Translations under genes and position numbers: made by a program
Notes under the pieces: generated by a model
The model's input: only the letters and a program-made list of their open reading frames with translations
What the model was told of the DNA's origin: nothing
Database searches by the model: none
IMG/VR virus record: IMGVR_UViG_3300029705_000157
Strand: one strand, 5' to 3'
Length of the DNA: 55,561 nucleotides
From: a virus
Shown here: piece by piece, positions 1 through 55,561 of the stretch
Layout of the letters: each line of letters begins with the position of its first letter
Position numbering within the stretch: the first letter of the stretch is position 1

Positions 1-32
1 CAAAATACATTTTCCCATCAGCACGCATATAG
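1..32. repeat. Terminal overlap identical to 55530..55561 (circular contig closure)
   Basis: caaaatacattttcccatcagcacgcatatag is present at both window ends. One ORF reads continuously across the junction. Confidence 0.9.
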
Positions 33-232
33 TTTCTCTCAAGTGTCGCATACTCAACGTCCTGTGTTGTTGGTTTAAACACATCGCCTTTGCACCAATA
101 AGCAAAATCCCCACTTGCAATCGCTGATTTTTGAGCATCTTGATTTATTACGCCCACGCCAACAGATATGTATGCCCTGTCCCTAATGGGCTTATCCATC
201 GCCTTTTTGTATTCTTCGGAAACATTAATCAT
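1..232 (-). CDS. N-terminal segment of the large tail/baseplate protein; the body is 53740..55557
   Basis: ATG at 232-230 gives MINVSEEYKKAMDKPIRDRAYISVG... This is in frame with MRADGKMYF (ATG at 28-26), which is the start of ORF 53740..55557. The joined protein is about 673 aa. Confidence 0.7.
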   Translation of the reverse strand, partial: MINVSEEYKKAMDKPIRDRAYISVGVGVINQDAQKSAIASGDFAYWCKGDVFKPTTQDVEYATLERNYMRADGKMYF

Positions 233-614
233 TTTCTTCCCACCCACAATCTATAAGATTGAATTTACAAGTTTCATAATTTCTATAGAATATACCATCT
301 AAAAACAATGGCTTTCCTGTTGTATCACTTGGATACATCGTAATTGTATGTCTTTTGTTGTCGTCCCCGGTAAATGTTACTGAAACAAAAAACGGCTCCA
401 ATGCTCTTTTCATTTCAGCCCATGTTTCTGCATCTAATCCACCCCATTGCAGATTGTTAATCTTCCAAAGCCTACGACCGACCAACTGACCTATTACAGC
501 ACCATTGGCATTTCTTCCGGCATCTACGTTTTGAGAATGAACAATTTCCATTCCCGGTGCCGGACACGGAAATCTCACCCCATTTACAATTAAAAAATCC
601 GATTCTCGTTTCAT
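225..614 (-). CDS. Small tail protein of unknown function, in the position after the tape measure where a distal tail protein usually sits
   Basis: 129-aa ORF directly downstream of the tape measure gene. Its stop overlaps the start of the next tail gene. The call rests on synteny only. Confidence 0.4.
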   Translation of the reverse strand: MKRESDFLIVNGVRFPCPAPGMEIVHSQNVDAGRNANGAVIGQLVGRRLWKINNLQWGGLDAETWAEMKRALEPFFVSVTFTGDDNKRHTITMYPSDTTGKPLFLDGIFYRNYETCKFNLIDCGWEEND

Positions 615-630
615 GAATACCTCTCAATAT

Positions 631-657
631 GAAAAGAAGCACCCATTACTGGATGCC
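631..657 (-). terminator. Candidate intrinsic terminator after the tape measure gene
   Basis: On the minus strand, GCATCCA-gtaa-TGGGTGC (7 bp including one G-U pair) is followed by a T-rich run. Confidence 0.45.
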
Positions 658-663
658 CCTTTT

Positions 664-3600
664 TTAAAAATCTGTTATAAGTTGTGCGCCAAGAATACTG
701 CTTCCACGCCTGTTTGCTTGCGCTATCTCTCTATCGCCAATGTTCACACTTGTATCTTTTGCAGCGATTTCTCTCAAAATACCTATTGCCGTTACTAAAA
801 GACTTGCTTCTGTCTGTCCTGTGGAATACACCGCATCTGCAATACCAGTAATTTCAGCACCGCCAGCAACAGCTGTTCGACCGCCCACAGTACCAAGTAA
901 CTCCGGTACGCCATTTTCACCAGCGTAGAATAAACTTGCCGGTTCCGGGAAACCACCTGCTTCAAAACCTTGAATAGGCTTTATGTTAAAACCTATTGTT
1001 CTTTGTTCAAAAATCACATTTCCAAACAAGTCTTTTAACGGACCAATTTTAATGCTTAATTTATTTAACGCACCAATAATATGTGTGTTTATCCAACCAA
1101 TAGCCACATTTAACGACTTTTTCAAAGAATCAACTGATAATCCAAAATCAAGATTCAATTTTGGAAGTTTCGCATTGTTTTTCCACCAATTCACACCTTC
1201 ATCCCATAATCGCTTAAGGTTATCTTTTACACTCTCATAAGATGCTTTTATTTCACTCAATGATGGTTTTGACTTCCAAAACGCCAGTGCATTGTCCCAT
1301 TTTTCTTTTAACTTTGAACCAAAATCTTCATAGCTTGTTTTGACCATTGAAAGCGCTTCTTTAGTTTTGTTCCAGTAATCAACTGCGTTATCCCATCTTT
1401 CCTTGATTTTTGTTTGGAAACTTTCATATGTGGTTTTTACCTGAGAAAGAACCTCTTTTGAACGCCAGTACATAAGAGATTCTTCCCATCGTTCTTTTAT
1501 TTTATCTCGAATAATTTCATACGCTTCTGCTTTTACTTCCGACAGAGGATCTTTTTCTTTCCAGTATTTAACACCTGCATCCCATTTTTCTTTTATTTTT
1601 GCTCTTATATCTTCCACAGGAACTGTTATTTTCGGAAGTTCTATAAGTGTTTTTATCGGAGAAGCAAATGTTGCAATACCCAAAAGAAGTTTCAGGCTTT
1701 CCATGTTAAAATCTTGATATGCTTTTCCGCCTGCTGCTGCCAATTTGAATGCAGAGTTTAAAGTTTTTCCCCAATCGTGATTTTTTATAAAATCACTAAG
1801 TCCAGTTTCTATGCTATCGGAAATGCCGCTCCAGTCTATGTTTTCAACAAATCCCGTGAGCGCATCCAGCAATCCATCAAATGTTAATCCTGCTAGTTCT
1901 AATGCTGAACCAAAATCAAAATTAACTAAAAATGAACTTATTCCATTAGCGATTGATTCTCCAAACTCGTAAAAATCAAATTCTTTTTCAAATGAAATAG
2001 CAGAATAAATTGCCGTGTTTAAACTGTTAGCAAATGTTCTTCCTACGGAATAAAATGTGCTAGGAGATACAAGACCATTCAAGAAACTGGCAAGACCAGT
2101 ACCAAAATTTCTTGCACCTTGGTAAACCTCATCCCAATTAATACGATTAAGGGAACTGGATAGTTTTTCTGATATATAAGTGCCTAATTTTTCCAGTGTA
2201 TCAAGTGAGCTTTTATACTTTTCAAATATTGATTCGGTTTTTGTCCACTGTCCACCAGATACGTCTTCCGTAAAAGCACCCAATCCACCAGCGGCACCAC
2301 CGCCGCCACCAGAACCACCACTATCGCCTTTGTCTGGTTCAAGTACGTTTAATTCGTCAATTCCAAGAAGATAAGACTTTAATTTTTTGGCATTATCAGC
2401 CGCCTTGCCTGTTCCACTCGCCAAATCATCAGATGCACCTGCGGCATCTTCGTAATCCTCTACAAGACCACCGCCAGTAGAACCTTCGTATGTCCATCCG
2501 AATATTTTCCCAAGTGAATTTGAAACTGCTTGCGCAAATTGCGTGAATTTTGCAATAATCACGTTTAAAGTGCTTACAAGTGGCTTAAATGCATTAATGA
2601 ATGTTCCGCCGACTACTGCGCCTAATTGCTCTAAATTCTGCTTTAAAATACGTGTCTGGTTAGCCCAAGTATTAGATGTCCTGAGGAAATCTCCTTGAGC
2701 CGCACCAGTATTAGCCATGACATACTGATACCGAAGCATGGTTTTTTCTGCTTGCGTCATGGACTTAATGTTTGCATCAAGTCCATTTTTCATAGCCCAT
2801 TCTCGCAATGTAGCTTCGGTTAAATCAAGACCATACTGCCTTAGAGGTCTTGTCTGACCAGTAAATATACTAGCCAAATCTTCCGCTACTGCCGACTGTT
2901 CCACATTGTAAAATGATGCCATGTCTGCCGTTAATTTTGTCAATTCAATGGACATGTCAGCCATTTTGCGTTGCGTAAATCCCATTGCGGTTCCCATAGC
3001 TTGAAATCTACTGGAAACTTGCTTAACAGTCAGTTCGGACATACCAAATTCCGTAATAGACGTTTCGGACATCTTTTCTACCAAATTAGAATATTTTCCA
3101 AACGTAACATCTACTATGTTCTGAACTTCCGTCAAGTTACTCGATATGTCGATTGCTTTTTTTAAAATTCTAAATGCCCTAAACAACATCCAATATGTGG
3201 CATATACTTTACCAATAGCAGCTGCAAGGCTAAACGTATTTTTTCGTGCCCTTACAGTTGAATTTGAAAATGAATCAAGCGACTTACTGATAGATGTTGC
3301 TGCTTTCCCACTGGAAGCACCTGTCCTTGACAACTTGGCCAAGGCATTAGTAAACAAAATAAGGTTTTTTGATACTTGCGGAAGTCTTGACATTCTGTTA
3401 ATTAAGTCTTCCATGGCACTTGCAAGCAGAGGTATATTTTTGATTGCTTGTGTAGAGCTTTTGTAACCCAACTGCGCTATTCCTTTTGCAAGCTGGCTTA
3501 TTTTAGTTGCGTTGTCGCTGATCGGAACGGATGCCATCCCGGATAGAGACTTTGCCATTCCACTAAACGCAACGGAAAGACCCCTTATTTTCGATGTGTC

Positions 3601-3846
3601 AATAGATGTCAGTCTTTCCATGTTCTTTGCAAGACGAGTAAAATCGGCAGCATTTACATTTTTCATATTCATCATTGAGTTGGCAAGACCGCTTACTCCA
3701 TGCGCCAATGACGGAATCCCAGAATTGCTGGCTCTAGATAAATTTGAACTCAATCTATCAAGTTTTGAATTAAGAGCATCAAGAGAAGCTGATGCGGTCC
3801 TAGCTTGTGCCGATATTTGAATCTCTAAACTATCTACGACTGACAC
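664..3846 (-). CDS. Tail tape measure protein
   Basis: ORF of about 1060 aa, long and helical, following the G/GT chaperones. It has a Gly-rich segment (GGSGGGGGAAGG) and five Trp-containing 29-aa repeats. The likely start is GTG at 3846, preceded by GAGGTGA; the ORF stays open to 3882. Confidence 0.9.
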   Translation of the reverse strand: MSVVDSLEIQISAQARTASASLDALNSKLDRLSSNLSRASNSGIPSLAHGVSGLANSMMNMKNVNAADFTRLAKNMERLTSIDTSKIRGLSVAFSGMAKSLSGMASVPISDNATKISQLAKGIAQLGYKSSTQAIKNIPLLASAMEDLINRMSRLPQVSKNLILFTNALAKLSRTGASSGKAATSISKSLDSFSNSTVRARKNTFSLAAAIGKVYATYWMLFRAFRILKKAIDISSNLTEVQNIVDVTFGKYSNLVEKMSETSITEFGMSELTVKQVSSRFQAMGTAMGFTQRKMADMSIELTKLTADMASFYNVEQSAVAEDLASIFTGQTRPLRQYGLDLTEATLREWAMKNGLDANIKSMTQAEKTMLRYQYVMANTGAAQGDFLRTSNTWANQTRILKQNLEQLGAVVGGTFINAFKPLVSTLNVIIAKFTQFAQAVSNSLGKIFGWTYEGSTGGGLVEDYEDAAGASDDLASGTGKAADNAKKLKSYLLGIDELNVLEPDKGDSGGSGGGGGAAGGLGAFTEDVSGGQWTKTESIFEKYKSSLDTLEKLGTYISEKLSSSLNRINWDEVYQGARNFGTGLASFLNGLVSPSTFYSVGRTFANSLNTAIYSAISFEKEFDFYEFGESIANGISSFLVNFDFGSALELAGLTFDGLLDALTGFVENIDWSGISDSIETGLSDFIKNHDWGKTLNSAFKLAAAGGKAYQDFNMESLKLLLGIATFASPIKTLIELPKITVPVEDIRAKIKEKWDAGVKYWKEKDPLSEVKAEAYEIIRDKIKERWEESLMYWRSKEVLSQVKTTYESFQTKIKERWDNAVDYWNKTKEALSMVKTSYEDFGSKLKEKWDNALAFWKSKPSLSEIKASYESVKDNLKRLWDEGVNWWKNNAKLPKLNLDFGLSVDSLKKSLNVAIGWINTHIIGALNKLSIKIGPLKDLFGNVIFEQRTIGFNIKPIQGFEAGGFPEPASLFYAGENGVPELLGTVGGRTAVAGGAEITGIADAVYSTGQTEASLLVTAIGILREIAAKDTSVNIGDREIAQANRRGSSILGAQLITDF
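1170..1625 (-). repeat. Five tandem coding repeats of about 87 bp (29 aa) inside the tape measure
   Basis: Repeated KIKE(K/R)WDxxxxYWxxKxxLSxVK units: IKEKWDAGVKYW, IKERWEESLMYW, IKERWDNAVDYW, LKEKWDNALAFW, LKRLWDEGVNWW. Confidence 0.7.
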
Positions 3847-3941
3847 TTTCTCACCTCGCATATAAAAAAATAGAGATACCAAACAAGCCTACTCAGTGTC
3901 ACCTCTCACTTTTCGACTTATAAATTTTTGGTATCTCTTTG

Positions 3942-3973
3942 AAAAAAGATGGCAAGATTTGACCCTTGCCATC
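3942..3973 (-). terminator. Strong intrinsic terminator after the peptidoglycan hydrolase gene
   Basis: On the minus strand, GATGGCAAG-ggtcaaat-CTTGCCATC (9-bp stem) is followed by TTTTTT. Confidence 0.7.
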
Positions 3974-3984
3974 CCTAAAATATT

Positions 3985-4974
3985 TTAAACTCTTTTAACG
4001 TATTTTGCGCTAACAAAACCGTATACCCTACCGTCAATTCGGATATAATACCAATCATCGCCATTTGACGCTTTTACAGTGTCACAGACATCAATAAGAT
4101 TATCTCTGCCAAGCTGTGGCCATGATTTAATCTTTTCATTCTCAGCACCAGCCCATGTACGGACATTCAATAAATCTGCTGTAACTTTTCCGACCCATTT
4201 AGGCTCTCTGTTTAATGTGGTACCACTTGATTGTACTGGTTTTTCAACAGCAACTTCTTCTTTTCTTTTTACATAATCCTGATGGATATACCCAACATGC
4301 TTATATGCAATTCTGATTTTGTACCATGAACCTACTCTTTCAAGCACTTCAAATTCATTACCCTTATTCAACTTTGGATAACCTGTAATATTCGCATATC
4401 CTGTAGACGGTCCTTTTCTTACGTTTACATCATCTCCGGTACATTCCGCAACAAACATAACGCTATCTTCTACGTTGTTATTTCCAATATCAGTAATAAA
4501 TTCTTTTTCAGAACCATCATTTTTAATATACCGTTTTACACCGATAAACGGCTTACCGGATGCATTTCTCTGTTTGCAATAATCAATCATATTCTTTCTT
4601 GTAGGACCCACACCAGAACCATGACCGGAAATCTGTCCATTTCCAACATACATCTCAATGTGACCAACTCTATGCGGTCTGCCGTTATCGTAATTGGTAG
4701 CGAAAAACAATTCATCACCAATCTGCATCTGTGATTCATCCGGCAACGTACCGCCCAACTGGACCCATGTTCCTTTTCCAATCTGAGCACCAGTGTAGGA
4801 ACCAATATCAATACCTACTTCCTTGTATGCTCTCTGTTGTAAGGAACTACAATCAGACCATCCATTATCTACTTGTGTTCGCTTGCTCGATTGTGTATAC
4901 TTGTTTTTTCCTTCACGGGAAAAGATGTAATCTCTTACTTTTTTTCTTTTTTCTGTTGCATTCATAATCCACAC
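3985..4974 (-). CDS. NlpC/P60 cysteine endopeptidase with two C-terminal SH3b-like domains (probable endolysin or virion lysin)
   Basis: Catalytic-type Cys context GWSDCSSLQQRAY and His context RVGHIEMYVGNG. Two repeats of the SH3b-like pattern: VNVRKGPSTGY...WYKI and LNVRTWAG...WYYIRIDG. Confidence 0.85.
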   Translation of the reverse strand: MWIMNATEKRKKVRDYIFSREGKNKYTQSSKRTQVDNGWSDCSSLQQRAYKEVGIDIGSYTGAQIGKGTWVQLGGTLPDESQMQIGDELFFATNYDNGRPHRVGHIEMYVGNGQISGHGSGVGPTRKNMIDYCKQRNASGKPFIGVKRYIKNDGSEKEFITDIGNNNVEDSVMFVAECTGDDVNVRKGPSTGYANITGYPKLNKGNEFEVLERVGSWYKIRIAYKHVGYIHQDYVKRKEEVAVEKPVQSSGTTLNREPKWVGKVTADLLNVRTWAGAENEKIKSWPQLGRDNLIDVCDTVKASNGDDWYYIRIDGRVYGFVSAKYVKRV

Positions 4975-4976
4975 CT

Positions 4977-5435
4977 CTATTTCTTCGGATGCTCTAACTC
5001 AAAATTAGATTTCATTACCATAAGACCAGCCACAAATGCTTCACGCTGTTTTTGTAATTCGTCTTCCGATAATTCATTCTTTGAATCTATGTTGTATGGT
5101 TTCTTAGGGTATTCATGCTTTTTACTTGTCTTTCCGCCTAGCTGGTTACATACCGTAGACATGATAGCTTCAGCAAAATATTGTCCCTGTATATGCATTA
5201 AACCATTTGTTTCCTTTATTCTTCTGATATGTGCTTTTTCATATGGCCATAATTCTTTCGGGCAACTATCTAATATCTCGGTTTTGGAAACGCCCATTGA
5301 AATATAGTACGGCAACACATCATCATATACTGTGTCAGAAAAACTTTTTACTTCTGTGGTTTTTTGTGATCCTGTGGTTTCTTCGGCTCTTTCTTCGGTT
5401 CTTCCTCCATCGCCGTCAGAAGGTCTGCTAAAAAA
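4977..5435 (-). CDS. -1 frame extension of the tail assembly chaperone (gpT-like part of the G-T fusion)
   Basis: The frame is open, with no stop, from the slippery site at 5435 through annotated ORF 4977..5318. It lies in the -1 frame relative to 5348..5773. Confidence 0.7.
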   Translation of the reverse strand, partial: FFSRPSDGDGGRTEERAEETTGSQKTTEVKSFSDTVYDDVLPYYISMGVSKTEILDSCPKELWPYEKAHIRRIKETNGLMHIQGQYFAEAIMSTVCNQLGGKTSKKHEYPKKPYNIDSKNELSEDELQKQREAFVAGLMVMKSNFELEHPKK

Positions 5436-5773
5436 CCCTCGCTCATTAATTCCTCCGTGAGCATAACAAACAACTCAAAAAGACCTCGTTTTTCTTCTGT
5501 TTCTTCATCTCGATAATCGTCAAGAATATCACCAACAGCTTGTAAATCTTCTACCGGATTGTATTTCTTGAACCCTACAAAAAGAAGTTCTCTTACACAT
5601 GTAAACAAATCTTTGATTTTTCCTATACCTGAAATATCATTATCATCTTCCACATTTGACGCATTGAACAGTCGCATCAAATCATTTGTTCTTTCCATCA
5701 AATCCGTGTCACAAAAACTGTTGTAACCAAATTTAATCTTGTATTCTTTTCCGTTAATTGTAAATGTCTTCAT
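5348..5773 (-). CDS. Tail assembly chaperone (gpG-like)
   Basis: 141-aa acidic protein between the major tail and tape measure genes. It carries the slippery site near its 3' end. Confidence 0.7.
   Translation of the reverse strand: MKTFTINGKEYKIKFGYNSFCDTDLMERTNDLMRLFNASNVEDDNDISGIGKIKDLFTCVRELLFVGFKKYNPVEDLQAVGDILDDYRDEETEEKRGLFELFVMLTEELMSEGFLADLLTAMEEEPKKEPKKPQDHKKPQK
5429..5435 (-). other. Candidate -1 programmed ribosomal frameshift heptamer T TTT TTA
   Basis: Zero-frame codons GGT TTT TTA (EGFL) in the chaperone gene form a canonical X XXY YYZ site. The -1 frame is open downstream for about 150 codons. Confidence 0.6.
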
Positions 5774-5851
5774 AATCTAATCCTTTCCTCCACTTTATTG
5801 TGGAAAGGAGCCACCCCGTAGGATGGCTCTCTTTTATACACATATTTTTGA

Positions 5852-6325
5852 TTACGCTGTGAACGCTACTTTTGCTTCCATTCCGACAAGTTCCTCAATA
5901 CTAAGAGGAAACTCTACCACTAACAATTCATTCTGACCGATTTCCGGCTGCGGAATTGCCTGTGGTGGCTGCGCTACAACAAAAAATGACTTATCAAAAC
6001 CAGGAATAATTGTCTGGAACCACATGCGCTTTTGACCTTCCTGTGCTGTCTTATATGCAGCAATAAGGTTTTCCCACTCAACCAATGTTTCCGGCGTGAA
6101 ATTCACAGAAACAGGGAATGAACCACCTGTAGATGCTCTACCAGCTACAGTTCTTTCAACCAAATCTTCAATAGCTGAAGAATCAATTGTTTCCGGCTCT
6201 GCCGTAATTCCGCCAATTGAATTAATTCTGTTTAATTTTGTAAATGACGATGGCTTTTCACCGCTTGTAGTTTCTACACCGTAACCAAATGTAATACCTA
6301 ATGTACTAACACCAGCTAATGCCAT
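5852..6325 (-). CDS. Major tail (tube) protein
   Basis: Synteny upstream of the chaperones. GGAGGT lies 8 nt before the ATG of MALAGVSTLGITFGYGVE... Confidence 0.7.
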   Translation of the reverse strand: MALAGVSTLGITFGYGVETTSGEKPSSFTKLNRINSIGGITAEPETIDSSAIEDLVERTVAGRASTGGSFPVSVNFTPETLVEWENLIAAYKTAQEGQKRMWFQTIIPGFDKSFFVVAQPPQAIPQPEIGQNELLVVEFPLSIEELVGMEAKVAFTA

Positions 6326-6376
6326 AACTTTATACCTCCATAAAAAATCGTAAAAAAATAAGAGCATTTCTGCTCT

Positions 6377-6778
6377 TTACAACACATCATTACCGCCAAC
6401 TATTCGGCGGTACCTTGATATATTTCTGAATACTTCATCATCGGAATTATCTGGGAACGGTTCACCGATCATTTCGTATCTCATGCTTTTCATTATTTCG
6501 CAAACAACATCCGCCACTTCCTGTGCGTGGCGTTCGCTTACATTGTCAAATATTTCAATCTGAAATGTGGATAATATTGCATTTATTTCTGTACCTTCAA
6601 GTGTTTGTCCCGCTTCTCCGCCTTGCATACGTTTCACCAATACAGTCGGAAACTGCGGTTCTTTAGGTAAGCTCTGTTCAGTAGAAAAAAACAAATCGGG
6701 ATATTTAGTTTTCAATCTTTCTGTGGCAATTGTCTTTATTCGAGTAAAAACAATTGACGGTATATCACTTATCCACAT
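6377..6778 (-). CDS. Tail completion / tail terminator-like protein
   Basis: 133-aa ORF immediately upstream of the tail tube gene. The call rests on synteny only. Confidence 0.4.
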   Translation of the reverse strand: MWISDIPSIVFTRIKTIATERLKTKYPDLFFSTEQSLPKEPQFPTVLVKRMQGGEAGQTLEGTEINAILSTFQIEIFDNVSERHAQEVADVVCEIMKSMRYEMIGEPFPDNSDDEVFRNISRYRRIVGGNDVL

Positions 6779-7305
6779 TACTTAAATACCCCCTTGGCAA
6801 TCTCAGGAACCAACGCAACCAAATCTAATGCGGTTTCATACATAAATGGTCTACTCGGCATACCTTCTGTGAAATAAACCAGTCCATCTCTTTCGTAAAA
6901 CCATCCATATCGTCCGTCTGCAAGCTGTCTTATCGTTTGACCGCTCGCATAATCCCATTTGACTCCCGGAGGAAACGGATACGGATATGGACTGCTACGC
7001 CCCACTATACCGGCACCAAACTCCACATACACAGCGTGTTCGGAATCTGTAACAATACAAAAAACAGCACCGAATTTTTTGGACGAAACGTATGCACTAT
7101 GAATACTGCTTATCAGCTCGCCCGTGAATATTGCATCCAATTCAGCAACATTCATTCTCGCAACCGGAACACCAGCTTCCGCCAGCAATCTTGCCAATTC
7201 ACTTGCTTTATACGACAAGCTGTTTTTATACTGCGTTAATTTGTTTTTAAGCTGTGCTACACTTGACGGCGATAAAATATCCACTTTAAATCTTTTCTTC
7301 GCCAT
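6778..7305 (-). CDS. Head-tail joining protein, HK97 gp10-like
   Basis: Size, position, and a central AVYVEFGAGIVG segment typical of gp10-like proteins. Confidence 0.5.
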   Translation of the reverse strand: MAKKRFKVDILSPSSVAQLKNKLTQYKNSLSYKASELARLLAEAGVPVARMNVAELDAIFTGELISSIHSAYVSSKKFGAVFCIVTDSEHAVYVEFGAGIVGRSSPYPYPFPPGVKWDYASGQTIRQLADGRYGWFYERDGLVYFTEGMPSRPFMYETALDLVALVPEIAKGVFK

Positions 7306-7312
7306 ATAACGA

Positions 7313-7753
7313 CTACACGCGCTTTCCGAGTATATATTTCAACCCATTTAGACTTGGCACCTTTTTAAGCACCTTATAGTCTGCTGAATTTGGGTCTGCA
7401 CTCTGATTTTCCGTGTCTTTATATCTGACATTGTTTTCAAACCACACAACACTTGTTTCCGATATGTCCGCTTCGCCTTTATCAAGAATCAATACGGCAT
7501 CATAACCCGATGAATCAATACCGTATTCGGTTTCGCTTGATTCATCCCCAGACATTGTTATATTCCCAGATACATCAACAGCTTTTCCATATGACATTTC
7601 GTAATTACCAGTTTCTACAGGCGTTTTTACGCCGTCAATTTCTATGTATTTTATATCGCCGTTTTCATCTTTTTCGTATATCGGAACAAGTCCTGTTTGA
7701 TTTGCGTAATATATTGTTTGCTTATTTTTTCGTAGTGTTCTCAAAATAAACAC
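7313..7753 (-). CDS. Head closure / head-tail adaptor candidate
   Basis: 146-aa ORF in the connector gene block. The call rests on synteny only. Confidence 0.35.
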   Translation of the reverse strand: MFILRTLRKNKQTIYYANQTGLVPIYEKDENGDIKYIEIDGVKTPVETGNYEMSYGKAVDVSGNITMSGDESSETEYGIDSSGYDAVLILDKGEADISETSVVWFENNVRYKDTENQSADPNSADYKVLKKVPSLNGLKYILGKRV

Positions 7754-8020
7754 CTACTTTTTATTTTGTGACCATGCTTGATGTACTCCTGTACTGGCAA
7801 GACCACTAACGATACCGACTGCAATTGCATTAAGCACATCATTTGCCGGAAAGTCTGGAATAACATACATTCCAACAACCCCTAAAACACCGCCAGCAAT
7901 TCCAACAATAACCGGTATCAATTCATCTTTTACCTTTGCAGATGCTTTTGCCGCCATTCCAATTAAAAATGTAATAACGACAATTGCAAGAACTGTACCC
8001 ATCTGAGTAATATCTACCAT
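7754..8020 (-). CDS. Holin-like membrane protein
   Basis: 88 aa with two to three hydrophobic helices (VLAIVVITFLIGMAA, IPVIVGIAGGVLGVVGMYVI, AIAVGIVSGLASTG) and a charged C-terminus (SQNKK). Confidence 0.65.
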   Translation of the reverse strand: MVDITQMGTVLAIVVITFLIGMAAKASAKVKDELIPVIVGIAGGVLGVVGMYVIPDFPANDVLNAIAVGIVSGLASTGVHQAWSQNKK

Positions 8021-8032
8021 TGCTATATCCTC

Positions 8033-8326
8033 CTAATCACGAATATCAAGGCGTTCTATTTCTTCTTTTAAATGAGTAACCATACCGTTTCCACCAAGCG
8101 AATGATACGCTTCGTACATTTCAAGGAAATTTTGTATTCCATGCGTGGTAATGTATTTTCGTTCTATCCATTCCTTGTGATATTCAATAAGTTTCACTCT
8201 GAGAAGTAACATAATGCCCTTGTCGCTTGCGCTTCTTGCTTTTTTCTGGTCTTTTAAAAGCCATACGATATAAGACAGCAATATAGGCAGTGCGACTGTT
8301 ATAGCTTGCATAATTATTTCTTTCAT
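8033..8326 (-). CDS. N-terminally membrane-anchored small protein (possible lysis accessory)
   Basis: Start MKEIIMQAITVALPILLSYIVWLL after GAGGTA. It has a single TM helix followed by a soluble helical domain, and lies adjacent to the holin-like gene. Confidence 0.35.
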   Translation of the reverse strand: MKEIIMQAITVALPILLSYIVWLLKDQKKARSASDKGIMLLLRVKLIEYHKEWIERKYITTHGIQNFLEMYEAYHSLGGNGMVTHLKEEIERLDIRD

Positions 8327-8351
8327 GTATAAATACCTCAAGTTCCATCCA

Positions 8352-8699
8352 TTAAAAAAGAACCTTAACAAAAGAAACTACACCGTTTAGGATTTTTTCT
8401 CTGTCAACCCATGTTCTACTTACTGAGTTTTCACTATGGCTTGACTGGAATTCTGCCCCTATCTGGTTGTAATCGTATAATGCAAGATTCTTAATTACAG
8501 AATAATAATTATATAAATCGCACTGTATCATTTCTTCTGAGTACGATGTCGCAGTATAATTTCTTCTGAGCCTTACTTCACGTATTGCATTTTTTACTTT
8601 TGATTGCAAGACCGCTTCGTTAAATGTAGGCTCGTCTTTTAATTCAATTGTCAAGTCATTAACAATTTCTTTTTGGAGTTCTACATTTTTCTCGCTCAT
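8352..8699 (-). CDS. Head-tail connector protein (gp6-like)
   Basis: 115 aa, the first gene after the capsid/decoration genes. The composition is typical of gp6-like connectors. Confidence 0.5.
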   Translation of the reverse strand: MSEKNVELQKEIVNDLTIELKDEPTFNEAVLQSKVKNAIREVRLRRNYTATSYSEEMIQCDLYNYYSVIKNLALYDYNQIGAEFQSSHSENSVSRTWVDREKILNGVVSFVKVLF

Positions 8700-8710
8700 A
8701 CCTTAAACTC

Positions 8711-9028
8711 CTATAAACCAAACAACTCAATCAGAACCTTTTTTAATTCCACGCCGGTCATCTCTTCCGCGTTTTCTACGCTTTCAGCCCTGGCCAGTTT
8801 TCTAAGTTCTGATGTTGACATCTTATTGATGTCTGTTTTTTTGTATTTGGTTTTTTCTTCTGAAATAAGCATAATAAGCGGTTTTTTTTGCCTATTCTTG
8901 CTTGTCGATAATTCTTTAAGTCTATCTTCACTGACTTTTAATCCGTTGCGGGGGAAAATATCCCCCACATTATACGGATGATTAAAGTCTTGTAAGTCTG
9001 TGAAGTAACGAATTACCTTATAACTCAT
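8711..9028 (-). CDS. Hypothetical head-associated protein with a C-terminal helix-extended-helix (Rho-N/SAP-like) motif
   Basis: C-terminus MSTSELRKLARAESVENAEEMTGVELKKVLIELFGL. Confidence 0.35.
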   Translation of the reverse strand: MSYKVIRYFTDLQDFNHPYNVGDIFPRNGLKVSEDRLKELSTSKNRQKKPLIMLISEEKTKYKKTDINKMSTSELRKLARAESVENAEEMTGVELKKVLIELFGL

Positions 9029-9051
9029 TTTTACCTCTCCCGTTTATACAA

Positions 9052-9999
9052 TTATGCGCCTGCGCCGTTTTCGTCATCTTCACCGCCTGCGCCGTTTTCG
9101 TCATCTTCACCGCCTGCGCCGTTTTCGTCATCTACAACTTCTTCGCCGATTGTACCAACAACCACACCATCGATACGCTCAGCAAACAATACGATACCAG
9201 ATACAACCGTATCAGATGCAGTCATATTTGTATAATCCGGTGTTTCATGAATGCCAATAAGACCGGTTTCATCTGATGTAAATTCAAATGCTTCATTAAG
9301 GTCCGCTCCATTTACAGGAATGTAATATAGTACAAGGTTGTCAGCTGCTGTAGCGTAAATCTTTCCTTTTGGAACAGAACTGTTGAAAATCACAGTACCC
9401 AGACCAAGAAAATCTTTTACATATTTCATACCGAATGCATTTTGAAGTGAAATGTTCGCAGTTGCTAAATAATCAGCTACGTCAAGCGGATTCATAAAAT
9501 ATACTGCCTGGATTTCATCATCTTCAAAAAGGACCTGAAGCTGTCCCCACGCTTGCGCAAGCGTTGCCTGGAATGTTTCTCCGTCCGCTTTTCCTGTACC
9601 TGTAGCTACAAAATCAAAAAATGCTTTTCTTACGCCCTTTTGAATGTCTTTAAGCATTGCATCTTTTGTCATAACTACTGCCTGATTATAACCTTTTTCG
9701 ATAATTGCTTCTGCTGATGTAGCTTTTCTCCACTTCTTCAGCGTGATTTCTTCAAAATCAACAGGCTCTGTCACATATTTAGATAACGGAATAAGATCGC
9801 CTTCTGCTACATTTCCATCCTGTAAAGTTCCTGTCGCTTTGTACGCTTTTAATACAGTACCTGCAACCTTTGGAATTTTTCTAGTTACGCCAAGGGCTTC
9901 CATAAGTTTTTTAATACTTTCACCAAAACGATAAGTGAAATCAATCTCTCTTGCTCTTGCAAGGTCTTCTTTTTTAATTAAATTTTCTTCTGCCGCCAT
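9052..9999 (-). CDS. Major capsid protein with a repetitive acidic C-terminal tail
   Basis: 315 aa, following the scaffold gene. The length and position fit an HK97-fold capsid protein. The C-terminus is (GGEDDENGA)x3. Confidence 0.8.
   Translation of the reverse strand: MAAEENLIKKEDLARAREIDFTYRFGESIKKLMEALGVTRKIPKVAGTVLKAYKATGTLQDGNVAEGDLIPLSKYVTEPVDFEEITLKKWRKATSAEAIIEKGYNQAVVMTKDAMLKDIQKGVRKAFFDFVATGTGKADGETFQATLAQAWGQLQVLFEDDEIQAVYFMNPLDVADYLATANISLQNAFGMKYVKDFLGLGTVIFNSSVPKGKIYATAADNLVLYYIPVNGADLNEAFEFTSDETGLIGIHETPDYTNMTASDTVVSGIVLFAERIDGVVVGTIGEEVVDDENGAGGEDDENGAGGEDDENGAGA
9058..9138 (-). repeat. Three tandem 27-bp coding repeats at the 3' end of the capsid gene
   Basis: The unit gcctgcgccgttttcgtcatcttcacc starts at 9058, 9085 and 9112. 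The last copy diverges at its end. Confidence 0.9.
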
Positions 10000-10013
10000 T
10001 TAATTATCCTCCA

Positions 10014-10562
10014 TTAAAATAAGTGTTGATTTTCAGCAATTGCCTTAACTCTTTCAGCGTGATCGCCAATCGCCATAATTTGCTCTTTTGTCATTGACGA
10101 ATATCTGCCATGCTGCACACGTGGTCTTTCTTTTAACCACTTAGCTTCGGCTTCGCCAACTGCTTTTTTACATTCAGCTGCAATAATTTGTGCTATTGCA
10201 GAATGATCAGCATCGGAAACCGCTTCGATCAACTTTTCTACAGTTTTTTCATCCGAAACAGCCTTATACGCATTAACAGCTTTTATATGGTTTAACTCTT
10301 TCTTTAAGCTGTCTCTCTCTTCATCTGCTATTCTCTGTGCTTCTTTTTGGGCTTCTGCTTCTTGCTCTTCTGCCGTTAGTTTTGCTCTTAGCTGACGCTT
10401 CATTTCGGCTTCAGACTTGCTAAGCTTATCATTTGCAGTTTTATATTTTTCTGCATCAGCTTTAGCAGTGGCCAATTGCGCCATCAATTCTTCAACTGTA
10501 GGCGTTGTTTTTGTTTCCTGTGTTTCTTCTGTTGTTACTTTGGTTTCTTCTGCCATAACCAT
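10014..10562 (-). CDS. Capsid scaffolding protein
   Basis: Acidic, coiled-coil-rich 182 aa between the portal and capsid genes. Confidence 0.65.
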   Translation of the reverse strand: MVMAEETKVTTEETQETKTTPTVEELMAQLATAKADAEKYKTANDKLSKSEAEMKRQLRAKLTAEEQEAEAQKEAQRIADEERDSLKKELNHIKAVNAYKAVSDEKTVEKLIEAVSDADHSAIAQIIAAECKKAVGEAEAKWLKERPRVQHGRYSSMTKEQIMAIGDHAERVKAIAENQHLF

Positions 10563-10633
10563 TTACCTCTTCTTTCTGCGATTTAAGTCTTCTCTGACTT
10601 TTGCGTGATTTACGACATTCTCTTGTCGAATAT

Positions 10634-10658
10634 AAAAAGCACTGGGCTAACCCAGTGC
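10634..10658 (-). terminator. Intrinsic terminator after the portal gene
   Basis: On the minus strand, GCACTGGG-ttag-CCCAGTGC (8 bp) is followed by TTTTT. Confidence 0.6.
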
Positions 10659-10668
10659 TAAATTATTT

Positions 10669-12186
10669 TTATTTAGTTTCAATGTTTGGACTGTTATTTA
10701 TTTGATCAGAATTGTCCGGAGACAACCTGTCTTTATTTGGTTTCTCTTCATCAAGTCCGCCAACAGGAGCATTTTCTTTCCTGTTAAATACACTTTCTAA
10801 ATACATATGCATTGTATCCCTGCTGTTGTTTGCCACTTGTTGCGGATCATCAAACAAATTAATAGCCATCAACATATCTTTATAGTTAATTCCATGACTT
10901 ACACCAGTTGCAAATGCATTTATTTTTGTAGTCATCTCGTATGTTTTTTGCCTTTTTATGCTTACTTTTACATCCACAGCCTTAAGACTCATCAACGGAT
11001 GATTAACTGGAAATCCAGGACATTCTCTTATTGCGTTTAATACAACTTTTAACTCATTTATTTTGAATAACTCTTTTAACTGATCCTGTTTTGTAGCTTC
11101 AACTTCTGCTTGAGTCCATCCTGTTGCGTCACTCATTGCAATTCCAGTAGACCCACCGCTATTATCGTTTCTGCTAGGCACATTGCATTTTTGCAATATC
11201 AAACTTCTTCTCGTAATGATGTTGTTTAACATTCCAGAATAGTCATAATTTATGGAAAGAGGATTAACAAATGGAGTTTTTCCATCTCTTGATGTGAATG
11301 TAAGCATCCAATCATTTGTTTTCGGCTTTATAACCTTTTCTTCCGTCGTTCCGTCTTCATTTCTAACGATTGTTTTCGGAAAATCCACATCATTTGCGTG
11401 CCAAACAGCCTGTGTGTTTTGTTCCACATCATTTGTAAAATCTGAAATCAGCAAATTTAAATTATCCATTTCAGATATTTGTCTTTCAAAACAACCCATT
11501 CTGTCATATGATCTAAACCATTCCGTAATAGGAAACTCACCTATTGGATTTTTTTCTCCACTTTTCTGTTTGTGTTCAAAAAGATTGTTTAATTCATATC
11601 TTGAATCTTTTGTAAAACAAGAATATTGTTTCTCGCCTTTTTCATTGCATGAAAAAGACACATCTACCATCGTTCTTTTATCCACATGGTAACTGGATTT
11701 TATCTTAAAAGTACAACGCGGGTCTAATGTGTCGATGGTAAAAGGGCTTTCGCCTTCTTTATATTCCGTATTGACATCTATGTATGTGTACCCAAGTCCG
11801 CATATCTCCACATATCGTGCAAGTTCTTGTTGCTTCGCTCTATTTCCTTGTATTTCATAAAATATGTTCAGATCAGAAACAGCCCTTGGTATGTTGTTAT
11901 CAGTATTTATGTTTTCTCTCATTACAAAAGTCATCGGATTTCCCCAACCAAAATTCAATTTAAAATCCGATATTTCATTTGCAACATTATCAATACACTC
12001 ACAATCAATATCTGGACGATAAGACTTTTTTCTTTTAATTGGTTGAATCCCAGACTCATACATCAATAAGAAATTCATCATTGCAACATTTTTTTCGTGC
12101 TCAACCATAGCTTTCCTTACAATGTCACCAATATTTTCTCTTGTTATAATTTCTTCATCCGTAAATATTTCGACTCTTCCAAACAC
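10669..12186 (-). CDS. Portal protein
   Basis: 505 aa, downstream of the large terminase and upstream of the scaffold. The size and order are typical of SPP1-like portals. Confidence 0.85.
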   Translation of the reverse strand: MFGRVEIFTDEEIITRENIGDIVRKAMVEHEKNVAMMNFLLMYESGIQPIKRKKSYRPDIDCECIDNVANEISDFKLNFGWGNPMTFVMRENINTDNNIPRAVSDLNIFYEIQGNRAKQQELARYVEICGLGYTYIDVNTEYKEGESPFTIDTLDPRCTFKIKSSYHVDKRTMVDVSFSCNEKGEKQYSCFTKDSRYELNNLFEHKQKSGEKNPIGEFPITEWFRSYDRMGCFERQISEMDNLNLLISDFTNDVEQNTQAVWHANDVDFPKTIVRNEDGTTEEKVIKPKTNDWMLTFTSRDGKTPFVNPLSINYDYSGMLNNIITRRSLILQKCNVPSRNDNSGGSTGIAMSDATGWTQAEVEATKQDQLKELFKINELKVVLNAIRECPGFPVNHPLMSLKAVDVKVSIKRQKTYEMTTKINAFATGVSHGINYKDMLMAINLFDDPQQVANNSRDTMHMYLESVFNRKENAPVGGLDEEKPNKDRLSPDNSDQINNSPNIETK

Positions 12187-12190
12187 TTTA

Positions 12191-12400
12191 TTACCTCGTA
12201 CCAGCTTTCAAACCAGAACTTGATGTTCTTGGCGGAATTTTTTTAATTTCCGTTTTATCAGATTCCGGGTTGTAAACTATTCTTTTATTGCATTTCTTGC
12301 AATTGTTTCCAATAATCATTGAATGTCTTCCGTCATAAGTCATTACTTTTCGACCGCACAACGGACAATATATTGTTTTTGGTCTTATTTTCTTTTTCAT
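12191..12400 (-). CDS. Small Zn-ribbon protein
   Basis: CPLCGRKV...NCKKCNKR, i.e. two CxxC pairs. Confidence 0.4.
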   Translation of the reverse strand: MKKKIRPKTIYCPLCGRKVMTYDGRHSMIIGNNCKKCNKRIVYNPESDKTEIKKIPPRTSSSGLKAGTR

Positions 12401-12412
12401 AAAATCACCCAT

Positions 12413-12440
12413 AAAAAAGACACCGGTTTCCCGATGTCTT
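12413..12440 (-). terminator. Intrinsic terminator
   Basis: On the minus strand, AGACATCGG-gaaa-CCGGTGTCT (one mismatch) is followed by TTTTTT. Confidence 0.55.
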
Positions 12441-12502
12441 TAAATTAAACAATTTCTTCAGTTTAAACATTAACACATTTTGTCGTTGCAATCGTTGCAA
12501 CT

Positions 12503-12982
12503 TTAATTGTTTTGCATAAATCTATGAAATGATGACTTGACACCGTTTTCTGTGTTGCCACCACCCATCCGATTTGCCACCTGGATCCATGATAAATTTT
12601 CAATAAACTTTAAATTTATGATTCTTCGCATTCGGCTATCGTCTATACTGGATATAAATTCCTCAACATCACTTATTTTTTCTGTGATTTCAAATTCCAG
12701 TATCTCTAAAATGGACTTTCTCTGATTTAACATCAGTTTTTTTGATAAAAGTTCAGTTCTTTTTTTCTGGTATTCTTCAGTCGGAACACCTTCAACGGTA
12801 AAACTTTGAATCCCACCAAGCCCACCACGGACCTTATCTTTTACCACTTCTCCATCTTCAATCTTTTTTATTTTTTCTTCAAGTTTCGGAATCCGATCTT
12901 CCAAATAAGCTATTTTATTTCTAACTTCTTCTTTTTCTTTCAATAAATCAGAGTATTGTGTAAGAATTTCCTTAGTAATCAT
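12503..12982 (-). CDS. Sigma-70 region-4-like / DUF1492-like DNA-binding protein (possible late regulator)
   Basis: N-terminal coiled coil. C-terminal RRIINLKFIENLSWIQVANRMG resembles a sigma region-4 helix-turn-helix. Confidence 0.45.
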   Translation of the reverse strand: MITKEILTQYSDLLKEKEEVRNKIAYLEDRIPKLEEKIKKIEDGEVVKDKVRGGLGGIQSFTVEGVPTEEYQKKRTELLSKKLMLNQRKSILEILEFEITEKISDVEEFISSIDDSRMRRIINLKFIENLSWIQVANRMGGGNTENGVKSSFHRFMQNN

Positions 12983-12993
12983 ATACGCACCTC

Positions 12994-14751
12994 CTATAAA
13001 TATCCGTGCATAATTTTGCTTTCTCTTGGCGTGCTTCTCATTTCATTCTCCAAAAGTGCAAGTGAATCCGGCGCATCATCATGTTTTACTTTTCCACTTC
13101 TTGTCATAGTTGTAAGTTCGCGCATGAACTTTCCGTATTGACTATTTCTTTCGTATTTGCTTTTATCCAAAAAATAATAATCACGAATTATGTTGTCCCT
13201 GGCATTTTCCATTCTCGTTATTTTGTTAGCACAATTAAATTTATACCGATCACTACAACGACCACCCAACTTTTTCACTATGTCAATTACATCTCGACCA
13301 AAATATTCACCGGCACTATTACTTTCAAACACAACCGTTTTTACATTGTGTTTTACGATCGCATTTGCACATTCCGGTTTTGTATGTTCAACACCGGAAT
13401 TGTCAAATACAACATCGACTATAAACACTTCATTTCCGTAAACATAGGCTATTGGCATTGAACAGCTATCATCGCCTTTATCAGCACAGTCACACGCTGC
13501 CATAATCGCATCCGGTTCTCTATCAACTGGCAATTCCGTGAAATATTTCAGTTTATCAGCTGGAAACATTCGTCCTTTTGCTTCAAATGGTTCTTGCTGA
13601 AACTCTGCAGCCCATGTTTCTTCCGTTACAAGCATTCGTTCCTTTCGGTAATAGTCCGTTGTAAATATTTTTCTGCCCTCTTTATTAGTGATTTCCCAGT
13701 TACTTTCATCTGTGATCGGGTCCAATGCTGGTATCGCGACTTCTCTCCATCTCCATCCGAGTTCGTCTGCTTTTCCTTGTAAATAAGTTATAGGGTCATA
13801 CAAACTATACTTTGTTCCCTGTATGATTATCGGAGTACCTTCGATTCTTCGCCCCATTACGTCATCGGTAACTTTTTCACAAAGAAAATCCAATCTGTCT
13901 CTGTTTCTCGCTTCTTCATGATTCTTAACGCAGTCATCTATGTACAAAAGAACATTAGCTTCAGTATTTCCGACAATAGAACCGTCAATAGGACGACACG
14001 TAAATGTGGCAAATCTTCTTTTTTTACCAAGGTGTATAGTCATTTCATCGGCATTTTGTCCGACTTTTACAGCATCTGGGAAAATATTAAGGTATCTTTT
14101 ATACATGCCTTCATCGTCAAAAGTTTCATTTATTCCACCAAAAAACGATTTAACAAGCCCTTCTCCTTTTCCAGTGGCGAATATACTGCCATCCGGTTTT
14201 CGACCGCCCATCATAAGACTTAATCTAAGCCCCGATGTCGTTTTTCCTGTTCTTTTAGGCTGAGATACCGATAAAAAATCAAGCTTTCCTTCATAAACTT
14301 CCTGATAAGCACCTATAATCGGTTTTAATCTATCTCTTCTAGGCAAATAGAAACGCTTATATGGATCCTTTTCATCACATTCAAGATACAAAAAGAATGA
14401 ATCCACTAAATACGGTGCTTCATAACCGACAACATCATAAAAATCGTTTATGACTTTGTATTCCGTCTTGTTTTTGGCACTGAAAACTTCCAAATCAAGA
14501 AGTGTACCGCCTGTTTGCTTCATAACCAGTTGATTTAAGAACGATTTTGCATTTTTCGATACTTCAAGACCATTTGTTATATCTTCTTTTATTGCAAACT
14601 CGCTGGCCATACAGTACGCTTCCACAAGTTCAGCAGACAATCCATACCTGTCATAATGCTGCTTGTACCCGTCTAATGTTGTCTGTAATTGTTTACTAAA
14701 CATAAAAAAGGCACACCACCTTTCTTTTAAATAAAAAAAGTAATGCGCCAT
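12994..14751 (-). CDS. terL: Terminase large subunit
   Basis: Walker A SQPKRTGKTT, Walker B-like VLLYIDD, and nuclease-domain acidic motifs CDCADKGDD and HDDAPDS. The likely true start is M17 at 14703. Confidence 0.9.
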   Translation of the reverse strand: MAHYFFYLKERWCAFFMFSKQLQTTLDGYKQHYDRYGLSAELVEAYCMASEFAIKEDITNGLEVSKNAKSFLNQLVMKQTGGTLLDLEVFSAKNKTEYKVINDFYDVVGYEAPYLVDSFFLYLECDEKDPYKRFYLPRRDRLKPIIGAYQEVYEGKLDFLSVSQPKRTGKTTSGLRLSLMMGGRKPDGSIFATGKGEGLVKSFFGGINETFDDEGMYKRYLNIFPDAVKVGQNADEMTIHLGKKRRFATFTCRPIDGSIVGNTEANVLLYIDDCVKNHEEARNRDRLDFLCEKVTDDVMGRRIEGTPIIIQGTKYSLYDPITYLQGKADELGWRWREVAIPALDPITDESNWEITNKEGRKIFTTDYYRKERMLVTEETWAAEFQQEPFEAKGRMFPADKLKYFTELPVDREPDAIMAACDCADKGDDSCSMPIAYVYGNEVFIVDVVFDNSGVEHTKPECANAIVKHNVKTVVFESNSAGEYFGRDVIDIVKKLGGRCSDRYKFNCANKITRMENARDNIIRDYYFLDKSKYERNSQYGKFMRELTTMTRSGKVKHDDAPDSLALLENEMRSTPRESKIMHGYL

Positions 14752-14799
14752 TTTGCATTGTTCATATCACTCCATATCGGATATGCTATCTCTATTCTG

Positions 14800-14946
14800 T
14801 TATCTACATACTACTTTTTTTGAAATTTCCGCAACACTTACTCCTGTAGATGTTTTTCTGACTTCCACATCTCTTCCCCTGTGTAATGCCTTTGCTATCG
14901 CATCAGCATTTTCAATAATTTTTAACTTCAGTTCTTTTTCGCTCAT
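14800..14946 (-). CDS. 48-aa hypothetical protein, below the cutoff of the ORF track
   Basis: MSEKELKLKIIENADAIAKALHRGRDVEVRKTSTGVSVAEISKKVVCR. Its ATG overlaps the stop of the upstream gene (ATGA). Confidence 0.3.
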   Translation of the reverse strand: MSEKELKLKIIENADAIAKALHRGRDVEVRKTSTGVSVAEISKKVVCR

Positions 14947-15173
14947 GATAAAGCACCTCCGTTTTTGTAAACTTTAAATCCCTGTTCTTCATATTTTTTT
15001 ACTGCTTTATCAAGTCCCGACTTTGTTTTGTATCTATGATTTTTTAATTCGCATATTCCTTCTTTTTCAACAGCATATATTCCATACGGAACGTATTTGC
15101 TTGCAGCTGTTAAAACTCCGGCTTTTTGCGACTTATCCATTTCGTACACTGTTCCGTTAATTATTACTTTCAA
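14943..15173 (-). CDS. Hypothetical protein
   Basis: 76-aa ORF, co-oriented and tightly packed. Confidence 0.4.
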   Translation of the reverse strand: MKVIINGTVYEMDKSQKAGVLTAASKYVPYGIYAVEKEGICELKNHRYKTKSGLDKAVKKYEEQGFKVYKNGGALS

Positions 15174-15468
15174 AATCCATCTCCATAATCATTCTATTAA
15201 CATCTCTAAACAATTCCGTATCAAGAATCATATTTCCACCAGCATTTGTTGTTTCACGAATTACCCAATCATAATACCATAATGCTTTTTTCAAATCCTG
15301 TTCTTTGGAATTACCGTCTTTCTCTCCAGCACGATACAAATACTTGTATGTATTCAGCAAACAAAATACCGAAGTTTTAAATAATCCGTATCTTTCATGC
15401 ATCTCTACAATGCATTCTTTCCTCCCTGGTTTGTTATAGTGTGTCGTGTGGTTTACGTTATTTTTCAT
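15157..15468 (-). CDS. DUF3310-like phage protein
   Basis: HYNKPGRKECIVEM...LLNTYKYLYRAGEK...DLKKALWY pattern. GAGGGT lies before the ATG of MKNNVNH. Confidence 0.45.
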   Translation of the reverse strand: MKNNVNHTTHYNKPGRKECIVEMHERYGLFKTSVFCLLNTYKYLYRAGEKDGNSKEQDLKKALWYYDWVIRETTNAGGNMILDTELFRDVNRMIMEMDFESNN

Positions 15469-15760
15469 CAAATACCCTCGCAAAATTTTCCATATCATAC
15501 GTTTCTCTTATGTGATCAACACACTTCTTCAGATTTTCTTTCAAAAATTCGTCCGTAATCAATTCCGGATGCAATGTGTAAAACGCACAAGAATTTTCAT
15601 TTCCGTGTTCTTTCCATTTTCGATAATTAAATGTCATTGTGAATAATGGAATCATGGTCAAATCTTTTGTTTTTCTTCTGTAGTACCAGTTAATTAGTTT
15701 TTTAATCATTCCCATGCACCTCATTCCAAATATCGCAAAACTCTTTAAATTCTCCCACAT
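15458..15760 (-). CDS. Hypothetical protein
   Basis: 100-aa ORF in the small-gene block. Confidence 0.3.
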   Translation of the reverse strand: MWENLKSFAIFGMRCMGMIKKLINWYYRRKTKDLTMIPLFTMTFNYRKWKEHGNENSCAFYTLHPELITDEFLKENLKKCVDHIRETYDMENFARVFDEK

Positions 15761-15992
15761 CCATCAATCGTGCAATTTCTTCTTTGTTCGACACGTGTAC
15801 AATCGCCGCACCTTCAACATTTGGAACCGCACAAATCTCTAATTCAACTACTGGATATTCGCCTACGCACTGACTTATGGTATATCCGGCACATCGAACA
15901 TTATTGCCGTCAATAGATAGTTTTGGCCAATAACCATTTTCTGTTATTGGTTCTATTTTTAACTTGTGCATCAATAATTCCACTCCCCTCAA
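15702..15992 (-). CDS. Hypothetical protein
   Basis: 96-aa ORF. The start is possibly at MHKLKIEP. Confidence 0.3.
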   Translation of the reverse strand: MRGVELLMHKLKIEPITENGYWPKLSIDGNNVRCAGYTISQCVGEYPVVELEICAVPNVEGAAIVHVSNKEEIARLMDVGEFKEFCDIWNEVHGND

Positions 15993-16133
15993 GACAAAAC
16001 AATTAAAATCAATGCCGCCACTCCATCGTATATGGTTTTTGTTTCATGTTTATTTCCAGTAAAAAATTTCCACAAAAAACAACCCCAACAATTTTGCAAA
16101 TAATAGTTCCGATTATTCCAATCAATTCTAAAT

Positions 16134-16616
16134 TCAAACTCCCACCGCCTTATTGTGCTTACAGTAAATCAATAAATGTTCTGCAATCTGTTCAAGTTCA
16201 TCAACTTCGTATTTTTGAGAAACTGTAGTATCTCCAAGTCCACAAAAAGATTTTTCTATGGGACTTGTCTCTCTTTCGTATGTGAGATTTATCAAACATT
16301 CCGCAGCAGATATCGGGTCAAATAGCAAATCATCTTCTTTCGAGGTTATTCCAGCTTTTATTTTTAAAAGATTTTCTTTTACTGCAAGTTCAGATTCAAG
16401 TTCCTTTATTTTGTTTTCAAGGTCTTTTCGGTCACATCCATTTAATACCAATTCTTTACCGCAATACGGACAATAATCTATTGATATACATTGCGAACCA
16501 ATAACAGACTTGTCTTTATATGATATATACTTTTTTTTATTTATTTCAATAATCATCCATCTATAGTTTGGACCTTCATCAATTACTTTTTCTTTTCCAT
16601 CACAAAATTCACACAT
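16134..16616 (-). CDS. Zn-ribbon plus coiled-coil hypothetical protein
   Basis: MCEFCDGK...CPYCGKEL Cys pairs, then a heptad-rich segment. Confidence 0.4.
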   Translation of the reverse strand: MCEFCDGKEKVIDEGPNYRWMIIEINKKKYISYKDKSVIGSQCISIDYCPYCGKELVLNGCDRKDLENKIKELESELAVKENLLKIKAGITSKEDDLLFDPISAAECLINLTYERETSPIEKSFCGLGDTTVSQKYEVDELEQIAEHLLIYCKHNKAVGV

Positions 16617-16639
16617 ACAACACCTCCAGAATTAAATAA

Positions 16640-16712
16640 TGGGCCATGTAGGACTCGAACCTACAATTCCAGGAATCAAAATCCTGTGCCGTACCGTTTT
16701 GGCTATATCGCT
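16640..16712 (-). tRNA. tRNA-Gln(UUG)-like element whose acceptor stem does not pair (truncated or pseudo-tRNA)
   Basis: Minus strand: AGCGATA TA GCC AAAACGGTAC GGC A CAGGA TTTTGAT TCCTG GAATT GTAGG TTCGAGT CCTAC ATGGCCC A. The D, anticodon and T arms fold. Only 1 of 7 acceptor pairs forms. Confidence 0.45.
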
Positions 16713-16720
16713 AATTTTTA

Positions 16721-16876
16721 TCAAATCGAGTGCACATCCTCATAATCATCACATACGAATTTGCATTCCGTATAATCAGACTCGTATTCGCCTTGCTCCT
16801 TTGTACATACATATCCGGTTTTCTTTTCGTATTTTCCGTGCTTACACGTTCCACAACATTCTTTTGAATCACACAT
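16721..16876 (-). CDS. 51-aa Cys-rich hypothetical protein, below the cutoff of the ORF track
   Basis: MCDSKECCGTCKHGKYEKKTGYVCTKEQGEYESDYTECKFVCDDYEDVHSI. Confidence 0.3.
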   Translation of the reverse strand: MCDSKECCGTCKHGKYEKKTGYVCTKEQGEYESDYTECKFVCDDYEDVHSI

Positions 16877-16888
16877 GATCATTTCCTC

Positions 16889-17227
16889 CTACATAATTCC
16901 TAATTCGTCATATGCCTTGTATATCTTCGGTGACTGTATCGCAAACCAGTCAATTACCGTTTCATCGTGGCCGATATAACAATCATGTTTCCAGTTGAAC
17001 CCCAGTCCGCTTTCATACATGAATGCATGTATTATCTCGTGTCGCAACACTTTCTTTTGCATTTCCAGAAAATCGCCGATTCCATTTACATTGTCTTCTC
17101 TCAGATAAATTTTCCGACAACTAAAATCGGTTTCTCCGTCAATATCTTCTTCTCCGTATTTCTTCGGCAGTATCGTGTATTCAGTTCCTAAAATGCTTAT
17201 TGTCTTAAACTCATTTGTTGCTATCAT
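16889..17227 (-). CDS. Small HExxH metallopeptidase-like protein
   Basis: LRHEIIHAFMYESG motif. It is a paralogue of 21662..21979; the shared pattern is DF..R.(I/V)YL...HE(I/V).H. Confidence 0.5.
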   Translation of the reverse strand: MIATNEFKTISILGTEYTILPKKYGEEDIDGETDFSCRKIYLREDNVNGIGDFLEMQKKVLRHEIIHAFMYESGLGFNWKHDCYIGHDETVIDWFAIQSPKIYKAYDELGIM

Positions 17228-17283
17228 ACAGACCCCTTTTTTATTTTTGAAAAATTTTTGAAAGACCCCTTTTTGTTTTTGTC

Positions 17284-17338
17284 GGTGGTTCGGGGACTTA
17301 GTAGGAGGCTTTTTAAAAAGCTACTAGACCCCCACCCG
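17284..17338. promoter_or_regulatory. Imperfect palindrome of about 55 bp centred on GCTTTTTAAAAAGC
   Basis: Perfect 14-bp palindrome at 17308..17321. The arms are GGTGGttcGGGGacTTAGTAG and CTACTAGaCCCCCaCC. Confidence 0.5.
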
Positions 17339-17492
17339 GCTTGTTCCGTTCAGCTTCCCACTGATCCGGAATTTTAATCATGTATTGTAATTACATATCA
17401 TCTATACGACAAACATATATTTGTCCAATAGATAAACCACTATATCTTGTGGTGTTTATTTTCATACCACTATATATTGATTTTATGGTTTT

Positions 17493-18137
17493 TTAGCTGT
17501 TTTCCATTTGTGCAATCTGCACAATGGTTTCAGGCTTTTTCACTCCCAACTGCGGAAGCTGATCTATTGTTAGTGCTGGACGCTGCGCCACTTCCTTGCT
17601 TACTCCTGGAAGATTTAAACCGTATTCCACATTTCCCACAAACATTGTACCGGTAACATGTTTGTTATCTAGCGCATCATCCTTTATTGATTCCAAACGA
17701 ATATCTTGAACTTTTTTCCAAATACGGAAACTGGTTGAACTTGGCTCCGTGTGCTTCCAGTTGTCTATTGTATCTTTTGGAATATTTGTAAAATAACTAA
17801 AACCTTCTGCGGATACGAATTTATTATACATATTACTTAAATAAATATAATAATCGCATATCTTATAAATCAAATCATAATCATAGCTATTGCATGTACT
17901 CGGTATCTTATTTTTTTCATAATGATTTAATGTTTTACTTTTTAATATACTTCTGTCGCAAAAAACACGATTGCCAACAAATTGCAAAACGGCCTTCCAA
18001 GGTCTCTGACCTTCCATTTTTAAATTGTCAATCTTGAACTTTTGGCAAGCTTCGGCAATTGCTTCTTCTATGTCATTGTCATATATAACTAAATCATCTA
18101 CATGTAATACTTCCAAATCTTCGCTATAGTTTTCCAT
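17493..18137 (-). CDS. Possible terminase small subunit / DNA-packaging protein
   Basis: First gene of the late block. The segment GFSYFTNIPKDTIDNWK resembles the HTH of small terminases. There is no other TerS candidate next to TerL. Confidence 0.35.
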   Translation of the reverse strand: MENYSEDLEVLHVDDLVIYDNDIEEAIAEACQKFKIDNLKMEGQRPWKAVLQFVGNRVFCDRSILKSKTLNHYEKNKIPSTCNSYDYDLIYKICDYYIYLSNMYNKFVSAEGFSYFTNIPKDTIDNWKHTEPSSTSFRIWKKVQDIRLESIKDDALDNKHVTGTMFVGNVEYGLNLPGVSKEVAQRPALTIDQLPQLGVKKPETIVQIAQMENS

Positions 18138-18545
18138 GTCATGCTCACCTCCTGTTAGAATTTAAAAAAAGAAAAACGCCCACAGAAAAGACCTGATAAT
18201 GATCTAATCTGTGAGCGTGCTGCATTTGTTTTTTTGCCGTCCTTGCTCTGTCCATCTATCCGATAAGCTCCGTTGTCCCTCTCACGGCGCCGGGCGGTGG
18301 CTGGCGGATTCGAATTAAATTTTCTGATTCCAATATAAACCAATGCTGTTATTATGTCAACCGTTAAATTTATAAAAATTCCATAAACAGAAAAAAGCCC
18401 GATCAGCTGCCGGAACTTTCTTTCGTTTTTTCGTTTTTCTTTTTTTAGTATTTTTTTCTTTTTACTTTTTATCTTTCTTTGTATGTATTACTTTATAGAC
18501 TAAGATATACGTTATCTAAGTATGTAGTATATTAATATATATAAT

Positions 18546-18625
18546 ATATAGTGTATTAATAATAATCTACTGTATATAAATATATACTGTATTAATTAAT
18601 ATTATAAATAATATACTGTATTAAT
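18546..18625. repeat. Iteron-like 15-mers ATATA(C/G)TGTATTAAT in an AT-rich tract
   Basis: Copies at 18546-18560 (one mismatch), 18582-18596 and 18611-18625. Degenerate copies lie at about 18521 and 18568. Confidence 0.7.
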
Positions 18626-18673
18626 AGTATTTACTTATTGAAGAAAAGAATAGATAAGAATAGAATAGAGGAG

Positions 18674-18886
18674 TCGTACGACTAAGTCGTACGATGTCAA
18701 ACGATAATCGTACGATTATTTAAAAAGCCTTATTTTACAATGGTTTTAACTGTACGGAAATCACCAAAAAAGACACAAAAACGGCAAAAAAAGCGGTCAA
18801 AATGACGGAAAAAACGGGTCAAAAATTACCGCATTTTCAACCGCATTCCAACCGCAAAAATTAGATAATCGTTTTTAGTCGTACGA
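18674..18886. repeat. Four copies of the palindromic octamer TCGTACGA
   Basis: Copies at 18674-18681, 18687-18694, 18708-18715 and 18879-18886. Three share the flank AG-TCGTACGA. Between them are roughly helically phased A-tracts starting at 18786, 18799, 18809 and 18821. Confidence 0.7.
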
Positions 18887-18898
18887 TTTTTTCATATC

Positions 18899-19165
18899 CT
18901 AAAATGGGCAACCGTTTCCATCTTCTGGAACTGCTCCGGGTTCAGCTGCTACCGCTTCCAGGCGTTCCAGATCGGCAAGGACTAATCTATTGATATAACC
19001 GTTTAAGCTTTCTCCTATTCCCTTTATCCGTTCTTTCGTTCCTTTTGGTAACGTAATAGATACCCGATCAAAATTATTTCTTATATATTCATTTTGGTTT
19101 TTATACTGTCTCTGAAGCCGTTCTACTGCTTTTTGCGGGTCTATAGTCATTTTCATATCCTCCAA
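18899..19165 (-). CDS. Ribbon-helix-helix (CopG/Arc/MetJ-like) DNA-binding protein
   Basis: RVSITLPKGTKERIKGIGESLNGYINRLVLADLE fits the RHH strand-helix-helix pattern. Confidence 0.55.
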   Translation of the reverse strand: MEDMKMTIDPQKAVERLQRQYKNQNEYIRNNFDRVSITLPKGTKERIKGIGESLNGYINRLVLADLERLEAVAAEPGAVPEDGNGCPF

Positions 19166-19261
19166 ATTCCTTTATTAATTAAAATCATTATATAAATTAT
19201 ATTTTATAAAGTCAATAATAAATATTTTATTAAAATATATTACATAAATACAATTTAGGTA

Positions 19262-19290
19262 TTGACTTTCTTATATTTATGTAATATTAT
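19262..19290 (+). promoter_or_regulatory. SigmaA-type promoter for the plus-strand acidic protein gene
   Basis: -35 TTGACT (19262-19267), 17-nt spacer, -10 TATTAT (19285-19290). GGAGGA lies before the ATG at 19330. Confidence 0.55.
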
Positions 19291-19329
19291 TAATGTAACA
19301 AATAAACAACCCGAACGGAGGAAAACAAT

Positions 19330-19755
19330 ATGAATAAAACAGCTTTATTATTAACAGCATACGAAAGAGTTGGAAGCGTAGGAACAGCGGAATACATCGA
19401 AATGTATATCGATGAAATGGAAGTAACGGCAGACATGATTGGAGATTACAACGAATATCTCAGCGAACAGGGATATGAACAGTTTTTTGATGATTTAGAA
19501 ATGATGCTGGACGGATTCCAGCCGATGGATGTAGCAAGAATGACATTCTACGGAGATTTTAGATTTGCGGCAGATTTTCATAGATTTAACGGATACGGAA
19601 ATATAGACAGCTTTGAAGAATATGAAGTTGTTAGAGAAATGAGAAATGATCGTGATTTTCTACAATGGTACATCCTGCAAAATGATTTGATTGACTTTGA
19701 TTCGATAGATGAAATTATTGAAGAGGCTAACGAATTAATAGATGCAGGATATTAA
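19330..19755 (+). CDS. Strongly acidic hypothetical protein (possible DNA mimic or anti-restriction factor)
   Basis: 141 aa, roughly one quarter Asp/Glu. It has its own promoter and lies on the opposite strand to the rest of the genome. Confidence 0.35.
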   Translation: MNKTALLLTAYERVGSVGTAEYIEMYIDEMEVTADMIGDYNEYLSEQGYEQFFDDLEMMLDGFQPMDVARMTFYGDFRFAADFHRFNGYGNIDSFEEYEVVREMRNDRDFLQWYILQNDLIDFDSIDEIIEEANELIDAGY

Positions 19756-19974
19756 ATTCAAGAATAAGCCGTTGCGGCGGCGTTAAAAAGTCCATTAGGC
19801 CGCAAGCGTTCAGCCCTCCGGGGCTTCGGTATTGAATTATCGGAAAAATACGGCGTTAAGCTGGAAATTGAATAAAGCAAAAGCCCCGTATCGGGTCTTT
19901 TTATAATGCAGGCGTGGACGGTTCCAACCCCGGGAAAATGCAGAGGATAGAAAAAAGATGGAGGTTTTTATCGC

Positions 19975-20205
19975 ATGGAAAAAACAATTAAATTGCAAGG
20001 ACTTTACGGACAGCAGAAAGCAAAGCCAGTTAAAGAGTTGAAAATTGGGGACGTTATCAAATGGAATTATGGATATACTAGCACGGTTGTAGAACTGATT
20101 CCAACCAAAACAGGGAAACAGATTACATGCATGTTGAAAAGCGATCAAGACGGAGAAATTAGACCGCGCCGAATGGGTTCTGATAGACTGGTTGCAATCG
20201 CTTAA
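19975..20205 (+). CDS. Hypothetical protein
   Basis: 76-aa ORF with GGAGG upstream, followed by a terminator. Confidence 0.4.
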   Translation: MEKTIKLQGLYGQQKAKPVKELKIGDVIKWNYGYTSTVVELIPTKTGKQITCMLKSDQDGEIRPRRMGSDRLVAIA

Positions 20206-20281
20206 AATTATAATTGAAATACTGGGGCTGTCTGTGATATGATAGCCCTATAATATTATTGTGTGCTGTCTGTGGGCTTGT

Positions 20282-20306
20282 AAACGCCTCATATAGGCGT
20301 TTTCTT
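20282..20306 (+). terminator. Intrinsic terminator
   Basis: AACGCCT-catat-AGGCGTT followed by TTCTT. Confidence 0.55.
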
Positions 20307-20623
20307 GCGCTACCCTATGACAGGAATATAAACCGCCTTTTGTCGGTGTTTGCTGGATGGCCGTGCGTTCTTGTGGTTTACATAATACAATCAACCTTGT
20401 ATGACAAATATGAACTTTTTGTAAACGAACCTAAAAATCAAACAAAAACCCAAGAAAATTTAGGATTATTTCTGAATCGATTTTCCTATAAAAAATAGGT
20501 ACCGGGGGGGGGTACAAAATTTCTTGCAATTTTTTTGTGGTATTTTCGAAAAAAATTTTTTTGATTTCTGAATTTTGAATCGATACCCACGGGGGTATCA
20601 AAAAACGATGCTTTAAAATAGAA

Positions 20624-20643
20624 ATAGCACCCGAAGGTGCTAT
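20624..20643. terminator. Bidirectional hairpin terminator
   Basis: ATAGCACC-cgaa-GGTGCTAT (8 bp), flanked by an A-rich run 5' and a T-rich run 3'. It abuts the stop of 20645..21481. Confidence 0.65.
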
Positions 20644-20644
20644 T

Positions 20645-21481
20645 TTATCTCCTACCATGAACAAAAACTTTCACATCATCATATCCATCATATGCGTTTA
20701 ATTCTGATGATAATTTTGCTCCCGGTTTCAATTCACTATCATCATCTGTTATGTATGTAAAATCATAACCGGAAACTTCACCATTTTTAAAGAATAGCGC
20801 GTATGCTTTTACAAATTCTGCTGGCTCATCTCCGTTATTGGTGCAAGTTATTATAACTTTTTCATCGGTTCTTGATTCTTCTACCGATACATCGTTTTTC
20901 ACAGATGTAAAAGATTTATCCTTATCAACCGTCATTGTATATTCAAAACTTTCAGCATTTTCACATTCATAAAAATAATTCTCTAATAAAACTTCCTCTC
21001 CCGGAGCCACTCCAACTTCATAAGAATCAGTAGCTCCTATAGTGTTTCCGTTAGAATCTTTTGCAATAGAATTAACATTTATTTCCACAGTTTCGTCAGA
21101 TGTGTTTAAGATTTCTAAAAAGTATAATGTAGTGCCGTAATCGTCTTTGTATACATATTCCGTTATTTCCATTTGTGAAGCTAAATCTTTTTCTTCCGTT
21201 TTGACATCAATAACTTCATTTGTTGAATTTGTTACTGTTGATTCTTCATCTGTGCTTAAAAGGGATAAAAACAGAACAAATACACCAATACCTATAACAG
21301 AACAAACGATGCCACCTATAGCAGTTCCATGTTTCCTGTCTTTTTGAGTAAGTGCAACAATTGATAAAACCAAACCTATTATACACGGAATAATTCCAAT
21401 AACAATAATTGAAAGCATCAATCCAATTATTCCAAGTATTAATCCAGCAATACCCAAACCGCTTGTCTTTTTGTTTTCCAT
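20645..21481 (-). CDS. Membrane protein with a small-residue-rich N-terminal TM hairpin and an extracytoplasmic domain (moron; superinfection-exclusion candidate)
   Basis: MENKKTSGLGIAGLILGIIGLMLSIIVIGIIPCIIGLVLSIVAL, then a second TM helix, then a Thr/Asp/Glu-rich beta-type domain. It has its own terminator. Confidence 0.5.
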   Translation of the reverse strand: MENKKTSGLGIAGLILGIIGLMLSIIVIGIIPCIIGLVLSIVALTQKDRKHGTAIGGIVCSVIGIGVFVLFLSLLSTDEESTVTNSTNEVIDVKTEEKDLASQMEITEYVYKDDYGTTLYFLEILNTSDETVEINVNSIAKDSNGNTIGATDSYEVGVAPGEEVLLENYFYECENAESFEYTMTVDKDKSFTSVKNDVSVEESRTDEKVIITCTNNGDEPAEFVKAYALFFKNGEVSGYDFTYITDDDSELKPGAKLSSELNAYDGYDDVKVFVHGRR

Positions 21482-21546
21482 TTCTATGACCTCCAACTTG
21501 TAAAATATTTCCAAAATTATACCACTTTAATAAACAATGTTCAATT

Positions 21547-21575
21547 AAAAAAGAAATGACATCCGAAGATGCCAT
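21547..21575 (-). terminator. Intrinsic terminator after the HExxH gene
   Basis: On the minus strand, ATGGCATC-ttcg-GATGTCAT (one mismatch) is followed by a T-rich run. Confidence 0.5.
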
Positions 21576-21661
21576 TTCCCATTTGGAATCTTTTACCTAA
21601 TTGGAAACGATGGTCTTTATTTCCAAGGGGTTCCTTAAACAAATTAACACAAATATGATTT

Positions 21662-21979
21662 TTATGCAATCTTTTTTAACACCATAAAAAGTTCATCAAC
21701 AATATTGAAAATTTCATCTCCATAAGTGGCTATGAAGTCACAAAGAAATTCTTCCTGGTCAATATCAATGTGAATGTCGTATGAAAATACCGCACAATGG
21801 CACACTTCGTGAATGAAAACCTTGCGTAAAAACGCACCAGATAATAAATCGGACAAATATACGCACCTTGTTCCAAAATCGCTTACACCGACCGTATACG
21901 AGCCGTCGGAACGTCTTAAATTGTCGCTATCCGGTCTACAGAAAACAATATCCCATTCAATACCATTAATAGCAAACAT
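21662..21979 (-). CDS. Small HExxH metallopeptidase-like protein (paralogue of 16889..17227)
   Basis: FIHEVCHCAVFSY motif. The start is probably MFAINGIEW. Confidence 0.5.
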   Translation of the reverse strand: MFAINGIEWDIVFCRPDSDNLRRSDGSYTVGVSDFGTRCVYLSDLLSGAFLRKVFIHEVCHCAVFSYDIHIDIDQEEFLCDFIATYGDEIFNIVDELFMVLKKIA

Positions 21980-21993
21980 AAAACCACCTACTT

Positions 21994-22021
21994 TCAAAAA
22001 CAGGGGGGCACAAAGCCCCCT
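21994..22021 (-). terminator. Intrinsic terminator closing the low-complexity protein cluster
   Basis: On the minus strand, GGGGGC-tttgt-GCCCCC is followed by TGTTTTTG. Confidence 0.6.
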
Positions 22022-22044
22022 TAACCGTATGGAAATATATACCT

Positions 22045-22734
22045 TTATGAGATTTTTTGAGCCATAGTCTGTAATTTGGTTTTCAACATGGTCTTTTCTT
22101 CATTGGAAGCACCGGAAATCATTTCAGAAATATCGCTGCCAAGTTCTGTCATATACTCTTCCAGTTCTTTCATTTTTTTCTGCTTATCTTCCGCAGTGTT
22201 TCCCTGATGCAGTTCTTTAGTTTGCATATAGTTGCGTCTCATCATCCCAGAACGACCTTCGCGGTAATCACGTTCTCCGCCATAGTTACGTGAATTGCCA
22301 CCACCGTTCATTCCACTAGTTGAACCACCGGACATATTACCACTGGATGAACCGGAACCGCCGTTTGGATAGTACATTCTACCCATTCCGTAGTCCATAT
22401 CTCTCATGTGTTCCATATCATCGTAATGTGGAATCATTTCTTCATAACCGCGTTTACGGCTCATGTATCTACCACGGCTGTCGCGTCTCTGACCACGATA
22501 ATATCTGCGCTCTTCCATCGGTCCATTTTCATCATAATCTTCACCATATTCGGACCCTTCCATAGCAACCGTAAGCGTGCGGTAATAGTGAGCTTCTGAC
22601 AAGTCCTTAATCATATCAAAGACTTCTCCCATTTCTTTGGTATCAACCTGTTCAATACCTTGCTTATCAAATTCTGCTTTTGCACATCCGACAAGCAACT
22701 CAATCATTTCATGCATTTTTTTAATATCACTCAT
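22045..22734 (-). CDS. Low-complexity Arg/Tyr/Gly/Met/Asp-rich protein
   Basis: Central YYRGQRRDSRGRYMSRKRGY...GGSGSSSGNMSGGSTSGMNGGGNSRNYGG, flanked by helical ends. Confidence 0.5.
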   Translation of the reverse strand: MSDIKKMHEMIELLVGCAKAEFDKQGIEQVDTKEMGEVFDMIKDLSEAHYYRTLTVAMEGSEYGEDYDENGPMEERRYYRGQRRDSRGRYMSRKRGYEEMIPHYDDMEHMRDMDYGMGRMYYPNGGSGSSSGNMSGGSTSGMNGGGNSRNYGGERDYREGRSGMMRRNYMQTKELHQGNTAEDKQKKMKELEEYMTELGSDISEMISGASNEEKTMLKTKLQTMAQKIS

Positions 22735-22747
22735 TGCTTCACACCTC

Positions 22748-23143
22748 CTACGCGCCCGCTACCGGTGCGGTACCGTCAATAGCTGTTAAATTGTTATTTG
22801 GTGCGCAGCATACTTTTCCTAATAGTTTGAAAATTCCTGTTGTCGCACTTGTTTCTACTTTGGTTGCGTATTTTGTTCTTGTTCTGATACTGCAAGCTGT
22901 TGCTTGTGTGCAATCGCACTTATTCAATGGGTAAAGTTCCGTACCGGCACCAATCTGAATGAATACTGGTGCCGTTATTGTAGTTGTGTCTGGAATTGTC
23001 TGAGCAACCACGATACAATATTTACATCCATCGGAATAAGCACCTTCTGGAATCGTGATAACAAGTCCAGTTCCGTCGGTAAACGTAACAGCTGTGCTAA
23101 TAATCAATCTATCGCATAAGCGACATACATTTTTACATGCCAT
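22748..23143 (-). CDS. Cys-rich protein (11 Cys in 131 aa)
   Basis: MACKNVCRLCDR...CKYC...KCDCTQATAC...KVCC. Confidence 0.5.
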   Translation of the reverse strand: MACKNVCRLCDRLIISTAVTFTDGTGLVITIPEGAYSDGCKYCIVVAQTIPDTTTITAPVFIQIGAGTELYPLNKCDCTQATACSIRTRTKYATKVETSATTGIFKLLGKVCCAPNNNLTAIDGTAPVAGA

Positions 23144-23229
23144 AATAATATCCTCCTGTAATCAATACAGGGCAGACACTAAGTCCGCCCCATAGAATAA
23201 TCAGCCCCTATGGGCGAGTTGTTCAATTG

Positions 23230-23958
23230 TTAGGCGCATCCGCAACCGCCGTAACCGCTAAATGTGCCACAGCCATTTGTCGGGAATGTAACCTGTGCCG
23301 GCGGCTGTACTACATATGCCGGAATCGGGCAGTCATTGCCAGTTCTGCGAATAATCTCCGCAGTTCTAGCATCAAGTGCAGCTGCAAAGTATGCATTCTG
23401 CTTTAACGCCTGATTTTCAGCCTGTACAGTTGCCAGTTTATCCTGTACTAAGAAGTCAAGGATACTTTTTGTGCTGTCTGCGATTGCCTGGCGTGTTTCA
23501 CAAGCCTGTGTTGCCATGTTGTAATTGATTCCGTCAATTGCACGCTGAGTCTGGCAGCAACAATCAGAAATCTGATGACCAAGGCTGTTAAATCCACTCT
23601 GAACATTGTAACCAAGGTTACAGATCGCATTGTCCACACCGTGGAACCCGGTTGTTATTGTGTTATTCAGCGCATATGTGCTGTCTGCAAGACCATATGT
23701 CTGCTGGTCTAATTTAGAGATTAAAGTCTGCTGATCTACAGCCGCTCTAACATCTGCCTGAGTAGCGCAAGGTTCTAAACGTCCACCGCCGCCAAAACCA
23801 CCGAAGCCACCAAATCCATTGCCGCCCCATCCGAGCAATGCAAGGATTATGATAAGACCCCAAAGACCATCGCCGCCAAACATACCACCGTCATTTCCAT
23901 AACCGCCATAAACAGCTGGAGCAACCGGCATTGTAAATCCTGTGTTATTGTTGAACAT
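23230..23958 (-). CDS. Gly-rich TM-motif plus Cys-rich repeat protein
   Basis: N-terminus YGGYGNDGGMFGGDGLWGLIIILALLGWGGNGFGGFGGFGGGG. The C-terminus ends GCGTFSGYGGCGCA. GGAGGA lies before the ATG of MFNNNTGF. Confidence 0.5.
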   Translation of the reverse strand: MFNNNTGFTMPVAPAVYGGYGNDGGMFGGDGLWGLIIILALLGWGGNGFGGFGGFGGGGRLEPCATQADVRAAVDQQTLISKLDQQTYGLADSTYALNNTITTGFHGVDNAICNLGYNVQSGFNSLGHQISDCCCQTQRAIDGINYNMATQACETRQAIADSTKSILDFLVQDKLATVQAENQALKQNAYFAAALDARTAEIIRRTGNDCPIPAYVVQPPAQVTFPTNGCGTFSGYGGCGCA

Positions 23959-24030
23959 ATCGTTGTTCCTCCATAAAATATATTTACAAACGGAGAAACC
24001 GGTTTTTTGTGCGCACAACTCCGATATGTA

Positions 24031-24255
24031 CTACAACTTAAATTTTGATTTTAATTGATTCATAAACTGGTTGGCATCTACGCCACGTTCTTTGCACATG
24101 TTTTGTGCCATTTCATTTACTGCTTTTGAATCGCCTTTCTGATACAGTTCGACTGCATTTTTTGCGATAGGATTCTGCATTATGAAACTATTGCTCATAA
24201 TGTTTTGTAAAATCTGCTGTGGATTCATGTTAAAAGGATTAATCATCGGACACAC
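24031..24255 (-). CDS. Small hypothetical protein
   Basis: About 71 aa. The likely start is MINPFNMNPQ, overlapping the upstream stop. Confidence 0.4.
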   Translation of the reverse strand: MCPMINPFNMNPQQILQNIMSNSFIMQNPIAKNAVELYQKGDSKAVNEMAQNMCKERGVDANQFMNQLKSKFKL

Positions 24256-24715
24256 TCTCCTTTTTTGCCGCGCGTGCTGGTTTGTTCAGTTTGTCAATCT
24301 TTTCTGATAATTCGTCAAGTCTTTGCATAATGCATTCTACAAGCGCGTTATCCGCTTGTATTTGGCTTTTCTGTGATTCATTGGACATATCCTCGATTAC
24401 TGGCTTAAAAGTCAATATTTGAGTCGTTCCGTTAGGCATCCACTGCTTTGTGTAAATCTCGCTTCCGTCAGCCTTCGGGAAGTAATACAAATTCCCATCC
24501 ATCGGAATATCTGTAGATCTGACTATATCAATACTTTCCACAATCTTTCCAGTAATAGGATTCTGATTAGTCTGTGGCATCTGCTGATTCTGCATCTGCA
24601 TGATACGGTCCATATACGGAGTCTGATATTGCTGCATCTGTGGATATGACGGTTGATACATCTGATTGTTGAATTGTGGATAACTATTCATCGAATAATT
24701 CGGAAATTGTGGCAT
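24239..24715 (-). CDS. Protein with a Gln/Asn/Pro/Met/Tyr-rich N-terminal region
   Basis: MPQFPNYSMNSYPQFNNQMYQPSYPQMQQYQTPYMDRIMQMQNQQMPQTNQNP, followed by a globular domain. Confidence 0.5.
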   Translation of the reverse strand: MPQFPNYSMNSYPQFNNQMYQPSYPQMQQYQTPYMDRIMQMQNQQMPQTNQNPITGKIVESIDIVRSTDIPMDGNLYYFPKADGSEIYTKQWMPNGTTQILTFKPVIEDMSNESQKSQIQADNALVECIMQRLDELSEKIDKLNKPARAAKKESVSDD

Positions 24716-24845
24716 ATGGGTTTTCCTCCTTTATCTCTAACAGAGCATCCTGGAACACTCTGATCATTTCACTTATGTTGAATACGGGTATTCTTCTGGT
24801 CCGTAAATCAGAATATATTTTTTCAATTAATTTATCGGAAAACAT
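24684..24845 (-). CDS. Small hypothetical protein
   Basis: GGAGG lies 7 nt before the ATG of MFSDKLIEKIY. The ORF-track start at 24878 sits inside the terminator T-run. Confidence 0.35.
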   Translation of the reverse strand: MFSDKLIEKIYSDLRTRRIPVFNISEMIRVFQDALLEIKEENPYATISELFDE

Positions 24846-24878
24846 ATCGCATACCTCCTCATGCCTAAATAATGGCAT

Positions 24879-24906
24879 AAAAAAAGAACATTGCTATTCA
24901 ATGTTC
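24879..24906 (-). terminator. Strong intrinsic terminator downstream of integrase/attP
   Basis: On the minus strand, GAACATTG-aatag-CAATGTTC (perfect 8 bp) is followed by TTTTTTT. Confidence 0.7.
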
Positions 24907-24940
24907 ATCCAAATAAAAATATAAAATTTATGCATTTTTT

Positions 24941-25210
24941 GATTACTTTTGCAAATTTAAGAAATCGGTCACGGGACGCCGTGATTACCTGTGATTACTT
25001 TTTTGATTAATTAGCGATTTTTCTGGAAAAGCAACACCACCCAGAATACTCCTTTCTTCCAGTAAAATCAAGGGTTTTCAGACTTTGGTTTACATAAAAA
25101 AGAAAGCTGATAACGGGAGTCGAACCCCGAACTAATTCCCTAAAACCCAGTAAAATCAAGGGTTTTCAGCTTTTGTCTGTGATTACCTTGATTACTTTTT
25201 GATTAATTTT
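24941..25210. mobile_element. Candidate attP region with nested direct repeats
   Basis: It lies directly downstream of the integrase gene. A 23-bp repeat, ccagtaaaatcaagggttttcag, sits at 25059-25081 and 25147-25169. An imperfect repeat of about 30 bp, gtgattacc(t)gtgattactttt(t)tgattaatt, sits at 24981-25012 and 25179-25208. A further gattactttt lies at 24941. Confidence 0.55.
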
Positions 25211-25212
25211 AG

Positions 25213-26448
25213 TCAATATGATATCGCACGTTTGATTTGCTCCTTTTTCTCTTCTTCGGATAGATTATCAAACGAGTAATAGCTTCTTGTAGTGGATATA
25301 TCTTTATGACCCATTTGCTTCATTATCAATCTTTCGTTCACATTTGCATTTATCAATTTAGTCGCATATGTTTTTCTCGCTTTATGTATCGATTTCGGAA
25401 CTATATTTAGTTTGTTACATATCCGATACAACTTATGCGAAAAAACATATTCTTTTATTCGATATCCGTGAGAATCTGTAAATAGATATTCCGAAAAAGG
25501 ATTTATCTTTTTTATTTCGTTAAGAATACAAATGCACTCGTCACTTATTACAACATCTCTATATCCGGCTTCCGTTTTGGGGGCTTCTCTTATTTCATAC
25601 ACTGTACTTCCATCATCAATCTTATAATGAATTTCCGTCTTTGTAATGTATATTCTTCTCCTCTTTAGATCGAAATCCTTATAAGATAATGCAGCTAATT
25701 CTCCAGAACGCAACCCCGTATGAAACGCAAGTAAAATGCCAAGATTTACGATGTTTCGCTTACAGGAATAAATATATTCAACAATTTTATTTACTTCTTC
25801 ATTTGTGAATACTTCTTTTGAATCTGTGCGATATACTTTTTTAAATAGTTTAGATGATAATTCCAAATCGCCCATAAAATTAGTTATACTTATTTTTGTG
25901 TACCCTTTTTTCTTTGCGTATTTGAATAATCCAACTATAATAATCCGTAGGTTTCCCCATGCCTTTGCGGTCAATTGTTTTTCATGTATAGTTTGTCTAA
26001 TGAAGTCTTCAAGTTCGTCTTCTGTGATATATTGAAATCTTATTTTTGATATTTTTGAACCATCTATAAATCGGTTAAAATCCATTTCGTATCTATCATA
26101 TGTCTGCTTTTGTATTTCTCCATACTTCAATTTTCCATCAATCCATTCATAAAATACTCTTTTTAAATATGGTGCGTTTTCGGATTCTTTGTAATGGTTT
26201 ACAACAGCATCAATGATAGATGATTCTGTTTTTCTTTTTATCAGCCGCCTTCCTCTATTATATTTTTCATCTGGAAGATACGTGTACCAACTACCGTCTT
26301 TTCCTTTCCAGATTTCATTTTGGTGCATTTCCAGATATTTCAATCTTTCATTCATTTCAATCTGCTTCTGGATGGTGTTAATATCAATCATACCATTATC
26401 GATTGCATATTTCAATAATTCACTATTTGATAATTCCATCAACACCAC
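25213..26448 (-). CDS. int: Tyrosine recombinase (phage integrase)
   Basis: Catalytic-region motifs HTGLRSGELAAL, HKARKTYATKL and MGHKDISTTRSYY (R..H-x-x-R..H..Y). Confidence 0.9.
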   Translation of the reverse strand: MVLMELSNSELLKYAIDNGMIDINTIQKQIEMNERLKYLEMHQNEIWKGKDGSWYTYLPDEKYNRGRRLIKRKTESSIIDAVVNHYKESENAPYLKRVFYEWIDGKLKYGEIQKQTYDRYEMDFNRFIDGSKISKIRFQYITEDELEDFIRQTIHEKQLTAKAWGNLRIIIVGLFKYAKKKGYTKISITNFMGDLELSSKLFKKVYRTDSKEVFTNEEVNKIVEYIYSCKRNIVNLGILLAFHTGLRSGELAALSYKDFDLKRRRIYITKTEIHYKIDDGSTVYEIREAPKTEAGYRDVVISDECICILNEIKKINPFSEYLFTDSHGYRIKEYVFSHKLYRICNKLNIVPKSIHKARKTYATKLINANVNERLIMKQMGHKDISTTRSYYSFDNLSEEEKKEQIKRAISY

Positions 26449-26452
26449 CCTT

Positions 26453-26662
26453 TCACAGTTTTTGTAATTTAAAGCATATTGTCTTTATCCTGTTAGATAC
26501 AGTTCCAACAGAAATATTGCATTCAAATGCAATTCTCTCTTTGTTTCTACCTTTTGACAAATGAAAGAAAACAAATTCTTCATCATCAGTCAAATTTAAT
26601 TGTTCCTTTAAAGATTCAAGTTCCGGCTTAGTCAATGAGGATAAATATTTTCCTAATCTCAT
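26453..26662 (-). CDS. Small HTH protein (sigma region-4/LuxR-like; regulator or excisionase candidate)
   Basis: ERIAFECNISVGTVSNRIKTI helix-turn-helix. Confidence 0.4.
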   Translation of the reverse strand: MRLGKYLSSLTKPELESLKEQLNLTDDEEFVFFHLSKGRNKERIAFECNISVGTVSNRIKTICFKLQKL

Positions 26663-26677
26663 AAGCCATTATTCCTT

Positions 26678-27202
26678 TCAGTTGTTAAAAATCACATTGT
26701 TTAGATTTTTTATGTAATCTCTGTGTAACAGAGTGTTTGGACTGCGATTAGCCTTTTCCAGATTGCTCAATCTTGTGTCATAACACTGTTTGCATAATTT
26801 TTTCCCGTCTATTGCACTGTCCTTTCCGCAAGAAATGCACAATCCCATTGAAACTCTTAATTGTCTTGAAGTTTTTTCATTTCTTTTATTGTTATTTCTT
26901 TGATTTTTTATATAATGATCAATACAATAAACCTTGCTCTTTTTGCATACAGTTTTTCCACAAAACACACACAAACCATTACTTTTTCTATCAGAATATA
27001 AATTTTTCTTATATTCCTTGTTTTTCTGCAATCGCAAGGTTTTTTCATCATCTGTTTCTGCCCTTATTCTTTTTCTTGACGATTCAGAATTTTTTTCTAA
27101 ACATTCAAAACATCGTACTCTTCCTTTTGCGGCATTGTTTTGACCGCATGATACACATATTCCATTTTGTTTGTAGAAGTCGTAAAGTGCTTTATGTGAC
27201 AT
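26678..27202 (-). CDS. Protein with three Zn-ribbon repeats
   Basis: CVSCGQ..RVRCFEC, CVFCGK..KVYCIDH and CISCGK..KLCKQC. Confidence 0.4.
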   Translation of the reverse strand: MSHKALYDFYKQNGICVSCGQNNAAKGRVRCFECLEKNSESSRKRIRAETDDEKTLRLQKNKEYKKNLYSDRKSNGLCVFCGKTVCKKSKVYCIDHYIKNQRNNNKRNEKTSRQLRVSMGLCISCGKDSAIDGKKLCKQCYDTRLSNLEKANRSPNTLLHRDYIKNLNNVIFNN

Positions 27203-27255
27203 CTTTATATCGGGGCAAAATCATGATTTATTGTCCGGACAAATCCCATTTCCCC

Positions 27256-27489
27256 TTATAATTTTTTTCGTTCTTCTTCTTTGGCATCTAATATCGCCAT
27301 AGCTAATTTAGCTGGAAATATACCGTCGGTAACTCCCTTGTACTTATCACAAAAATCATTTGATTCTCTTATAAATGAATCCCAATACTCGTCAGTATTA
27401 TCTGGAATCCAGTATTTTTGACACAACGCCCAAAAGTCAGTAAACATTCTCCATTCCTCTGAGCCTTTTTCAAATCTCATTCCAGCCAC
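27256..27489 (-). CDS. Hypothetical protein
   Basis: 77-aa ORF, co-oriented. Confidence 0.35.
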   Translation of the reverse strand: MAGMRFEKGSEEWRMFTDFWALCQKYWIPDNTDEYWDSFIRESNDFCDKYKGVTDGIFPAKLAMAILDAKEEERKKL

Positions 27490-27497
27490 ATGATCAC

Positions 27498-28025
27498 CTA
27501 TCCTAACTTCAATTCAAGAAACATTGCAGCATCGGAAAAACCATTGCTATTCAGTTCTTCGATTACTGTGGATAACTTGCATCTGTCAGCCATATCAACT
27601 GTAACTTCATAGCTGTTCTGATTTGCTCCAATAGCATCAGAATCAAGATTCATGTCGTATCTCTCATTAAGGTCTTTTGCGTAATCTTCCAAACTAACAT
27701 AATGCTGTCCAAGCCAGTCAAAATCCATCGCTTGTAATGCAATCTCATTGTACTTATTTCGGAATCTTCTTAATCGGTATTTTCCGAATCCAAATTCTTC
27801 ATGCAGTGCGTAAAGTGTTGCTGTCAGCATGTTATTGTAAATGTTTTCTTTTATGCTTTCCGACCACTTGTTAATTTTTTCTGTGGTAACAGTAACAGGA
27901 ACTTTCAATAATCCTCTCATTCGGATTTCTCTGTCAAGTTCTTCAATGCCTTTTTCCTTGACAATATTTCTTGCACGAATCATTCCGTGCATGGTCCATT
28001 CAAAAATTTTGTCTGTTTTTGCCAT
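27498..28025 (-). CDS. Hypothetical protein
   Basis: 175-aa ORF, co-oriented. Confidence 0.4.
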   Translation of the reverse strand: MAKTDKIFEWTMHGMIRARNIVKEKGIEELDREIRMRGLLKVPVTVTTEKINKWSESIKENIYNNMLTATLYALHEEFGFGKYRLRRFRNKYNEIALQAMDFDWLGQHYVSLEDYAKDLNERYDMNLDSDAIGANQNSYEVTVDMADRCKLSTVIEELNSNGFSDAAMFLELKLG

Positions 28026-28034
28026 GTTGTTCTC

Positions 28035-29215
28035 CTAATATTTAATATTCAAATTTCCATGTTCATTAATCCAGTCGATCACTTCTTTGTAATTTAAGCC
28101 GCCTTGTTCACAAGGCCGCATAATGTAATCATATTGTTTCGGATGCGTTTCTTTCATTCTCACAAATCTGTCATCACCACGAATATGAGCACCAAACCCG
28201 CAAAACATACATCCGGTTCTTTTACAACCAGTCGTTTTCAGTATTGGTATTCCAATATCAAACACACCTAAATCGCTTGATAATTCGGACATATCCATCT
28301 GACCGTCCAGCTGTCCCATTGATTTATAATCCTTGACAATTTCACCGTAAACAGATGCTATTGGAATATTGTTTTCATAAATATACAAAAGAACATCTTG
28401 TTCAGTCCAAAACGACATCGGTTTACTTTCTGAATGTTTAGAGTTAAAAGAATTACATCCAAATTGTAACCATTTTTGTGTCCTCAGTCTGCTTTCCGTT
28501 GCCATTGTTGCAATAATTGGTTTTCTTCCTGTTTTTCTTTCGTATTTATTAGCTGGGGACTTTTTCATTATGTTGCAACAATTGTCTGATATATCAAATG
28601 GAGATTCTAATAAAAACTCATATTTCCTCATTGAAAATTGACTTCTATCTGCTGTGTGGTTAGGGATAATCGCCTTTCCTGTTTTGCTTAACATCCCTAA
28701 GATAATTGCTACTCTCTGTGGACTTCCTTTCGTCTTTCCCCAATCTTTGTTTAGAATATTCGCCAATTCCGCATACTCTTCTATAGTTGTAGGAATACGG
28801 AAGCCTGGGTCTGTCTGTCTGTCTGTCTGTCTGTCAAAATTCTAAGATATTTTTTCGCTCCGTCAACATTGTTAGAAACTTCTTTTGAAATAAATGGATA
28901 GCCATATTTATGAATGACTTCTTTAAAATTCATCTTCGGTTTAACAACATCCACATTATCAAAATTTTTTACGAACTGTCTTATTTCTGGATATTCAAGA
29001 CCAGTATCAATAAATACAGCTTTAATATTAGGATACATTTTTCTTGCAATATCAAGCAAAACTGTGCTGTCTTTTCCACCAGAAAAACTTATGTACACCC
29101 CATCTATTCCGTATTCTTCCACCCATTCTTTAATCCTGAGTTTTGTTTTCTCGATCTTCACGGATAATGGCAATGATTGTAGAATCTGCAATTCTTGTAA
29201 TGTGTGCTTAGCCAT
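28035..29215 (-). pseudogene. PAPS reductase-like (PP-loop ATPase, IbrA-like) gene split by a frameshift inside a (GACA)n tract
   Basis: The N-terminal ORF (28781..29215) carries SFSGGKDS. The C-terminal frame (28035.., open back to the repeat) carries DISDNCCNIMKKSP, ATMATESRLR, GCNSF and FWTEQDV. One extra 4-nt unit fuses the two frames. Confidence 0.75.
28809..28835 (-). repeat. Tetranucleotide simple sequence repeat (GTCT)6.75 on the plus strand, (GACA)n on the coding strand
   Basis: gtctgtctgtctgtctgtctgtctgtc read directly. It encodes TDRQTDRQT in the upstream frame. Confidence 0.95.
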
Positions 29216-29226
29216 AACTCCTCCTA

Positions 29227-31038
29227 TTAATTAAACGGTGTTTCTTCATTAGGTACAACAAATCCATCACCTTTGTACCATCCGTATTCCTTATGAAGAT
29301 TATCCCCGTCACCATATATTCTTTTTGATCGTTCATCATAATTCAGTGTGTAACCAGTTGTACACGTTTTACCAAATACTCTGTTCTTTGAAACCTTGCA
29401 TAATCTTTGGGATTCTGATATTTCCGAATCTTTTCCGTAAGAAATTACTATGGACGCAAGATTTATAATGTCAGCAGAACCACTTGTTTCATCATTCTCA
29501 TTTGTAGAAAAATTGTTTTTTCTCTTATGAGCAACCAATATAATCCACGCTCCATGCCTAAGTGCCATTCTTGCCAGTTTCTTTACGAATAGACTTTGAC
29601 GTTCATATTTATCAGAACCATGAGATTCTTCCAAATCAATCGCCGTCATAAGGTTATCCAGCAATACAACGTCAACCCCATATTGCATAATTACATTTTC
29701 TGTAGTCGTTATAAGACTCTCTTTCTCGTCACCGTCGATTATGGAATTGTCGTATAAAAAGCATCTGTCACGATACCATGCAGCGATTTCAGATTTGTTT
29801 GTTTTGGAAACTCTGTAACCTTTATCGCCCCATCTATTCTCAAAATCCGTAACGTGATACGGACCGGCAATTTGGAAATCAATCCAAGACTTAAAAAGAT
29901 AATTTGGAAGTTCGCCGGAATAAGCAAAACATTTATGTTCCTGTTCCAATGAGTTAATCAGAATCTGACTTGCAAGAGTACTCTTACCTTCGCCAGGCTT
30001 ACCATGTATAATAATCACGCCGCCAGCCGGTAATCCGCCGTATAACAGCTTGTCGATTTGATTTATTCCTGTTGCCAGTTTTGGAATTTCGAAAATATCC
30101 ACATCTTCCACATCCGCAAGGTCTATAACCCGTTTCATCGGAACCACAATGGCATTTTCAACACATTGTTTGACTTGCTCCGCTCCATATTTCTGCAAGA
30201 TTTCATTCGCATCTTTGCAGTCCTTGTAATCCTCGTATCTTACGTGCTTAACCTTTGTTTTTAAACGTCTTGACAATTCTTCTAGCAAAGACATCTTTCC
30301 ATTTTCATAATCACCAAACACGATCATTTCTTCAAACTTGTTTATCCAGTTCCAACAATAGGGCAACCATGTAAATCCCTGTGCCCCTGTTGGAACCGAT
30401 ACTGCATTATTTATTCCAGCCGTTGAAACAGATAACGAATCAATCTGACCTTCGCATACAATAAGCCTTGTAAAATCTTTGCATTGCTTCATTCCGAATA
30501 AAATCGGCTTGCAGTCAGCTTCGCACCATTCCTTGTTTTTATCCTTTGTCTTATCAAAATCCGTCTTGCGATATTTCACAAATTGCATCTTGCCTTTTTC
30601 GTCATAGAATGGAAAAACAAGAATATTCGGTTTGTTGTTCCATGTGGTTATCTCATACTCTTTTGCAACTGCTTCCGATATTGCACGACTTTCCAAATAT
30701 GTAACTGCTTCTGATTTTGGAACTATTGGTTTTTCTGGAGTTTTCAAAGTACGATATTTTTTTCGTGGTCTGTAATATTCGTCCACCTGTTGACCTAGCG
30801 AAAAATCAAAGTCTTTCGCAAGTGTAATCATATTTCCAGTAACACCGCATGAAGCACGTAAACATTTATATTGACCTGTTTTAAGGTTTATGGAAAATGT
30901 ACCCTTATCTTTTTTTGAACCACCTCTACAATAGGGGCAATAGGTAAATCTTAATTCATCTCCATTTCTTCTTGCTGAACCACCTGTTTCTCTTACAAAT
31001 CTGTACGCATCATCTTGGTTAAATTCATAAATACTCAT
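29227..31038 (-). CDS. Bifunctional primase-helicase (Zn finger + Toprim + RecA-fold/DnaB-like ATPase)
   Basis: CPYCRGGSKKDKGTFSIN...CLRASCG zinc finger, Toprim LIVCEGQIDSLS, Walker A HGKPGEGKST. Confidence 0.85.
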   Translation of the reverse strand: MSIYEFNQDDAYRFVRETGGSARRNGDELRFTYCPYCRGGSKKDKGTFSINLKTGQYKCLRASCGVTGNMITLAKDFDFSLGQQVDEYYRPRKKYRTLKTPEKPIVPKSEAVTYLESRAISEAVAKEYEITTWNNKPNILVFPFYDEKGKMQFVKYRKTDFDKTKDKNKEWCEADCKPILFGMKQCKDFTRLIVCEGQIDSLSVSTAGINNAVSVPTGAQGFTWLPYCWNWINKFEEMIVFGDYENGKMSLLEELSRRLKTKVKHVRYEDYKDCKDANEILQKYGAEQVKQCVENAIVVPMKRVIDLADVEDVDIFEIPKLATGINQIDKLLYGGLPAGGVIIIHGKPGEGKSTLASQILINSLEQEHKCFAYSGELPNYLFKSWIDFQIAGPYHVTDFENRWGDKGYRVSKTNKSEIAAWYRDRCFLYDNSIIDGDEKESLITTTENVIMQYGVDVVLLDNLMTAIDLEESHGSDKYERQSLFVKKLARMALRHGAWIILVAHKRKNNFSTNENDETSGSADIINLASIVISYGKDSEISESQRLCKVSKNRVFGKTCTTGYTLNYDERSKRIYGDGDNLHKEYGWYKGDGFVVPNEETPFN

Positions 31039-31844
31039 TGTATCAACTCGCCTTCAAAGTTACTCCAATAATCAAGTGCCGGTTCATCATCTTCTGTATT
31101 TTGACTCTGAATCACTGGCTTATTATTAGTCTCGTAATTTTCGTCCAAATAATCCACATATCCACCGTTAAAAAACGTGCTGCCGTGTTTCCAGTATTTC
31201 TTGTCTGTATCTTTATTCTCCGCAGAGTATCGTTCAATACACCTTGAAAGTCTCTCAAAGCCCTCTTTAAGCAGTTTTTTCTTTTGGGTAAGAGAAACAT
31301 CGGCTTTGCCTTTTTTGTTTGGATACAACGCCCACAAACGCTCAAATAAGGCTTCTGATTCGTCTTTACTTACATCTTTCTTCTTTTGTGCTGTAACTGC
31401 CTTTTTCGGTTCTTCTTTCTTCATTGCACGTTTCTTGGCTTGATACTCTCTGTCATATTCCAGCTTCTTATTGTAGGCATCCAGCGATTGATATTTGTTC
31501 CAGTTCGGAATAGAAATAACACCATCCACAATTTCAATCATTCCGTAATTCTCAAACACTTCAATCGCCGTCTGCACAATCGTTACATTTCTATGGAATA
31601 TCGTTGCCAAATCTTCAACTGAATACGGCTTGCCGTTTTTCATACAGAAAACACCGCCATTATTCTGTTTTCCAGCAAAGGTGAGCATTTTGAACCAGAT
31701 TATTTCGATACTGTCTTTATCATCTCTGTTGTCGATCAAAAGCATTTTTTCATCTTCAAAAATACCCATTGAAATTTTAATCCATTTATCGGTTGCCATC
31801 ATCATTCCACCTTTACAAAGTGTTTCATCATTGATTCTTTCCAT
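31035..31844 (-). CDS. Phage replisome organizer (DnaD-like N-terminal domain)
   Basis: WIKISMGIFEDEKMLLID...IIWFKMLTFAGKQNNGGVF pattern. The start is probably at one of the MMM codons after AAAGGTGGA (about 31799-31805). Confidence 0.65.
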   Translation of the reverse strand: MERINDETLCKGGMMMATDKWIKISMGIFEDEKMLLIDNRDDKDSIEIIWFKMLTFAGKQNNGGVFCMKNGKPYSVEDLATIFHRNVTIVQTAIEVFENYGMIEIVDGVISIPNWNKYQSLDAYNKKLEYDREYQAKKRAMKKEEPKKAVTAQKKKDVSKDESEALFERLWALYPNKKGKADVSLTQKKKLLKEGFERLSRCIERYSAENKDTDKKYWKHGSTFFNGGYVDYLDENYETNNKPVIQSQNTEDDEPALDYWSNFEGELIQ

Positions 31845-32254
31845 TTTGGTGCTGGTTGCTTGTACGGTTCAGGAAGTGGATGCCATGCAACTATATCAAC
31901 AAGAACTGGGTCACCATTATCATCCCATAACCATATATTTTCATCATAATCATAATAAACAAAGGCATCACACAATGGTCTTTTATCGAATATACTTAAA
32001 TACGTTGCGATTACTGTTTCAGATATTTTCGTTCTGTTTTTGCGTTCCGGCAACCTCTCACTGCATGGAATCCATTTATCTGTTTTTGTCATTCCTTCAA
32101 TCAATTCAATAATTGCTTCACATTCGTCTGCTAATCGTAAAATCATTTCTTCCGTACTAATATTGTATATATTTCCATTTAAGTCACACGAATCTTGAAT
32201 ATGATTTTTAGCTCTTATCTTCAATAATTCAATCAACTTTTTTTCATCAATCAT
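31802..32254 (-). CDS. DUF551-like protein
   Basis: C-terminal DKWIPCSERLPE...AWHPLPEPYK. Confidence 0.45.
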   Translation of the reverse strand: MIDEKKLIELLKIRAKNHIQDSCDLNGNIYNISTEEMILRLADECEAIIELIEGMTKTDKWIPCSERLPERKNRTKISETVIATYLSIFDKRPLCDAFVYYDYDENIWLWDDNGDPVLVDIVAWHPLPEPYKQPAPKWKESMMKHFVKVE

Positions 32255-32558
32255 ACCCCAGCACCTCTTTTATTATTTCGATTGCGTTATCCAAAAGCAA
32301 TGAACTGCGATAATCTTCACCATCAAGGTATATTTTGTATTCCTTCAAATATTCTTGTCGAATCGCTTCCAACCGTTCCAGCACATCATCAACTGGTTTT
32401 CGGGTGTTCCAACGTGCAACAGCTTCTTTATCGTCAACTTCAAAACACAAATGTTGTAGAATACAACCATTTATCTTGTGTGCAAAATAATGACCTTTTC
32501 CAACAACTTCCGCTTCCCCACCGCAGAATGGACATCTTTTCAGTTTAGTTTCGCCCAT
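32247..32558 (-). CDS. Lar-family-like restriction alleviation protein
   Basis: LKRCPFCGGEAEV...EAVARWNTRKP matches the Lar-family pattern as I recall it. Confidence 0.5.
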   Translation of the reverse strand: MGETKLKRCPFCGGEAEVVGKGHYFAHKINGCILQHLCFEVDDKEAVARWNTRKPVDDVLERLEAIRQEYLKEYKIYLDGEDYRSSLLLDNAIEIIKEVLGYD

Positions 32559-32851
32559 TCTTCCACCTTCTTTCTCATATCCGCACCGCAGTTCGGGCAG
32601 AACTTAGTTTGACCAAGCGCTGTAGCGCAGTTGCATTCCGAACAGCGATACACCGGAAAAACCGTACTCATTTCAAACTTCCACTCCCCATGAACCACAG
32701 GCTTTGCTTCGATTGTAGGCTGTTCTTTGATGATTTCTTCCGTAACTATAAAACCTTCTGCCAAACCGACAGGATTAAATGCTTTTTTTTCTGCCAGAAC
32801 ATACTTCTTTTCCATAGCTTTAATCAATGCACTTCTGCTTATTAAATCCAT
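32540..32851 (-). CDS. Zn-ribbon hypothetical protein
   Basis: CSECNC...CPNCGADM. Confidence 0.35.
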   Translation of the reverse strand: MDLISRSALIKAMEKKYVLAEKKAFNPVGLAEGFIVTEEIIKEQPTIEAKPVVHGEWKFEMSTVFPVYRCSECNCATALGQTKFCPNCGADMRKKVEEWAKLN

Positions 32852-32865
32852 ACTATTCCCCCTTT

Positions 32866-33087
32866 TTATAATTCGATATTATCATCAAACATTTTCCTCA
32901 AACTGTATGGCGATTCGCTTTCAAGTCCATTCGACAAGTTGTCGCATTCTTCCGTGTGTTCGCATATGTCGCAATCAATATTTATTGATTTACAATATTC
33001 GCATAATTCAAGTAGTTTCATACTATTCCCCCATTTCTGCCAGTGCCGCTTCCGCATCTTCTTTGGTGAGAAATATCGTTTTGCCAA
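32866..33087 (-). CDS. Small Cys-rich hypothetical protein
   Basis: 73-aa ORF with CEYC..CDIC. Confidence 0.3.
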   Translation of the reverse strand: MAKRYFSPKKMRKRHWQKWGNSMKLLELCEYCKSINIDCDICEHTEECDNLSNGLESESPYSLRKMFDDNIEL

Positions 33088-33496
33088 AGTCTTTTCTATG
33101 ACTGCAAATGTAATCCAACTCAGCTACAAAAGTGAATATTTCAAGAAATTGTTTTTCACAAATTGGTTTATCAGCATATCTCGGAATGTCTATTATATCA
33201 CCTTTACTACACATTGAATCCATACCATAGAAATCAGAATAATGTTCACAATCTGAACAAGCATCTGTATTATTTATGATTTTGTGAACTTCTGTATTTG
33301 GCGCACACGGCAATATCCAGAGCAAACCCTGTTCTTCAAGGTCTTCGTATTCGGCGAGTTTACTCCATGCCAATTCTTCCCATTTACATCCGTATGCACA
33401 ATTTCCAACTACTTCGTGACACTCTTTACTATTAAAATGAGTGCAACACACACCATTTTCATGTGTTGTCTTTCCATACTTTGTCAATCTTTCCAT
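33023..33496 (-). CDS. Cys-rich hypothetical protein
   Basis: 157-aa ORF. Confidence 0.35.
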   Translation of the reverse strand: MERLTKYGKTTHENGVCCTHFNSKECHEVVGNCAYGCKWEELAWSKLAEYEDLEEQGLLWILPCAPNTEVHKIINNTDACSDCEHYSDFYGMDSMCSKGDIIDIPRYADKPICEKQFLEIFTFVAELDYICSHRKDFGKTIFLTKEDAEAALAEMGE

Positions 33497-33793
33497 TTAC
33501 AATACCCTCAACCTTTCTTTCGCCACAAATTGACAACCACATACTTTGCAATCAAAAGCATCGTACAATTTAGGTTCCTTATTTTCTCCGCTCATTGCAC
33601 CAGCTAAACCACCGGTCTTTTCCGTGGCATAAACGATGTATTTATCGGAAACTCTTGGAATAATTTTACTTCCGCAAATTTTGCACTCATACGTTTTAGG
33701 CGTATCCATATTCGGAATAAAAGGTGTTCTTTTCTTTGACCAGTTACTCATAGGTTTCACACTCCTTTTCCTCCAAAACATCTTTTTCCTCAT
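33497..33793 (-). CDS. Zn-ribbon hypothetical protein
   Basis: CKICGSK...CKVCGCQ. Confidence 0.35.
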   Translation of the reverse strand: MRKKMFWRKRSVKPMSNWSKKRTPFIPNMDTPKTYECKICGSKIIPRVSDKYIVYATEKTGGLAGAMSGENKEPKLYDAFDCKVCGCQFVAKERLRVL

Positions 33794-33910
33794 TCAGCAA
33801 CTGCACGATTTTACATTTACCTTTTTCAACACCTGTGCATTTCCCAACACACATCTTTTTACAGTAATTTTCAAGGAACGATGCAGCACGTATTGTTTTG
33901 TCTTTTAGTT

Positions 33911-34909
33911 TCATGTAACTATTTCCTTTCTATCCATAAGCTGTTTTATTGTCAGACCATCTGCCCATGGCGTATAGTCCATGAAATCACAAGATTTAAA
34001 AACAAATCTGTTATTGCACCATCTTTGCAAATGTCTCAAGATATGATTCTTTGGAAGGCTATTCTTTCTGTATATGCGAACATCTGGAAGATAACCTAAT
34101 TCTCTTACAGTTTTGATTCTGTAAATGTCTTGATCGAAAGTGGTGTCATAATTCGTAAGAATATAAACGATCATTTTGTTTTCATTAACAAACAGTTTTT
34201 CTTTTACTTTCTTCAATCCATCGACAATCTTCTTTTCATTCTTCATGGTATCAAAAGCAAAATGAATTCTTTTGATCTTTATTTTGTTTAAAATCTCCAA
34301 ATTATTGTCATTTACAAACTTTGCATCAAGGCCTTGTGTAAAATCCACAAACGCTCCACTTTCCGATAATTGATTAAGCAAATACATGTGTTCCTTGCAA
34401 GCCAGAATATTGGGATCTAATAGTTTTATAAATTTCTGTCCATTCCAAAACTCATATAAATCAGCAACCCTTTTAGAGCATCTACCTTCCTTTTTGCTGA
34501 CAATGCAAAAATCGCAGTTATTGCAGCAACCTCTTGTTAAAAAACCGTAAGCTGTATTTTTGGTGTGTTCTGGATAAATGGAATAGTCTGGAAACATATG
34601 TTCAATTTCATCATTAAGATTTTTATGATTAGCATGATCAAAAATTTCAACACCAGATTCAACATTTATAAAATAGCCTGTACCACCTTTTACAATCTTT
34701 TTAGCATTCACATGATACGGATAGTCTTGTGTGTATTCCGCGCCAAATACTTTTGACATATACACAACATCTAACGGCTCACCCATTCCATGTATCAATG
34801 GTTCATACCACGCAACCTCATCACCTTTTTGTTTGTGCCATGCAGATATTTTCATCAGTGGAATGCTTGGAAAGTTGTGTCCATCAACATCTATTAGACC
34901 AATTTTCAT
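33911..34909 (-). CDS. Radical SAM enzyme of unknown function
   Basis: CxxxCxxC cluster motif in GFLTRGCCNNCDFCIV. GGGGAGG lies before the ATG of MKIGLIDVDGH. Confidence 0.6.
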   Translation of the reverse strand: MKIGLIDVDGHNFPSIPLMKISAWHKQKGDEVAWYEPLIHGMGEPLDVVYMSKVFGAEYTQDYPYHVNAKKIVKGGTGYFINVESGVEIFDHANHKNLNDEIEHMFPDYSIYPEHTKNTAYGFLTRGCCNNCDFCIVSKKEGRCSKRVADLYEFWNGQKFIKLLDPNILACKEHMYLLNQLSESGAFVDFTQGLDAKFVNDNNLEILNKIKIKRIHFAFDTMKNEKKIVDGLKKVKEKLFVNENKMIVYILTNYDTTFDQDIYRIKTVRELGYLPDVRIYRKNSLPKNHILRHLQRWCNNRFVFKSCDFMDYTPWADGLTIKQLMDRKEIVT

Positions 34910-35091
34910 GTAACCTCCCCACATTTCCAGCTTTTCGGGCAAGTGCTAAAATTTCTTCCACACAGTTTAATTAATTTGCACTCGTCACAATCCTTGATTT
35001 TCTTTGTGTATTCCGACAATCCCGATATGTATTCTTTTAACATCTTCGATTCAAATTCGGGCGTTGTCTGTTCGTTGATAATCTCTATCAT
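34906..35091 (-). CDS. Small Cys-containing hypothetical protein
   Basis: 61-aa ORF. Confidence 0.3.
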   Translation of the reverse strand: MIEIINEQTTPEFESKMLKEYISGLSEYTKKIKDCDECKLIKLCGRNFSTCPKSWKCGEVT

Positions 35092-35110
35092 GGAATCACT
35101 CCTTTACAAA

Positions 35111-36466
35111 TCATCCAAATGCCACTTGACCATTTATTTGTTCAAAAATAATTGGTGACGGCATCCTTTCTCCTATTTTTAAATAACCGCAATTAGCTTT
35201 TACTAATGCTTCTGCCATTACAGGAACCACACTGTTTCCTATTCTCTTTACTTGCTCTACGATTGGATATTTTTGCCAGTTATAGTCGCGATCAATGATG
35301 TAATCTCTTGGAAAACCTTGCAACACTTTCAGTTCTTCCGGCTTAAGCATTCTTAAAAAAATATCAGAAATAATATATTTTTCTCCATCAATCTCCACGG
35401 AAACATTTACAAGACCAAATCTATCCTTTGTTGTAATAGTTCCAAGTGGTTTTGACAATTATTGACCGCATCCAGTTCCGTAATACTTGATTAAAAACGC
35501 ACTTATAAGACCAAAATGCCCAGGAGAAGTTGTTATTGTGTGCAGTGGGTCACTGCATGAATGCCCTATTCCAGTTTTATAAAATTTTGTAATAAAAGCA
35601 GTAACAAGACCATATCTGTTAGATGTATCAATTGTTCTTATTGGCTCAGTTAGTAACTGACCTCTGGAATCTCCAGCTTTTTGTTCTCCGTGGTATTGAA
35701 TCATAAATGCTAACGCATCCTTGTTTTTGACTATGTATGGATTTGGATTTTCTATGATATACTTTCTTATTCCATTTGCAATTCTTTTTTGCGTAGCTTC
35801 CGCAAGTGGTTTAGGTCTGTCAAATATGCTCTTGCCTAAATCAGACCAATCAATATAATTCCCGCATTCCAACCAGTTCTCTTTTTTATGCGTAACTTCC
35901 GGCCATACAATTGGGTTACCATCTCTTCGGAAAATTGCATACCATCTTTTTCTTGTTGTTGGCGCTCCGTAATCTGCTGCTACCAATTCTTTTGAATCAA
36001 ATCTATATCCGATTGATTTCATGGAATCAATGAACTTATTGTAATCTTCGCCTTTTCTTTCTGGTATCGGACGTCCTTTCTCATCGAGTGGACCCCATTG
36101 CTGAATCTCTTCCACATTCTCCATTATTATTACATCTGGAAGAATCTTCTTTGCGTGCTTATAAACTGCCCATGGAAGAATCCTCAATCCTTGCATCCTG
36201 GGCTGACCGCCTTTTGCCTTGCTATGGCTTGTGCAATCCGGTGATGCCCACATAAGAGATACGTGTTGACCTTTTACATACTTTTGTAAATCAACTTTAA
36301 ATATATCCTCAGTCAAATGCAGCGTATTTGGATGATTGGTCTGATGCATTCTAATCGCCTGCGGATCGTGATTAATCGCAATGTCAACCGGTCTACCAAG
36401 TGCCATTTCTATTCCAACACTCGCACCGCCGCCACCGGCAAAACAATCAATAATTAATCCGTTCAA
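35111..36466 (-). pseudogene. DNA (cytosine-5)-methyltransferase interrupted by one in-frame TAA (35459-35461)
   Basis: The upstream part has motif I DCFAGGGGAS, motif IV SPDCTSHS and motif VI IMENV. The downstream part has QGFPRDY and GNSVVP. Junction: ...GGT CAA TAA TTG TCA..., all in the same frame. Confidence 0.8.
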
Positions 36467-36472
36467 TTCAAA

Positions 36473-36754
36473 TTATCCTCCTATTGCCATAAAATCAAAC
36501 AAACTCAACTGACCGGTTTTAACTGTTTTCCTTTTCGTTCCCGATACAATTACTGGTTCTCCGTCAAAAACCTCGTTATAAGCCTTACACGCAGTCCAGT
36601 CGGGTTTCCAGTCAGTCTCATGCCCATCTGTTTCTCCATAAATCTTACATTTGCATGTCCGGTCGGACAGTTTCTTACAGTTCGTACATTCACCGCACTT
36701 ATGACCATAAGAAGTACCGCCCGACCACTGATACATTGCTGATATTTTTCGCAT
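36473..36754 (-). CDS. Hypothetical protein
   Basis: 93-aa ORF with CGECTNC..CKC. Confidence 0.35.
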   Translation of the reverse strand: MRKISAMYQWSGGTSYGHKCGECTNCKKLSDRTCKCKIYGETDGHETDWKPDWTACKAYNEVFDGEPVIVSGTKRKTVKTGQLSLFDFMAIGG

Positions 36755-36915
36755 TATTTAATCGTCTCCGTTAAATTTAACTGATAGTTAGTGTTAAAAT
36801 CGTAAGTGCTAAAATTGGAAGAATCAATGCTGGCTCTTTGTGCTTGATTTTCACCAGAAACAATATGATTATAGTTAATATCAGCATCAATTTTTTTAAA
36901 AAAATCAATTCCACA

Positions 36916-37503
36916 TCAAACATCTCCTTCTGCACCACTCAGCAATTCCTTAAACTTATCAAATGCTTTTTGCGATACTTTGTTATTCTGTTTTTCGGGT
37001 TTCAAATCGACAACTAAATGCTTTTCGATTATGTGAGACAGTTCCCTTGCAAGGTTTTTCTTTCCTTGCAAGAGTCCATCTCTATAGCCCTTTACTGGCT
37101 TGTATTCATTGATTTGAATTTTCCCTTCTCCTTGACCGCCAGCGGTCTTATTTCTAAGCTGATAACCGTTTTGGGCGTAAAGTTTTATGTAATACTGCTC
37201 CATATCATCAAGAACAACTGACGCAACGTGCACAAAATTAACTTTCCACCCATACGGATTTGATTCTGAAAAAAAACCATGTTTATTAATCGATAAATCG
37301 ATATGTTGGTATCCAACAAGATGCTGAGCAAGTCTTGTTAAAATTCGTTTCGCCTGTCCAATGTAGGCGTATTTAATATCGTTTTCATCAATCCTTGTCA
37401 GAAAATAAATCCCACTTTTATCATCTAGTTTCGGATTGATTTCAAGCAGCTTTTTCTTGTTTGCACTTTCTATCGCCATTGCTTTTCTAAAGTTCTGATT
37501 CAA
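36916..37503 (-). CDS. GIY-YIG nuclease domain protein
   Basis: SGIYFLT...YAYIGQAKRILTRLAQH...YYIKLYAQNGYQLRN. Confidence 0.6.
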   Translation of the reverse strand: MNQNFRKAMAIESANKKKLLEINPKLDDKSGIYFLTRIDENDIKYAYIGQAKRILTRLAQHLVGYQHIDLSINKHGFFSESNPYGWKVNFVHVASVVLDDMEQYYIKLYAQNGYQLRNKTAGGQGEGKIQINEYKPVKGYRDGLLQGKKNLARELSHIIEKHLVVDLKPEKQNNKVSQKAFDKFKELLSGAEGDV

Positions 37504-37802
37504 TCCAAATCACCTTCTCTTAAAATCATCATGTGGTCTTTGGCAAGTACATAGCCGTATTCACGATTCGCACCACAAGATTTCTCCCAGCCGTTAAGCA
37601 TATAAATCGCATCTGCCATATCCAGTAATGTAAAACAAATTTTCATATACTCTTCATACGTTGCATCTTCTGGCATATATGAATTTGCATGGGCTGGATT
37701 TAAGACACTATGTCCTTTTTCTTTCAAAAAATCTTCTGCCTTTTTGAATCGTTCCATAAAATCATCTGTGCCAGTAATAGCACCACTAATATAAATTCTC
37801 AT
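37500..37802 (-). CDS. DUF4406 / nucleoside 2-deoxyribosyltransferase-like protein
   Basis: MRIYISGAITGT...GHSVLNPA pattern. Confidence 0.5.
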   Translation of the reverse strand: MRIYISGAITGTDDFMERFKKAEDFLKEKGHSVLNPAHANSYMPEDATYEEYMKICFTLLDMADAIYMLNGWEKSCGANREYGYVLAKDHMMILREGDLD

Positions 37803-37814
37803 GTGTTATCCTCC

Positions 37815-38237
37815 TTAATTAAACGGCAATGATTCTTCCAATCCATCTGGAATACTCATAAAATCATTAGATGTACTTGCCTGTGGTGATGGATGAGGAA
37901 CTGGTTGACTACTGCCGCCGTTATTGTTCTGATTGAAATTTTTGCTCTCGGCAAATTCCTGTTCTTCCACTACAACATCTGTTGTGTAAACTTTTTGTCC
38001 ATTCTGATTCGTGTAGCTTCCAGTCTGAATACGTCCACATACAGTTGCTTTCATTCCTTGTCTAAAGTATTTCTCGACAAACTCTGCCGACTTTCCAAAA
38101 CACATACACGGAATAAAATCTGCCGCCTGCTCTCCCTCACGTTTAAATTTTCTATCGACCGCAAGTGTGTATCTTGCTACTGCGGTATTGTTCGCACCGC
38201 CATATCTTACTTCTGGATCACGGGTCAAGCGCCCCAT
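37815..38237 (-). CDS. ssb: Single-stranded DNA-binding protein
   Basis: GRLTRDPEVRY OB-fold N-terminus, Gly/Asn/Gln-rich linker and an acidic tip ending LPF. The frame is open upstream as L-I-N-K-V-V-L-M, so a non-ATG start near 38255 is likely. Confidence 0.85.
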   Translation of the reverse strand: MGRLTRDPEVRYGGANNTAVARYTLAVDRKFKREGEQAADFIPCMCFGKSAEFVEKYFRQGMKATVCGRIQTGSYTNQNGQKVYTTDVVVEEQEFAESKNFNQNNNGGSSQPVPHPSPQASTSNDFMSIPDGLEESLPFN

Positions 38238-38272
38238 TAAAACAACTTTATTGATAAGTCATTCCCCCTTTA

Positions 38273-39268
38273 CTACCTTCCTGTACTTCCGAATCCGTTA
38301 TCGCCACGTTCGGTTTCGTCTAATCTGTCAACTTGTACCAATTGCACATCTAATGCTTTCTGGAATACTATTTGTGCAACTCGTTCTTTCGGAACAATAA
38401 TTTTTACATTGTCTGTATCGTTGTGAACAGGCAATCCAACACTTCCACGATAATCACTGTCTATGACCGATACACATGTTGCTGGACGCAAACCATGCTT
38501 TGTTGATAATCCACTTCGTGCATATACTGCACCAAAATAGTTTTTAGGTATCTCAAATGCAATATTTGATTGAATCAATACTGTTTCGTGCGGTCTTATT
38601 TCAACTGGTTTATCAATATCAGCAAATAAATCATATCCTGCAGCACCTATACTCTGTTTATGTGGGATAATTGCCGTTTCAGTCACTTTTTTAATTTTTA
38701 TTAGTTCTGGTTCTTCGCTAACAAATTGTCCTTTTTCATTTCTTTTATTTGGATTCAATTTATTGTGAAGCATTCTATGCGCACCACGTTCCATTACTTC
38801 AAGATTTTCTTTTCTATTATCTTTCCTGTCGAAGTTCTTATGATGAACATCGTAACCAGATTTTAGATACAATTTTTCGCCTATCTGAATGGAATTTTCT
38901 GGCGTCAACAAGTATTGTTCTGCTATCAAACGGTGTTCAAACACCCATCCACCATTGTCACAAAAAGGATGCTCATGGTTTCGTATCATAACGTATCCAT
39001 AAGAATTTTTTCTGATATCACCTTTCCAGGAAGCATTCTTTTTCCCCTTAATTCCGTATTGATGGTTTCCTTTTCCTTTCATATATTCTTTCTTTGCATC
39101 ATTTTGACATTTCTTGGAACAGTAATGTGTTTTATTCCGTTTCAATGCACTTGGTTTTAAATGAAATCTTTTTCCACACATATTGCACTCTGTATTATTC
39201 CATTTGTCTTCATCATCTAAAACTACTTTAATTTGCACTTCAAGTTCCCTCCTGTTTAAAACGGACAT
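38273..39268 (-). CDS. dut: HNH endonuclease domain fused to dUTPase
   Basis: N-terminus: Zn finger CNMCGK...CSKKC and HNH VHHKNFDRKDNRKENLEV..AHRMLH. C-terminus: dUTPase motifs AAGYDL, ARSGLS, VIDSDYRG and GFGSTG. It is a single uninterrupted ORF. Confidence 0.8.
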   Translation of the reverse strand: MSVLNRRELEVQIKVVLDDEDKWNNTECNMCGKRFHLKPSALKRNKTHYCSKKCQNDAKKEYMKGKGNHQYGIKGKKNASWKGDIRKNSYGYVMIRNHEHPFCDNGGWVFEHRLIAEQYLLTPENSIQIGEKLYLKSGYDVHHKNFDRKDNRKENLEVMERGAHRMLHNKLNPNKRNEKGQFVSEEPELIKIKKVTETAIIPHKQSIGAAGYDLFADIDKPVEIRPHETVLIQSNIAFEIPKNYFGAVYARSGLSTKHGLRPATCVSVIDSDYRGSVGLPVHNDTDNVKIIVPKERVAQIVFQKALDVQLVQVDRLDETERGDNGFGSTGR

Positions 39269-39957
39269 AAGTCCTTTCTTAATTCAATTTCTAATCCTTT
39301 TCTCGCATAGTCCACATAAGCGTTTTTAGCGACTTTTTTTATCTCATTGACACATTCTTCGGGTTCGCACGTTTCTCCGCCCATATGGAGCAATAACACG
39401 GTCTTAAGATTATTTGTTGCATTTACTTCTATAAAATTCTTGCAAGTTTCCAGTGAGCAATGCCCTTTTATCTTGTGTTCATAATTCGGCAAATCTCTAT
39501 TTACCAGTTCCGTCTGATAATTGCATTCAATCAAAATGTGGTCCACTTTCATATTTGCGAATCTGTACTTGCAATACTCAAAATCCGTCATGTACAAAAT
39601 TTTTTGATCATCCGCTTCAATCAAGAATCCATAGTTCGGTGTCTCATTATGCGGAAGTTCGAAAGTTGTTATCATGAATTTTCCCAAATAACATCTTCGG
39701 TAGTCACATAAATTCTTATGAAGATATGGGGTAAATACCATTATTCCCATTCGTTTAAAAGCCTCGACACATTTTGAATGGTCCTGATGGGAATGGCTTA
39801 CTGCCACACCCACAATCTTTGTTATGTTATAATCCAAACCCTTTTTGATATCCTTAATCGGTATACCGCAATCCAAAATCAATGTTTCGTTTTCTGTTGA
39901 TAACAGATAGCAGTTTCCCGATGAACCAGTGGATAATGTTTTAAGTGTTAGCATCAT
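39256..39957 (-). CDS. Metallo-beta-lactamase fold hydrolase/nuclease
   Basis: HxHxDH motif in VAVSHSHQDHSK. Confidence 0.7.
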   Translation of the reverse strand: MMLTLKTLSTGSSGNCYLLSTENETLILDCGIPIKDIKKGLDYNITKIVGVAVSHSHQDHSKCVEAFKRMGIMVFTPYLHKNLCDYRRCYLGKFMITTFELPHNETPNYGFLIEADDQKILYMTDFEYCKYRFANMKVDHILIECNYQTELVNRDLPNYEHKIKGHCSLETCKNFIEVNATNNLKTVLLLHMGGETCEPEECVNEIKKVAKNAYVDYARKGLEIELRKDLCPF

Positions 39958-40823
39958 TACTCCTTCATAAATTCCGGAACATCTCCAGTTTCAACCACTT
40001 CCGCATCAATCACTGTTTCTTCAAAATCCACTGAATTTGCGTTCTGTTCAATATCGTACGCCACATCTTCAGCGACCATATCCACATTTTCCAATTCCTC
40101 AGATTTCTCATAAGTTGAAACAGCAAACACATCTCCGTACTGCTGCACAATCTGTTTACAAGCTCTTGATGTGACTGTTTTCTTTGCCATCATGTCCGTA
40201 AACTCTTTGTGTGTGCCGGAATTTTCCTTGTAACCAAACCCCTTACGCCATGCGGTCTTAATCTGAGCAAAGTTCATAACTTCCATATAAGTGCTACCAT
40301 CGGATAACTTCACAACGCAGTAAGCACCGATGATTTTGTCAAGGTTAATGTTTTGGAAACTCTGTTTGTGGCAATCAAGAATCTTTCTACCATTTTCGAT
40401 ATGGTATTCAAATATATCTCCATCATAGATAACCTCTGCATCAATACTGACTGCTCCATATCTGTGAGCCATTGCCTTGTGTCCGTGATAAGATACCTGA
40501 CAATTCAGCTTTCCGCCGTAAGCAATCGGATAGCATTGTTTTTTCTGCATGTTAAGACCCATTGTAACCATATCCATAAGAGTGTTTGCGATGCTCGCCT
40601 GTGAGCAAGTTTCCAGTACACTCTTTCCGTTTTTATCATTTGTTTCTTTCAAGATAAGATACGCCCCCATTAAAGCATTCGTAGGGTTGTAATCTTTTGG
40701 AAATGTCAATCCGTATTTTTCCTTTTCTTTCAACTGTGCTGACAATCCATCAATAAACGCATTGTTTACTACTAATGAAGCGTTTTGATTGCCCTGTGCC
40801 TGTAACTCTGCTTTTGTAGCCAT
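39957..40823 (-). CDS. recT: RecT-family single-strand annealing protein
   Basis: CYPIAYGGKLNCQVSYHGHKAMAHRYG...IIGAYCVVKLSDGS...MAKKTVTSRACKQ pattern with an acidic C-terminus. Confidence 0.75.
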   Translation of the reverse strand: MATKAELQAQGNQNASLVVNNAFIDGLSAQLKEKEKYGLTFPKDYNPTNALMGAYLILKETNDKNGKSVLETCSQASIANTLMDMVTMGLNMQKKQCYPIAYGGKLNCQVSYHGHKAMAHRYGAVSIDAEVIYDGDIFEYHIENGRKILDCHKQSFQNINLDKIIGAYCVVKLSDGSTYMEVMNFAQIKTAWRKGFGYKENSGTHKEFTDMMAKKTVTSRACKQIVQQYGDVFAVSTYEKSEELENVDMVAEDVAYDIEQNANSVDFEETVIDAEVVETGDVPEFMKE

Positions 40824-40826
40824 AAT

Positions 40827-41852
40827 TCATACCTCCAATAATTCTTTTACCAATAAATCCATTGAATGACATAGTTTAATGCAATTTCCATGCAACGCAT
40901 GATTCTTCCACGCATTGTACTTTTCAAAAAACTTTTGTTCAGACATCTTTCCGTCCTTAACAGCCTTAGCCCATACCCTTATCTTTTTTCGGATTCTACG
41001 CTTGTTTTCTCCCGACAACTTTCTTATGTATTTACCGTCTTTTGTTATGTAATGATGAAAACCAAGGAACCTTAATCCATTTTTGAACGGAACTATCTGT
41101 GTCTTTCCGTTCAATTCCAGTTTCAAATCTGATAACAAATTTTCTATTTCCTTAAGGCATTTCTTTAAATAATCCTTATCATGGAAAATCAAGTAGAAAT
41201 CATCCATGTATCGTCCGTACAGTTCGATTCCTAATTTCTCGGTTATCATGTGATCCATTCCATCAAGCATTAACAGTGCATACACCTGAGCAACTTGATT
41301 TCCTAATGGAAGTCCTAAACCGTCTGTGCTATCAATAAAAAGATGATTTAACCATTTTGTGTATTCGTCTGGAAAATAACTGTCCACAATCTTTTTCAAA
41401 ATCTCATGGTCTATTTGGTAGAAAAACTTCTTAATATCACATTTGAGAATCCATCCGTCAAGACCATGTGATTTGTAAAACTGCAACATCTGCTCTTTCA
41501 AACAATCCATCCCGAAATGAGTGCCTTTTCCAATCTGCCCGGCATAGTTTGTCCTTATAAATATATCGGACAATCTCGGATGCAGTATTTCATCACATAA
41601 ACAATGCTGCACCACTTTGTCCTTAAAAGAACAAGATTTAATCAATCTTTCTTTTGGTTCGTAAATCATAAATTCATTGTATGGATTGATTTTGTATGTA
41701 CGATTTTCAAGCTGTTCCTTTAACATGTGGAGTCCTTCAAGACTCATTGTTTGAAACCTCGCACAACTTCCATTATTCGACTTACCGGATTTTGCTTTCT
41801 TATAAGCCTTGTATAGATTTTCAAAACTGCATACAATACTTTTGTCATCCAT
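40827..41852 (-). CDS. DGR-type reverse transcriptase
   Basis: RT motifs ILKCDIKKFFYQID, GLPLGNQVAQVYALLML (the DGR-typical LGxxxSQ-like motif 4) and YGRYMDDFYLI (YMDD). It lies directly downstream of Avd and the TR. Confidence 0.9.
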   Translation of the reverse strand: MDDKSIVCSFENLYKAYKKAKSGKSNNGSCARFQTMSLEGLHMLKEQLENRTYKINPYNEFMIYEPKERLIKSCSFKDKVVQHCLCDEILHPRLSDIFIRTNYAGQIGKGTHFGMDCLKEQMLQFYKSHGLDGWILKCDIKKFFYQIDHEILKKIVDSYFPDEYTKWLNHLFIDSTDGLGLPLGNQVAQVYALLMLDGMDHMITEKLGIELYGRYMDDFYLIFHDKDYLKKCLKEIENLLSDLKLELNGKTQIVPFKNGLRFLGFHHYITKDGKYIRKLSGENKRRIRKKIRVWAKAVKDGKMSEQKFFEKYNAWKNHALHGNCIKLCHSMDLLVKELLEV

Positions 41853-41950
41853 ATTAAAAATTCCTTTGTATTTACCCTTTTAGGGAGGGTCGCACACCTT
41901 TTTGTATCTTGTACTGATTTCGGCTTATTGCCTACTCTGACTGCCTGTTT

Positions 41951-42026
41951 GATACAGAATGGGCGAACCCCGTTGTTGTTATTGTAGTTGTTGTTGTTGA
42001 TGTTGCCGGACGGCGAAACAACGGTT
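41951..42026 (-). repeat. DGR template repeat (TR)
   Basis: Coding strand: GTT GTT TCG CCG TCC GGC AAC ATC AAC AAC AAC AAC TAC AAT AAC AAC AAC GGG GTT CGC CCA TTC TGT ATC. It is non-coding, lies between Avd and the RT, and matches three gene 3' ends. Confidence 0.9.
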
Positions 42027-42049
42027 TTTACGGTGTGCAACCTATAGCT

Positions 42050-42421
42050 TTATCTTTGTCTATCTTTTGTTCTCCAGGCAATCGACATACGCTTAATATC
42101 AGTTACCATCTTTGACCAGTATTCCATTCTTTGTTTGTTTATTATGTTTAGTTTTACGGATAATTCTATGTAAAACAGTAACTGATCGCAGTATGTTATC
42201 GCCCTAGTCTGCAATTCTAATCGATGTCTTTTGTAATCCCTTATATCCGTTCTGTTTGCTTCTTGAAGATATTCATAAATCTCAAGTGATTTATTCTGCA
42301 TCTTATCCACTAAAGAAAATCTATATTTCTTCGGATATGTATTGCAATTTGAAGTAACTCGAAGCGTATGTTCGGCAAGTTCCATTGATTTTAGAATTAC
42401 TTTTAAATCTGTATCCGACAT
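42050..42421 (-). CDS. avd: Accessory variability determinant (Avd, four-helix-bundle family)
   Basis: 123-aa basic helical protein between the target gene and the TR. The position and size are canonical for Avd. Confidence 0.8.
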   Translation of the reverse strand: MSDTDLKVILKSMELAEHTLRVTSNCNTYPKKYRFSLVDKMQNKSLEIYEYLQEANRTDIRDYKRHRLELQTRAITYCDQLLFYIELSVKLNIINKQRMEYWSKMVTDIKRMSIAWRTKDRQR

Positions 42422-43027
42422 TTAATCATCCTCGGATTCAAAGAGATCAGATGAGAAGATGCAAAATGGGCGAACCCCGAGGCTGCCATTGCAGCCGTCG
42501 TCGTAGAAGCGGCCGGACGGCGAAACAACGCGTACCCATCTACTATCATCGTTGCAGGCTGTACTGTCCGCTGTGATAAGCCACCACCAATAACCGGCGT
42601 TCGGAATGTATTCTCTGTACTTTCTATATTCATCCACATTCAATAAGGAAACCTTATCTTCACAACGACCATATTCTTTCTGACCGTCCATTGATAATAA
42701 GTCTCTTTCAAATGATACAATGTTTTCTTCTCCAACCTCTTTTTCCAGTTTTTCAAGAAATTCCGAGTTCAGATATTTTCTTAAACTGCTATTCGACCAG
42801 TTATTGCAAGAAGAATCAAATTTCATATCTTCCGGCAATTTTTCGGAAAGACACAAGTAACCATTCTCTGTAATATCAAGAATTTTACACTCCAAATCAG
42901 CAAGAGTAAAAGTATCCCCAACTTCCAGTTTTTTTTGAATTTCCTTGATTGGTTTACTCGTGATTTTTGAAACAATCTTTTCGAGTTCTGCGAGTCTTGA
43001 TTCTATTGTTTTTGCTTTTACTGCCAT
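42422..43027 (-). CDS. DGR target protein 1 (coiled-coil N-terminus, C-type-lectin-fold-like C-terminus carrying VR1)
   Basis: C-terminus GYWWWLITADS...VVSPSGRFYDDGCNGSLGVRPFCIF. No signal peptide. The W..SSLRKYLN motif is shared with its paralogues. Confidence 0.85.
   Translation of the reverse strand: MAVKAKTIESRLAELEKIVSKITSKPIKEIQKKLEVGDTFTLADLECKILDITENGYLCLSEKLPEDMKFDSSCNNWSNSSLRKYLNSEFLEKLEKEVGEENIVSFERDLLSMDGQKEYGRCEDKVSLLNVDEYRKYREYIPNAGYWWWLITADSTACNDDSRWVRVVSPSGRFYDDGCNGSLGVRPFCIFSSDLFESEDD
42461..42530 (-). repeat. Variable repeat VR1
   Basis: Same length as the TR. There are 14 mismatches, all at TR adenines: CGC TTC TAC GAC GAC GGC TGC AAT GGC AGC CTC. Confidence 0.9.
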
Positions 43028-43028
43028 A

Positions 43029-43661
43029 TCATTTATCCCCTTTCGATACAAAGATATTAGATTTTAAGATACAAACCGGGCGAACCCCGCCGTCGTCATT
43101 GCAGCCGATGCCGTCGTAGATGCAGCCGGACGGCGAAACAACGGACATACGATACTTATATCCACGTTCCGCACTAGACCATGGCGTACATGTCCACCAC
43201 CAATCGTCAAGCTCTTTATTGACGATCAATTCATTGTACTCTCGTGCTTCATCAAAAGTGATCGGACGAACCTTGCATATGCACGATTCAAATTCATGCT
43301 GCATATCCACAGATGTCAAATCAACTTCGTGTTCCACAATGTTTTCTGCCCCAATAGATTCACTTATAATAGGTAGAATCTCTGATTCGATTTTTTTCTT
43401 TAAATTTGATTTCCCGTAATCTCTAGCATCAAAATCAAAAACAACGTCTTCCAACATAAATCCTTTGGAAATCACTTTTGTTTTTCCAAGCGATTCATAT
43501 TGCTTCAAAACAATAAAATCATGATCGCCAATTTTAAATGTATCTCCCGGTAATAGTTCCGACAATGCAACATCTGTTGAACTACACTTGCACTTACAAT
43601 TTTTCTCTTTTTCTTCTAATACCTTTACAAGTTCTTTTGCCATTTCTAATTCTTTGCTCAT
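43029..43661 (-). CDS. DGR target protein 2 (paralogue carrying VR2)
   Basis: C-terminus DDWWWTCTPWSS...VVSPSGCIYDGIGCNDDGGVRPVCI. No signal peptide. Confidence 0.8.
   Translation of the reverse strand: MSKELEMAKELVKVLEEKEKNCKCKCSSTDVALSELLPGDTFKIGDHDFIVLKQYESLGKTKVISKGFMLEDVVFDFDARDYGKSNLKKKIESEILPIISESIGAENIVEHEVDLTSVDMQHEFESCICKVRPITFDEAREYNELIVNKELDDWWWTCTPWSSAERGYKYRMSVVSPSGCIYDGIGCNDDGGVRPVCILKSNIFVSKGDK
43071..43146 (-). repeat. Variable repeat VR2 (one codon longer than the TR)
   Basis: TGC ATC TAC GAC GGC ATC GGC TGC AAT GAC GAC GGC. With a one-codon gap in the TR, every mismatch falls on a TR adenine. Confidence 0.8.
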
Positions 43662-43680
43662 TCCATTTCCCTCTCTTTGC

Positions 43681-43968
43681 TTAAAATACAATTAATGTGA
43701 CTGACAAAAATCCAATAAACCATACAATCAAGGTATATATAATATCTGTTATCAGTTCTTCTATTAATTTTTCTGTTTTTCTCCTGTTCGTAGGTAAAAA
43801 CCATAAAACAATTAAAGAAAACGCCCATCCTTGCCAAAACGTAAATGTTCTCAAATCAAACAATTGGCATATTATGTTGTTCCAAAGATAAATTGTTACA
43901 AAGCCGGTAAGCACAAAATCAATAAGATATAAAATAATTCCTATTAAAGCCTTTGCTGTTTTTTTCAT
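43681..43968 (-). CDS. Small multi-pass membrane protein
   Basis: 95 aa with three hydrophobic helices. Confidence 0.4.
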   Translation of the reverse strand: MKKTAKALIGIILYLIDFVLTGFVTIYLWNNIICQLFDLRTFTFWQGWAFSLIVLWFLPTNRRKTEKLIEELITDIIYTLIVWFIGFLSVTLIVF

Positions 43969-45909
43969 TTACGCCACCTCCACTTTTAATTCTTTATCTT
44001 CTGAAACACACATCATAATCAGCTGGCAATCCATATCAATCTTCGCTTTTGATTTGGAGTCAAGACATTCCGCATTATCAAGAAATACCGGGTAAAATCT
44101 TCCGTAAAACTTCTGCAAGCCTTTAACAATATCCAGCTTTGCGAGAACTTCCAAACCAGTATTTGTACATTCGCCAAATCGCTTTCCGTTAATTGTCGGA
44201 ATGCAAATTTCCTTGTATTCGCCGTTTTTCTGATATTCAAAAAATTGCCATTTTACAACATCAAAATTACTATTAATCTCTTCCGTAAGAAGATTGTTCT
44301 TCATCTTTCCGATTTCTTTAATCTGATCAAGAATATCTTCACAATCGGCAAGTGCCTGTTCATACTCGATCTGCTTTTTACGGAGTTCTGCGATCTGTTC
44401 ATCAATCGCATCGTTATTAGACGCACGGAAAATCTCGCTTTTTACTTCATCCAGTTTGGATCGTATTTCTTTTTCTTCGATTTTCAGCTGACTTCTTGTA
44501 TCATCTGCAATGTTTCCAGCAATCATGTGTGATTCTTTTTCTTTAATCTCAGAAACAATGCGTTTATATTCGTCTGTATCGGAAATGTTGATTTCATCTG
44601 GAAGTTTTTTAATTTCTGTATCAACTGCATTCCAAAGAATGTGCAATTCATTTTCGTGTTCTTTGAGTCGTTCACGTTCTTCTTTTAAACCCTTTAACGC
44701 TTCCGTGTATTCCACAACAGCATTCTTGAAAATAGTTCCGCAGTCTGTAATCTTTTGCATTTCCGTAGATTTTCTTGCAGCGAAATTACTTCTTAATTTC
44801 TCCACATCTTCTACAGGCAATGGTTGCCCACACAAAGAACAAATTGCAGAATTTTCATCAAAAAATGTTTCGTTCCACTTGGACCATTCAACTCTTGTGT
44901 CGGAAAGTTTCTTATTAAAAGATTCAATCTGTCGTTCGGTATCTGATATGGTCATTTTGTTCGCCGTTATCTTTCCTTCATTAGCTTTAATCTGATAATC
45001 CAAATCACGTTTTTCGGAATTTAATTTGTTTCTCTTTTCCTGTAATTCAGCATTTGCACTTCTCTGAATATCGCCAAGTTTGAATTTTAATTCCATGATT
45101 CCATCAGACATTTTTTTCATTTCTTCGTACCGTTTGGAAATGTCCTGCTGCATACTCTCATTTTTTTCTAATAATTCTTCAAAGTGTCGCTTTTTTAATT
45201 CCAAATCAGAAACATCTACACGGTATTTAGCTGATTCCAGCCCAGCAATCTTAGCCATAATAATCTCTCCGTCTTTGCCGTAATCTTCACGGATTTTACG
45301 CATTGTAGACTTCTGCATTGCTTCAATTTCACTCATTTTGTAATTAGCAAGGAGTTCCGCAACCTTTTGTGTGCGTGACTGCATTTTTGCAATTTCCAAA
45401 TCCGTATAAGAATTTCTTGCCATGGAAAAGAGAATAGACCTTGCGATTTCATCTCTTGTCTTTTTCTCAAACGTGTATCTCAGAAACATATCCGGATGAC
45501 TGAGTATCAGCATTTTTTCAAAGTCAATACCAATATCTTCAAGATAAGATTTAAAATCACGCTCTGTCTTTTCAACAGCATTCACTTCATAGCTGTTCGT
45601 GATAGTCACACGTGTTTTATCCTTGGAAACCTTGCGTTTCTGCATTTTAGAAACCGTTACTGGTTTATTTCCAACCATAAATTCCAATGTTACCGTAGGT
45701 GTACATTCTCTTCCGTCATTTGGACGGATATTAGGATTGCTTTTCAAATCGTAGCTTTTATCAAAAAACAACCAATAAAAAGCATCTGCCATGGTTGTTT
45801 TCCCTGCACCGTTACATCCCGATATAACAGTTTTGTCTTTAAATATGTATTTTTCTTGAGTTGCGCCCTTGAAGTCTTGCAGACGCATTTCTAATAGCTT
45901 TGTTTTCAT
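43969..45909 (-). CDS. SMC/SbcC-like AAA ATPase with a long coiled coil
   Basis: Walker A GCNGAGKTT at the N-terminus, about 350 aa of heptad-rich sequence with a CxxC (CSLCGQ) hinge, and Walker B-like VFLDNAECLD at the C-terminus. Confidence 0.7.
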   Translation of the reverse strand: MKTKLLEMRLQDFKGATQEKYIFKDKTVISGCNGAGKTTMADAFYWLFFDKSYDLKSNPNIRPNDGRECTPTVTLEFMVGNKPVTVSKMQKRKVSKDKTRVTITNSYEVNAVEKTERDFKSYLEDIGIDFEKMLILSHPDMFLRYTFEKKTRDEIARSILFSMARNSYTDLEIAKMQSRTQKVAELLANYKMSEIEAMQKSTMRKIREDYGKDGEIIMAKIAGLESAKYRVDVSDLELKKRHFEELLEKNESMQQDISKRYEEMKKMSDGIMELKFKLGDIQRSANAELQEKRNKLNSEKRDLDYQIKANEGKITANKMTISDTERQIESFNKKLSDTRVEWSKWNETFFDENSAICSLCGQPLPVEDVEKLRSNFAARKSTEMQKITDCGTIFKNAVVEYTEALKGLKEERERLKEHENELHILWNAVDTEIKKLPDEINISDTDEYKRIVSEIKEKESHMIAGNIADDTRSQLKIEEKEIRSKLDEVKSEIFRASNNDAIDEQIAELRKKQIEYEQALADCEDILDQIKEIGKMKNNLLTEEINSNFDVVKWQFFEYQKNGEYKEICIPTINGKRFGECTNTGLEVLAKLDIVKGLQKFYGRFYPVFLDNAECLDSKSKAKIDMDCQLIMMCVSEDKELKVEVA

Positions 45910-46096
45910 TTTCTTTCCTCCATTCTTCTATCCAGCAATCAATCTCCCCTAATACAATCCAAATCAATATTCCAGCAAGAATACCGACCAGCCAAAGATT
46001 ATCTTTAACCTCCCACCACGAATCAACTGTGGTTATCGAATAACCGCTTATGGCTCCTATAATCATGTTTTTAATGGTTTCTTTAATAAGTTTCAT
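45839..46096 (-). CDS. Small membrane protein
   Basis: 85-aa ORF with two hydrophobic segments. Its 3' end overlaps the ATPase start. Confidence 0.3.
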   Translation of the reverse strand: MKLIKETIKNMIIGAISGYSITTVDSWWEVKDNLWLVGILAGILIWIVLGEIDCWIEEWRKENENKAIRNASARLQGRNSRKIHI

Positions 46097-46407
46097 AATG
46101 CCCTTCTCCTAAACTTATCTAATGTTTTTTTTACCCCTGTCCTTTTGTGAATAACCTTCAAATAAAAATCCGTTACGTCATAACACATCCATTCTTTTGG
46201 ATTCATATAATGTGCAGACACACATTCTTTTTGACTACGTGTTAACCTCTTCGGCTGTTTCATTTTCCACCACTCCTTTTCGGAAACCTTTGAAAAATTC
46301 TCTTAAGGCAAACAATCCCAAGCACGCAATTTGTAAAACAAGCATACCAACCGCACCAACGATAATTCCTGTTGCAAAATTCATATTCGTCACCTCTCAT
46401 TCTTCAA

Positions 46408-46905
46408 TCAAGATTCAAAGATGGAAGATGGAAAGATACAAACCGGGCGAACACCGTTGCGGCTGCGGCAATTGAAGATGTCGAGTATGCGGCCGGACGG
46501 AGAAACAACGGCGTGCAAATATTTATATCCATTACATGGCGTGCTCCATGGTGTAATCAGCCACCACCAGTCATTCATGTTAGGTAAATATTTTCTGTAT
46601 CTCTGATACTCATGCTCGGTAATCAGCGACGCAAAGTCCTTACAAGTTCCGTATTCCGTCTGTCCATCAACCGACATCAGATCACGTTCAAACTCAACCA
46701 GTTTAACGCCTGCATCTTCAATCTTTTTACAAAAATCCCCATTCAGATATTCTCTAAGGCTTGATTTTCTCCAGTCGTTTGAATCATCATCAAAAACCTT
46801 ATCCCCGATTGATTCTTCGGTAATCGCCAAATAGCCCTGTTCTGTTTTATCCAGGATTCTCCATTTAAGTCCTGCGATTTCTTTAATTGTTCCAATGTTA
46901 TTCAT
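46408..46905 (-). CDS. DGR target-like protein 3 (remote paralogue carrying VR3)
   Basis: WRKSSLREYLN...NDWWWLITPWST...VVSPSGRILDIFNCRSRNGVRPVCIF. Confidence 0.75.
   Translation of the reverse strand: MNNIGTIKEIAGLKWRILDKTEQGYLAITEESIGDKVFDDDSNDWRKSSLREYLNGDFCKKIEDAGVKLVEFERDLMSVDGQTEYGTCKDFASLITEHEYQRYRKYLPNMNDWWWLITPWSTPCNGYKYLHAVVSPSGRILDIFNCRSRNGVRPVCIFPSSIFES
46435..46513 (-). repeat. Variable-repeat-like VR3 (diverged)
   Basis: GTT GTT TCT CCG TCC GGC CGC ATA CTC GAC ATC TTC AAT TGC CGC AGC CGC AAC GGT GTT CGC CCG. One extra codon and at least four non-adenine mismatches to the TR. Confidence 0.65.
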
Positions 46906-46921
46906 GTTTGTTCTCCTTTCT

Positions 46922-47686
46922 TTATGCTGTTAAAAACTTATTCACAAAATACACTTGTCCGCGACCTGTAATTTTCGGCGTGCGAGTGATTCTTACCGAA
47001 CCATCGGGATTTTGAACACTGGATTCCTTGATTTCAAATAATCCCTGCTCCATGTACTTCTGTTTCGGCATATTGTATGAACTGCCCTGTTTCATCAGAT
47101 ATCCGTTATCACGCATCCACTGGAACAATCGTTTCTGACCGATTTTCACACCGTTCTGACAAATCAGCTTGGCCAAATCTCCGATAAGGATTGAAGTGTG
47201 ACTTGTGGACACCGCATCAGCAAAAATAGTCTTTGGCTTGTCAGCTTCAATCTGCATCTGCTGTCTGTGGATAATTGCATCACGTTCAGCGATTTTGTTT
47301 TGAGCGACCAGCAACGCCTTAGCCATCAGTTCATCATCTGTCATGGTTTCTTGTCCGGCTATATAACCACCGTGTTTTCTGATTGACGGAAGGACTTCTG
47401 ATGTTACCCAGTGTTTAAATCGTTTGGCTGATTCTAATTTGCTTCCAAGAATAAGTCCGTACATTCCTGACTCATTGATTACGATAGTTTCCTTATTCTG
47501 ATTCCCATCAAAAATCATAAGTTTTGTTCTATCTTCTTCGTCAACATGTCTGTTAATATCTCGACTACCGTTTTGGTACCCCAGCTTATCAGCAACATCC
47601 TTACCAACAAAATACACTTCATTATTCAGTTGTACCGTTCGGATTTTCCCGAACTCAGCATTTTCAAAAATCTTGATTTCGTTCAT
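46922..47686 (-). CDS. Antirepressor (Bro-N domain + KilAC/ANT C-terminal domain)
   Basis: IKIFENAEFGKIRTV...YFVGKDVADKLGY...NESGMYGLILGSKLESAKRFKHWVTSEVLPSIRKHG. The C-terminus ends TPKITGRGQVYFVNKF. Confidence 0.85.
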   Translation of the reverse strand: MNEIKIFENAEFGKIRTVQLNNEVYFVGKDVADKLGYQNGSRDINRHVDEEDRTKLMIFDGNQNKETIVINESGMYGLILGSKLESAKRFKHWVTSEVLPSIRKHGGYIAGQETMTDDELMAKALLVAQNKIAERDAIIHRQQMQIEADKPKTIFADAVSTSHTSILIGDLAKLICQNGVKIGQKRLFQWMRDNGYLMKQGSSYNMPKQKYMEQGLFEIKESSVQNPDGSVRITRTPKITGRGQVYFVNKFLTA

Positions 47687-47800
47687 TCGCTCACCCCCTA
47701 CACCATCGGGATAAGACTTGCGATAAGAACACCAGTCAATACCCCGATGCAAGGAATGAGAAATTCGATTGCCATGATTAGAATGTCTTTCTTTCTCATG

Positions 47801-47951
47801 CTATCCCTCACTTTCTTTTGTCGTATCTGATTCTGTTTCTCTAACCATTGCCATACCCTCGGCAACTCCAAGAATGTAATTCTGTTTATCCTTATCCAAT
47901 TTCGGAACTGTATCGGATAATTTCTGAATAATTTCTTTTTCTCTTTCCGAC
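47801..47951 (-). CDS. First small early protein
   Basis: MSEREKEIIQKLSDTVPKLDK..., the first ORF downstream of the leftward early promoter. Confidence 0.35.
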
Positions 47952-47989
47952 ATAATATTCACCTCACTTTTTGTTGACCTTGTAAACAC

Positions 47990-48018
47990 AGTATAGTCCC
48001 TGAGTTACATTTTGTCAA
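47990..48018 (-). promoter_or_regulatory. Leftward early (lytic) promoter
   Basis: On the minus strand: -35 TTGACA (48018-48013), 17-nt spacer, -10 TATACT (47995-47990). Confidence 0.6.
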
Positions 48019-48028
48019 TAACTTTTTG

Positions 48029-48057
48029 TTGACTTAGGGACTTTTTTTTGATATAGT
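48029..48057 (+). promoter_or_regulatory. Rightward promoter for the XRE-type regulator
   Basis: -35 TTGACT (48029-48034), 17-nt spacer containing T8, -10 TATAGT (48052-48057). It is flanked by the repeat CTTTTTGTTGAC (47967 and 48022) and the inverted repeat GTCCCTNAG (47996 and 48033). Confidence 0.6.
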
Positions 48058-48076
48058 AAAATCAGGAGGTGGGACA

Positions 48077-48439
48077 ATGAACGAACGTATAAAGGAATTA
48101 AGAAAAGAACTCGGATTAACACAAGAAGAGTTTTCTTCGAGAATTGGATTATCAAGAAATTTCATTGCGCAAGTAGAACTTGGAACCAAAACGCCGTCCG
48201 ATAGAACCGTGTCAGATATTTGCAGAGTATTTTCCGTAAATGAAGAATGGTTAAGAAATGGAACAGGCAACAAAGAACAGTCAATGAGCCGGAATGAAGA
48301 AATCCAAACTTTTGCGAACCAAGTAATGTCAGATATGGACGAATCCATAAAGAAAAGATTGCTTATAGCGTTATCTAAATTGAATGAAGATGATTGGAAG
48401 ACGATCGAAAAAATCGTTGACGAATTATCAAAAAAATAG
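48077..48439 (+). CDS. XRE-family HTH regulator (CI-like repressor candidate at the switch)
   Basis: ELRKELGLTQEEFSSRIGLSRNFIAQVELG. It is divergent from the early promoter. Confidence 0.75.
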   Translation: MNERIKELRKELGLTQEEFSSRIGLSRNFIAQVELGTKTPSDRTVSDICRVFSVNEEWLRNGTGNKEQSMSRNEEIQTFANQVMSDMDESIKKRLLIALSKLNEDDWKTIEKIVDELSKK

Positions 48440-48466
48440 GAGGTGCGAAAACACCTCCTATTTCAT
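48438..48466 (+). terminator. Intrinsic terminator
   Basis: AGGAGGTG-cgaaaa-CACCTCCT followed by ATTTCATT. Confidence 0.6.
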
Positions 48467-48756
48467 TAAATTCTTTATGCAGTCATGTATTAACTTTAAA
48501 ACTCTTTCACTTTGTATACTATTTACTAGTCTAATAATCTCCGACTTATAATCCATGTCACATCCTCCAATCAATCCGTACGCAAAAACACAAAATCCCT
48601 ATGGATATAATATATCACACAGGGAATCACATTTCAAGAAAAATCAGAACATGTGTTCGAATATATTTTCCCACGTGCAAATTGCTCTACGCATTTGATT
48701 GATTTATTTATCAGTTTAAGAATCACTTTTACTTTCATAATAGATACCACCATTTA

Positions 48757-48785
48757 TTGACATAGAATATTTATTTTTGTAGAAT
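48757..48785 (+). promoter_or_regulatory. Strong sigmaA-type promoter for 48911..49702
   Basis: -35 TTGACA (48757-48762), 17-nt spacer, -10 TAGAAT (48780-48785). Confidence 0.6.
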
Positions 48786-48910
48786 AAAGATAATAGTTTT
48801 TTGTTGGGGGGAAACAGACTGCAACCTCATATTTCCCCCGCCGGAACTTGAAGTTGTCTTATTACTAAGACAGCTTCATTCTATATCAAAAATAGAATGG
48901 AGGGAATATT

Positions 48911-49702
48911 TTGAAAAACGAAAAATCAAAAAATATTCGCTTGAATTTGGTGTCAAATCACGAAAATTACATGGAAAGTTTCCGTGATAACATCGGAATT
49001 TTACGAACTGATTTTGGTTGGTCTGTGAGAGTTTTAGCAGAAAAAGCTAATATATCAGAAGACACGCTTCAAACATTTTTAAAGGGAAAATCTAAAGACT
49101 GCAATTTGTCAACGGCGGTAAAATTAGCAAGGGCGTTTGGAATTACAGTAGATGAATTGATTGGTGCAGAAACTATGGACCCACAGACTCAAGAATCCGT
49201 AGCTATGTCTTCTAATCTAAAAGACCATCATAGATATGTTATTCGTGCTTACGTTAAGCATCAATACAAGATACATGGTGATGTTCCTAAGACAAGCAAA
49301 CAGATTTCAGTAATGATGCCAGAATGCCATCACGGATATTTGAAAACTACTAATGTTACCGAAGCATTAAACATAGACCATCTGTACGATAGCACACGAT
49401 CAAAAGTATGCCTTGGTTTACGTGTTCCATGCGCACACTACGAACCATATTATATGCAAAACGAAATTCTTTTACTTGCCGCAGACCGTGACGGACTTAA
49501 CAATGAACGATGTGTCATTACTCATGCTGGAAATTTCTACATATGCATCAAGCGTATTATAATTGAAAATGGCAAAAAATCGGTAAAATATTTGTCGCTC
49601 ATGGACGGAAGAAACGTGCTATTTGACCATGATGAAATAGATGATAAGATTGGATATGTTGTTGGATTCTTGTACCCAGATGGCGCATGGGGTGTTCGAT
49701 AA
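48911..49702 (+). CDS. HTH (XRE) protein with a LexA/CI-like C-terminal domain that lacks an obvious Ser-Lys dyad
   Basis: LAEKANISEDTLQTFLKGKSK HTH. The C-terminal beta-rich domain has no GxSM-type motif. TTG start after GGAGGGA. Confidence 0.6.
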   Translation: MKNEKSKNIRLNLVSNHENYMESFRDNIGILRTDFGWSVRVLAEKANISEDTLQTFLKGKSKDCNLSTAVKLARAFGITVDELIGAETMDPQTQESVAMSSNLKDHHRYVIRAYVKHQYKIHGDVPKTSKQISVMMPECHHGYLKTTNVTEALNIDHLYDSTRSKVCLGLRVPCAHYEPYYMQNEILLLAADRDGLNNERCVITHAGNFYICIKRIIIENGKKSVKYLSLMDGRNVLFDHDEIDDKIGYVVGFLYPDGAWGVR

Positions 49703-49871
49703 ATTTCCGCAAACTAAAAATCCCCCTTGGCTCGTAATGAACCTTGGGGGATTCGTTATGTGTTTATTTAGTTTTCTTTTGCTTCCTCTTCACATCTCGG
49801 GCACACCATACGACCTTCTGGTATGATTTCTTCACAGCATACGCATCTGTTCATGTTACACCTCTTTTTGA

Positions 49872-50285
49872 TTATTGTATGATAGACCACGCCTGATGAT
49901 ACTCGGATGGGCTGTAAACAGTGTCCATATTACAAAGGTATGTATACCCATCTTCCCAAATCATGTATTCGCCTTTTAGGTACATATCATGCGCACCAGT
50001 AGGTTTCTCCCATGGAAGTGCATATTCTTTCTTGCGACTGTGGTATGCTTTCCAAATAGATGCCGTGTCGATTGTCCAATCGGTGTTTACTGTAGAATCA
50101 TGCTCAATCATGCATTCTTTCGGGATTCCGTTTGCGTTTAGTCGGATGTCGCCTACGTTGTATTTGTTTGGAGTCCACTCCTCAAAGTAATTTGCAGTAG
50201 CGATTATGAGTGTTTTATCCTCTGATTTTTCTGCGTACTCTTGTATGAGTTTTCTTAACGCTTTGGCTTTTTCGATTATGTTCAT
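49872..50285 (-). CDS. Hypothetical protein with two aromatic-rich carbohydrate-binding-like repeats (last gene of the fibre block)
   Basis: YNVGDIRLNANGIPKECMIEHDS...W and YLKGEYMIWEDGYTYLCNMDT...W. Confidence 0.35.
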   Translation of the reverse strand: MNIIEKAKALRKLIQEYAEKSEDKTLIIATANYFEEWTPNKYNVGDIRLNANGIPKECMIEHDSTVNTDWTIDTASIWKAYHSRKKEYALPWEKPTGAHDMYLKGEYMIWEDGYTYLCNMDTVYSPSEYHQAWSIIQ

Positions 50286-50545
50286 TCACTCACCCCCAGT
50301 AAGATACGACCTGCTTCGGCATATTCATCATTGATGTCGATATCAGTGGTAGGTTCGTCAATTTCCGTAAACTTATTTGGACTATCCGTATCAATACAAG
50401 CGTAAGTAGCAACACCATCCGTAAGAACTTTTCCTTTGTCTGCAATAAGTCTATAGACTTCCGTGTAGTCACCATCTGGCTTTTCGGTAGATACTGTTAC
50501 CTTGCCCGCTTCTCGTTCATATCTGTATAATTTTTTAATCTCCAT
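50282..50545 (-). CDS. Hypothetical protein
   Basis: 87-aa ORF, translationally coupled on both sides. Confidence 0.35.
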   Translation of the reverse strand: MEIKKLYRYEREAGKVTVSTEKPDGDYTEVYRLIADKGKVLTDGVATYACIDTDSPNKFTEIDEPTTDIDINDEYAEAGRILLGVSE

Positions 50546-51843
50546 TAGTTCACCTCATCTAACACTTCAAGTTTTGTGACACAGAAACCATTAAAGGATA
50601 AAGGTATGCAATAAATACCAGCTTTTGGTATCGTTATATTCGGGAATCCATCATAGGATAATTCCGTATTATCTATAGATACGCCAATAATGGCTCCGTT
50701 AAATTTCATCCATGTACTAGGTTGACTTGATGATGTTGAATCGTCTACATCTTCTTCGAAAACTGTTATATTTCCGTTATTAATAGTTGTTATTTTAATG
50801 GATTTATGCGTAAATATCGGATAATAGTCACACACCTTATAGATAGTCACATTCATAACATCTGTAGCAATTTCAACATGTTCTAACCCATCAGTTGTAA
50901 CACCATCCCATTCAAGAACAGTCTTGTATTCATCAGATGGTTCTACATAGTTATAATTAATAGTAGCATTGGTAGCACCCCAAGGAGCGTTTGATACTTC
51001 GCCTTCTGACCATGGTACGTTGATAGTAAGGAGGTTGGTGCAGTCTTTAAAGGCATCTGATGATATTGATCGAGGCTTTACAGTAAATGTCATTTGTGTT
51101 AAATCAGTACATCCACGAAAAGCTTGTGTACTGATTTGTGTAATTCCTTCGGGCAAAGATGTTAATGCTAGACTTGTACAGTTTTGAAAAGCATACGAAC
51201 TGATGTCGTTTAGCGTTGCTGGTAATGATGTTAATGCTAGACTTGTACAGTCACGAAAAGTGCTATTGTTGATAGTTGTAATTCCTTCGGGCAAAGATGT
51301 TAATGCTAGACTTGTACATTTTTGAAAAGCATACGAACCGATGCCGTTTAGCGTTGCTGGTAATGATGTTAATGCTAGACTTGTACAGTTTGAAAAAGCG
51401 TTACTGTTGATACGTGTAATTCCTTCGGGCAAAGATGTTAATGCTAGACTTGTACAGTTTTGAAAAGCATACGAACTGATGTCGTTTAGCGTTGCTGGTA
51501 ATGATGTTAATGCTAGACTTGTACAGTTTGAAAAAGCGTTACTGTTGATACTTGTAATTCCTTCGGGCAAAGATACTGATATCAGTTTCTCACATCGTTC
51601 GAAAGCACTTGTGCCTATTTTTGTAGTTCCTTCTGGTATAACAACATTAACAATCGTTCTCTCTACAATGTTTTTCAGTATTTCAGCCCATTCGTCATCG
51701 CTAGAACCACCGCTTTGAATCGCCATAATAGCACCACTCATTTGAGATGGCTTATAGGTTTCTTCTGTACCATTTTTTTCACGGATAGCATCTGCAATGT
51801 CTCTCATATAACTTTCATCTATAAATACATTAGCCATTACCAC
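50545..51843 (-). CDS. BspA-type leucine-rich-repeat protein (receptor-binding candidate)
   Basis: Repeated 23-aa units such as [23 protein letters not shown] and [23 protein letters not shown]. It lies in the tail-fibre block. Confidence 0.75.
51140..51553 (-). repeat. Three near-identical tandem 138-bp coding repeats (each encoding two LRR units)
   Basis: Units start at 51140, 51278 and 51416, with a partial fourth at 51554. The first ~111 nt of copies 1 and 3 are identical. Confidence 0.9.
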
Positions 51844-52826
51844 GCCACCTCGTTTCCATTTACTACTTGATTGAAAATTTCAGTGATAATTTCGGTTTTA
51901 TCGGATTCCGTGAAGTAATCTACACCTTTTTGTGGGGTGTAGCCGGGCTGACCTGGTTCGCCTGGTATGCCTTGTGGGCCTTCTGGTCCTTGTGGTCCAG
52001 GTTCTCCAATGTCTCCTTTATCGCCTTTTTCTCCTCGCGGTCCTTGTTCTCCAGTTTCTCCTTGAACACCTTGAATTCCCTGTTCGCCTTGTGGTCCTAC
52101 TTCTCCTCTTTCTCCTTGAGTGCCTTGTTCACCCTTGTCGCCCTTTTGACCTCTTGAACCATTTCGAACTTCAAAAGTGGATTTTTCGCCATCGGTTTTT
52201 GTGACAGTGACTACATTAACACCGCCATCTTCCGTTGATGTAGTGGTCTGAATCACGGAATCGATACCGACACCATCTTTTCCATCAGTGCCACTTCCGC
52301 TTCCACCACCCGATTGATTCACTGCTTCAAATTCAATCGGTTTTCCGTTTTCGCCTACGGATTTTACGGCTATTACTTGCCCTACTTCTGCAAATTCTGG
52401 AATAGATATTTTATTTCTTATTGCAACTTCAAGTTGCTCCAAGAACGATAATTGTGAAGGACTTGAATATCCATTAGGCTCAGGTTTGGACTGAACGTAC
52501 ATGGTTATCTTACGGACTGTCCTTGCTGAATCCTCCCCTATAAGATACACAAACGCATATGCTTCATAAAATGTCTTTTTTGTTTCTTCTGCTTCTGTAA
52601 CCAGTGTCGGAATGCTGACAATAATATCTCCGTCAACAACCTCGCCAAGCATACGTTCCGCTTCTCCGTTCTTTTCCGTTAAAGAAAAATGGACTTCGAC
52701 CATATCCGTATATACGTCAAGTCCACTTATTTTCAGTTTTGTTCCAATATCCCATTGCACCACCCCATCTTGCAGAGTGGTGCTATATTCATCTGTTTTA
52801 AATATTACTGGAATTAATTTTTCCAT
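51837..52826 (-). CDS. Collagen-like tail fibre protein
   Basis: 24 uninterrupted Gly-X-Y triplets ([28 protein letters not shown]...GEPGQPG). Confidence 0.75.
51942..52160 (-). repeat. Gly-X-Y collagen-like coding repeat
   Basis: Residues 223-295 of the 329-aa ORF. Confidence 0.85.
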
Positions 52827-52846
52827 GTGCTATACCTCGTAATATT

Positions 52847-53329
52847 TTATTCAAAGAAAAGATTTTCTGCTGTGATTTTATCAAGCGTCCATTCTCCGTT
52901 TGTTATACTTACAATATAAGCCCCACCAGATACGCGAAGTGCATCGTCTTGTAATTCACTACGCGATTGAACAATAAAAAATCCATTTGTCTCTGATTCT
53001 TTATATCCAACATAGAATCCCATTCCGTAGCTTAATAATCCACTTACCATACCAACTGGAATTGATTCCCAGTTGTTTTTTAATGTGTAATACGGCATCT
53101 TTCCCAAATCAGAAGACGAGCCCACGTTTTTTCTTGCAAGTTTATTGTTTACTTCTTCGTTGATTGAGTTTATATCTCCAGCACCAAACGAATCTCCAAC
53201 TTGTTCATAGATTGTCACATCTTCAAGTGAAATAGTTTCATCATCATTTTCTATTACTCGATACTTTCTTTTTTCATTTACTGAAAAATCTAAAATATCA
53301 TCTTTATAGTTAGTTCTTAAATCTGCCAT
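52847..53329 (-). CDS. Tail/baseplate-associated hypothetical protein
   Basis: 160-aa ORF in the fibre block. Confidence 0.35.
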   Translation of the reverse strand: MADLRTNYKDDILDFSVNEKRKYRVIENDDETISLEDVTIYEQVGDSFGAGDINSINEEVNNKLARKNVGSSSDLGKMPYYTLKNNWESIPVGMVSGLLSYGMGFYVGYKESETNGFFIVQSRSELQDDALRVSGGAYIVSITNGEWTLDKITAENLFFE

Positions 53330-53332
53330 GCG

Positions 53333-53743
53333 TTATACCCTCATGCCTTTCTGATTGCCTAATCTGAACGGCAATCTGTATAAATTTGCTTTGTGACTGA
53401 TTAATTTATTGTGAAGTGCCAATGTTACACTTTCGATTCGGTTATACTCCGAAGCATCTGGAACCAATCCATTATCACGATACGCTCTGTGCGTTGTATC
53501 TATCCGATATGTGGACAAATTAAGGTTGAATAGATTGTTCTCTATGTTGTTGAATTCTCTTGCGAAAATGAGGTCATTTTCGACTTTGTCAAGACCCATA
53601 TCAATAAATGGAATTCCGACAAATAACTCATCGGCCATTTCCTTTACAACCATGAGATTTCCTTTTATTCGGTTGTAATCCTCATAATTAAAATAATCAG
53701 TGCTTTTCCAGTCCGTTTTCGGTTCAATCCATGCAGACATCAA
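53333..53743 (-). CDS. Tail/baseplate-associated hypothetical protein
   Basis: 136-aa ORF, overlapping the stop of the upstream gene. Confidence 0.35.
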   Translation of the reverse strand: MMSAWIEPKTDWKSTDYFNYEDYNRIKGNLMVVKEMADELFVGIPFIDMGLDKVENDLIFAREFNNIENNLFNLNLSTYRIDTTHRAYRDNGLVPDASEYNRIESVTLALHNKLISHKANLYRLPFRLGNQKGMRV

Positions 53744-55561
53744 ATCGCCCCCTTTGTCATGTTGTACGCTCGCCTAAGCCCAAGATTACCGCGAAATGCG
53801 CCATTAAACGTCAATTCATTGGAAGTTACCTCCACTTGAAGATTTGGTATCTTACTGCTTTCCATACGTATGATGTCGGTTGCATTAAGTCTTGGTTCTC
53901 CACGGAAATTCACGTCATAAGTAACATTGTTTGCGTAATAGTTTCCTATCCATTCCGCAATAATAGCAGCATGTTCTTCTGTTGCTATAAGTGGATTGGA
54001 AAGAAGTTTTGATTCCCCTACTGGGTTTATCTGTCGGGAATAATAAACTTCATCCTCTATTTCCTCAGGTTCTCCCTCGGCGTTTTCAAAAAACGAATAT
54101 ATCTTCACACGAACATCTTTTACTCGTTTTTCTTTGTATCCTACTGGATTTTGATACATATTATTGCGCTTTAAGAAATAGTCCGATAAACCACCAAATG
54201 ATACTTTGTTTACAATCACGCGACTATTCGGAGATGCTTTTGTAAAACGTATGTACATTCTATCAAAATCATCGAATTGCTCACTGATTATTGTTGTCTT
54301 TTCCACATTGTCTACAACAATTTTTTTAACAATTTCATTATCATTAAATGTTTCCACAACAAACTGTTTAGGCATGTTTCCGCCAAATTCCAGCACAAGT
54401 CCGTGATATGTGTTTGCATATTCCAAATCAATCCCTATTGATGGATTAAATAAAAATTCTCCATTTTGGTCTGATATTTCATTGCTTACAAAACCAGCAT
54501 TAAGATATTCCTCGTTTTCTGGCATAAATCTCATGCTGCCATCGGCTTTCATAAAATCAGGTGTAAGTTCCGCATAAACAATATCTGAACCTATAAAAAT
54601 ATTTTCAAGGTTTCCCCATTCCGCAATAGGTGTGGATGATAATTTTGTTTCTTCACGATCAATTAAAACCGCAAAGTTCGGAACGACCATTACAACACCA
54701 TATTCATCTTGTTTTATCTTGCATCTGCATGCGTTTGCTAATATCTGCAAGCACTGCTTATGTGATGCCTCTGGCATTGGATTTATCAAATTAAATTCTT
54801 TCAAGTATTCATCCACATAATACTCGTCTGATTCAAGTCCGGCATCTTTAAAGATACTTATTGCTTCGTCATATGCGGTACGTTCATATATTCTGTTTCC
54901 AAGACTGTACACATTATCCATGTGATACATTCTGTCGTAAGATGTCAACGTAACAACATTATTTTGCCTTTTCCAATCTTTCAAATAAGTTGTCGCTATC
55001 TGATGCCATTCTATTGAACCATCTGCAAGTGTTATTCCAAATGAAAATGTAATCTTTTGCATGGTTTCCAGATAATCAATAAAAGAATTATTGTCATCCA
55101 CATCGAATTTGTCCTCCTTGTCGTAAAAAGAAAAGGAACATCTGTAACTTGATAATTCATCCGATATCGAAGAAACTATTTCATTTATTGAAAATGTTTT
55201 TGTGTCTTCGTTGGTGTATTGTAGTCCTACGCCCATCAGAATGCGCTTTATTCGCAGTCTTTTGTTTCCACCGACCATTTCTAATGGCACAATCTGAATG
55301 TAGCTTATATCGCCGAATACGTCCTCTGTGACAAATCTTTCTGAATCGTTTGTGTACTGCACTGTACCCTGGTTTGTTACAAGGTTAAATCTTGTCGGAT
55401 ATGCGCTTCCAAACTCAAGCGTAATTCCTTTTATGTAATACGATTTTTGAAGAACAATCATTATGGAACCCATTATTTCTTCCGTAACAATTCCATTGCT
55501 TTTTAATTGCTCAAGATTGCTTTCTGGAACAAAATACATTTTCCCATCAGCACGCATATAG
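53740..55561 (-). CDS. Large tail tip/baseplate protein (its true start wraps to 232 at the other window end)
   Basis: 605-aa ORF that is the second gene after the tape measure. The frame continues upstream across the circular junction. Confidence 0.6.
   Translation of the reverse strand, partial: YMRADGKMYFVPESNLEQLKSNGIVTEEIMGSIMIVLQKSYYIKGITLEFGSAYPTRFNLVTNQGTVQYTNDSERFVTEDVFGDISYIQIVPLEMVGGNKRLRIKRILMGVGLQYTNEDTKTFSINEIVSSISDELSSYRCSFSFYDKEDKFDVDDNNSFIDYLETMQKITFSFGITLADGSIEWHQIATTYLKDWKRQNNVVTLTSYDRMYHMDNVYSLGNRIYERTAYDEAISIFKDAGLESDEYYVDEYLKEFNLINPMPEASHKQCLQILANACRCKIKQDEYGVVMVVPNFAVLIDREETKLSSTPIAEWGNLENIFIGSDIVYAELTPDFMKADGSMRFMPENEEYLNAGFVSNEISDQNGEFLFNPSIGIDLEYANTYHGLVLEFGGNMPKQFVVETFNDNEIVKKIVVDNVEKTTIISEQFDDFDRMYIRFTKASPNSRVIVNKVSFGGLSDYFLKRNNMYQNPVGYKEKRVKDVRVKIYSFFENAEGEPEEIEDEVYYSRQINPVGESKLLSNPLIATEEHAAIIAEWIGNYYANNVTYDVNFRGEPRLNATDIIRMESSKIPNLQVEVTSNELTFNGAFRGNLGLRRAYNMTKGAI
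55530..55561. repeat. Terminal overlap identical to 1..32
   Basis: Exact 32-nt match. Confidence 0.9.

Follow-up and report, generated by a model that had tools for sequence, protein, structure and literature searches.

A tetranucleotide tract, (GACA)n, very probably works as a slipped-strand switch in a temperate gut phage, where it lies within a PAPS-reductase-like gene of the replication module; from this switch we infer bet-hedging on the encoded enzyme. We found it in a stretch of 55,561 nucleotides (hereafter the window, that is, the whole stretch of DNA that was analysed), where the allele present has six units and the gene is OFF. The locus is a genuine slipped-strand contingency locus and its mechanism is classical; its carrier, its target enzyme and its spread across an entire gene family appear to be undescribed.

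The window has a GC content of 37% and carries an integrase, a CI-like repressor and an antirepressor beside terminase, portal and endolysin genes, in agreement with an earlier note on this DNA that had taken it for a temperate phage. The nearest genomic relatives of the phage are Lachnospiraceae and Clostridia metagenome-assembled genomes (MAGs), and its host is probably a member of the Lachnospiraceae or of another lineage of Clostridia. In the window, the PAPS-reductase-like gene has as neighbours a primase-helicase gene (29227-31038) and a gene for a 175-aa PHROG 17690 protein. Its Shine-Dalgarno sequence follows on directly from the primase-helicase stop codon, which places it in the replication operon (Table 1). 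The N-terminal ORF of the OFF state contains YISFSGGKDSTV and terminates in TDRQTDRQTQASVFLQL before its stop codon, the last eight residues (QASVFLQL) being an out-of-frame tail, and the C-terminal frame, with DISDNCCNIMKKSP, ESRLR and GCNSF, is silent at six units. The PP-loop motif is invariant across 33 homologues. Together, the two cysteine motifs give a CC...CxxC pattern resembling the Fe-S motif of APS reductases, and by this analogy they presumably bind a cluster.

Table 1 Features of the PAPS-reductase-like locus in the window (ON-allele residue numbering for the cysteines).
Feature	Position	Strand	Remarks
Whole PAPS-reductase-like PP-loop gene	28035..29215	minus	Interrupted in the window; 394-aa ORF at 7 units
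Hypermutable tract (GACA)6GAC, frame-setting element	28809..28835	minus	6 units = OFF
N-terminal ORF of the OFF state, PP-loop half	28781..29215	minus	144 aa, stop codon included
C-terminal reading frame, 268 codons	28035..28841	minus	Open from within the tract to the stop codon
PP-loop motif SFSGGKDS, residues 43-50	29066..29089	minus	S43-S50 invariant in homologue alignment
Invariant Cys-Cys pair C214-C215	28575..28580	minus	Homologue alignment
Invariant CxxC (C337, C340) in TGCMFCG	28200..28211	minus	Homologue alignment
Shine-Dalgarno AGGAGG	29220..29225	minus	4 nt upstream of the ATG at 29215; read from sequence

Run on the window, Tandem Repeats Finder reports a repeat at 28809..28835 with period 4, 6.8 copies, 100% matches and the unit GTCT. 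This perfect 27-nt tract reads (GTCT)6.75 on the plus strand and (GACA)6GAC on the minus strand, and it is the sole tetranucleotide run of at least three units within the 55,561 nt. By our estimate, the chance odds of a perfect 27-nt period-4 run in 55 kb are about 1e-9, so such a run is not expected. The tract lies within an ORF, its unit is not divisible by three, and a change in its length toggles an otherwise intact frame, a single change being enough to restore the OFF allele. When we edited the tract in simulation, the halves joined into a single ORF when n was 4, 7 or 10 (390, 394 and 398 aa, respectively); a stop came after 140, 144 or 148 aa at n = 3, 6 or 9, and after 179, 183 or 187 aa at n = 2, 5 or 8. 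The earlier note had described the repeat, the two gene halves, their motifs and their frames, and on re-examination these statements all proved correct, including the one that gaining one unit or losing two joins the halves into an ORF of about 394 aa (394 aa at n = 7 and 390 aa at n = 4 in the simulation).

The two halves correspond to complementary parts of one domain. The N-terminal half matches positions 3-75 of the Pfam PAPS_reduct profile (E 9e-12, 45.8 bits) and the C-terminal half positions 78-168 (E 4e-7, 30.8 bits); the full-length ON allele reaches 73.2 bits against PF01507 (cut-off 22.5), which makes it a member of the PP-loop superfamily, and the whole protein matches PHROG 424 (E 8e-47). 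Structural comparison of an AF2 model of the ON protein (pLDDT 87.6) with the PDB by Foldseek returned, as the top 23 matches, 22 chains of CysH/APS/PAPS reductases and CysD (1zun_A), with probability 1.00; the best fold matches were 6vpu, 2goy and 4bwv (CysH/APS reductases, E about 5e-6), and a sequence search of solved structures gave weak CysD and CysH matches only. Residues 131-145 are modelled as coil, with pLDDT <50 at positions 134-137 and the rest of the PAPS-reductase fold confident, so that the repeat site maps to a disordered loop of the predicted structure.

Natural copies of the window's phage differ at this tract. Public assemblies carry six units on 16 contigs, seven on 2 and eight on 2, as found by an exact look-up of the 144-aa, 394-aa and 187-aa products, which detected no other unit number among these 20 contigs; the gene is therefore ON in 2 of the 20 and OFF in 18. 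Loci with six units include the window, L003, L004 and L005, those with seven L001 and L002, and those with eight L006 and L007. The seven-unit product, an intact 394-aa ORF, is 100% identical both to a database protein (P0001) and to the in-silico repair. The 25-nt flanks of the tract are identical among six-, seven- and eight-unit alleles, and flank alignments have 0 mismatches over 917-4852 nt, with the tract as the only gap. Nine further six-unit loci match the window but for one SNP, and across 14 aligned contigs (~46 kb) there is one substitution relative to the window besides tract length. Unit number also differs between consecutively numbered JGI and ENA samples. It is thus polymorphic among otherwise near-identical genomes (20 contigs), no polymorphism other than tract length is common when natural copies of the phage are compared, and all three frame classes occur in nature. 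This mixture of six, seven and eight units is what the earlier note had asked for in related assemblies as a check of its proposed phase-variable locus, and the proposal is supported by these alleles with their otherwise near-identical flanks; the note would have given it up had no in-frame allele existed or had homologues naturally been two genes, and we find the intact seven-unit ORF on two contigs and homologues that are single ORFs. Differences between assemblies suggest that the tract may also switch within one clone, and do so frequently and reversibly.

The same site is repetitive in relatives of the protein. Homologues at 45-75% identity have at the equivalent position, 330-450 nt into the gene in all cases, a repeat whose unit is 1, 2, 4, 5 or 8 nt long and never a multiple of three. 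GACA is the most frequent unit, as (GACA)3.5-29.5, and the other repeats are, at the DNA level, (GACC)10, (CAAG)10-13.5, (GAGCA)10, CACAG, (GA)9.5-21.5, (AT)16, poly-G (G9) and (GAGAGACA)6.75. At least two periodic units are present at the site in 52 of 114 full-length cluster representatives (at least 54% identity), with periodic peptides that include TDRQ, DRPT, KQAS, AGRQ, RAEQS, HSTAQ and RE. Perfect tracts reach 118 nt, and close relatives have unequal numbers of units (19.5 in L014 compared to 4.5 in L016; 9.5 in L180 compared to 21.5 in L184; and, further, L183, L203 and L185). Judging from these sequences, the family has kept the position of the switch while its repeat unit turned over. 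A search of metagenome contigs for related loci, in which the best match was 62% identical and the contigs of the window's phage were not among the results, served the family census only. INPHARED, searched by blastn and tblastn, contains nothing above 46% protein identity to the window's protein and no tract-bearing member of the subfamily among cultured phages.

Two side observations concern the alternative frames. The tail encoded in the eight-unit frame (LPYSYNYRRVCGIGEYSKQ...) resembles a module that stands in the main frame of other homologues, and an A-like motif occurs in a non-main frame at 12 of 244 loci, as counted with a strict regular expression that misses the window's own tail. 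Some homologues have added a second, poly-G switch.

Because ranking loci by protein score biases towards the ON state, we counted states in a frame-blind scan of IMG/VR viral contigs for (GACA)≥6; its figures hold among the matches listed, and near-duplicate loci occur among the entries, so that the counts are not independent. At least 57 of at least 119 listed tracts fall in the PAPS-reductase-like gene. The others listed lie mostly in C5-methyltransferase or HsdS genes, with at least 35 in C5 DNA methylase genes, at least 6 in HsdS and at least 3 in another PAPS_reduct gene, and one contig bears tracts in both its PAPS-like and its C5-MTase gene (L302 and L310). Among the complete PAPS-reductase-like genes listed, 11 of 39 are ON and 28 are OFF; this ON fraction of 28% does not differ from the one-third of a random phase (p=0.61). 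Both halves are intact in 27 of the 28 OFF genes listed, with the N-terminal frame open up to the tract and the C-terminal frame open for 249-298 codons beyond it. Neither family-wide nor in the window's phage does the ON fraction point directly to selection for one state or the other.

Frames that look random in this way, the prevalence of OFF alleles among contigs of the window's phage and the lack of a conserved partner gene (the genes next to it in the window recur at no more than six other loci) would suit a gene that is dispensable and drifts to loss, in which the tract is a neutral hot spot of mutation, simply unstable DNA that flips ON and OFF with no adaptive role. We regard this as unlikely: at 37% GC, permanently silent DNA would lose open frames such as those retained by nearly all listed OFF alleles, the non-triplet repeat persists at one loop position in lineages 45-75% identical even as its unit is replaced, the tracts are perfect over as much as 118 nt, and GACA tracts also occur in genes for methyltransferases and HsdS, both of them classical targets of phase variation. 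Selection might instead act on a flexible (TDRQ)n linker whose length, varied in three-unit steps, tunes the enzyme, with frameshifts as unavoidable by-products, given that the tract encodes a loop predicted to be disordered, that ON alleles span 3.5 to 29.5 units and that in-frame steps exist (L014 and L016). That would be very surprising, as every unit length seen is the opposite of what linker selection favours, about 70% of the alleles sampled among the matches listed are out of frame, and the natural steps in the window's phage are +1 and +2 units, not +3. Least probable of all, and scarcely credible, is that the differences in unit number are assembly or sequencing artefacts, or that ribosomal frameshifting or slippage in transcription makes up for the OFF alleles and keeps the gene effectively on at all times: assemblers do err on repeats, and 14-16 of the IMG/VR contigs among the matches listed end at the tract, but two pipelines (JGI; ENA k141 contigs) yielded independent assemblies in which each of the three lengths came up two or more times, tracts of 27-35 nt are well under read and k-mer length, the six-unit frame meets a stop only 8 codons past the tract, and we know of no tetranucleotide heteropolymer that is a slippery site for ribosomes or RNA polymerase.

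In the slipped-strand switch that we favour, (GACA)n would gain or lose units during replication of the phage or prophage DNA, and, as the unit has 4 nt, each step would shift the downstream 255 codons among the three frames. At 4, 7 or 10 units the full enzyme of 390-398 aa would be made (ON); translation would end after 140-148 aa at 3, 6 or 9 units and after 179-187 aa at 2, 5 or 8. In the ON state the tract would encode (TDRQ)n in a disordered surface loop; since it opens an insert that is missing from shorter relatives, the fold should tolerate it. The purpose would be to hedge bets on an enzyme that helps on some hosts but brings cost or danger on others.

As for what the enzyme does, we consider it most likely, by analogy, that it modifies DNA or takes part in counter-defence, because GACA tracts interrupt phage C5-methyltransferase and HsdS genes, because methyltransferases are the commonest neighbours of the family and because a phage PAPS reductase is reported to promote evasion of Dnd (PMC13551039, which cites Piel et al. 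2022 for a vibriophage). The suggested link to DNA modification is one of guilt by association. The commonest neighbours were assigned, by reading sequences and not by domain scan, as a ParB-MTase fusion, a C5-MTase and a Dam-type MTase; clustered across about 240 loci, and again named from reading sequences, the neighbours are methyltransferases, HNH, MazG and SSB, with no obligate partner. A broader and more tentative idea, which we think possible but rather doubtful, is a 'phage phasevarion' of temperate gut Bacillota phages, in which one and the same (GACA)n cassette, installed in PAPS-reductase-like, C5-methyltransferase and HsdS genes and at times in two genes of one phage, would produce virions with mixed DNA-modification states. 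Each burst or lysogen population would then release a mixture, as a hedge against two kinds of host, those that restrict DNA without the modification and those that restrict DNA with it. On the same tentative footing, the switch of the PAPS-reductase-like family might take more than two states.

Simple-repeat phase variation is a textbook strategy of host-adapted bacteria, and for phages it has been proposed only recently, for short homopolymers in lytic laboratory phages. The locus described here is a natural and family-wide case, with ON and OFF alleles visible in public metagenomes for one phage and dozens of its relatives. The usual current reading of PAPS reductase genes from gut viromes is as auxiliary metabolic genes that serve sulfur metabolism; those that look 'split' or 'pseudogenised' would often be live genes in their OFF phase, and the switch that they have in common with methyltransferase and HsdS genes points to a role of this very common phage gene in DNA modification or counter-defence. 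As a 4-bp length marker that can be tracked by amplicon sequencing, the tract also offers a tractable system for the study of bet-hedging in temperate phages.

Among known PP-loop enzymes, the protein is closest in fold to CysH, with which it shares the PP-loop, the best structural matches and a CC...CxxC pattern akin to that of Fe-S APS reductases. It differs from CysH by an identity of only 12-17%, an insert of ~75 residues after residue 128, a different C-terminus and a gene that stands in a phage replication operon rather than a sulfate-assimilation operon. We do not class it as a true CysH, as it scores 33.6 against the NCBIfam cysH model (cut-off 165) and 30.1 against APS_reductase (cut-off 235), and as its 394 residues do not include the catalytic ECG(L/I)H tail; membership of QueC is likewise rejected, or amounts to partial PP-loop similarity at most. 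IbrA, a prophage co-activator that combines PAPS_reduct with DUF3440 and is paired with the ParB-like IbrB, resembles it in being a prophage-encoded PAPS_reduct protein. The IbrA-type role that the earlier note had suggested does not hold: neither half nor the full-length protein contains DUF3440, Pfam matches being limited to PAPS_reduct and weak PP-loop families, and there is no adjacent gene for a ParB-like IbrB, the ParB-MTase fusions (read from sequence) standing near some family members only.

With DndC, SspD and BrxP the protein has in common a PP-loop PAPS_reduct fold with conserved cysteines. In PADLOC, BrxP (E 1.8e-14) and SspD (E 1.5e-10) match it over residues 28-97, the PP-loop N-terminus; DndC gives no match at E<=0.01, and the DUF4007 domain is absent. 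The likeness to BREX and DNA-modification proteins noted earlier is thus borne out for this N-terminus and nowhere beyond it, and without a full-length match or partner genes we see partial PP-loop similarity rather than membership of these families. The scan of about 40 window ORFs (Pfam, PHROGs or NCBIfam) revealed no cysteine desulfurase, DndD/E or IbrB, and DndA/IscS, DndD/E, SspB/C and PglZ/BrxC/BrxL are absent both from these ORFs and from the recurrent neighbours of the about 240 loci. A desulfurase encoded by the host could substitute, which would allow a mode of action similar to that of DndC/SspD/BrxP. Homologues from Vibrio phages are 27-31% identical over 91% of the protein, and, as a further point of likeness, the gene lies in a variable, methyltransferase-rich region.

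The closest parallels to the switch itself are the tetranucleotide contingency loci of Haemophilus influenzae and Neisseria, such as lic1 (CAAT)n, lgtC (GACA)n and the Type III mod (AGTC/AGCC)n 'phasevarions'. Like these, the locus has a perfect tetranucleotide tract within an ORF, in which slippage by one unit gives three frame states, and unit number varies between otherwise identical genomes; the bacterial loci include DNA-modification genes among their targets, and lgtC has the same GACA unit. Unlike these, it is carried by a temperate phage of gut Bacillota and not by a host-adapted Gram-negative pathogen, its site stays in place throughout a large gene family in which the repeat unit varies, and its target is a PAPS-reductase-like PP-loop enzyme, which to our knowledge has never been reported as phase variable. 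Nor did we find any literature report of a tetranucleotide tract in, or phase variation of, a phage PAPS reductase. The earlier note's remark that it knew of no such tract in a temperate phage of a low-GC Gram-positive needs correcting in that phage contingency loci as such have been reported, as short homopolymers in lytic phages, the T-even phages among them. Gomez, Barrick and Waters (bioRxiv October 2025, PMC12633550) described homopolymer loci in T2 agt, T4 rIIA and other lytic phages, with candidates of at least 6 bp in virulent coliphages, vibriophages and the BASEL collection, and interpreted reversible frameshifts at these hypermutable repeats as bet-hedging against host defence. The locus in the window shares with theirs a hypermutable repeat in a phage gene that gives rise to frameshifts, but the repeat is here a long array of tetranucleotides, 27-118 nt, that occupies a conserved site; its carriers are uncultivated temperate phages of the gut, and its allelic states are directly visible in natural populations.

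The window, with a GC content of 37%, contains a single tetranucleotide run of at least three units, a perfect period-4 array of GTCT (6.8 copies at 28809..28835; Tandem Repeats Finder) that reads (GACA)6GAC on the minus strand. This tract splits a PAPS-reductase-like (PAPS-like) gene whose AGGAGG ribosome-binding site comes immediately after the stop codon that ends a primase-helicase gene (Toprim/AAA_25). The upstream ORF matches positions 3-75 of Pfam PAPS_reduct and the downstream frame, open from inside the tract, covers positions 78-168, so that the two are complementary halves of one domain. When we edited the tract in silico, 4, 7 and 10 units gave a single ORF of 390, 394 and 398 aa (ON), whereas 3, 6 and 9 units led to a stop after 140, 144 and 148 aa and 2, 5 and 8 units to a stop after 179, 183 and 187 aa (OFF). 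The tract thus sets the reading frame of the gene, which in the window is OFF with 6 units; everything that an earlier note had read from the bare sequence about tract, halves and frames agrees with the array call, the Pfam halves and the editing.

To find natural alleles, we searched a collection of 5.8 billion proteins with the in-silico 7-unit product, and recovered P0001, a 394-aa protein that matches the whole query (100%) at 100% identity, together with fragments, 243 and 219 aa long, of the same 100% identity. Counted directly on contigs, the tract has 7 units and an intact ORF in L001 and L002, 6 units in the window, L003, L004 and L005, and 8 units in L006 and L007. The 25-nt flanks are identical in all of these, and blastn of the allele contigs against the window gives 0 mismatches over 917-4852 nt and a single gap, of 4 or 8 nt, at the tract. 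The earlier note had proposed a mix of 6, 7 and 8 units in related assemblies as its test. When the products predicted for each length between 3 and 12 units were matched exactly against the protein collection, those of 6, 7 and 8 units were located on 16 (one of 55,719 nt), 2 and 2 contigs, respectively, and no other product was present. All three frame classes therefore occur in nature. The 8-unit product reads ...TDRPRLPYSYNYRRVCGIGEYSKQ...GDYP* (window 28660-28808, minus strand, +1 frame after the tract), a tail that resembles PY(R/K)Y(F/W/Y)Y(E/D)(K/R)V(T/C)G(T/L)GKY, a main-frame module of other homologues. In several relatives, the 'TT.NIE..EELANILN' segment read in its +1 frame is likewise similar to this tail, which may stem from a tandem duplication of which two frames are read, or be an alternative isoform.

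Nine further 6-unit loci match the window but for one substitution. Across 14 distinct contigs of this phage there is one substitution in roughly 46 kb aligned, compared to at least two independent tract-length changes within the 27-nt element; by a rough estimate, the tract is per base about three orders of magnitude more mutable than its aligned surroundings, and natural copies of this phage differ almost only in tract length. Different lengths occur in samples with consecutive identifiers (6 units in Ga0187908 versus 7 in Ga0187909; 6 in Ga0216340 versus 7 in Ga0216341; 6 in Ga0257076 and Ga0257091 versus 8 in Ga0257089; 8 in ERZ27248306 versus 6 in ERZ27248314/370/436/446), a numbering that suggests, but does not prove, common projects.

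As loci ranked by protein similarity over-represent intact genes, we scanned IMG/VR for the bare (GACA)6 pattern, which yielded at least 119 stretches. Among the matches listed, 57 of 119 tracts lie in the PAPS-like gene, at query residues ~128-145, and 39 of these 57 genes are complete on their contig, 11 in frame and 28 out of frame. The resulting ON fraction of 28% does not differ from one-third (p = 0.61), a comparison of counts that include some near-duplicates and are not independent. In 27 of the 28 OFF genes listed, no stop codon interrupts the N-terminal frame ahead of the tract, and the C-terminal frame stays open for 249-298 codons from it onwards: OFF alleles are otherwise intact. 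Each of these 27 would be restored by a single tract-length change, which indicates that the OFF states are young; they are presumably reversible. About 14-16 contigs among the matches listed begin or end exactly at the tract (L263, L279, L282, L289, L294, L299, L308, L315, L319, L320, L352, L365 and others), as do L042, L107 and L235, the pattern that assemblers produce from a sample containing several tract lengths, and so a suggestive, indirect sign of heterogeneity within samples.

The site extends across the gene family. In an alignment of 33 full-length homologues (60-76% identity), TDRQTDRQT..., which is (GACA)n read in frame, stands at the same position in nearly all and is followed by a variable-length linker. 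At least two periodic units are present at the site in 52 of 114 full-length cluster representatives (at least 54% identity), with peptides matching the tetranucleotides GACA (TDRQ), GACC (DRPT), CAAG (KQAS) and CAGG (AGRQ), the pentanucleotides GAGCA (RAEQS) and CACAG (HSTAQ), and GA (RE). In DNA from IMG/VR, GTDB genomes and JGI/ENA metagenomes, the repeats found 330-450 nt into the gene are (GACA)3.5 to 29.5, (GACC)10, (CAAG)10-13.5, (GAGCA)10, (GA)9.5 and 21.5, (AT)16 and G9 runs; a further repeat, (GAGAGACA)6.75, directly borders the C-terminal half on its upstream side, where the contig ends. Unit numbers differ between close relatives that share flanking peptides (19.5 in L014 versus 4.5 in L016; 9.5 in L180 versus 21.5 in L184; also among L183, L194, L203 and L185). 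Shorter relatives below ~46% identity, which include all cultured phages in INPHARED, have neither insert nor repeat.

The switch site is thus conserved across the family, and unless mutability itself is selected for, it is difficult to see why a non-triplet unit was kept at one site while its sequence was replaced several times. If the gene were decaying and the tract a neutral hot spot, the near-random frame distribution and the OFF majority would be accounted for, but not the intactness of both halves, the conservation of the site or the turnover of the unit. In some family members the first tract is followed 60-200 nt downstream by another frameshift-prone one, G8-G9 read as RGGG (GACA with poly-G in L041/L247, L195/L242, L206, L239 and L266; two poly-G runs in L010/L011/L174/L177). 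In some contigs the segment between the tracts is out of frame with the gene ends, and the homologues listed therefore seem to hold a two-tract switch.

An AlphaFold2 model of the ON product, built with the 33-sequence alignment (mean pLDDT 87.6, pTM 0.82), places the tract peptide (residues 128-139) in a predicted disordered loop, a low-confidence coil at residues 131-145 (pLDDT <50 at 134-137) flanked by helices 111-130 and 146-159; pLDDT also drops below 50 at residues 313-322. Had linker length been the selected trait, the position in a loop and the broad spread of in-frame lengths would make sense, but one would not expect every unit to be non-triplet or 70% of alleles to be out of frame. 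Assembly artefact or recoding is unlikely, as two pipelines yielded every length repeatedly in independent assemblies, and reads are longer than the tract. Under phase variation, tract-length changes would arise by slipped-strand mispairing in phage or prophage replication, and switching would be frequent and reversible within a lineage. The benefit may be bet-hedging, with the enzyme made in a fraction of progeny or lysogens; this would help where the phage is protected by the modification, and would spare it the enzyme where modification is costly or draws modification-dependent nucleases.

The protein matches PHROG 424 ('PAPS reductase', E 8e-47); NCBIfam matches to CysH, CysD and PP-loop families are all sub-threshold, and the PADLOC BrxP and SspD profiles cover residues 28-97 only. 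CysH and APS reductases are the best structural matches of the predicted protein, and the CysH catalytic tail is absent. Residues invariant among the 33 homologues include the PP-loop, C214-C215, C255 and C337-x-x-C340; the cysteine pairs form a CC...CxxC pattern that appears to resemble the Fe-S motif of APS reductases. An IbrA-type assignment was rejected because the protein has no DUF3440. Among ~40 window ORFs scanned, we found no cysteine desulfurase, DndD/E or ParB-like partner.

Clues to role come from elsewhere. Among the matches listed in IMG/VR, 62 (GACA)≥6 tracts fall outside the PAPS-like gene: 35 are in a C5 cytosine methyltransferase gene, which they interrupt after ~260-280 codons, 6 are in an HsdS (Methylase_S) specificity gene, and the 5' end of a second PAPS_reduct gene type holds 3 (Pfam E 3e-47, 3e-38 and 5e-25, respectively). 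Taken with the 57 in the PAPS-like gene, the (GACA)≥6 tracts of viral contigs show a concentration in DNA-modification genes (loci L262-L372, for example L360, L273, L346 and L340). Of the methyltransferase tracts, some are in frame and others out of frame, and one contig has tracts in both PAPS-like and C5 methyltransferase genes (L302 and L310). The commonest PAPS-like neighbours in ~240 loci are a ParB-methyltransferase fusion (34), a C5 methyltransferase (25) and a Dam-type methyltransferase (13), identities read from representative sequences rather than a domain scan. Phage PAPS reductases cluster in anti-defence hot spots (2026 paper, PMC13551039), and one is reported to promote evasion of Dnd (Piel et al. 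2022, as cited in PMC13551039). Given the tracts in methyltransferase and HsdS genes, the methyltransferase neighbours and the cited Dnd evasion, we tentatively favour DNA modification or counter-defence as the enzyme's function, a proposal held separately from the switch.

Features of the window around the PAPS-like gene and elsewhere
Feature	Coordinates	Strand	Remarks
PAPS-like gene	ATG 29215 to stop 28035	minus	
Ribosome-binding site AGGAGG	4 nt upstream of ATG at 29215	minus	
Upstream ORF	28781..29215	minus	144 aa, with SFSGGKDS
Integrase	25213-26448		
CI-like HTH protein	48911-49702	plus	
Antirepressor, RecT, SSB, dUTPase			encoded in window
Replication organiser, primase-helicase			encoded in window
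Large terminase, portal protein, NlpC/P60-SH3 endolysin			encoded in window
C5 cytosine methyltransferase	35459-36466	minus	
Radical SAM protein	33911-34942	minus	PHROG 9298, E 1e-97
RVT_1 reverse transcriptase (RT)	40827-41852	minus	
Template-like repeat (TR)	41951-42023	minus	73 nt, AAC codon-rich on coding strand, adjoins RT
VRs, diverged TR copies	42458-42530, 43068-43140, 46435-46507	minus	78%, 63%, 62% identity

The window is a temperate tailed phage whose PAPS-like gene has its closest genomic relatives in MAGs of Lachnospiraceae and other Clostridia, and a rabbit-gut Lachnospiraceae prophage (L103) also has the primase-helicase (64% identity). The radical SAM and C5 methyltransferase genes lie 5-7 kb upstream of the PAPS-like gene in the same transcriptional direction, and radical SAM homologues occur near it in five other loci, including L103, L096 and L107. 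Region 40827-46905 on the minus strand looks like a diversity-generating retroelement, judging from its RT and repeats: three genes carry a TR copy at their 3' end, two of these genes with a match to DUF6273, and the one copy compared base by base has mismatches at template adenines. With the GACA tract, the phage would have two separate targeted-variation systems. A G9 run (C9 on minus; 20504-20512), the longest homopolymer in the window, forms part of the palindrome GTACC-CCCC-GGTAC; the stretch around it has few genes and follows closely downstream of a terminator-like hairpin. This run may be another site prone to slippage. Other repeats are a 138-nt tandem repeat (3.2 copies, 94% identity, 51139-51574) inside a BspA-type leucine-rich-repeat gene (50545-51843) that adjoins a collagen-repeat gene (51837-52826), and a perfect in-frame 27-nt x 2.9 repeat (9057-9133) inside ORF 9052-9999.

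In the literature, the sole phage contingency report found is an October 2025 preprint on homopolymers of at least 6 bp in T2, T4 and other lytic phages (PMC12633550), and we found no report of a tetranucleotide switch in a phage or of a phase-variable PAPS reductase; a 2026 preprint on Bifidobacterium prophages treats the phage PAPS reductase as a sulfur-metabolism gene whose presence is puzzling. The proposed mechanism is the classical one of Haemophilus and Neisseria, whose tetranucleotide contingency loci include phase-variable mod genes. We rate this mechanism as known, and as new the carrier, the target and a family-wide conserved switch site with turnover of its repeat unit.

Follow-up and report, generated by a model that had tools for sequence, protein, structure and literature searches.

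The closest described systems are the prototype diversity-generating retroelement (DGR) of BPP-1 (mtd-avd-TR-brt) and the DUF6273 DGRs of gut Clostridia phages, namely those of the nd4/nd12 'tentaclin' phages with their small tgt2 proteins, of the Faecalibacterium prophages Lelie, CP11, Roos and Pioen, and of Toutatisvirus. In BPP-1 the genes follow the order target, avd, template repeat (TR) and reverse transcriptase (RT), mutagenesis is adenine-specific from an AAC-rich TR with Avd as partner of the RT, and the VR is located at the C-terminus of a protein with a C-type-lectin fold. The gut systems likewise possess a C-lec-like target, DUF6273 having been assigned to the C-lec fold in published work; its C-terminal VR forms a surface hairpin, and one TR serves two targets. 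All of these features, including the gut virome setting, recur in the window, by which we denote the whole stretch of 55,561 nucleotides analysed here (IMG/VR record IMGVR_UViG_3300029705_000157).

The window represents a phage genome of about 55.5 kb and 37% GC, which is probably circular and whose host is probably a member of the gut Clostridia. Judged from its sequence, it very likely carries the complete and functional DGR of a temperate tailed phage. This is a textbook case of a known system and not a new kind, as DUF6273 targets, indels at AAC runs and the RNA elements flanking the TR have all been published already. The phage backbone differs from those of the gut DUF6273 systems; beyond a 266-nt stretch at 74% identity, a collection of 50,697 phage records contained no match to it at or above about 85% identity.

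The cassette is encoded on the minus strand, to which all feature coordinates given here refer, in the order target gene, Avd-like gene, non-coding TR and RT gene. The TR (41958..42023) harbors a variable core of 33 nt (42004..41972; AAC ATC AAC AAC AAC AAC TAC AAT AAC AAC AAC) with 20 adenines. Comparison with VR1 (42530..42465, core 42511..42479) reveals 14 mismatches, and 14/14 are located at TR adenines. Over the repeat, which is 65 nt long when counted from 42022 in the TR and from 42529 in VR1, the hypergeometric probability of all 14 falling on A by chance is 1.9e-9, and 4.7e-5 for the core alone. Substitution of adenine cannot create a stop codon in codons ending with C or T, and since all variable codons of the TR core end in one of these two bases, no stop codon can arise from adenine substitution. 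The earlier note had described this gene order, the confinement of the TR/VR1 differences to adenines and a core of 20 adenines without a route to stop codons, and on each of these points our analysis agrees with it.

A second repeat, VR2 (43143..43078, core 43124..43089), has a core of 36 nt in the window, exceeding that of the TR by one codon; once a gap of one AAC-derived codon is allowed, every mismatch to the TR is again at an A. The window's TR further contains a private G (GGGG, where the family has GGTG) which is common to VR1 and VR2, and transfer therefore took place later than that mutation. The ends of the tract copied from the TR to the VRs were set to approximately 42023/42022 and 41961/41960, based on where TR and VR agree and on which minority alleles they have in common, as read from 137 VRs. 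With about 64 nt this tract is short compared to the 134-nt TR of BPP-1.

VR1 lies at the 3′ end of target gene 1 (42422..43027), which codes for a C-type-lectin-like DUF6273 protein of 201 residues (1.3e-9 and 38.6 bits against Pfam DUF6273, gathering threshold 23.5). Its start is most likely the ATG at 43027, as in public gene calls. The span 40827-43051 proposed in the earlier note located the DGR, but its end at 43051 is a mechanical TTG start of an open reading frame, and the second target and a third paralogue were omitted. For the AlphaFold model of target 1 (pLDDT 81), fold matches are found to phage proteins with DUF6273 (E down to 9e-8) and, weakly, to C-type lectin domains (CRDs); the placement of the VR at the C-terminus of C-type-lectin-like (DUF6273) targets is supported by the domain hits and this model. 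Target gene 2 (43029..43661, 210 aa, DUF6273-like) lies directly upstream of target gene 1. It scores 21.9 bits against Pfam DUF6273, just under the threshold of 23.5, and its homology to DUF6273 proteins is found through PHROG 9958 (2.3e-29). In contrast to BPP-1, the window thus has two tandem targets as well as a decayed third, and these targets are single-domain proteins of about 200 residues which lack the β-prism and β-sandwich attachment domains of Mtd. A small single-domain target flanked by short helices is known from the gut DUF6273 DGRs (nd4_tgt2, 234 aa); unlike these systems, the window has no tentaclin (Ig-domain) target, and its two tandem targets both belong to the small type.

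The third DUF6273 paralogue (46408..46905, 165 aa; Pfam DUF6273 3.4e-9, 37.2 bits) carries a VR-like end at 46510..46445. When read in frame, this end shows non-adenine mismatches to the TR, and its flanks correspond to the family consensus TCT/GGT, whereas the window's TR has TCG/GGG. It is unchanged in both same-strain contigs that cover the site. Judging by its sequence, this paralogue has probably become a fossil, and at the least the window's TR probably does not serve it now.

The RNA on both sides of the TR resembles that of BPP-1, where a duplex between an upstream segment and the spacer is followed by a stem-loop and adenosines, and where a second duplex between the TR 3′ end and the spacer is found 2 nt away. 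The spacer (Sp) RNA between TR and RT gene (41853..41957) has a core, GAGTAGGCAATAAGCCGAAATCAG, which includes a GGC/GCC hairpin (41932..41922) and is strongly conserved among 30 diverse family members. A 12-bp long-range helix brackets the TR and is independently predicted by RNAalifold. Its upstream strand AGGTTGCACACC (42032..42043) starts 7 nt past the avd stop codon and is therefore intergenic, while the corresponding strand of BPP-1 resides inside avd; its downstream strand GGTGTGCGACCC (41887..41898) is in the spacer, and the counterpart in BPP-1 is the 'cPRT Stop' duplex of avd:Sp. Covariation is found for 9/12 pairs of this helix, with 98% of cells paired, and the observed values were reached in 0/500 shuffles. 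It is adjoined by a short stem-loop, CCC-TAAAA-GGG (41885..41875), with 2/3 pairs covarying and 100% of cells paired, and then by an invariant AAA (41873..41871), so that the element as a whole spans 41871..41885. In BPP-1 the elements have the same order, the stem-loop being followed by A-minor adenosines (Handa et al., bioRxiv 10.1101/2023.10.23.563531).

A candidate primer strand, GATACAAAA (41900..41908), can pair with the TR 3′ segment TTCTGTATC (41959..41951) by 8 bp and one C-A mismatch. The end of this candidate priming duplex coincides exactly with the 3′ boundary of transfer, and the duplex is separated from the long-range helix by 1 nt, compared with a gap of 2 nt in BPP-1 (Handa et al.). 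It is paired to 100% in the 30 sequences, with one compensatory change, and covariation support for it is thin because the duplex is almost invariant; RNAalifold favours a competing local hairpin at this site. Both the priming site, with a predicted priming adenosine at 41900, and the stop site are placed by analogy only. Taken by its sequence, the RNA flanking the TR matches the elements described for DGRs, i.e. the 'cPRT Stop' duplex, the stem-loop with adenosines and a predicted template:primer duplex.

At the 3′ boundary, transfer stops after GG(T/G)GTTCGCCC (+11/+12). Position +15 is a C in TRs and a T in 93-97% of VRs, and minority alleles of the TR past +12 are absent from VRs (0/14 and 0/12 at +19). 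The segment 41951..41959, directly 3′ of the transferred tract, is the candidate template strand of the template:primer duplex and holds a fixed TR-specific C at 41957, where VRs have T. This C/T difference may be regarded as a putative discriminator of the IMH*/IMH type. The GC-rich GGGGTTCGCCC, which had been suggested as the IMH at the 3′ edge, is indeed the last transferred segment, but it does not discriminate between TR and VR, and the fixed difference is situated just 3′ of it. A GC-rich inverted repeat as in BPP-1 was not found downstream of VR1 or VR2; only an AT-rich imperfect inverted repeat of 9 nt is seen after VR1, and none after VR2. Such GC-rich repeats after the VR are not universal among DGRs, and their absence does not exclude a DGR.

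The biochemical steps that we infer from these sequence features would be the following. The minus-strand early operon would be transcribed through avd, TR, spacer and RT gene, and in the folded RNA the 12-bp helix would connect the spacer with the stretch that directly precedes the TR, with stem-loop and adenosines adjacent, and GATACAAAA would form a duplex with the sequence that continues the TR at its 3′ end. If the process runs as in BPP-1, the complex of RT and Avd would prime cDNA from the predicted spacer adenosine and copy the TR from about 41960 towards 42023, placing random bases opposite each of the 20 adenines of the core and stopping ahead of the long-range helix. In target genes 1 and 2, the resulting cDNA of about 64 nt would take the place of the corresponding 3′-terminal tract, so that 11 codons on the surface of the C-type-lectin-like (DUF6273) domain would be re-randomised, for which the genetic code would allow about 6e11 peptide variants without stop codons. 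Occasional slippage on the AAC runs would lead to the gain or loss of whole codons and may have produced the 12-codon VR2 allele of the window. The third paralogue would probably stay outside the present rewriting.

The evidence for activity is comparative throughout and derives from assembled consensus contigs. Among near-identical contigs of the same phage two VR2 alleles of 36 and 33 nt are observed, the shorter one in contigs L081 and L082, and the differences between the alleles are all located in the VR2 core. Over 2.68 kb compared between L082 and the window, all 18 differences fall within 43090..43126, and over 7.5 kb compared with L081 only 2 substitutions are found outside this interval. 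Each of the two is compatible with the unchanged 33-nt TR through changes at adenines alone, and one metagenomic sample (3300018475) contains them both.

In-frame length variants of this kind are spread through the phage family, in which 15/139 VRs (~11%, one family, many lineages) differ in length from their own TR. Ten of the 14 in-frame variants correspond to the gain or loss of one AAC-derived codon without any non-A mismatch, and length variants are seen among near-isogenic phages whose TR is constant at 33 nt. Indels in multiples of 3 nt beside AAC repeats, as found here, were attributed to template slippage of the RT by Wu et al. 2018 (NAR 46:11), whose in-frame cases came mainly from Lineage 4-related DGRs outside phages. 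Beyond that work, the window's phage shows the effect at population scale, with two length alleles of one VR in an otherwise identical genome and an unchanged TR. As an alternative to RT slippage, the extra VR2 codon could stem from a formerly longer TR that was contracted by DNA replication slippage, or from an assembly artefact. Some relatives do have a TR core of 36 nt (L057, L058, L080), and the (AAC)n run is slippage-prone in the TR DNA itself; we nevertheless consider this origin unlikely, since the TR core measures 33 nt in every contig of the strain and in most family loci, the VRs of deviating length are scattered over lineages, and length variants occur with identical TRs in near-isogenic phages (L034/L035; L032 vs L014/31/36/43). 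A history of TR contraction would require repeated expansion and reversion, and the presence of the 36-nt allele in at least 7 independent contigs argues against an artefact.

Slippage by the RT is thus the preferred origin of the longer allele. A separate matter is how the cDNA might be integrated. The RT gene is followed by a gene for a RecT single-strand annealing protein (39957..40823; Pfam RecT 4.5e-35), the start codon of which lies 3 nt past the RT stop codon, the junction reading TGAATTATG. In 69/76 family loci a RecT-like gene is found 7-783 nt downstream of the RT gene, and these genes belong to four divergent annealase types; in more distant relatives no RecT-like gene was found at this position. 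RecT is a possible partner for cDNA integration, its placement being suggestive only. The cassette is surrounded by genes for an SbcC-like ATPase, an MBL-fold hydrolase and an SSB, and in contrast to BPP-1 it belongs to an early recombination module away from the tail genes; its location between the SbcC-like ATPase and the RecT-like gene also distinguishes it from the gut DUF6273 DGRs. The small targets are encoded in this early region, inspection of their N-termini revealed no obvious signal peptide, and conventional fibre candidates (collagen-like and BspA-LRR) are present elsewhere in the phage. It is conceivable, if quite improbable, that the DGR is wired into the phage's single-strand-annealing module and that the small targets are not tail-fibre tips but free or accessory binding proteins, possibly intracellular in the host. 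If so, phage RecT acting at replication forks would put the adenine-mutagenised cDNA into the VRs, and the locus would be the equivalent in nature of what has been engineered as 'DGRec'.

Across the family, comprising 74 loci (73 related gut-virome loci and the window) and 124 in-register VRs, 1274 mismatches are found at A and 8 elsewhere. Pairs of near-isogenic family members differ at 325 A sites and 3 non-A sites, in proximal as well as in distal VRs. TR-specific synonymous flank variants are common to VRs of the same genome (e.g. 10/10 and 7/9 at +9, 30/30 at -4), from which we conclude that TR-to-VR transfer is continuing. The population variation restricted to TR-adenine sites which the earlier note had anticipated for VR1 is seen, at the level of contigs, in VR2, while VR1 itself is invariant: the 8 same-strain DNA contigs show no variation in it, and its exact protein is recorded on 15 contigs. 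As VR1 is identical in all contigs of the strain, diversification is either infrequent or the VR1 allele is under selection. The invariance of VR1 and of the third paralogue's VR-like end in all same-strain contigs covering them, the non-adenine mismatches and TR-unlike flanks of the latter, and the out-of-register VR2 of the window would also fit a decayed remnant, in which the TR/VR pattern records past activity and the element is dead in the present phage. This is very unlikely, however, given that the reading frames of RT, Avd and the two main targets are intact and the catalytic motifs present, that rewriting of VR2, in register with the TR as it now stands, has occurred against a background of 0-2 other substitutions over 2.7-7.5 kb, that its two alleles occur side by side in one sample, and that the TR's private G has reached VR1 and VR2. 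The DGR of the window appears from these comparisons to be genuine and still active.

The RT (40827..41852, 341 aa; Pfam RVT_1 3.8e-18, PHROG 1423 8.6e-106) contains the YMDD motif (residue 215) and LGNQVAQ (residue 183), both noted before, as well as a catalytic D in LKCDIKKFF (136-144); in motif 4, LGNQVAQ has A where the [I/L]GxxxSQ-like pattern has S. Its best match among solved structures is the Bordetella phage DGR enzyme bRT (8ub7_A, E 4.5e-37, 131 bits), compared to about 44 bits (E 1.9e-10) for group II intron RTs and about 41 bits for retron-type RTs in the same PDB comparison. Counterparts of bRT K29, F66, R74, I76, G182, Q187, D138 and D215/216 are among the aligned residues, so that key active-site and template-contact residues are conserved. 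Assignment as a group II intron RT/maturase was rejected at 110 bits against a cut-off of 300 (NCBIfam TIGR04416) for a protein of only 341 residues, and assignment as a retron RT at 42.7 bits against 235 (NF038233). A grouping with either class, named beforehand as the outcome that would speak against a DGR, is contradicted by the structure-match scores and by these models staying far under their cut-offs; the sequence comparison supports placing the RT with the DGR enzymes, closest to bRT.

The neighbouring gene (42050..42421) encodes an Avd-like accessory protein of 123 residues, which matches PHROG 3206 'Avd protein of DGR' (7.5e-21). Its match to NCBIfam DivGenRetAVD (1.8e-11, 44 bits) stays under the cut-off of 80, those to Pfam bAvd and 23S_rRNA_IVP are both under the gathering score, and no sequence match to any solved structure was found. 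That the locus is no DGR at all, with an RT of group II intron, retron or defence type and with repeats that are paralogues diverging by point mutation or gene conversion, can practically be dismissed: DGR RTs and group II RTs are relatives (Handa et al.), and in NCBIfam, which has no DGR RT model, the RT matches the group II intron maturase model best (1.1e-31), but this match remains far below its cut-off, scores against the retron and Drt models are far lower still, bRT leads the solved structures by about 87 bits, an Avd gene adjoins TR and RT, the adenine-only mismatches hold for the window and the family alike, and the Rfam scan of 40000..47500 contains no intron RNA.

In that scan neither an intron RNA nor a retron RNA family was detected, and the only matches were RT-2 and one weak match at chance level. 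The Sp RNA reaches 35 bits against RT-2 (RF03077; gathering score 40, E 8.7e-7), and none of nine related loci gave an Rfam match at any gathering score. Weinberg et al. 2017 tied only RT-10 to DGRs; for the remaining RT motifs they proposed, in general terms, retrons or DGRs. On its sequence the Sp RNA is a relative of RT-2 and, by the Rfam threshold, a non-member. Like RT-2 it adjoins an RT gene, and the two have in common the core AGUAG-hairpin-GAAAUCAG and, further downstream, a stem-loop with UAAAUA after it.

The minus-strand cassette that the earlier note had read as a complete diversity-generating retroelement (DGR) is correctly interpreted as such: mismatches between its template repeat (TR) and the repeat ending target 1 (VR1) are confined to adenines, the reverse transcriptase (RT) is nearest to the DGR enzyme from Bordetella phage BPP-1 (bRT), an Avd-like gene is present and the targets are DUF6273 proteins. 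The element is a further member of a well-described class, namely gut Clostridia phage DGRs with DUF6273 targets, and its RNA architecture matches the BPP-1 model. It is a tidy example that holds no surprise for the specialist and leaves the current understanding of DGRs unchanged. The DGR catalogue gains a clean natural example from a well-populated family: about 80 relatives have been sequenced, and each phage has two or three small targets of lectin fold. Alleles are seen to switch, with a change in codon length among the cases, between near-identical genomes and within a single sample.

In minus-strand order, an SbcC-like ATPase (43969..45909) and a membrane protein of 95 aa (43681..43968) are followed by target 2 (43029..43661), target 1 (42422..43027), the Avd-like gene (42050..42421), a 197-nt intergenic region harboring the TR (42023..41958) and the spacer (Sp), the RT (40827..41852) and RecT (39957..40823), the ATG of which lies 3 nt past the RT stop codon. 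The ATG of target 1 is located at 43027, in agreement with the public gene call and one base past the target 2 stop codon; the upper coordinate of 43051 proposed earlier corresponds to a mechanical TTG start and is to be replaced.

TR and VR1 share a repeat of 65 nt, and all 14 of the 14 mismatches are found at TR adenines, as had been noticed from the sequence alone. By chance, all of them would hit A with a probability of 1.9e-9 across the full repeat, or of 4.7e-5 if only the 33-nt core is considered. The core contains 20 adenines and is composed of eight AAC codons together with ATC, TAC and AAT. Since each variable codon ends in C or T, no stop codons arise, and the peptides reachable by the genetic code number about 15^9 x 4 x 4, or about 6e11.

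The TR-type repeat occurs two further times (VR2 and VR3), both of which the earlier note had missed. VR2 ends the gene directly upstream of target 1, and both its flanks are identical to those of the TR; the GGGG private to the window TR, which reads GGTG in the family consensus, is also present in VR2. Its core comprises 12 codons compared to 11 in the TR, and all mismatches fall on adenines once one extra AAC-derived codon is placed in the first AAC run. A third DUF6273 paralogue (46408..46905) ends in VR3, which is identical in those same-strain contigs that contain it. The flanks of VR3 correspond to the family consensus, unlike those of the window TR, and in the in-frame reading non-adenine mismatches to the window TR are present. 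As such mismatches are seen, by eye, also with the TR type of the related locus L003, VR3 was rejected as a current target and is treated as a fossil that is no longer serviced. A GGGG-TTCG-CCC mini-hairpin was likewise dropped because the GGTG of the family consensus breaks it, and a search downstream of the VRs for a GC-rich inverted repeat like that of BPP-1 gave nothing convincing.

Comparison of related sequences provides good evidence that the element is probably active at present. The family consists of 80 IMG/VR loci with the same layout and RTs that are 70-80% identical. A TR could be located in 74 loci (73 from IMG/VR and the window), and their 124 in-register VRs display 1274 mismatches at A and 8 elsewhere. 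When near-isogenic phages are compared (35 comparisons, each with the TR unchanged and no more than 4 differences over 450 nt of gene body), 325 of the VR core differences fall on adenine sites and 3 on others. Furthermore, when a TR has private synonymous variants in its flanks, these recur in the VRs of the same genome, for which continuing TR-to-VR transfer is the sole explanation.

Within the strain itself, eleven contigs were retrieved by exact-sequence look-up, eight of them with a VR. TR and VR1 are identical in every contig containing those sites. Two contigs, L081 and L082, carry another VR2 allele of 33 nt that is in register with the TR and shows 11 mismatches to it, each at an adenine. 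Over 2.68 kb, 18 positions distinguish L082 from the window, every one inside 43090..43126, and L081 has only two further substitutions over 7.5 kb. The metagenome that yields L082 also yields L091, a contig with the 36-nt VR2 allele, and several same-strain contigs break at VR2 or TR, as expected for a polymorphic repeat. At the level of contigs VR1 of this strain is without variation, so that the refutation test set by the earlier note, taken literally, fails for VR1; it passes for VR2 and, in the family, for both VR positions.

Altogether 15 of 139 VRs in the family differ in length from their own TR, and 10 of the 14 in-frame length variants can be accounted for by a single AAC-derived codon being gained or lost, with zero non-adenine mismatches. 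Length variants occur among near-isogenic phages with a constant 33-nt TR, also within the window's own strain, which favors slippage during reverse transcription over evolution of the TR length. Both the VR/TR length differences and the slippage explanation have already been published (Wu et al. 2018, cited by a 2026 study), so that the present variation is a corroboration and not a discovery. In the related locus L005 (3603-3680) the proximal VR measures 38 nt compared to 33 nt for the TR, and these additional 5 nt cause a frameshift inside the VR, which could be DGR-made, of the kind described by Wu et al., or a sequencing error. Two target-1 relatives of 90% identity, P0122 (a Logan contig of 1101 nt) and P0121, have VRs with 13 codons (YFNYFIYCCNYCS) and 11 codons (LINRYDYFYDF), respectively, and VR1-type regions therefore vary in length in sister strains as well.

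For the RNA around the TR, the alignment covered 30 diverse family members, beginning upstream of the TR and ending at the start codon of the RT. An independent prediction by RNAalifold yields a long-range helix of 12 bp between 42043..42032, a strand that begins 7 nt past the avd stop codon, and spacer positions 41898..41887. Nine of the 12 pairs covary and 98% of cells are paired; no shuffle attains the observed values, and slid controls collapse. Directly after this helix, a covarying stem-loop of 3-4 bp and an invariant AAA are found. The same arrangement forms the 'cPRT Stop' of BPP-1, where cryo-EM depicts an avd:Sp duplex, a stem-loop and A-minor adenosines, and which its authors predicted in 207 other DGRs (Handa et al., 10.1101/2023.10.23.563531). 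The family lends strong covariation support, from a Clostridia-type phage, to the RNA elements observed by cryo-EM.

As a comparative data set the family also bounds the transferred tract at single-nucleotide resolution; the tract extends from about -20/-18 (CCGTTGTT) to +11/+12 (GGTGTTCGCCC, directly before an A). TR-private alleles beyond +11/+12 are never found in VRs, and position +15 is C in TRs and T in 93-97% of VRs, a fixed difference that marks it as an IMH*/IMH-type discriminator. TTCTGTATC (41959..41951), which adjoins the tract on its 3' side, and GATACAAAA (41908..41900) can form a candidate priming duplex of 8 bp, which is paired in 30 of 30 sequences with one compensatory change and stops one nucleotide short of the long-range helix. 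In BPP-1, Sp A56 primes on TR G117, and the cPRT Stop is two nucleotides away (10.1101/2023.10.23.563531). By analogy, priming would be predicted to start from adenosine 41900 with 41960 as the first templated base, a position coinciding with the observed transfer boundary. RNAalifold favors a competing local hairpin at the site of the predicted duplex.

The TR ends are themselves complementary, with 42022..42014 (ACCGUUGUU, 5' end) and 41971..41963 (AACAACGGU, 3' end) able to form a 9-bp helix closing the TR (columns 31-39 with 82-90 of alignment A3). It is 98% paired in the 30 sequences and shows scarcely any covariation, and may therefore only reflect coding constraints (GTTGTT encoding Val-Val, and the AAC repeats). 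The spacer core resembles Rfam RT-2 below threshold (35 bits vs 40), and nine related loci gave no Rfam match at gathering thresholds. The RT motifs were described by Weinberg et al. only as near RT genes. The family suggests that the conserved RNA resembling RT-2 is a DGR spacer. In the related locus L068 (6769-7014) a target-type ORF (…WWWTCTAW…) continues into an unmutated TR core, followed by a normal spacer and RT. This locus is devoid of Avd, the upstream helix strand and a separate VR; recombination between VR and TR appears to have removed avd, which should kill the DGR.

The best solved relative of the RT is 8ub7_A, a 328-aa 'Reverse transcriptase' (E 4.5e-37, 131 bits), which is taken to be bRT of phage BPP-1 since its length and residue numbering match the cryo-EM paper. 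A group II intron or retron origin is made very unlikely by scores of about 44 bits for group II RTs and about 41 bits for retron-type RTs, and the RT stays far below all cut-offs of the NCBIfam group II, retron and Drt models, NCBIfam having no DGR RT model. The alignment retains equivalents of bRT K29, F66, R74, I76, G182, Q187 and the catalytic aspartates, residues that, in the structure of bRT, touch template and incoming nucleotide (10.1101/2023.10.23.563531). The Avd-like protein matches the PHROG 'Avd protein of DGR' (7.5e-21) and also, below its cut-off, the NCBIfam model DivGenRetAVD; PDB sequence searches with Avd and target 1 returned nothing significant.

PHROG 9958 and Pfam DUF6273 are the families of all three target-type proteins. 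The AlphaFold model of target 1 (pLDDT 81, pTM 0.75) matches the fold of gut-phage DUF6273 proteins, and in the PDB its best match is a Thomasclavelia ramosa IgA peptidase domain, followed by weak C-type lectin CRDs; neither Mtd nor TvpA was returned by this fold search. DUF6273 has already been assigned to the C-type-lectin fold, and its role as a target of DGRs, also in small single-domain proteins, has been published for gut Clostridia phages.

The window (GC 37%) begins and ends with an exact 32-nt repeat (1..32 and 55530..55561), which makes it likely that the contig represents an entire genome of about 55.5 kb, either circular or terminally redundant. Nearly all ORFs of at least 90 aa are on the minus strand. 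The tape-measure, major head and portal proteins and the large terminase, together with integrase, repressor, antirepressor, primase-helicase, RecT and SSB, identify a tailed phage, and a temperate lifestyle is indicated by the tyrosine-integrase-like gene (25213..26448, minus strand; PHROG 1, 2.3e-46; mid-genome on the map as given), the repressor (48911..49702, plus strand) and the antirepressor (46922..47752). A nucleotide search of 39900..47000 against 50,697 GenBank phage records gave only a 266-nt match of 74%, so that no annotated close relative is among them; RT relatives of 50-75% identity occur in Clostridia MAGs (Acetatifactor, Acutalibacteraceae, Eubacterium), which would narrow the host only to Clostridia. 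Promoter and terminator scans remained at chance level.

The DGR lies in the early recombination module and not alongside the tail genes. The conventional receptor-binding candidates, a collagen-repeat tail-fibre protein (51837..52826, minus strand) and a BspA-type leucine-rich-repeat protein (50545..51843, minus strand; LRR_5 3.8e-55), are far from it, and neither is diversified. The only lead able to alter the understanding of DGRs is that a RecT-like annealing protein is consistently encoded next to the RT, as this bears on how cDNA enters the target. Among the 76 family loci with enough downstream sequence, 69 have such a protein, of four divergent types, 7-783 nt after the RT. Integration of DGR cDNA has been reported to be more efficient with the target co-directional to replication, which puts the cDNA-complementary strand on the lagging-strand template, and to be inhibited by ExoI and replaceable by RecT recombineering. 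Three more distant DGR cassettes with small targets of DUF6273 size (L092-L094) have no clear annealase adjacent, so that the synteny may be inherited through shared ancestry in one phage family. For a lead drawn from synteny only, functional coupling of DGR and RecT would seem rather improbable.

RecT is followed on the minus strand by an MBL-fold hydrolase (39256..39957; PHROG 392, 8e-58), an HNH-dUTPase fusion and SSB. The hydrolase could serve RecT as its nuclease partner, or act in anti-defence. A Pfam scan of the window protein gives Lactamase_B families only; in same-strain contigs the gene call, near-identical and of 232 aa, has a weak Anti-Pycsar_Apyc1 match among its precomputed Pfam hits. 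The fusion is a single ORF of 331 aa (38273..39268, minus strand) with an HNH endonuclease-like N-terminal half and a dUTPase C-terminal half, and is called at 321-331 aa in same-strain contigs.

Follow-up and report, generated by a model that had tools for sequence, protein, structure and literature searches.

What does a phage DGR diversify when its target genes lie among the early replication genes, and what might such proteins bind? Large surveys of gut phages regard DGRs as a means of diversifying tail, receptor-binding or head-decoration proteins, and they link DGR carriage to a broad host range (PMC8144416, PMC12636319, 10.64898/2026.01.26.701711). A preliminary description of the locus studied here had started from tail proteins as the expected targets of phage DGRs. 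That all such targets are tail proteins is an outdated view; in 2021, a second target of the Quimbyvirus DGR was proposed to be non-structural (PMC8008677). The window (the whole stretch of DNA analysed, 55,561 nucleotides long) is a circularly permuted temperate phage genome of ~55.5 kb, siphovirus-like and from a gut Clostridia host, its clade probably infecting Lachnospiraceae or Acutalibacteraceae; a nucleotide search against annotated phages returned at best a 266-nt match with 74% identity, and no annotated close relative.

The window contains a canonical and complete DGR, formed by the accessory variability determinant (Avd), the template repeat (TR) and the reverse transcriptase (RT), all on the minus strand and inside an early replication/recombination operon (Table 1). 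The RT shares 43% identity with the RT of the phage nd4 DGR and has at least 99 close relatives in IMG/VR. The Avd, assigned by its phrog profile, also has weak Pfam matches (bAvd and 23S_rRNA_IVP), both under their cut-offs. The TR sits in the 197-nt spacer between Avd and RT, 98 nt upstream of the RT start codon, and copies the C-terminus of the targets, the open reading frame listed across it (41744..42040, VVSPSGNINNNNYNNNNGVRPFCI) being an artefact. A scan of the whole stretch with the 18-nt anchor of the variable repeats (VRs) and the TR (GTTGTTTCGCCGTCCGGC, tolerating up to three mismatches) found exactly four occurrences, namely the TR and one in each target gene (T1, T2 and T3), with none in the tail genes and 0 in 100 shuffles. 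Additionally, a GC-rich element (GGGGTTCGCCC) is common to the 3' ends of TR and VRs, after which the bases diverge, and is a candidate for the IMH/IMH* elements that direct homing.

Table 1. Position of the DGR components, their targets and the neighbouring features within the window.
Feature	Coordinates	Strand	Remarks
Tape measure	664..3882		
RecT recombinase	39957..40823	-	RecT 4.5e-35; start 3 nt past RT stop
DGR reverse transcriptase (RT)	40827..41852	-	RVT_1 3.8e-18
Template repeat (TR)	41951..42024	-	core 41972..42004 = AACATCAACAACAACAACTACAATAACAACAAC, 20 adenines
Avd	42050..42421	-	phrog_3206 'Avd protein of DGR' 7.5e-21
T1	42422..43027	-	201 aa; Avd-proximal of tandem pair; DUF6273 1.5e-9; phrog_9958 3.4e-51
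VR1 (in T1)	42458..42530	-	core 42479..42511, 11 codons; cognate repeat
T2	43029..43661	-	210 aa; Avd-distal of tandem pair; phrog_9958 2.3e-29
VR2 (in T2)	43068..43144	-	core 43089..43124, 12 codons; active, judging from contig comparison
SbcC/SMC-like AAA_15 ATPase	43969..45909	-	AAA_15 5e-8; phrog_77 6.9e-47; LmuB-like 5.2e-19
T3	46408..46905	-	165 aa; remote third paralogue, just after antirepressor; DUF6273 3.4e-9; phrog_9958 8.6e-46
VR3 (in T3)	46435..46510	-	core 46456..46491, 12 codons
Antirepressor (Bro-N + KilAC/ANT)	46922..47752	-	gene 2 of early operon; ANT 4.4e-34, Bro-N 2.3e-25
Predicted early (lytic) promoter	47990..48018	-	sigma-70-type, TTGACA-17-TATACT; 11/12 consensus matches; role inferred from position
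Divergent promoter for HTH repressor gene	48029..48057	+	opposite the minus-strand early promoter
BspA-type LRR protein	50545..51843		tail module
Collagen-like fibre	51837..52826		tail module
Tail protein	53740..55557		605 aa; tail module

The gene context proposed in the preliminary description, with the targets between an antirepressor, an SMC-like ATPase and RecT in an operon read from a lytic promoter at 48.0 kb, agrees with what we found: the three neighbours have matches to ANT/Bro, AAA_15/SbcC-like and RecT profiles, the predicted promoter is the best-scoring site within 36-50.5 kb, and the genes behind it are tightly packed. From the antirepressor (ANT) to the SSB gene, all junctions measure 0-35 nt or overlap, with the TR-containing gap between Avd and RT as the sole exception, and the target genes are separated from their neighbours by 0-19 nt. 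The RecT gene marks the early operon as running on beyond the RT, and dUTPase, SSB, C5 methylase, replisome organiser and primase-helicase genes lie further downstream. The distance of the targets from the tail-fibre block had been overestimated (3.6-7.5 kb, instead of the 10-40 kb claimed): tail-fibre-like genes span 49.9-55.5 kb, at a distance from the targets of 3.6 kb (T3) and about 7.5 kb (T1/T2), and they form a separate transcription unit on the other side of the immunity switch. The conventional receptor-binding candidates (the LRR protein and the collagen-like fibre) belong to this tail module and carry no VR. A search for relatives of the tail protein gave only 8 matches, with at most 48% identity and flanks too short to reach the cassette.

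All three VR-bearing paralogues called in the preliminary description are present, on the minus strand and each with a VR anchor. At the Pfam gathering cut-off for DUF6273 (PF19789; 23.5 bits), T1 and T3 pass with 38.4 and 37.2 bits, and T2 falls below it with 21.8 bits. In T1, a heptad-patterned helix at the N-terminus (residues 8-23) precedes the DUF6273 domain (AF2 model with pLDDT 79.5 and pTM 0.74). T2 also begins with a short helix, ahead of a DUF6273-like domain, and T3 is a stand-alone DUF6273 domain that does not have the N-terminal helix (pLDDT 84.6, pTM 0.82). Each target is approximately one DUF6273 domain, and neither an anchoring domain nor an Ig-like domain was recognised by Pfam or in the AF2 models. 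Two coiled-coil N-termini had been described, and the T1 one stands (its type of heptad run occurs in 54 of 55 T1 orthologues), whereas the T2 helix fails the heptad test; similarly, among the motifs described as shared, WWW, VVSPSG and GVRP(F/V)CI do occur in all three proteins and W..SSLR.YLN is absent from T2. The reported lack of signal peptides and TM helices also holds, no hydrophobic segment being found (maximum 19-residue Kyte-Doolittle mean of at most 0.78). The proteins have a pI of 4.7-5.3 and five to nine cysteines each, several of them invariant, as are scaffold residues outside the VR.

In sequence, T1 is 39% identical to T2 (full length) and 50% to T3. T1 and T2 represent two orthologous groups and are anciently diverged paralogues: identity within the T2 group is 65.6%, against 36% to the T1 group, and both genes are kept as an intact pair in 55/55 cleanly parsed loci, with 62-66% identity inside each group. 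T1 has 3796 homologues, all with open reading frames, and most of the 150 nearest cluster representatives have lengths of 170-270 aa. No match to the PADLOC defence profiles was found for T1, T2 or T3 at E <=0.01, and a plasmid search returned just partial matches (30%) to DUF6273 genes on C. botulinum plasmids, which are uninformative.

The three repeats differ in how they relate to the TR. VR1 alone is colinear with the TR and aligns without gaps, each of the other two VRs having an additional codon; the 14 mismatches of VR1 are all at TR adenines, with 0 others in the core. In VR2 the additional codon is AAC, and the remainder of this repeat matches the TR apart from 14 mismatches at adenine sites and, again, 0 others. 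A contig of the same phage from another sample (L290, 99.7% identical) differs from our genome at 20 positions over 6.6 kb, 18 of which fall within 43090..43126, in VR2. This contig carries a different, 33-nt VR2 that is colinear with the TR, in which every difference from the TR falls on a TR adenine and the product stays in frame. We take the comparison as demonstrating, at the sequence level, that VR2 is active and that T2 was recently rewritten within this phage population; the idea that the 3 nt extra relative to the TR make VR2 inactive is ruled out by the rewritten copy. Core length is in fact polymorphic across the clade (30, 33 and 36 nt), in TRs as well as in VRs. VR3 departs from the adenine-only pattern, with 2-3 non-adenine mismatches, and its flanks are altered (one mismatch in the 5' anchor, and GGTG in place of GGGG in the 3' element); it is also unchanged among the three contigs of this phage that span it. 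VR3 is probably a decayed or orphan repeat, and T3 itself is probably an orphan that was acquired or duplicated from a related lineage. Among 18 close relatives, variability peaks exactly at VR1 and VR2 (0.26, compared with a median of 0.035), and any non-adenine mismatch is seen in only 9 of the 126 same-length VRs listed across RT-related loci.

The only significant match among solved structures is the DUF6273 domain of PDB entry 9qa6 (Foldseek: E 7e-7 and TM 0.60 for T1, E 2.4e-5 and TM 0.65 for T3), which a profile search of the PDB also recovers (E 1e-4). This entry is the IgA protease of Thomasclavelia ramosa (PMC12402451), a secreted, sortase-anchored bacterial enzyme of 137 kDa, whose N-terminal DUF6273 domain resembles T1 and T3 and, unlike the targets, is not diversified. 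The Foldseek searches of the PDB with the T1 and T3 models did not recover Mtd, TvpA or FGE; Mtd is also absent from the PDB sequence/profile matches, which contain no solved receptor-binding protein among the relatives of T1-T3. A C-type-lectin fold, as suggested earlier for the VR-bearing domain, is plausible, but the comparison of predicted structures (AF2/Foldseek) recovers neither Mtd nor TvpA significantly. Some other matches were rejected: those to the TP901-1 receptor-binding protein (Foldseek probability <=0.04), those of the N-terminal helix to S100 and Isd-linker (noise), and the 'Hoc-like head decoration' family phrog_10993, which aligns to T1 residues 121-200 with a match limited to the lectin-like part (175-249 of the 556 profile positions), so that calling the targets head decorations would be an artefact of annotation.

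The arrangement of the locus is widely conserved. The order repressor, then ANT, ATPase, T2, T1, Avd, RT, (RecT), MBL and SSB is found in nearly all of the best 80 RT-related IMG/VR loci, and the same repressor-to-SSB order occurs in two MAG prophages. A further set of at least about 120 loci has the cassette, without exception, amid ATPase, RecT, MBL and SSB genes, at differing insertion points. In total, the tandem pair with Avd-TR-RT lies amid replication/recombination genes in more than 130 related loci, and in none of those listed does the cassette adjoin tail genes. RecT-related backbones (L281-L287) run from the ATPase to RecT-MBL-SSB with no target, Avd or RT, some related loci have tandem targets but no RT (L162, L164, L171, L179, L186 and L192), and the cassette is, judging from gene content, accessory and dispensable.

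Both the family of small DUF6273 targets and the idea of a non-structural target have precedents. The nd4_tgt2 and nd12_tgt2 proteins (PMC10743442), Toutatis gp24 and the 'small target' of Lelie and CP11 (PMC11792537) belong to the same DUF6273 family as T1-T3; tblastn aligns T1 to nd4_tgt2 with 39% identity and to Toutatis gp24 with 30%. Like T1-T3, these small targets are single globular DUF6273 domains with short flanking helices and a C-terminal VR, encoded in the early/replication region. In those phages, however, the DGR is located beside the tail genes and has a large, Ig-containing protein as its main target, the small one being a second target encoded at a distance, whereas in our phage all targets are small, a conserved tandem pair lies directly upstream of Avd, and the entire cassette is within the replication module. 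In nd4, Avd and RT follow the tail genes and the small target is ~10 kb off, amid replication genes; in Toutatis, 17.5 kb separate the TR from gp24, which is located upstream of antiterminator Q (bioRxiv 10.1101/2024.10.15.618418). Since both small targets are early though the RTs are beside tail genes, target position is not simply the result of hitch-hiking with the RT. A large Clostridia-phage clade diversifies only small soluble proteins encoded within the early replication operon, and two unrelated phage lineages (nd4 and Toutatis) likewise keep a small DUF6273 target early. The papers describing these systems assume a receptor-binding role or leave it open, and make no comment on the early-region position (PMC10743442, PMC11792537, 10.1101/2024.10.15.618418).

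The better-known systems are similar in machinery and differ in their targets. The BPP-1 DGR (mtd-avd-TR-brt) also combines Avd, TR and RT, with adenine-specific mutagenesis of a C-terminal VR, an AAY-rich template and a GC-rich element at the 3' end of both TR and VR; its target Mtd, however, is a 381-aa trimer with a beta-prism and a beta-sandwich that attaches to tail fibres, and its gene ends the tail operon, whereas T1-T3 have no such domains and lie in the early operon. The Tentaclins or Hoc-like targets (Mushu and the large target of Toutatis; PMC10743442, 10.64898/2026.05.08.723808) carry, like T1-T3, the VR in a DUF6273-type domain, but this lectin-like domain is N-terminal and is accompanied by Ig-like domains with a conserved C-terminal Ig anchor, while in T1-T3 the VR is C-terminal and there is no Ig domain. 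The attributes of receptor-binding or tail-fibre proteins (a location in the tail block and a virion-attachment domain) are likewise missing from T1-T3. A likeness in context is seen in Quimbyvirus (PMC8008677), where a DGR target lies off the structural genes, near DNA-metabolism/counter-defence genes, and was argued to be non-structural from context; that Bacteroides phage differs in having a frameshifted RT and one of its two targets still beside the tail fibres.

The sequence data support targets that are early, located outside the structural module and devoid of export or anchoring signals, a pattern that generalises to the related loci. Because the junctions of 0-19 nt leave no room for a promoter or terminator of their own, and because no export or virion-anchoring domain was found, we infer that T1-T3 are early-made, soluble, non-virion proteins; timing and location are read from gene order alone, and we consider that this reading has an even chance of being right. 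By mutagenic retrohoming, the DGR rewrites a loop of 11-12 codons just ahead of the conserved GVRP(F/V)CI end in T1 and T2. In the mechanism that we propose, T1-T3 would be made alongside the early genes as soluble, acidic and probably oligomeric binding proteins outside the virion, acting inside the infected cell, or after release at lysis, on a ligand that varies among host strains, and the DGR would maintain a library of binding specificities across the phage population. Our preferred guess for the ligand would be a variable host defence or takeover target. A bolder version, which we regard as speculative and rather unlikely, is that the small DUF6273 proteins form an antibody-like cytoplasmic arm for counter-defence or host takeover, made first after induction or infection, with the loop being re-randomised so that some genomes per burst neutralise a variable protein of the next host cell or of a rival element; if true, a phage DGR would here serve, for the first time, an intracellular purpose other than adsorption. 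More generally, if T1-T3 are non-virion proteins, a sizeable share of gut-phage DGRs act beyond adsorption and the 'Hoc-like head decoration' annotation given by pipelines is misleading.

Several considerations count against a non-virion location. Virion proteins have no signal peptides either, so the signal-peptide argument does not discriminate. The heptad neck and head recall those of collectins and of small lactococcal receptor-binding proteins, and such an arrangement gains avidity for repetitive surface ligands. The early location may serve RT and Avd, both of which work on DNA that is being replicated, and the cysteine content would suit an extracytoplasmic protein. Long phage proteins with a tail or receptor-binding label also have DUF6273 at their ends (Pioen, PMC11792537), as do extracellular bacterial proteins among their domains (9qa6), and the correlation of DGR carriage with host-range breadth in gut phages fits adsorption (PMC12636319). 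A literature search on the small DUF6273 target family found no virion proteomics or transcript timing.

T1/T2 could, alternatively, be accessory virion adhesins or receptor-binding proteins encoded off the structural module, with the N-terminal helix docking the oligomers on tail or capsid and the early position being merely where a mobile cassette settled. This is the default of the field, in which the proteins diversified by phage DGRs are those of host recognition (BPP-1 Mtd; PMC8144416; PMC12636319), and it was proposed by the describers of nd4_tgt2 and nd12_tgt2 (PMC10743442); the helix-plus-head architecture, the terminal DUF6273 domains of long tail-like phage proteins (PMC11792537) and the accessory nature of the cassette, as expected of an optional adhesin, are consistent with it. 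Nevertheless, the cassette is not beside tail genes in the more than 130 loci listed, the small targets of nd4 and Toutatis are early despite an RT beside tail genes, no anchoring domain is recognisable (T3 not having even the helix), and a promoter of their own cannot fit the junctions around the targets. Additionally, no contig is shared between the best 80 RT relatives and the 62 capsid relatives listed, which is a weak test, given that the lists are pattern-dependent; that the cassette travels with the early module and not with the virion module (mosaicism) is suggestive only. We consider a virion role possible, though the less probable of the two locations; T1-T3 would then be an unusual case of structural proteins whose genes are located, and expressed, among the early ones.

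Less probable still is an extracellular role outside the virion, with the proteins freed at lysis or leaked in lysogen vesicles and binding bacterial surface glycans, mucus or immune components, to the benefit of the phage population or the lysogen. In its favour, a DGR target of the Hoc-like type with a DUF6273 domain, from Mushu-like prophages, is reported to be expressed in lysogens and to appear in vesicle proteomes without particles (2026 preprint, 10.64898/2026.05.08.723808), but that protein has a different, Ig-containing architecture. DUF6273 is otherwise extracellular and T1-T3 are cysteine-rich, as such a role would suggest; they have no signal peptide, however, and their genes lie behind a repressor-controlled lytic promoter, from which expression in lysogens is not expected. 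Finally, it is very improbable that the targets are passengers in decay on a selfish retroelement, without any function under selection, an idea that the degenerate VR3, the related loci with tandem targets but no RT and the dispensability of the cassette could suggest, but against which stand the conserved T1/T2 pair (intact in every cleanly parsed locus), the invariant scaffold residues outside the VR, the open reading frames of all T1 homologues and the in-frame product of the recent VR2 turnover.

Nearly all of the best 80 IMG/VR loci recovered with the reverse transcriptase (RT) of the diversity-generating retroelement (DGR), at 70-80% identity, present the order repressor, then antirepressor, ATPase, T2-like, T1-like, Avd, RT, (RecT), MBL-fold protein and SSB. 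RT relatives also occur in MAG prophages of Acetatifactor, Acutalibacteraceae and Eubacterium, and two NCBI MAG prophages share this layout. A scan for DNA encoding GVRPxCI(F/L) yielded at least about 120 further loci, in which the cassette (the tandem targets T2-T1, Avd, the template repeat TR and RT) again lies among ATPase, RecT, MBL and SSB genes, at differing insertion points. The distal (T2-like) and proximal (T1-like) targets fall into two orthologous groups, with 65.6% and 62.5% identity inside each and 36% from one to the other; all 55 cleanly parsed loci have both. Since RecT-related backbones without any cassette exist, the cassette is accessory. Six loci (L162, L164, L171, L179, L186 and L192) carry tandem DUF6273 targets among replication genes with no adjoining Avd or RT, and these targets seem to persist after retroelement loss or relocation. 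The third target, T3, is similar to the proximal target found in a sub-clade on 70-80 kb contigs; none of the other loci examined has an additional T3-like gene following the antirepressor.

In the window, the early arm is transcribed in the order antirepressor, T3, three small ORFs, SbcC-like ATPase, small membrane protein, T2, T1, Avd, TR, RT, RecT, MBL-fold protein, HNH-dUTPase and SSB, followed by the C5 methylase, the replisome organiser and the primase-helicase. T1 and T2 occupy an operon-like early position that is conserved clade-wide, and we infer that the targets are co-expressed early. In most relatives the ATPase is retained directly ahead of the cassette; the membrane protein before T2 matches phrog_2169 and was not found in related loci. 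The 232-aa MBL counterpart in L290, a contig of the same phage, and in L291 has precomputed Pfam matches that include a weak Anti-Pycsar Apyc1.

Features of the window and their coordinates
Feature	Coordinates	Strand	Remarks
Tape measure	664..3882		late gene
Major head protein	9052..9999		late gene
Portal	10669..12186		late gene
Large terminase	12994..14751		late gene
PAPS-reductase-like gene	28035..28766	minus	end of replication arm
HNH-dUTPase	38273..39268	minus	HNH endonuclease motif fused to dUTPase domain; one 331-aa ORF
MBL-fold protein	39256..39957	minus	directly after RecT; Pfam scan: Lactamase_B families only
98-aa ORF	41744..42040	minus	reads through TR; translates to ...VVSPSGNINNNNYNNNNGVRPFCI...
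T1	42422..43027	minus	AF2 pLDDT 79.5, pTM 0.74; N-terminal helix (residues 8-23) and one alpha/beta domain
T3	46408..46905	minus	AF2 pLDDT 84.6, pTM 0.82; alpha/beta domain alone
Small predicted membrane proteins (three)	43681..43968, 45839..46096, 46235..46393	minus	maximum hydropathy 2.4-2.5; flank T2 and T3
SbcC-like ATPase	43969..45909	minus	Lamassu LmuB profile 5.2e-19; also phage SbcC-like and recombinase PHROGs
Near-consensus promoter	48018..47990	minus	TTGACA-17-TATACT; opposite HTH genes; start of early arm
HTH repressor-like genes (two)	48077..48439, 48911..49702	plus
BspA-type LRR protein	50545..51843	minus	LRR_5 3.8e-55; near-identical repeats with TSLALTSLP; end of tail module
Collagen-like tail fibre	51837..52826	minus	end of tail module
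605-aa tail protein	53740..55557

Nearly every gene lies on the minus strand, and the tail genes wrap around from one window end to the other, into 49.9-55.5 kb, from which it follows that the window is a complete, circularly permuted genome. Its genes are also present on a 55,719-bp contig. The LRR protein and the collagen-like fibre, neither of which contains a variable repeat (VR), are likely the conventional receptor-binding proteins. The tyrosine integrase (25213..26448) is located between the replication and packaging modules and not next to the repressor, and a tRNA-Gln(TTG) gene (16640..16711) lies upstream of the terminase region.

The TR core, AACATCAACAACAACAACTACAATAACAACAAC (41972..42004), contains 20 adenines; CGTTGTTTCGCCGTCCGGC adjoins it at the 5' end and GGGGTTCGCCC at the 3' end. 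The 5' anchor shared by TR and VRs occurs at exactly four sites in the window and at none in 100 shuffles. VR1 aligns with TR without gaps and is a perfect adenine-only derivative (14 of 14 mismatches at template adenines), whereas VR3, one codon longer, is not, having 2-3 non-adenine mismatches, one altered 5'-anchor base and a G replaced by T in the GC-rich 3' element. VR2 is also one codon longer and, with one extra AAC placed in the AAC run, shows 14 adenine-site mismatches and no others. Across the clade, cores measure 33 nt (120 TRs, 296 VRs), 36 nt (7 and 24) or 30 nt (1 and 10), a spread that points to slippage within the AAC run when cDNA is synthesised or homes. The 98-aa ORF reading through TR was rejected as a gene, being an artefact of TR copying the target C-terminus, which gene callers could take for a fourth target.

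An exact look-up of the Avd protein retrieved this phage on ten contigs from various samples (99.7-100% identity), nine of which have TR and every covered VR identical to the window. In L290 (2516..2566), VR2 reads AACGTCGACGGCCGCAACTACGGTAACTGCATC, 33 nt colinear with TR and differing only at adenines; it is one codon shorter than the window VR2 (43089..43124) and fully re-randomised at adenine sites. L290 and the window differ at 20 positions over 6.6 kb, and 18 of these fall within 43090..43126, which shows T2 to be a live target. No variation was seen in VR1 or VR3 among these ten contigs, a small sample, and both tandem-target VRs are variability hotspots in related loci. The retroelement works, with two targets live or recently live and the third doubtful. 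In another locus, L028, the two tandem-target VRs (567..599 and 1184..1216) differ by a single base; one cDNA could have homed into both genes, or gene conversion could have occurred between them.

T1, T2 and T3 (201, 210 and 165 aa, the real T1 start being the ATG at 43027, in agreement with database protein P0001) all belong to phrog_9958, a family of unknown function, and T1 and T3 exceed the Pfam DUF6273 cut-off, T2 falling slightly below. They are acidic (pI 4.7-5.3), contain 5-9 cysteines and lack any hydrophobic segment, as the preliminary description held in denying them a transmembrane helix. Its C-type-lectin-fold scaffold is plausible: in fold comparison of the T1 and T3 models, C-type lectin domains rank second, without significance, and the sole significant solved-structure match is 9qa6, in which DUF6273 forms the N-terminal domain of an IgA protease from T. 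ramosa (Foldseek E-values of 7e-7 with T1 and 2.4e-5 with T3; TM 0.60-0.65). The family is large: a set clustered at 90% contains 3796 matches, and 1534 representatives remain at 50% identity, the majority 170-270 aa long.

This small-target family and its targeting by such retroelements have already been published (PMC10743442, PMC11792537), a non-structural phage target was proposed for Quimbyvirus (PMC8008677), and a non-virion life was suggested for the DUF6273-bearing target of Mushu-like prophages (10.64898/2026.05.08.723808). What is new is a clade whose targets are all small early-operon proteins in a conserved tandem pair, together with a cross-lineage early-region rule for small DUF6273 targets. 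In phage nd4, Avd and RT come after the tail genes, whereas the small target, which shares 39% identity with T1, is located some 10 kb away, on the far side of the endolysin and a divergent gene, among exonuclease-like, SSB and DnaC genes. In FP_Toutatis, the small target gp24, a core gene 17.5 kb from its TR (bioRxiv 10.1101/2024.10.15.618418), separates regulators and methyltransferases from the replication-initiation and antiterminator Q genes. A small stand-alone target thus occupies the early region in three lineages, whatever the RT position, and no other argument speaks as strongly for a position that reflects a role of its own.

We give even odds to that role lying outside the virion. 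Against it, DUF6273 is elsewhere extracellular or placed distally in phage proteins, a neck with a head fits surface binders that oligomerise, the early location might be of use to RT, and DGR carriage correlates with host range. That the targets are virion-accessory proteins appears rather unlikely, and that they act free outside the cell is improbable. T1-T3 carry no export or anchoring domains. The 'head decoration' label attached to this family probably derives from a PHROG match confined to the lectin-like part, as phrog_10993 ('Hoc-like head decoration') covers just the last 65-80 residues of T1 and its paralogues, and automated pipelines could thereby mislabel early proteins of this type.
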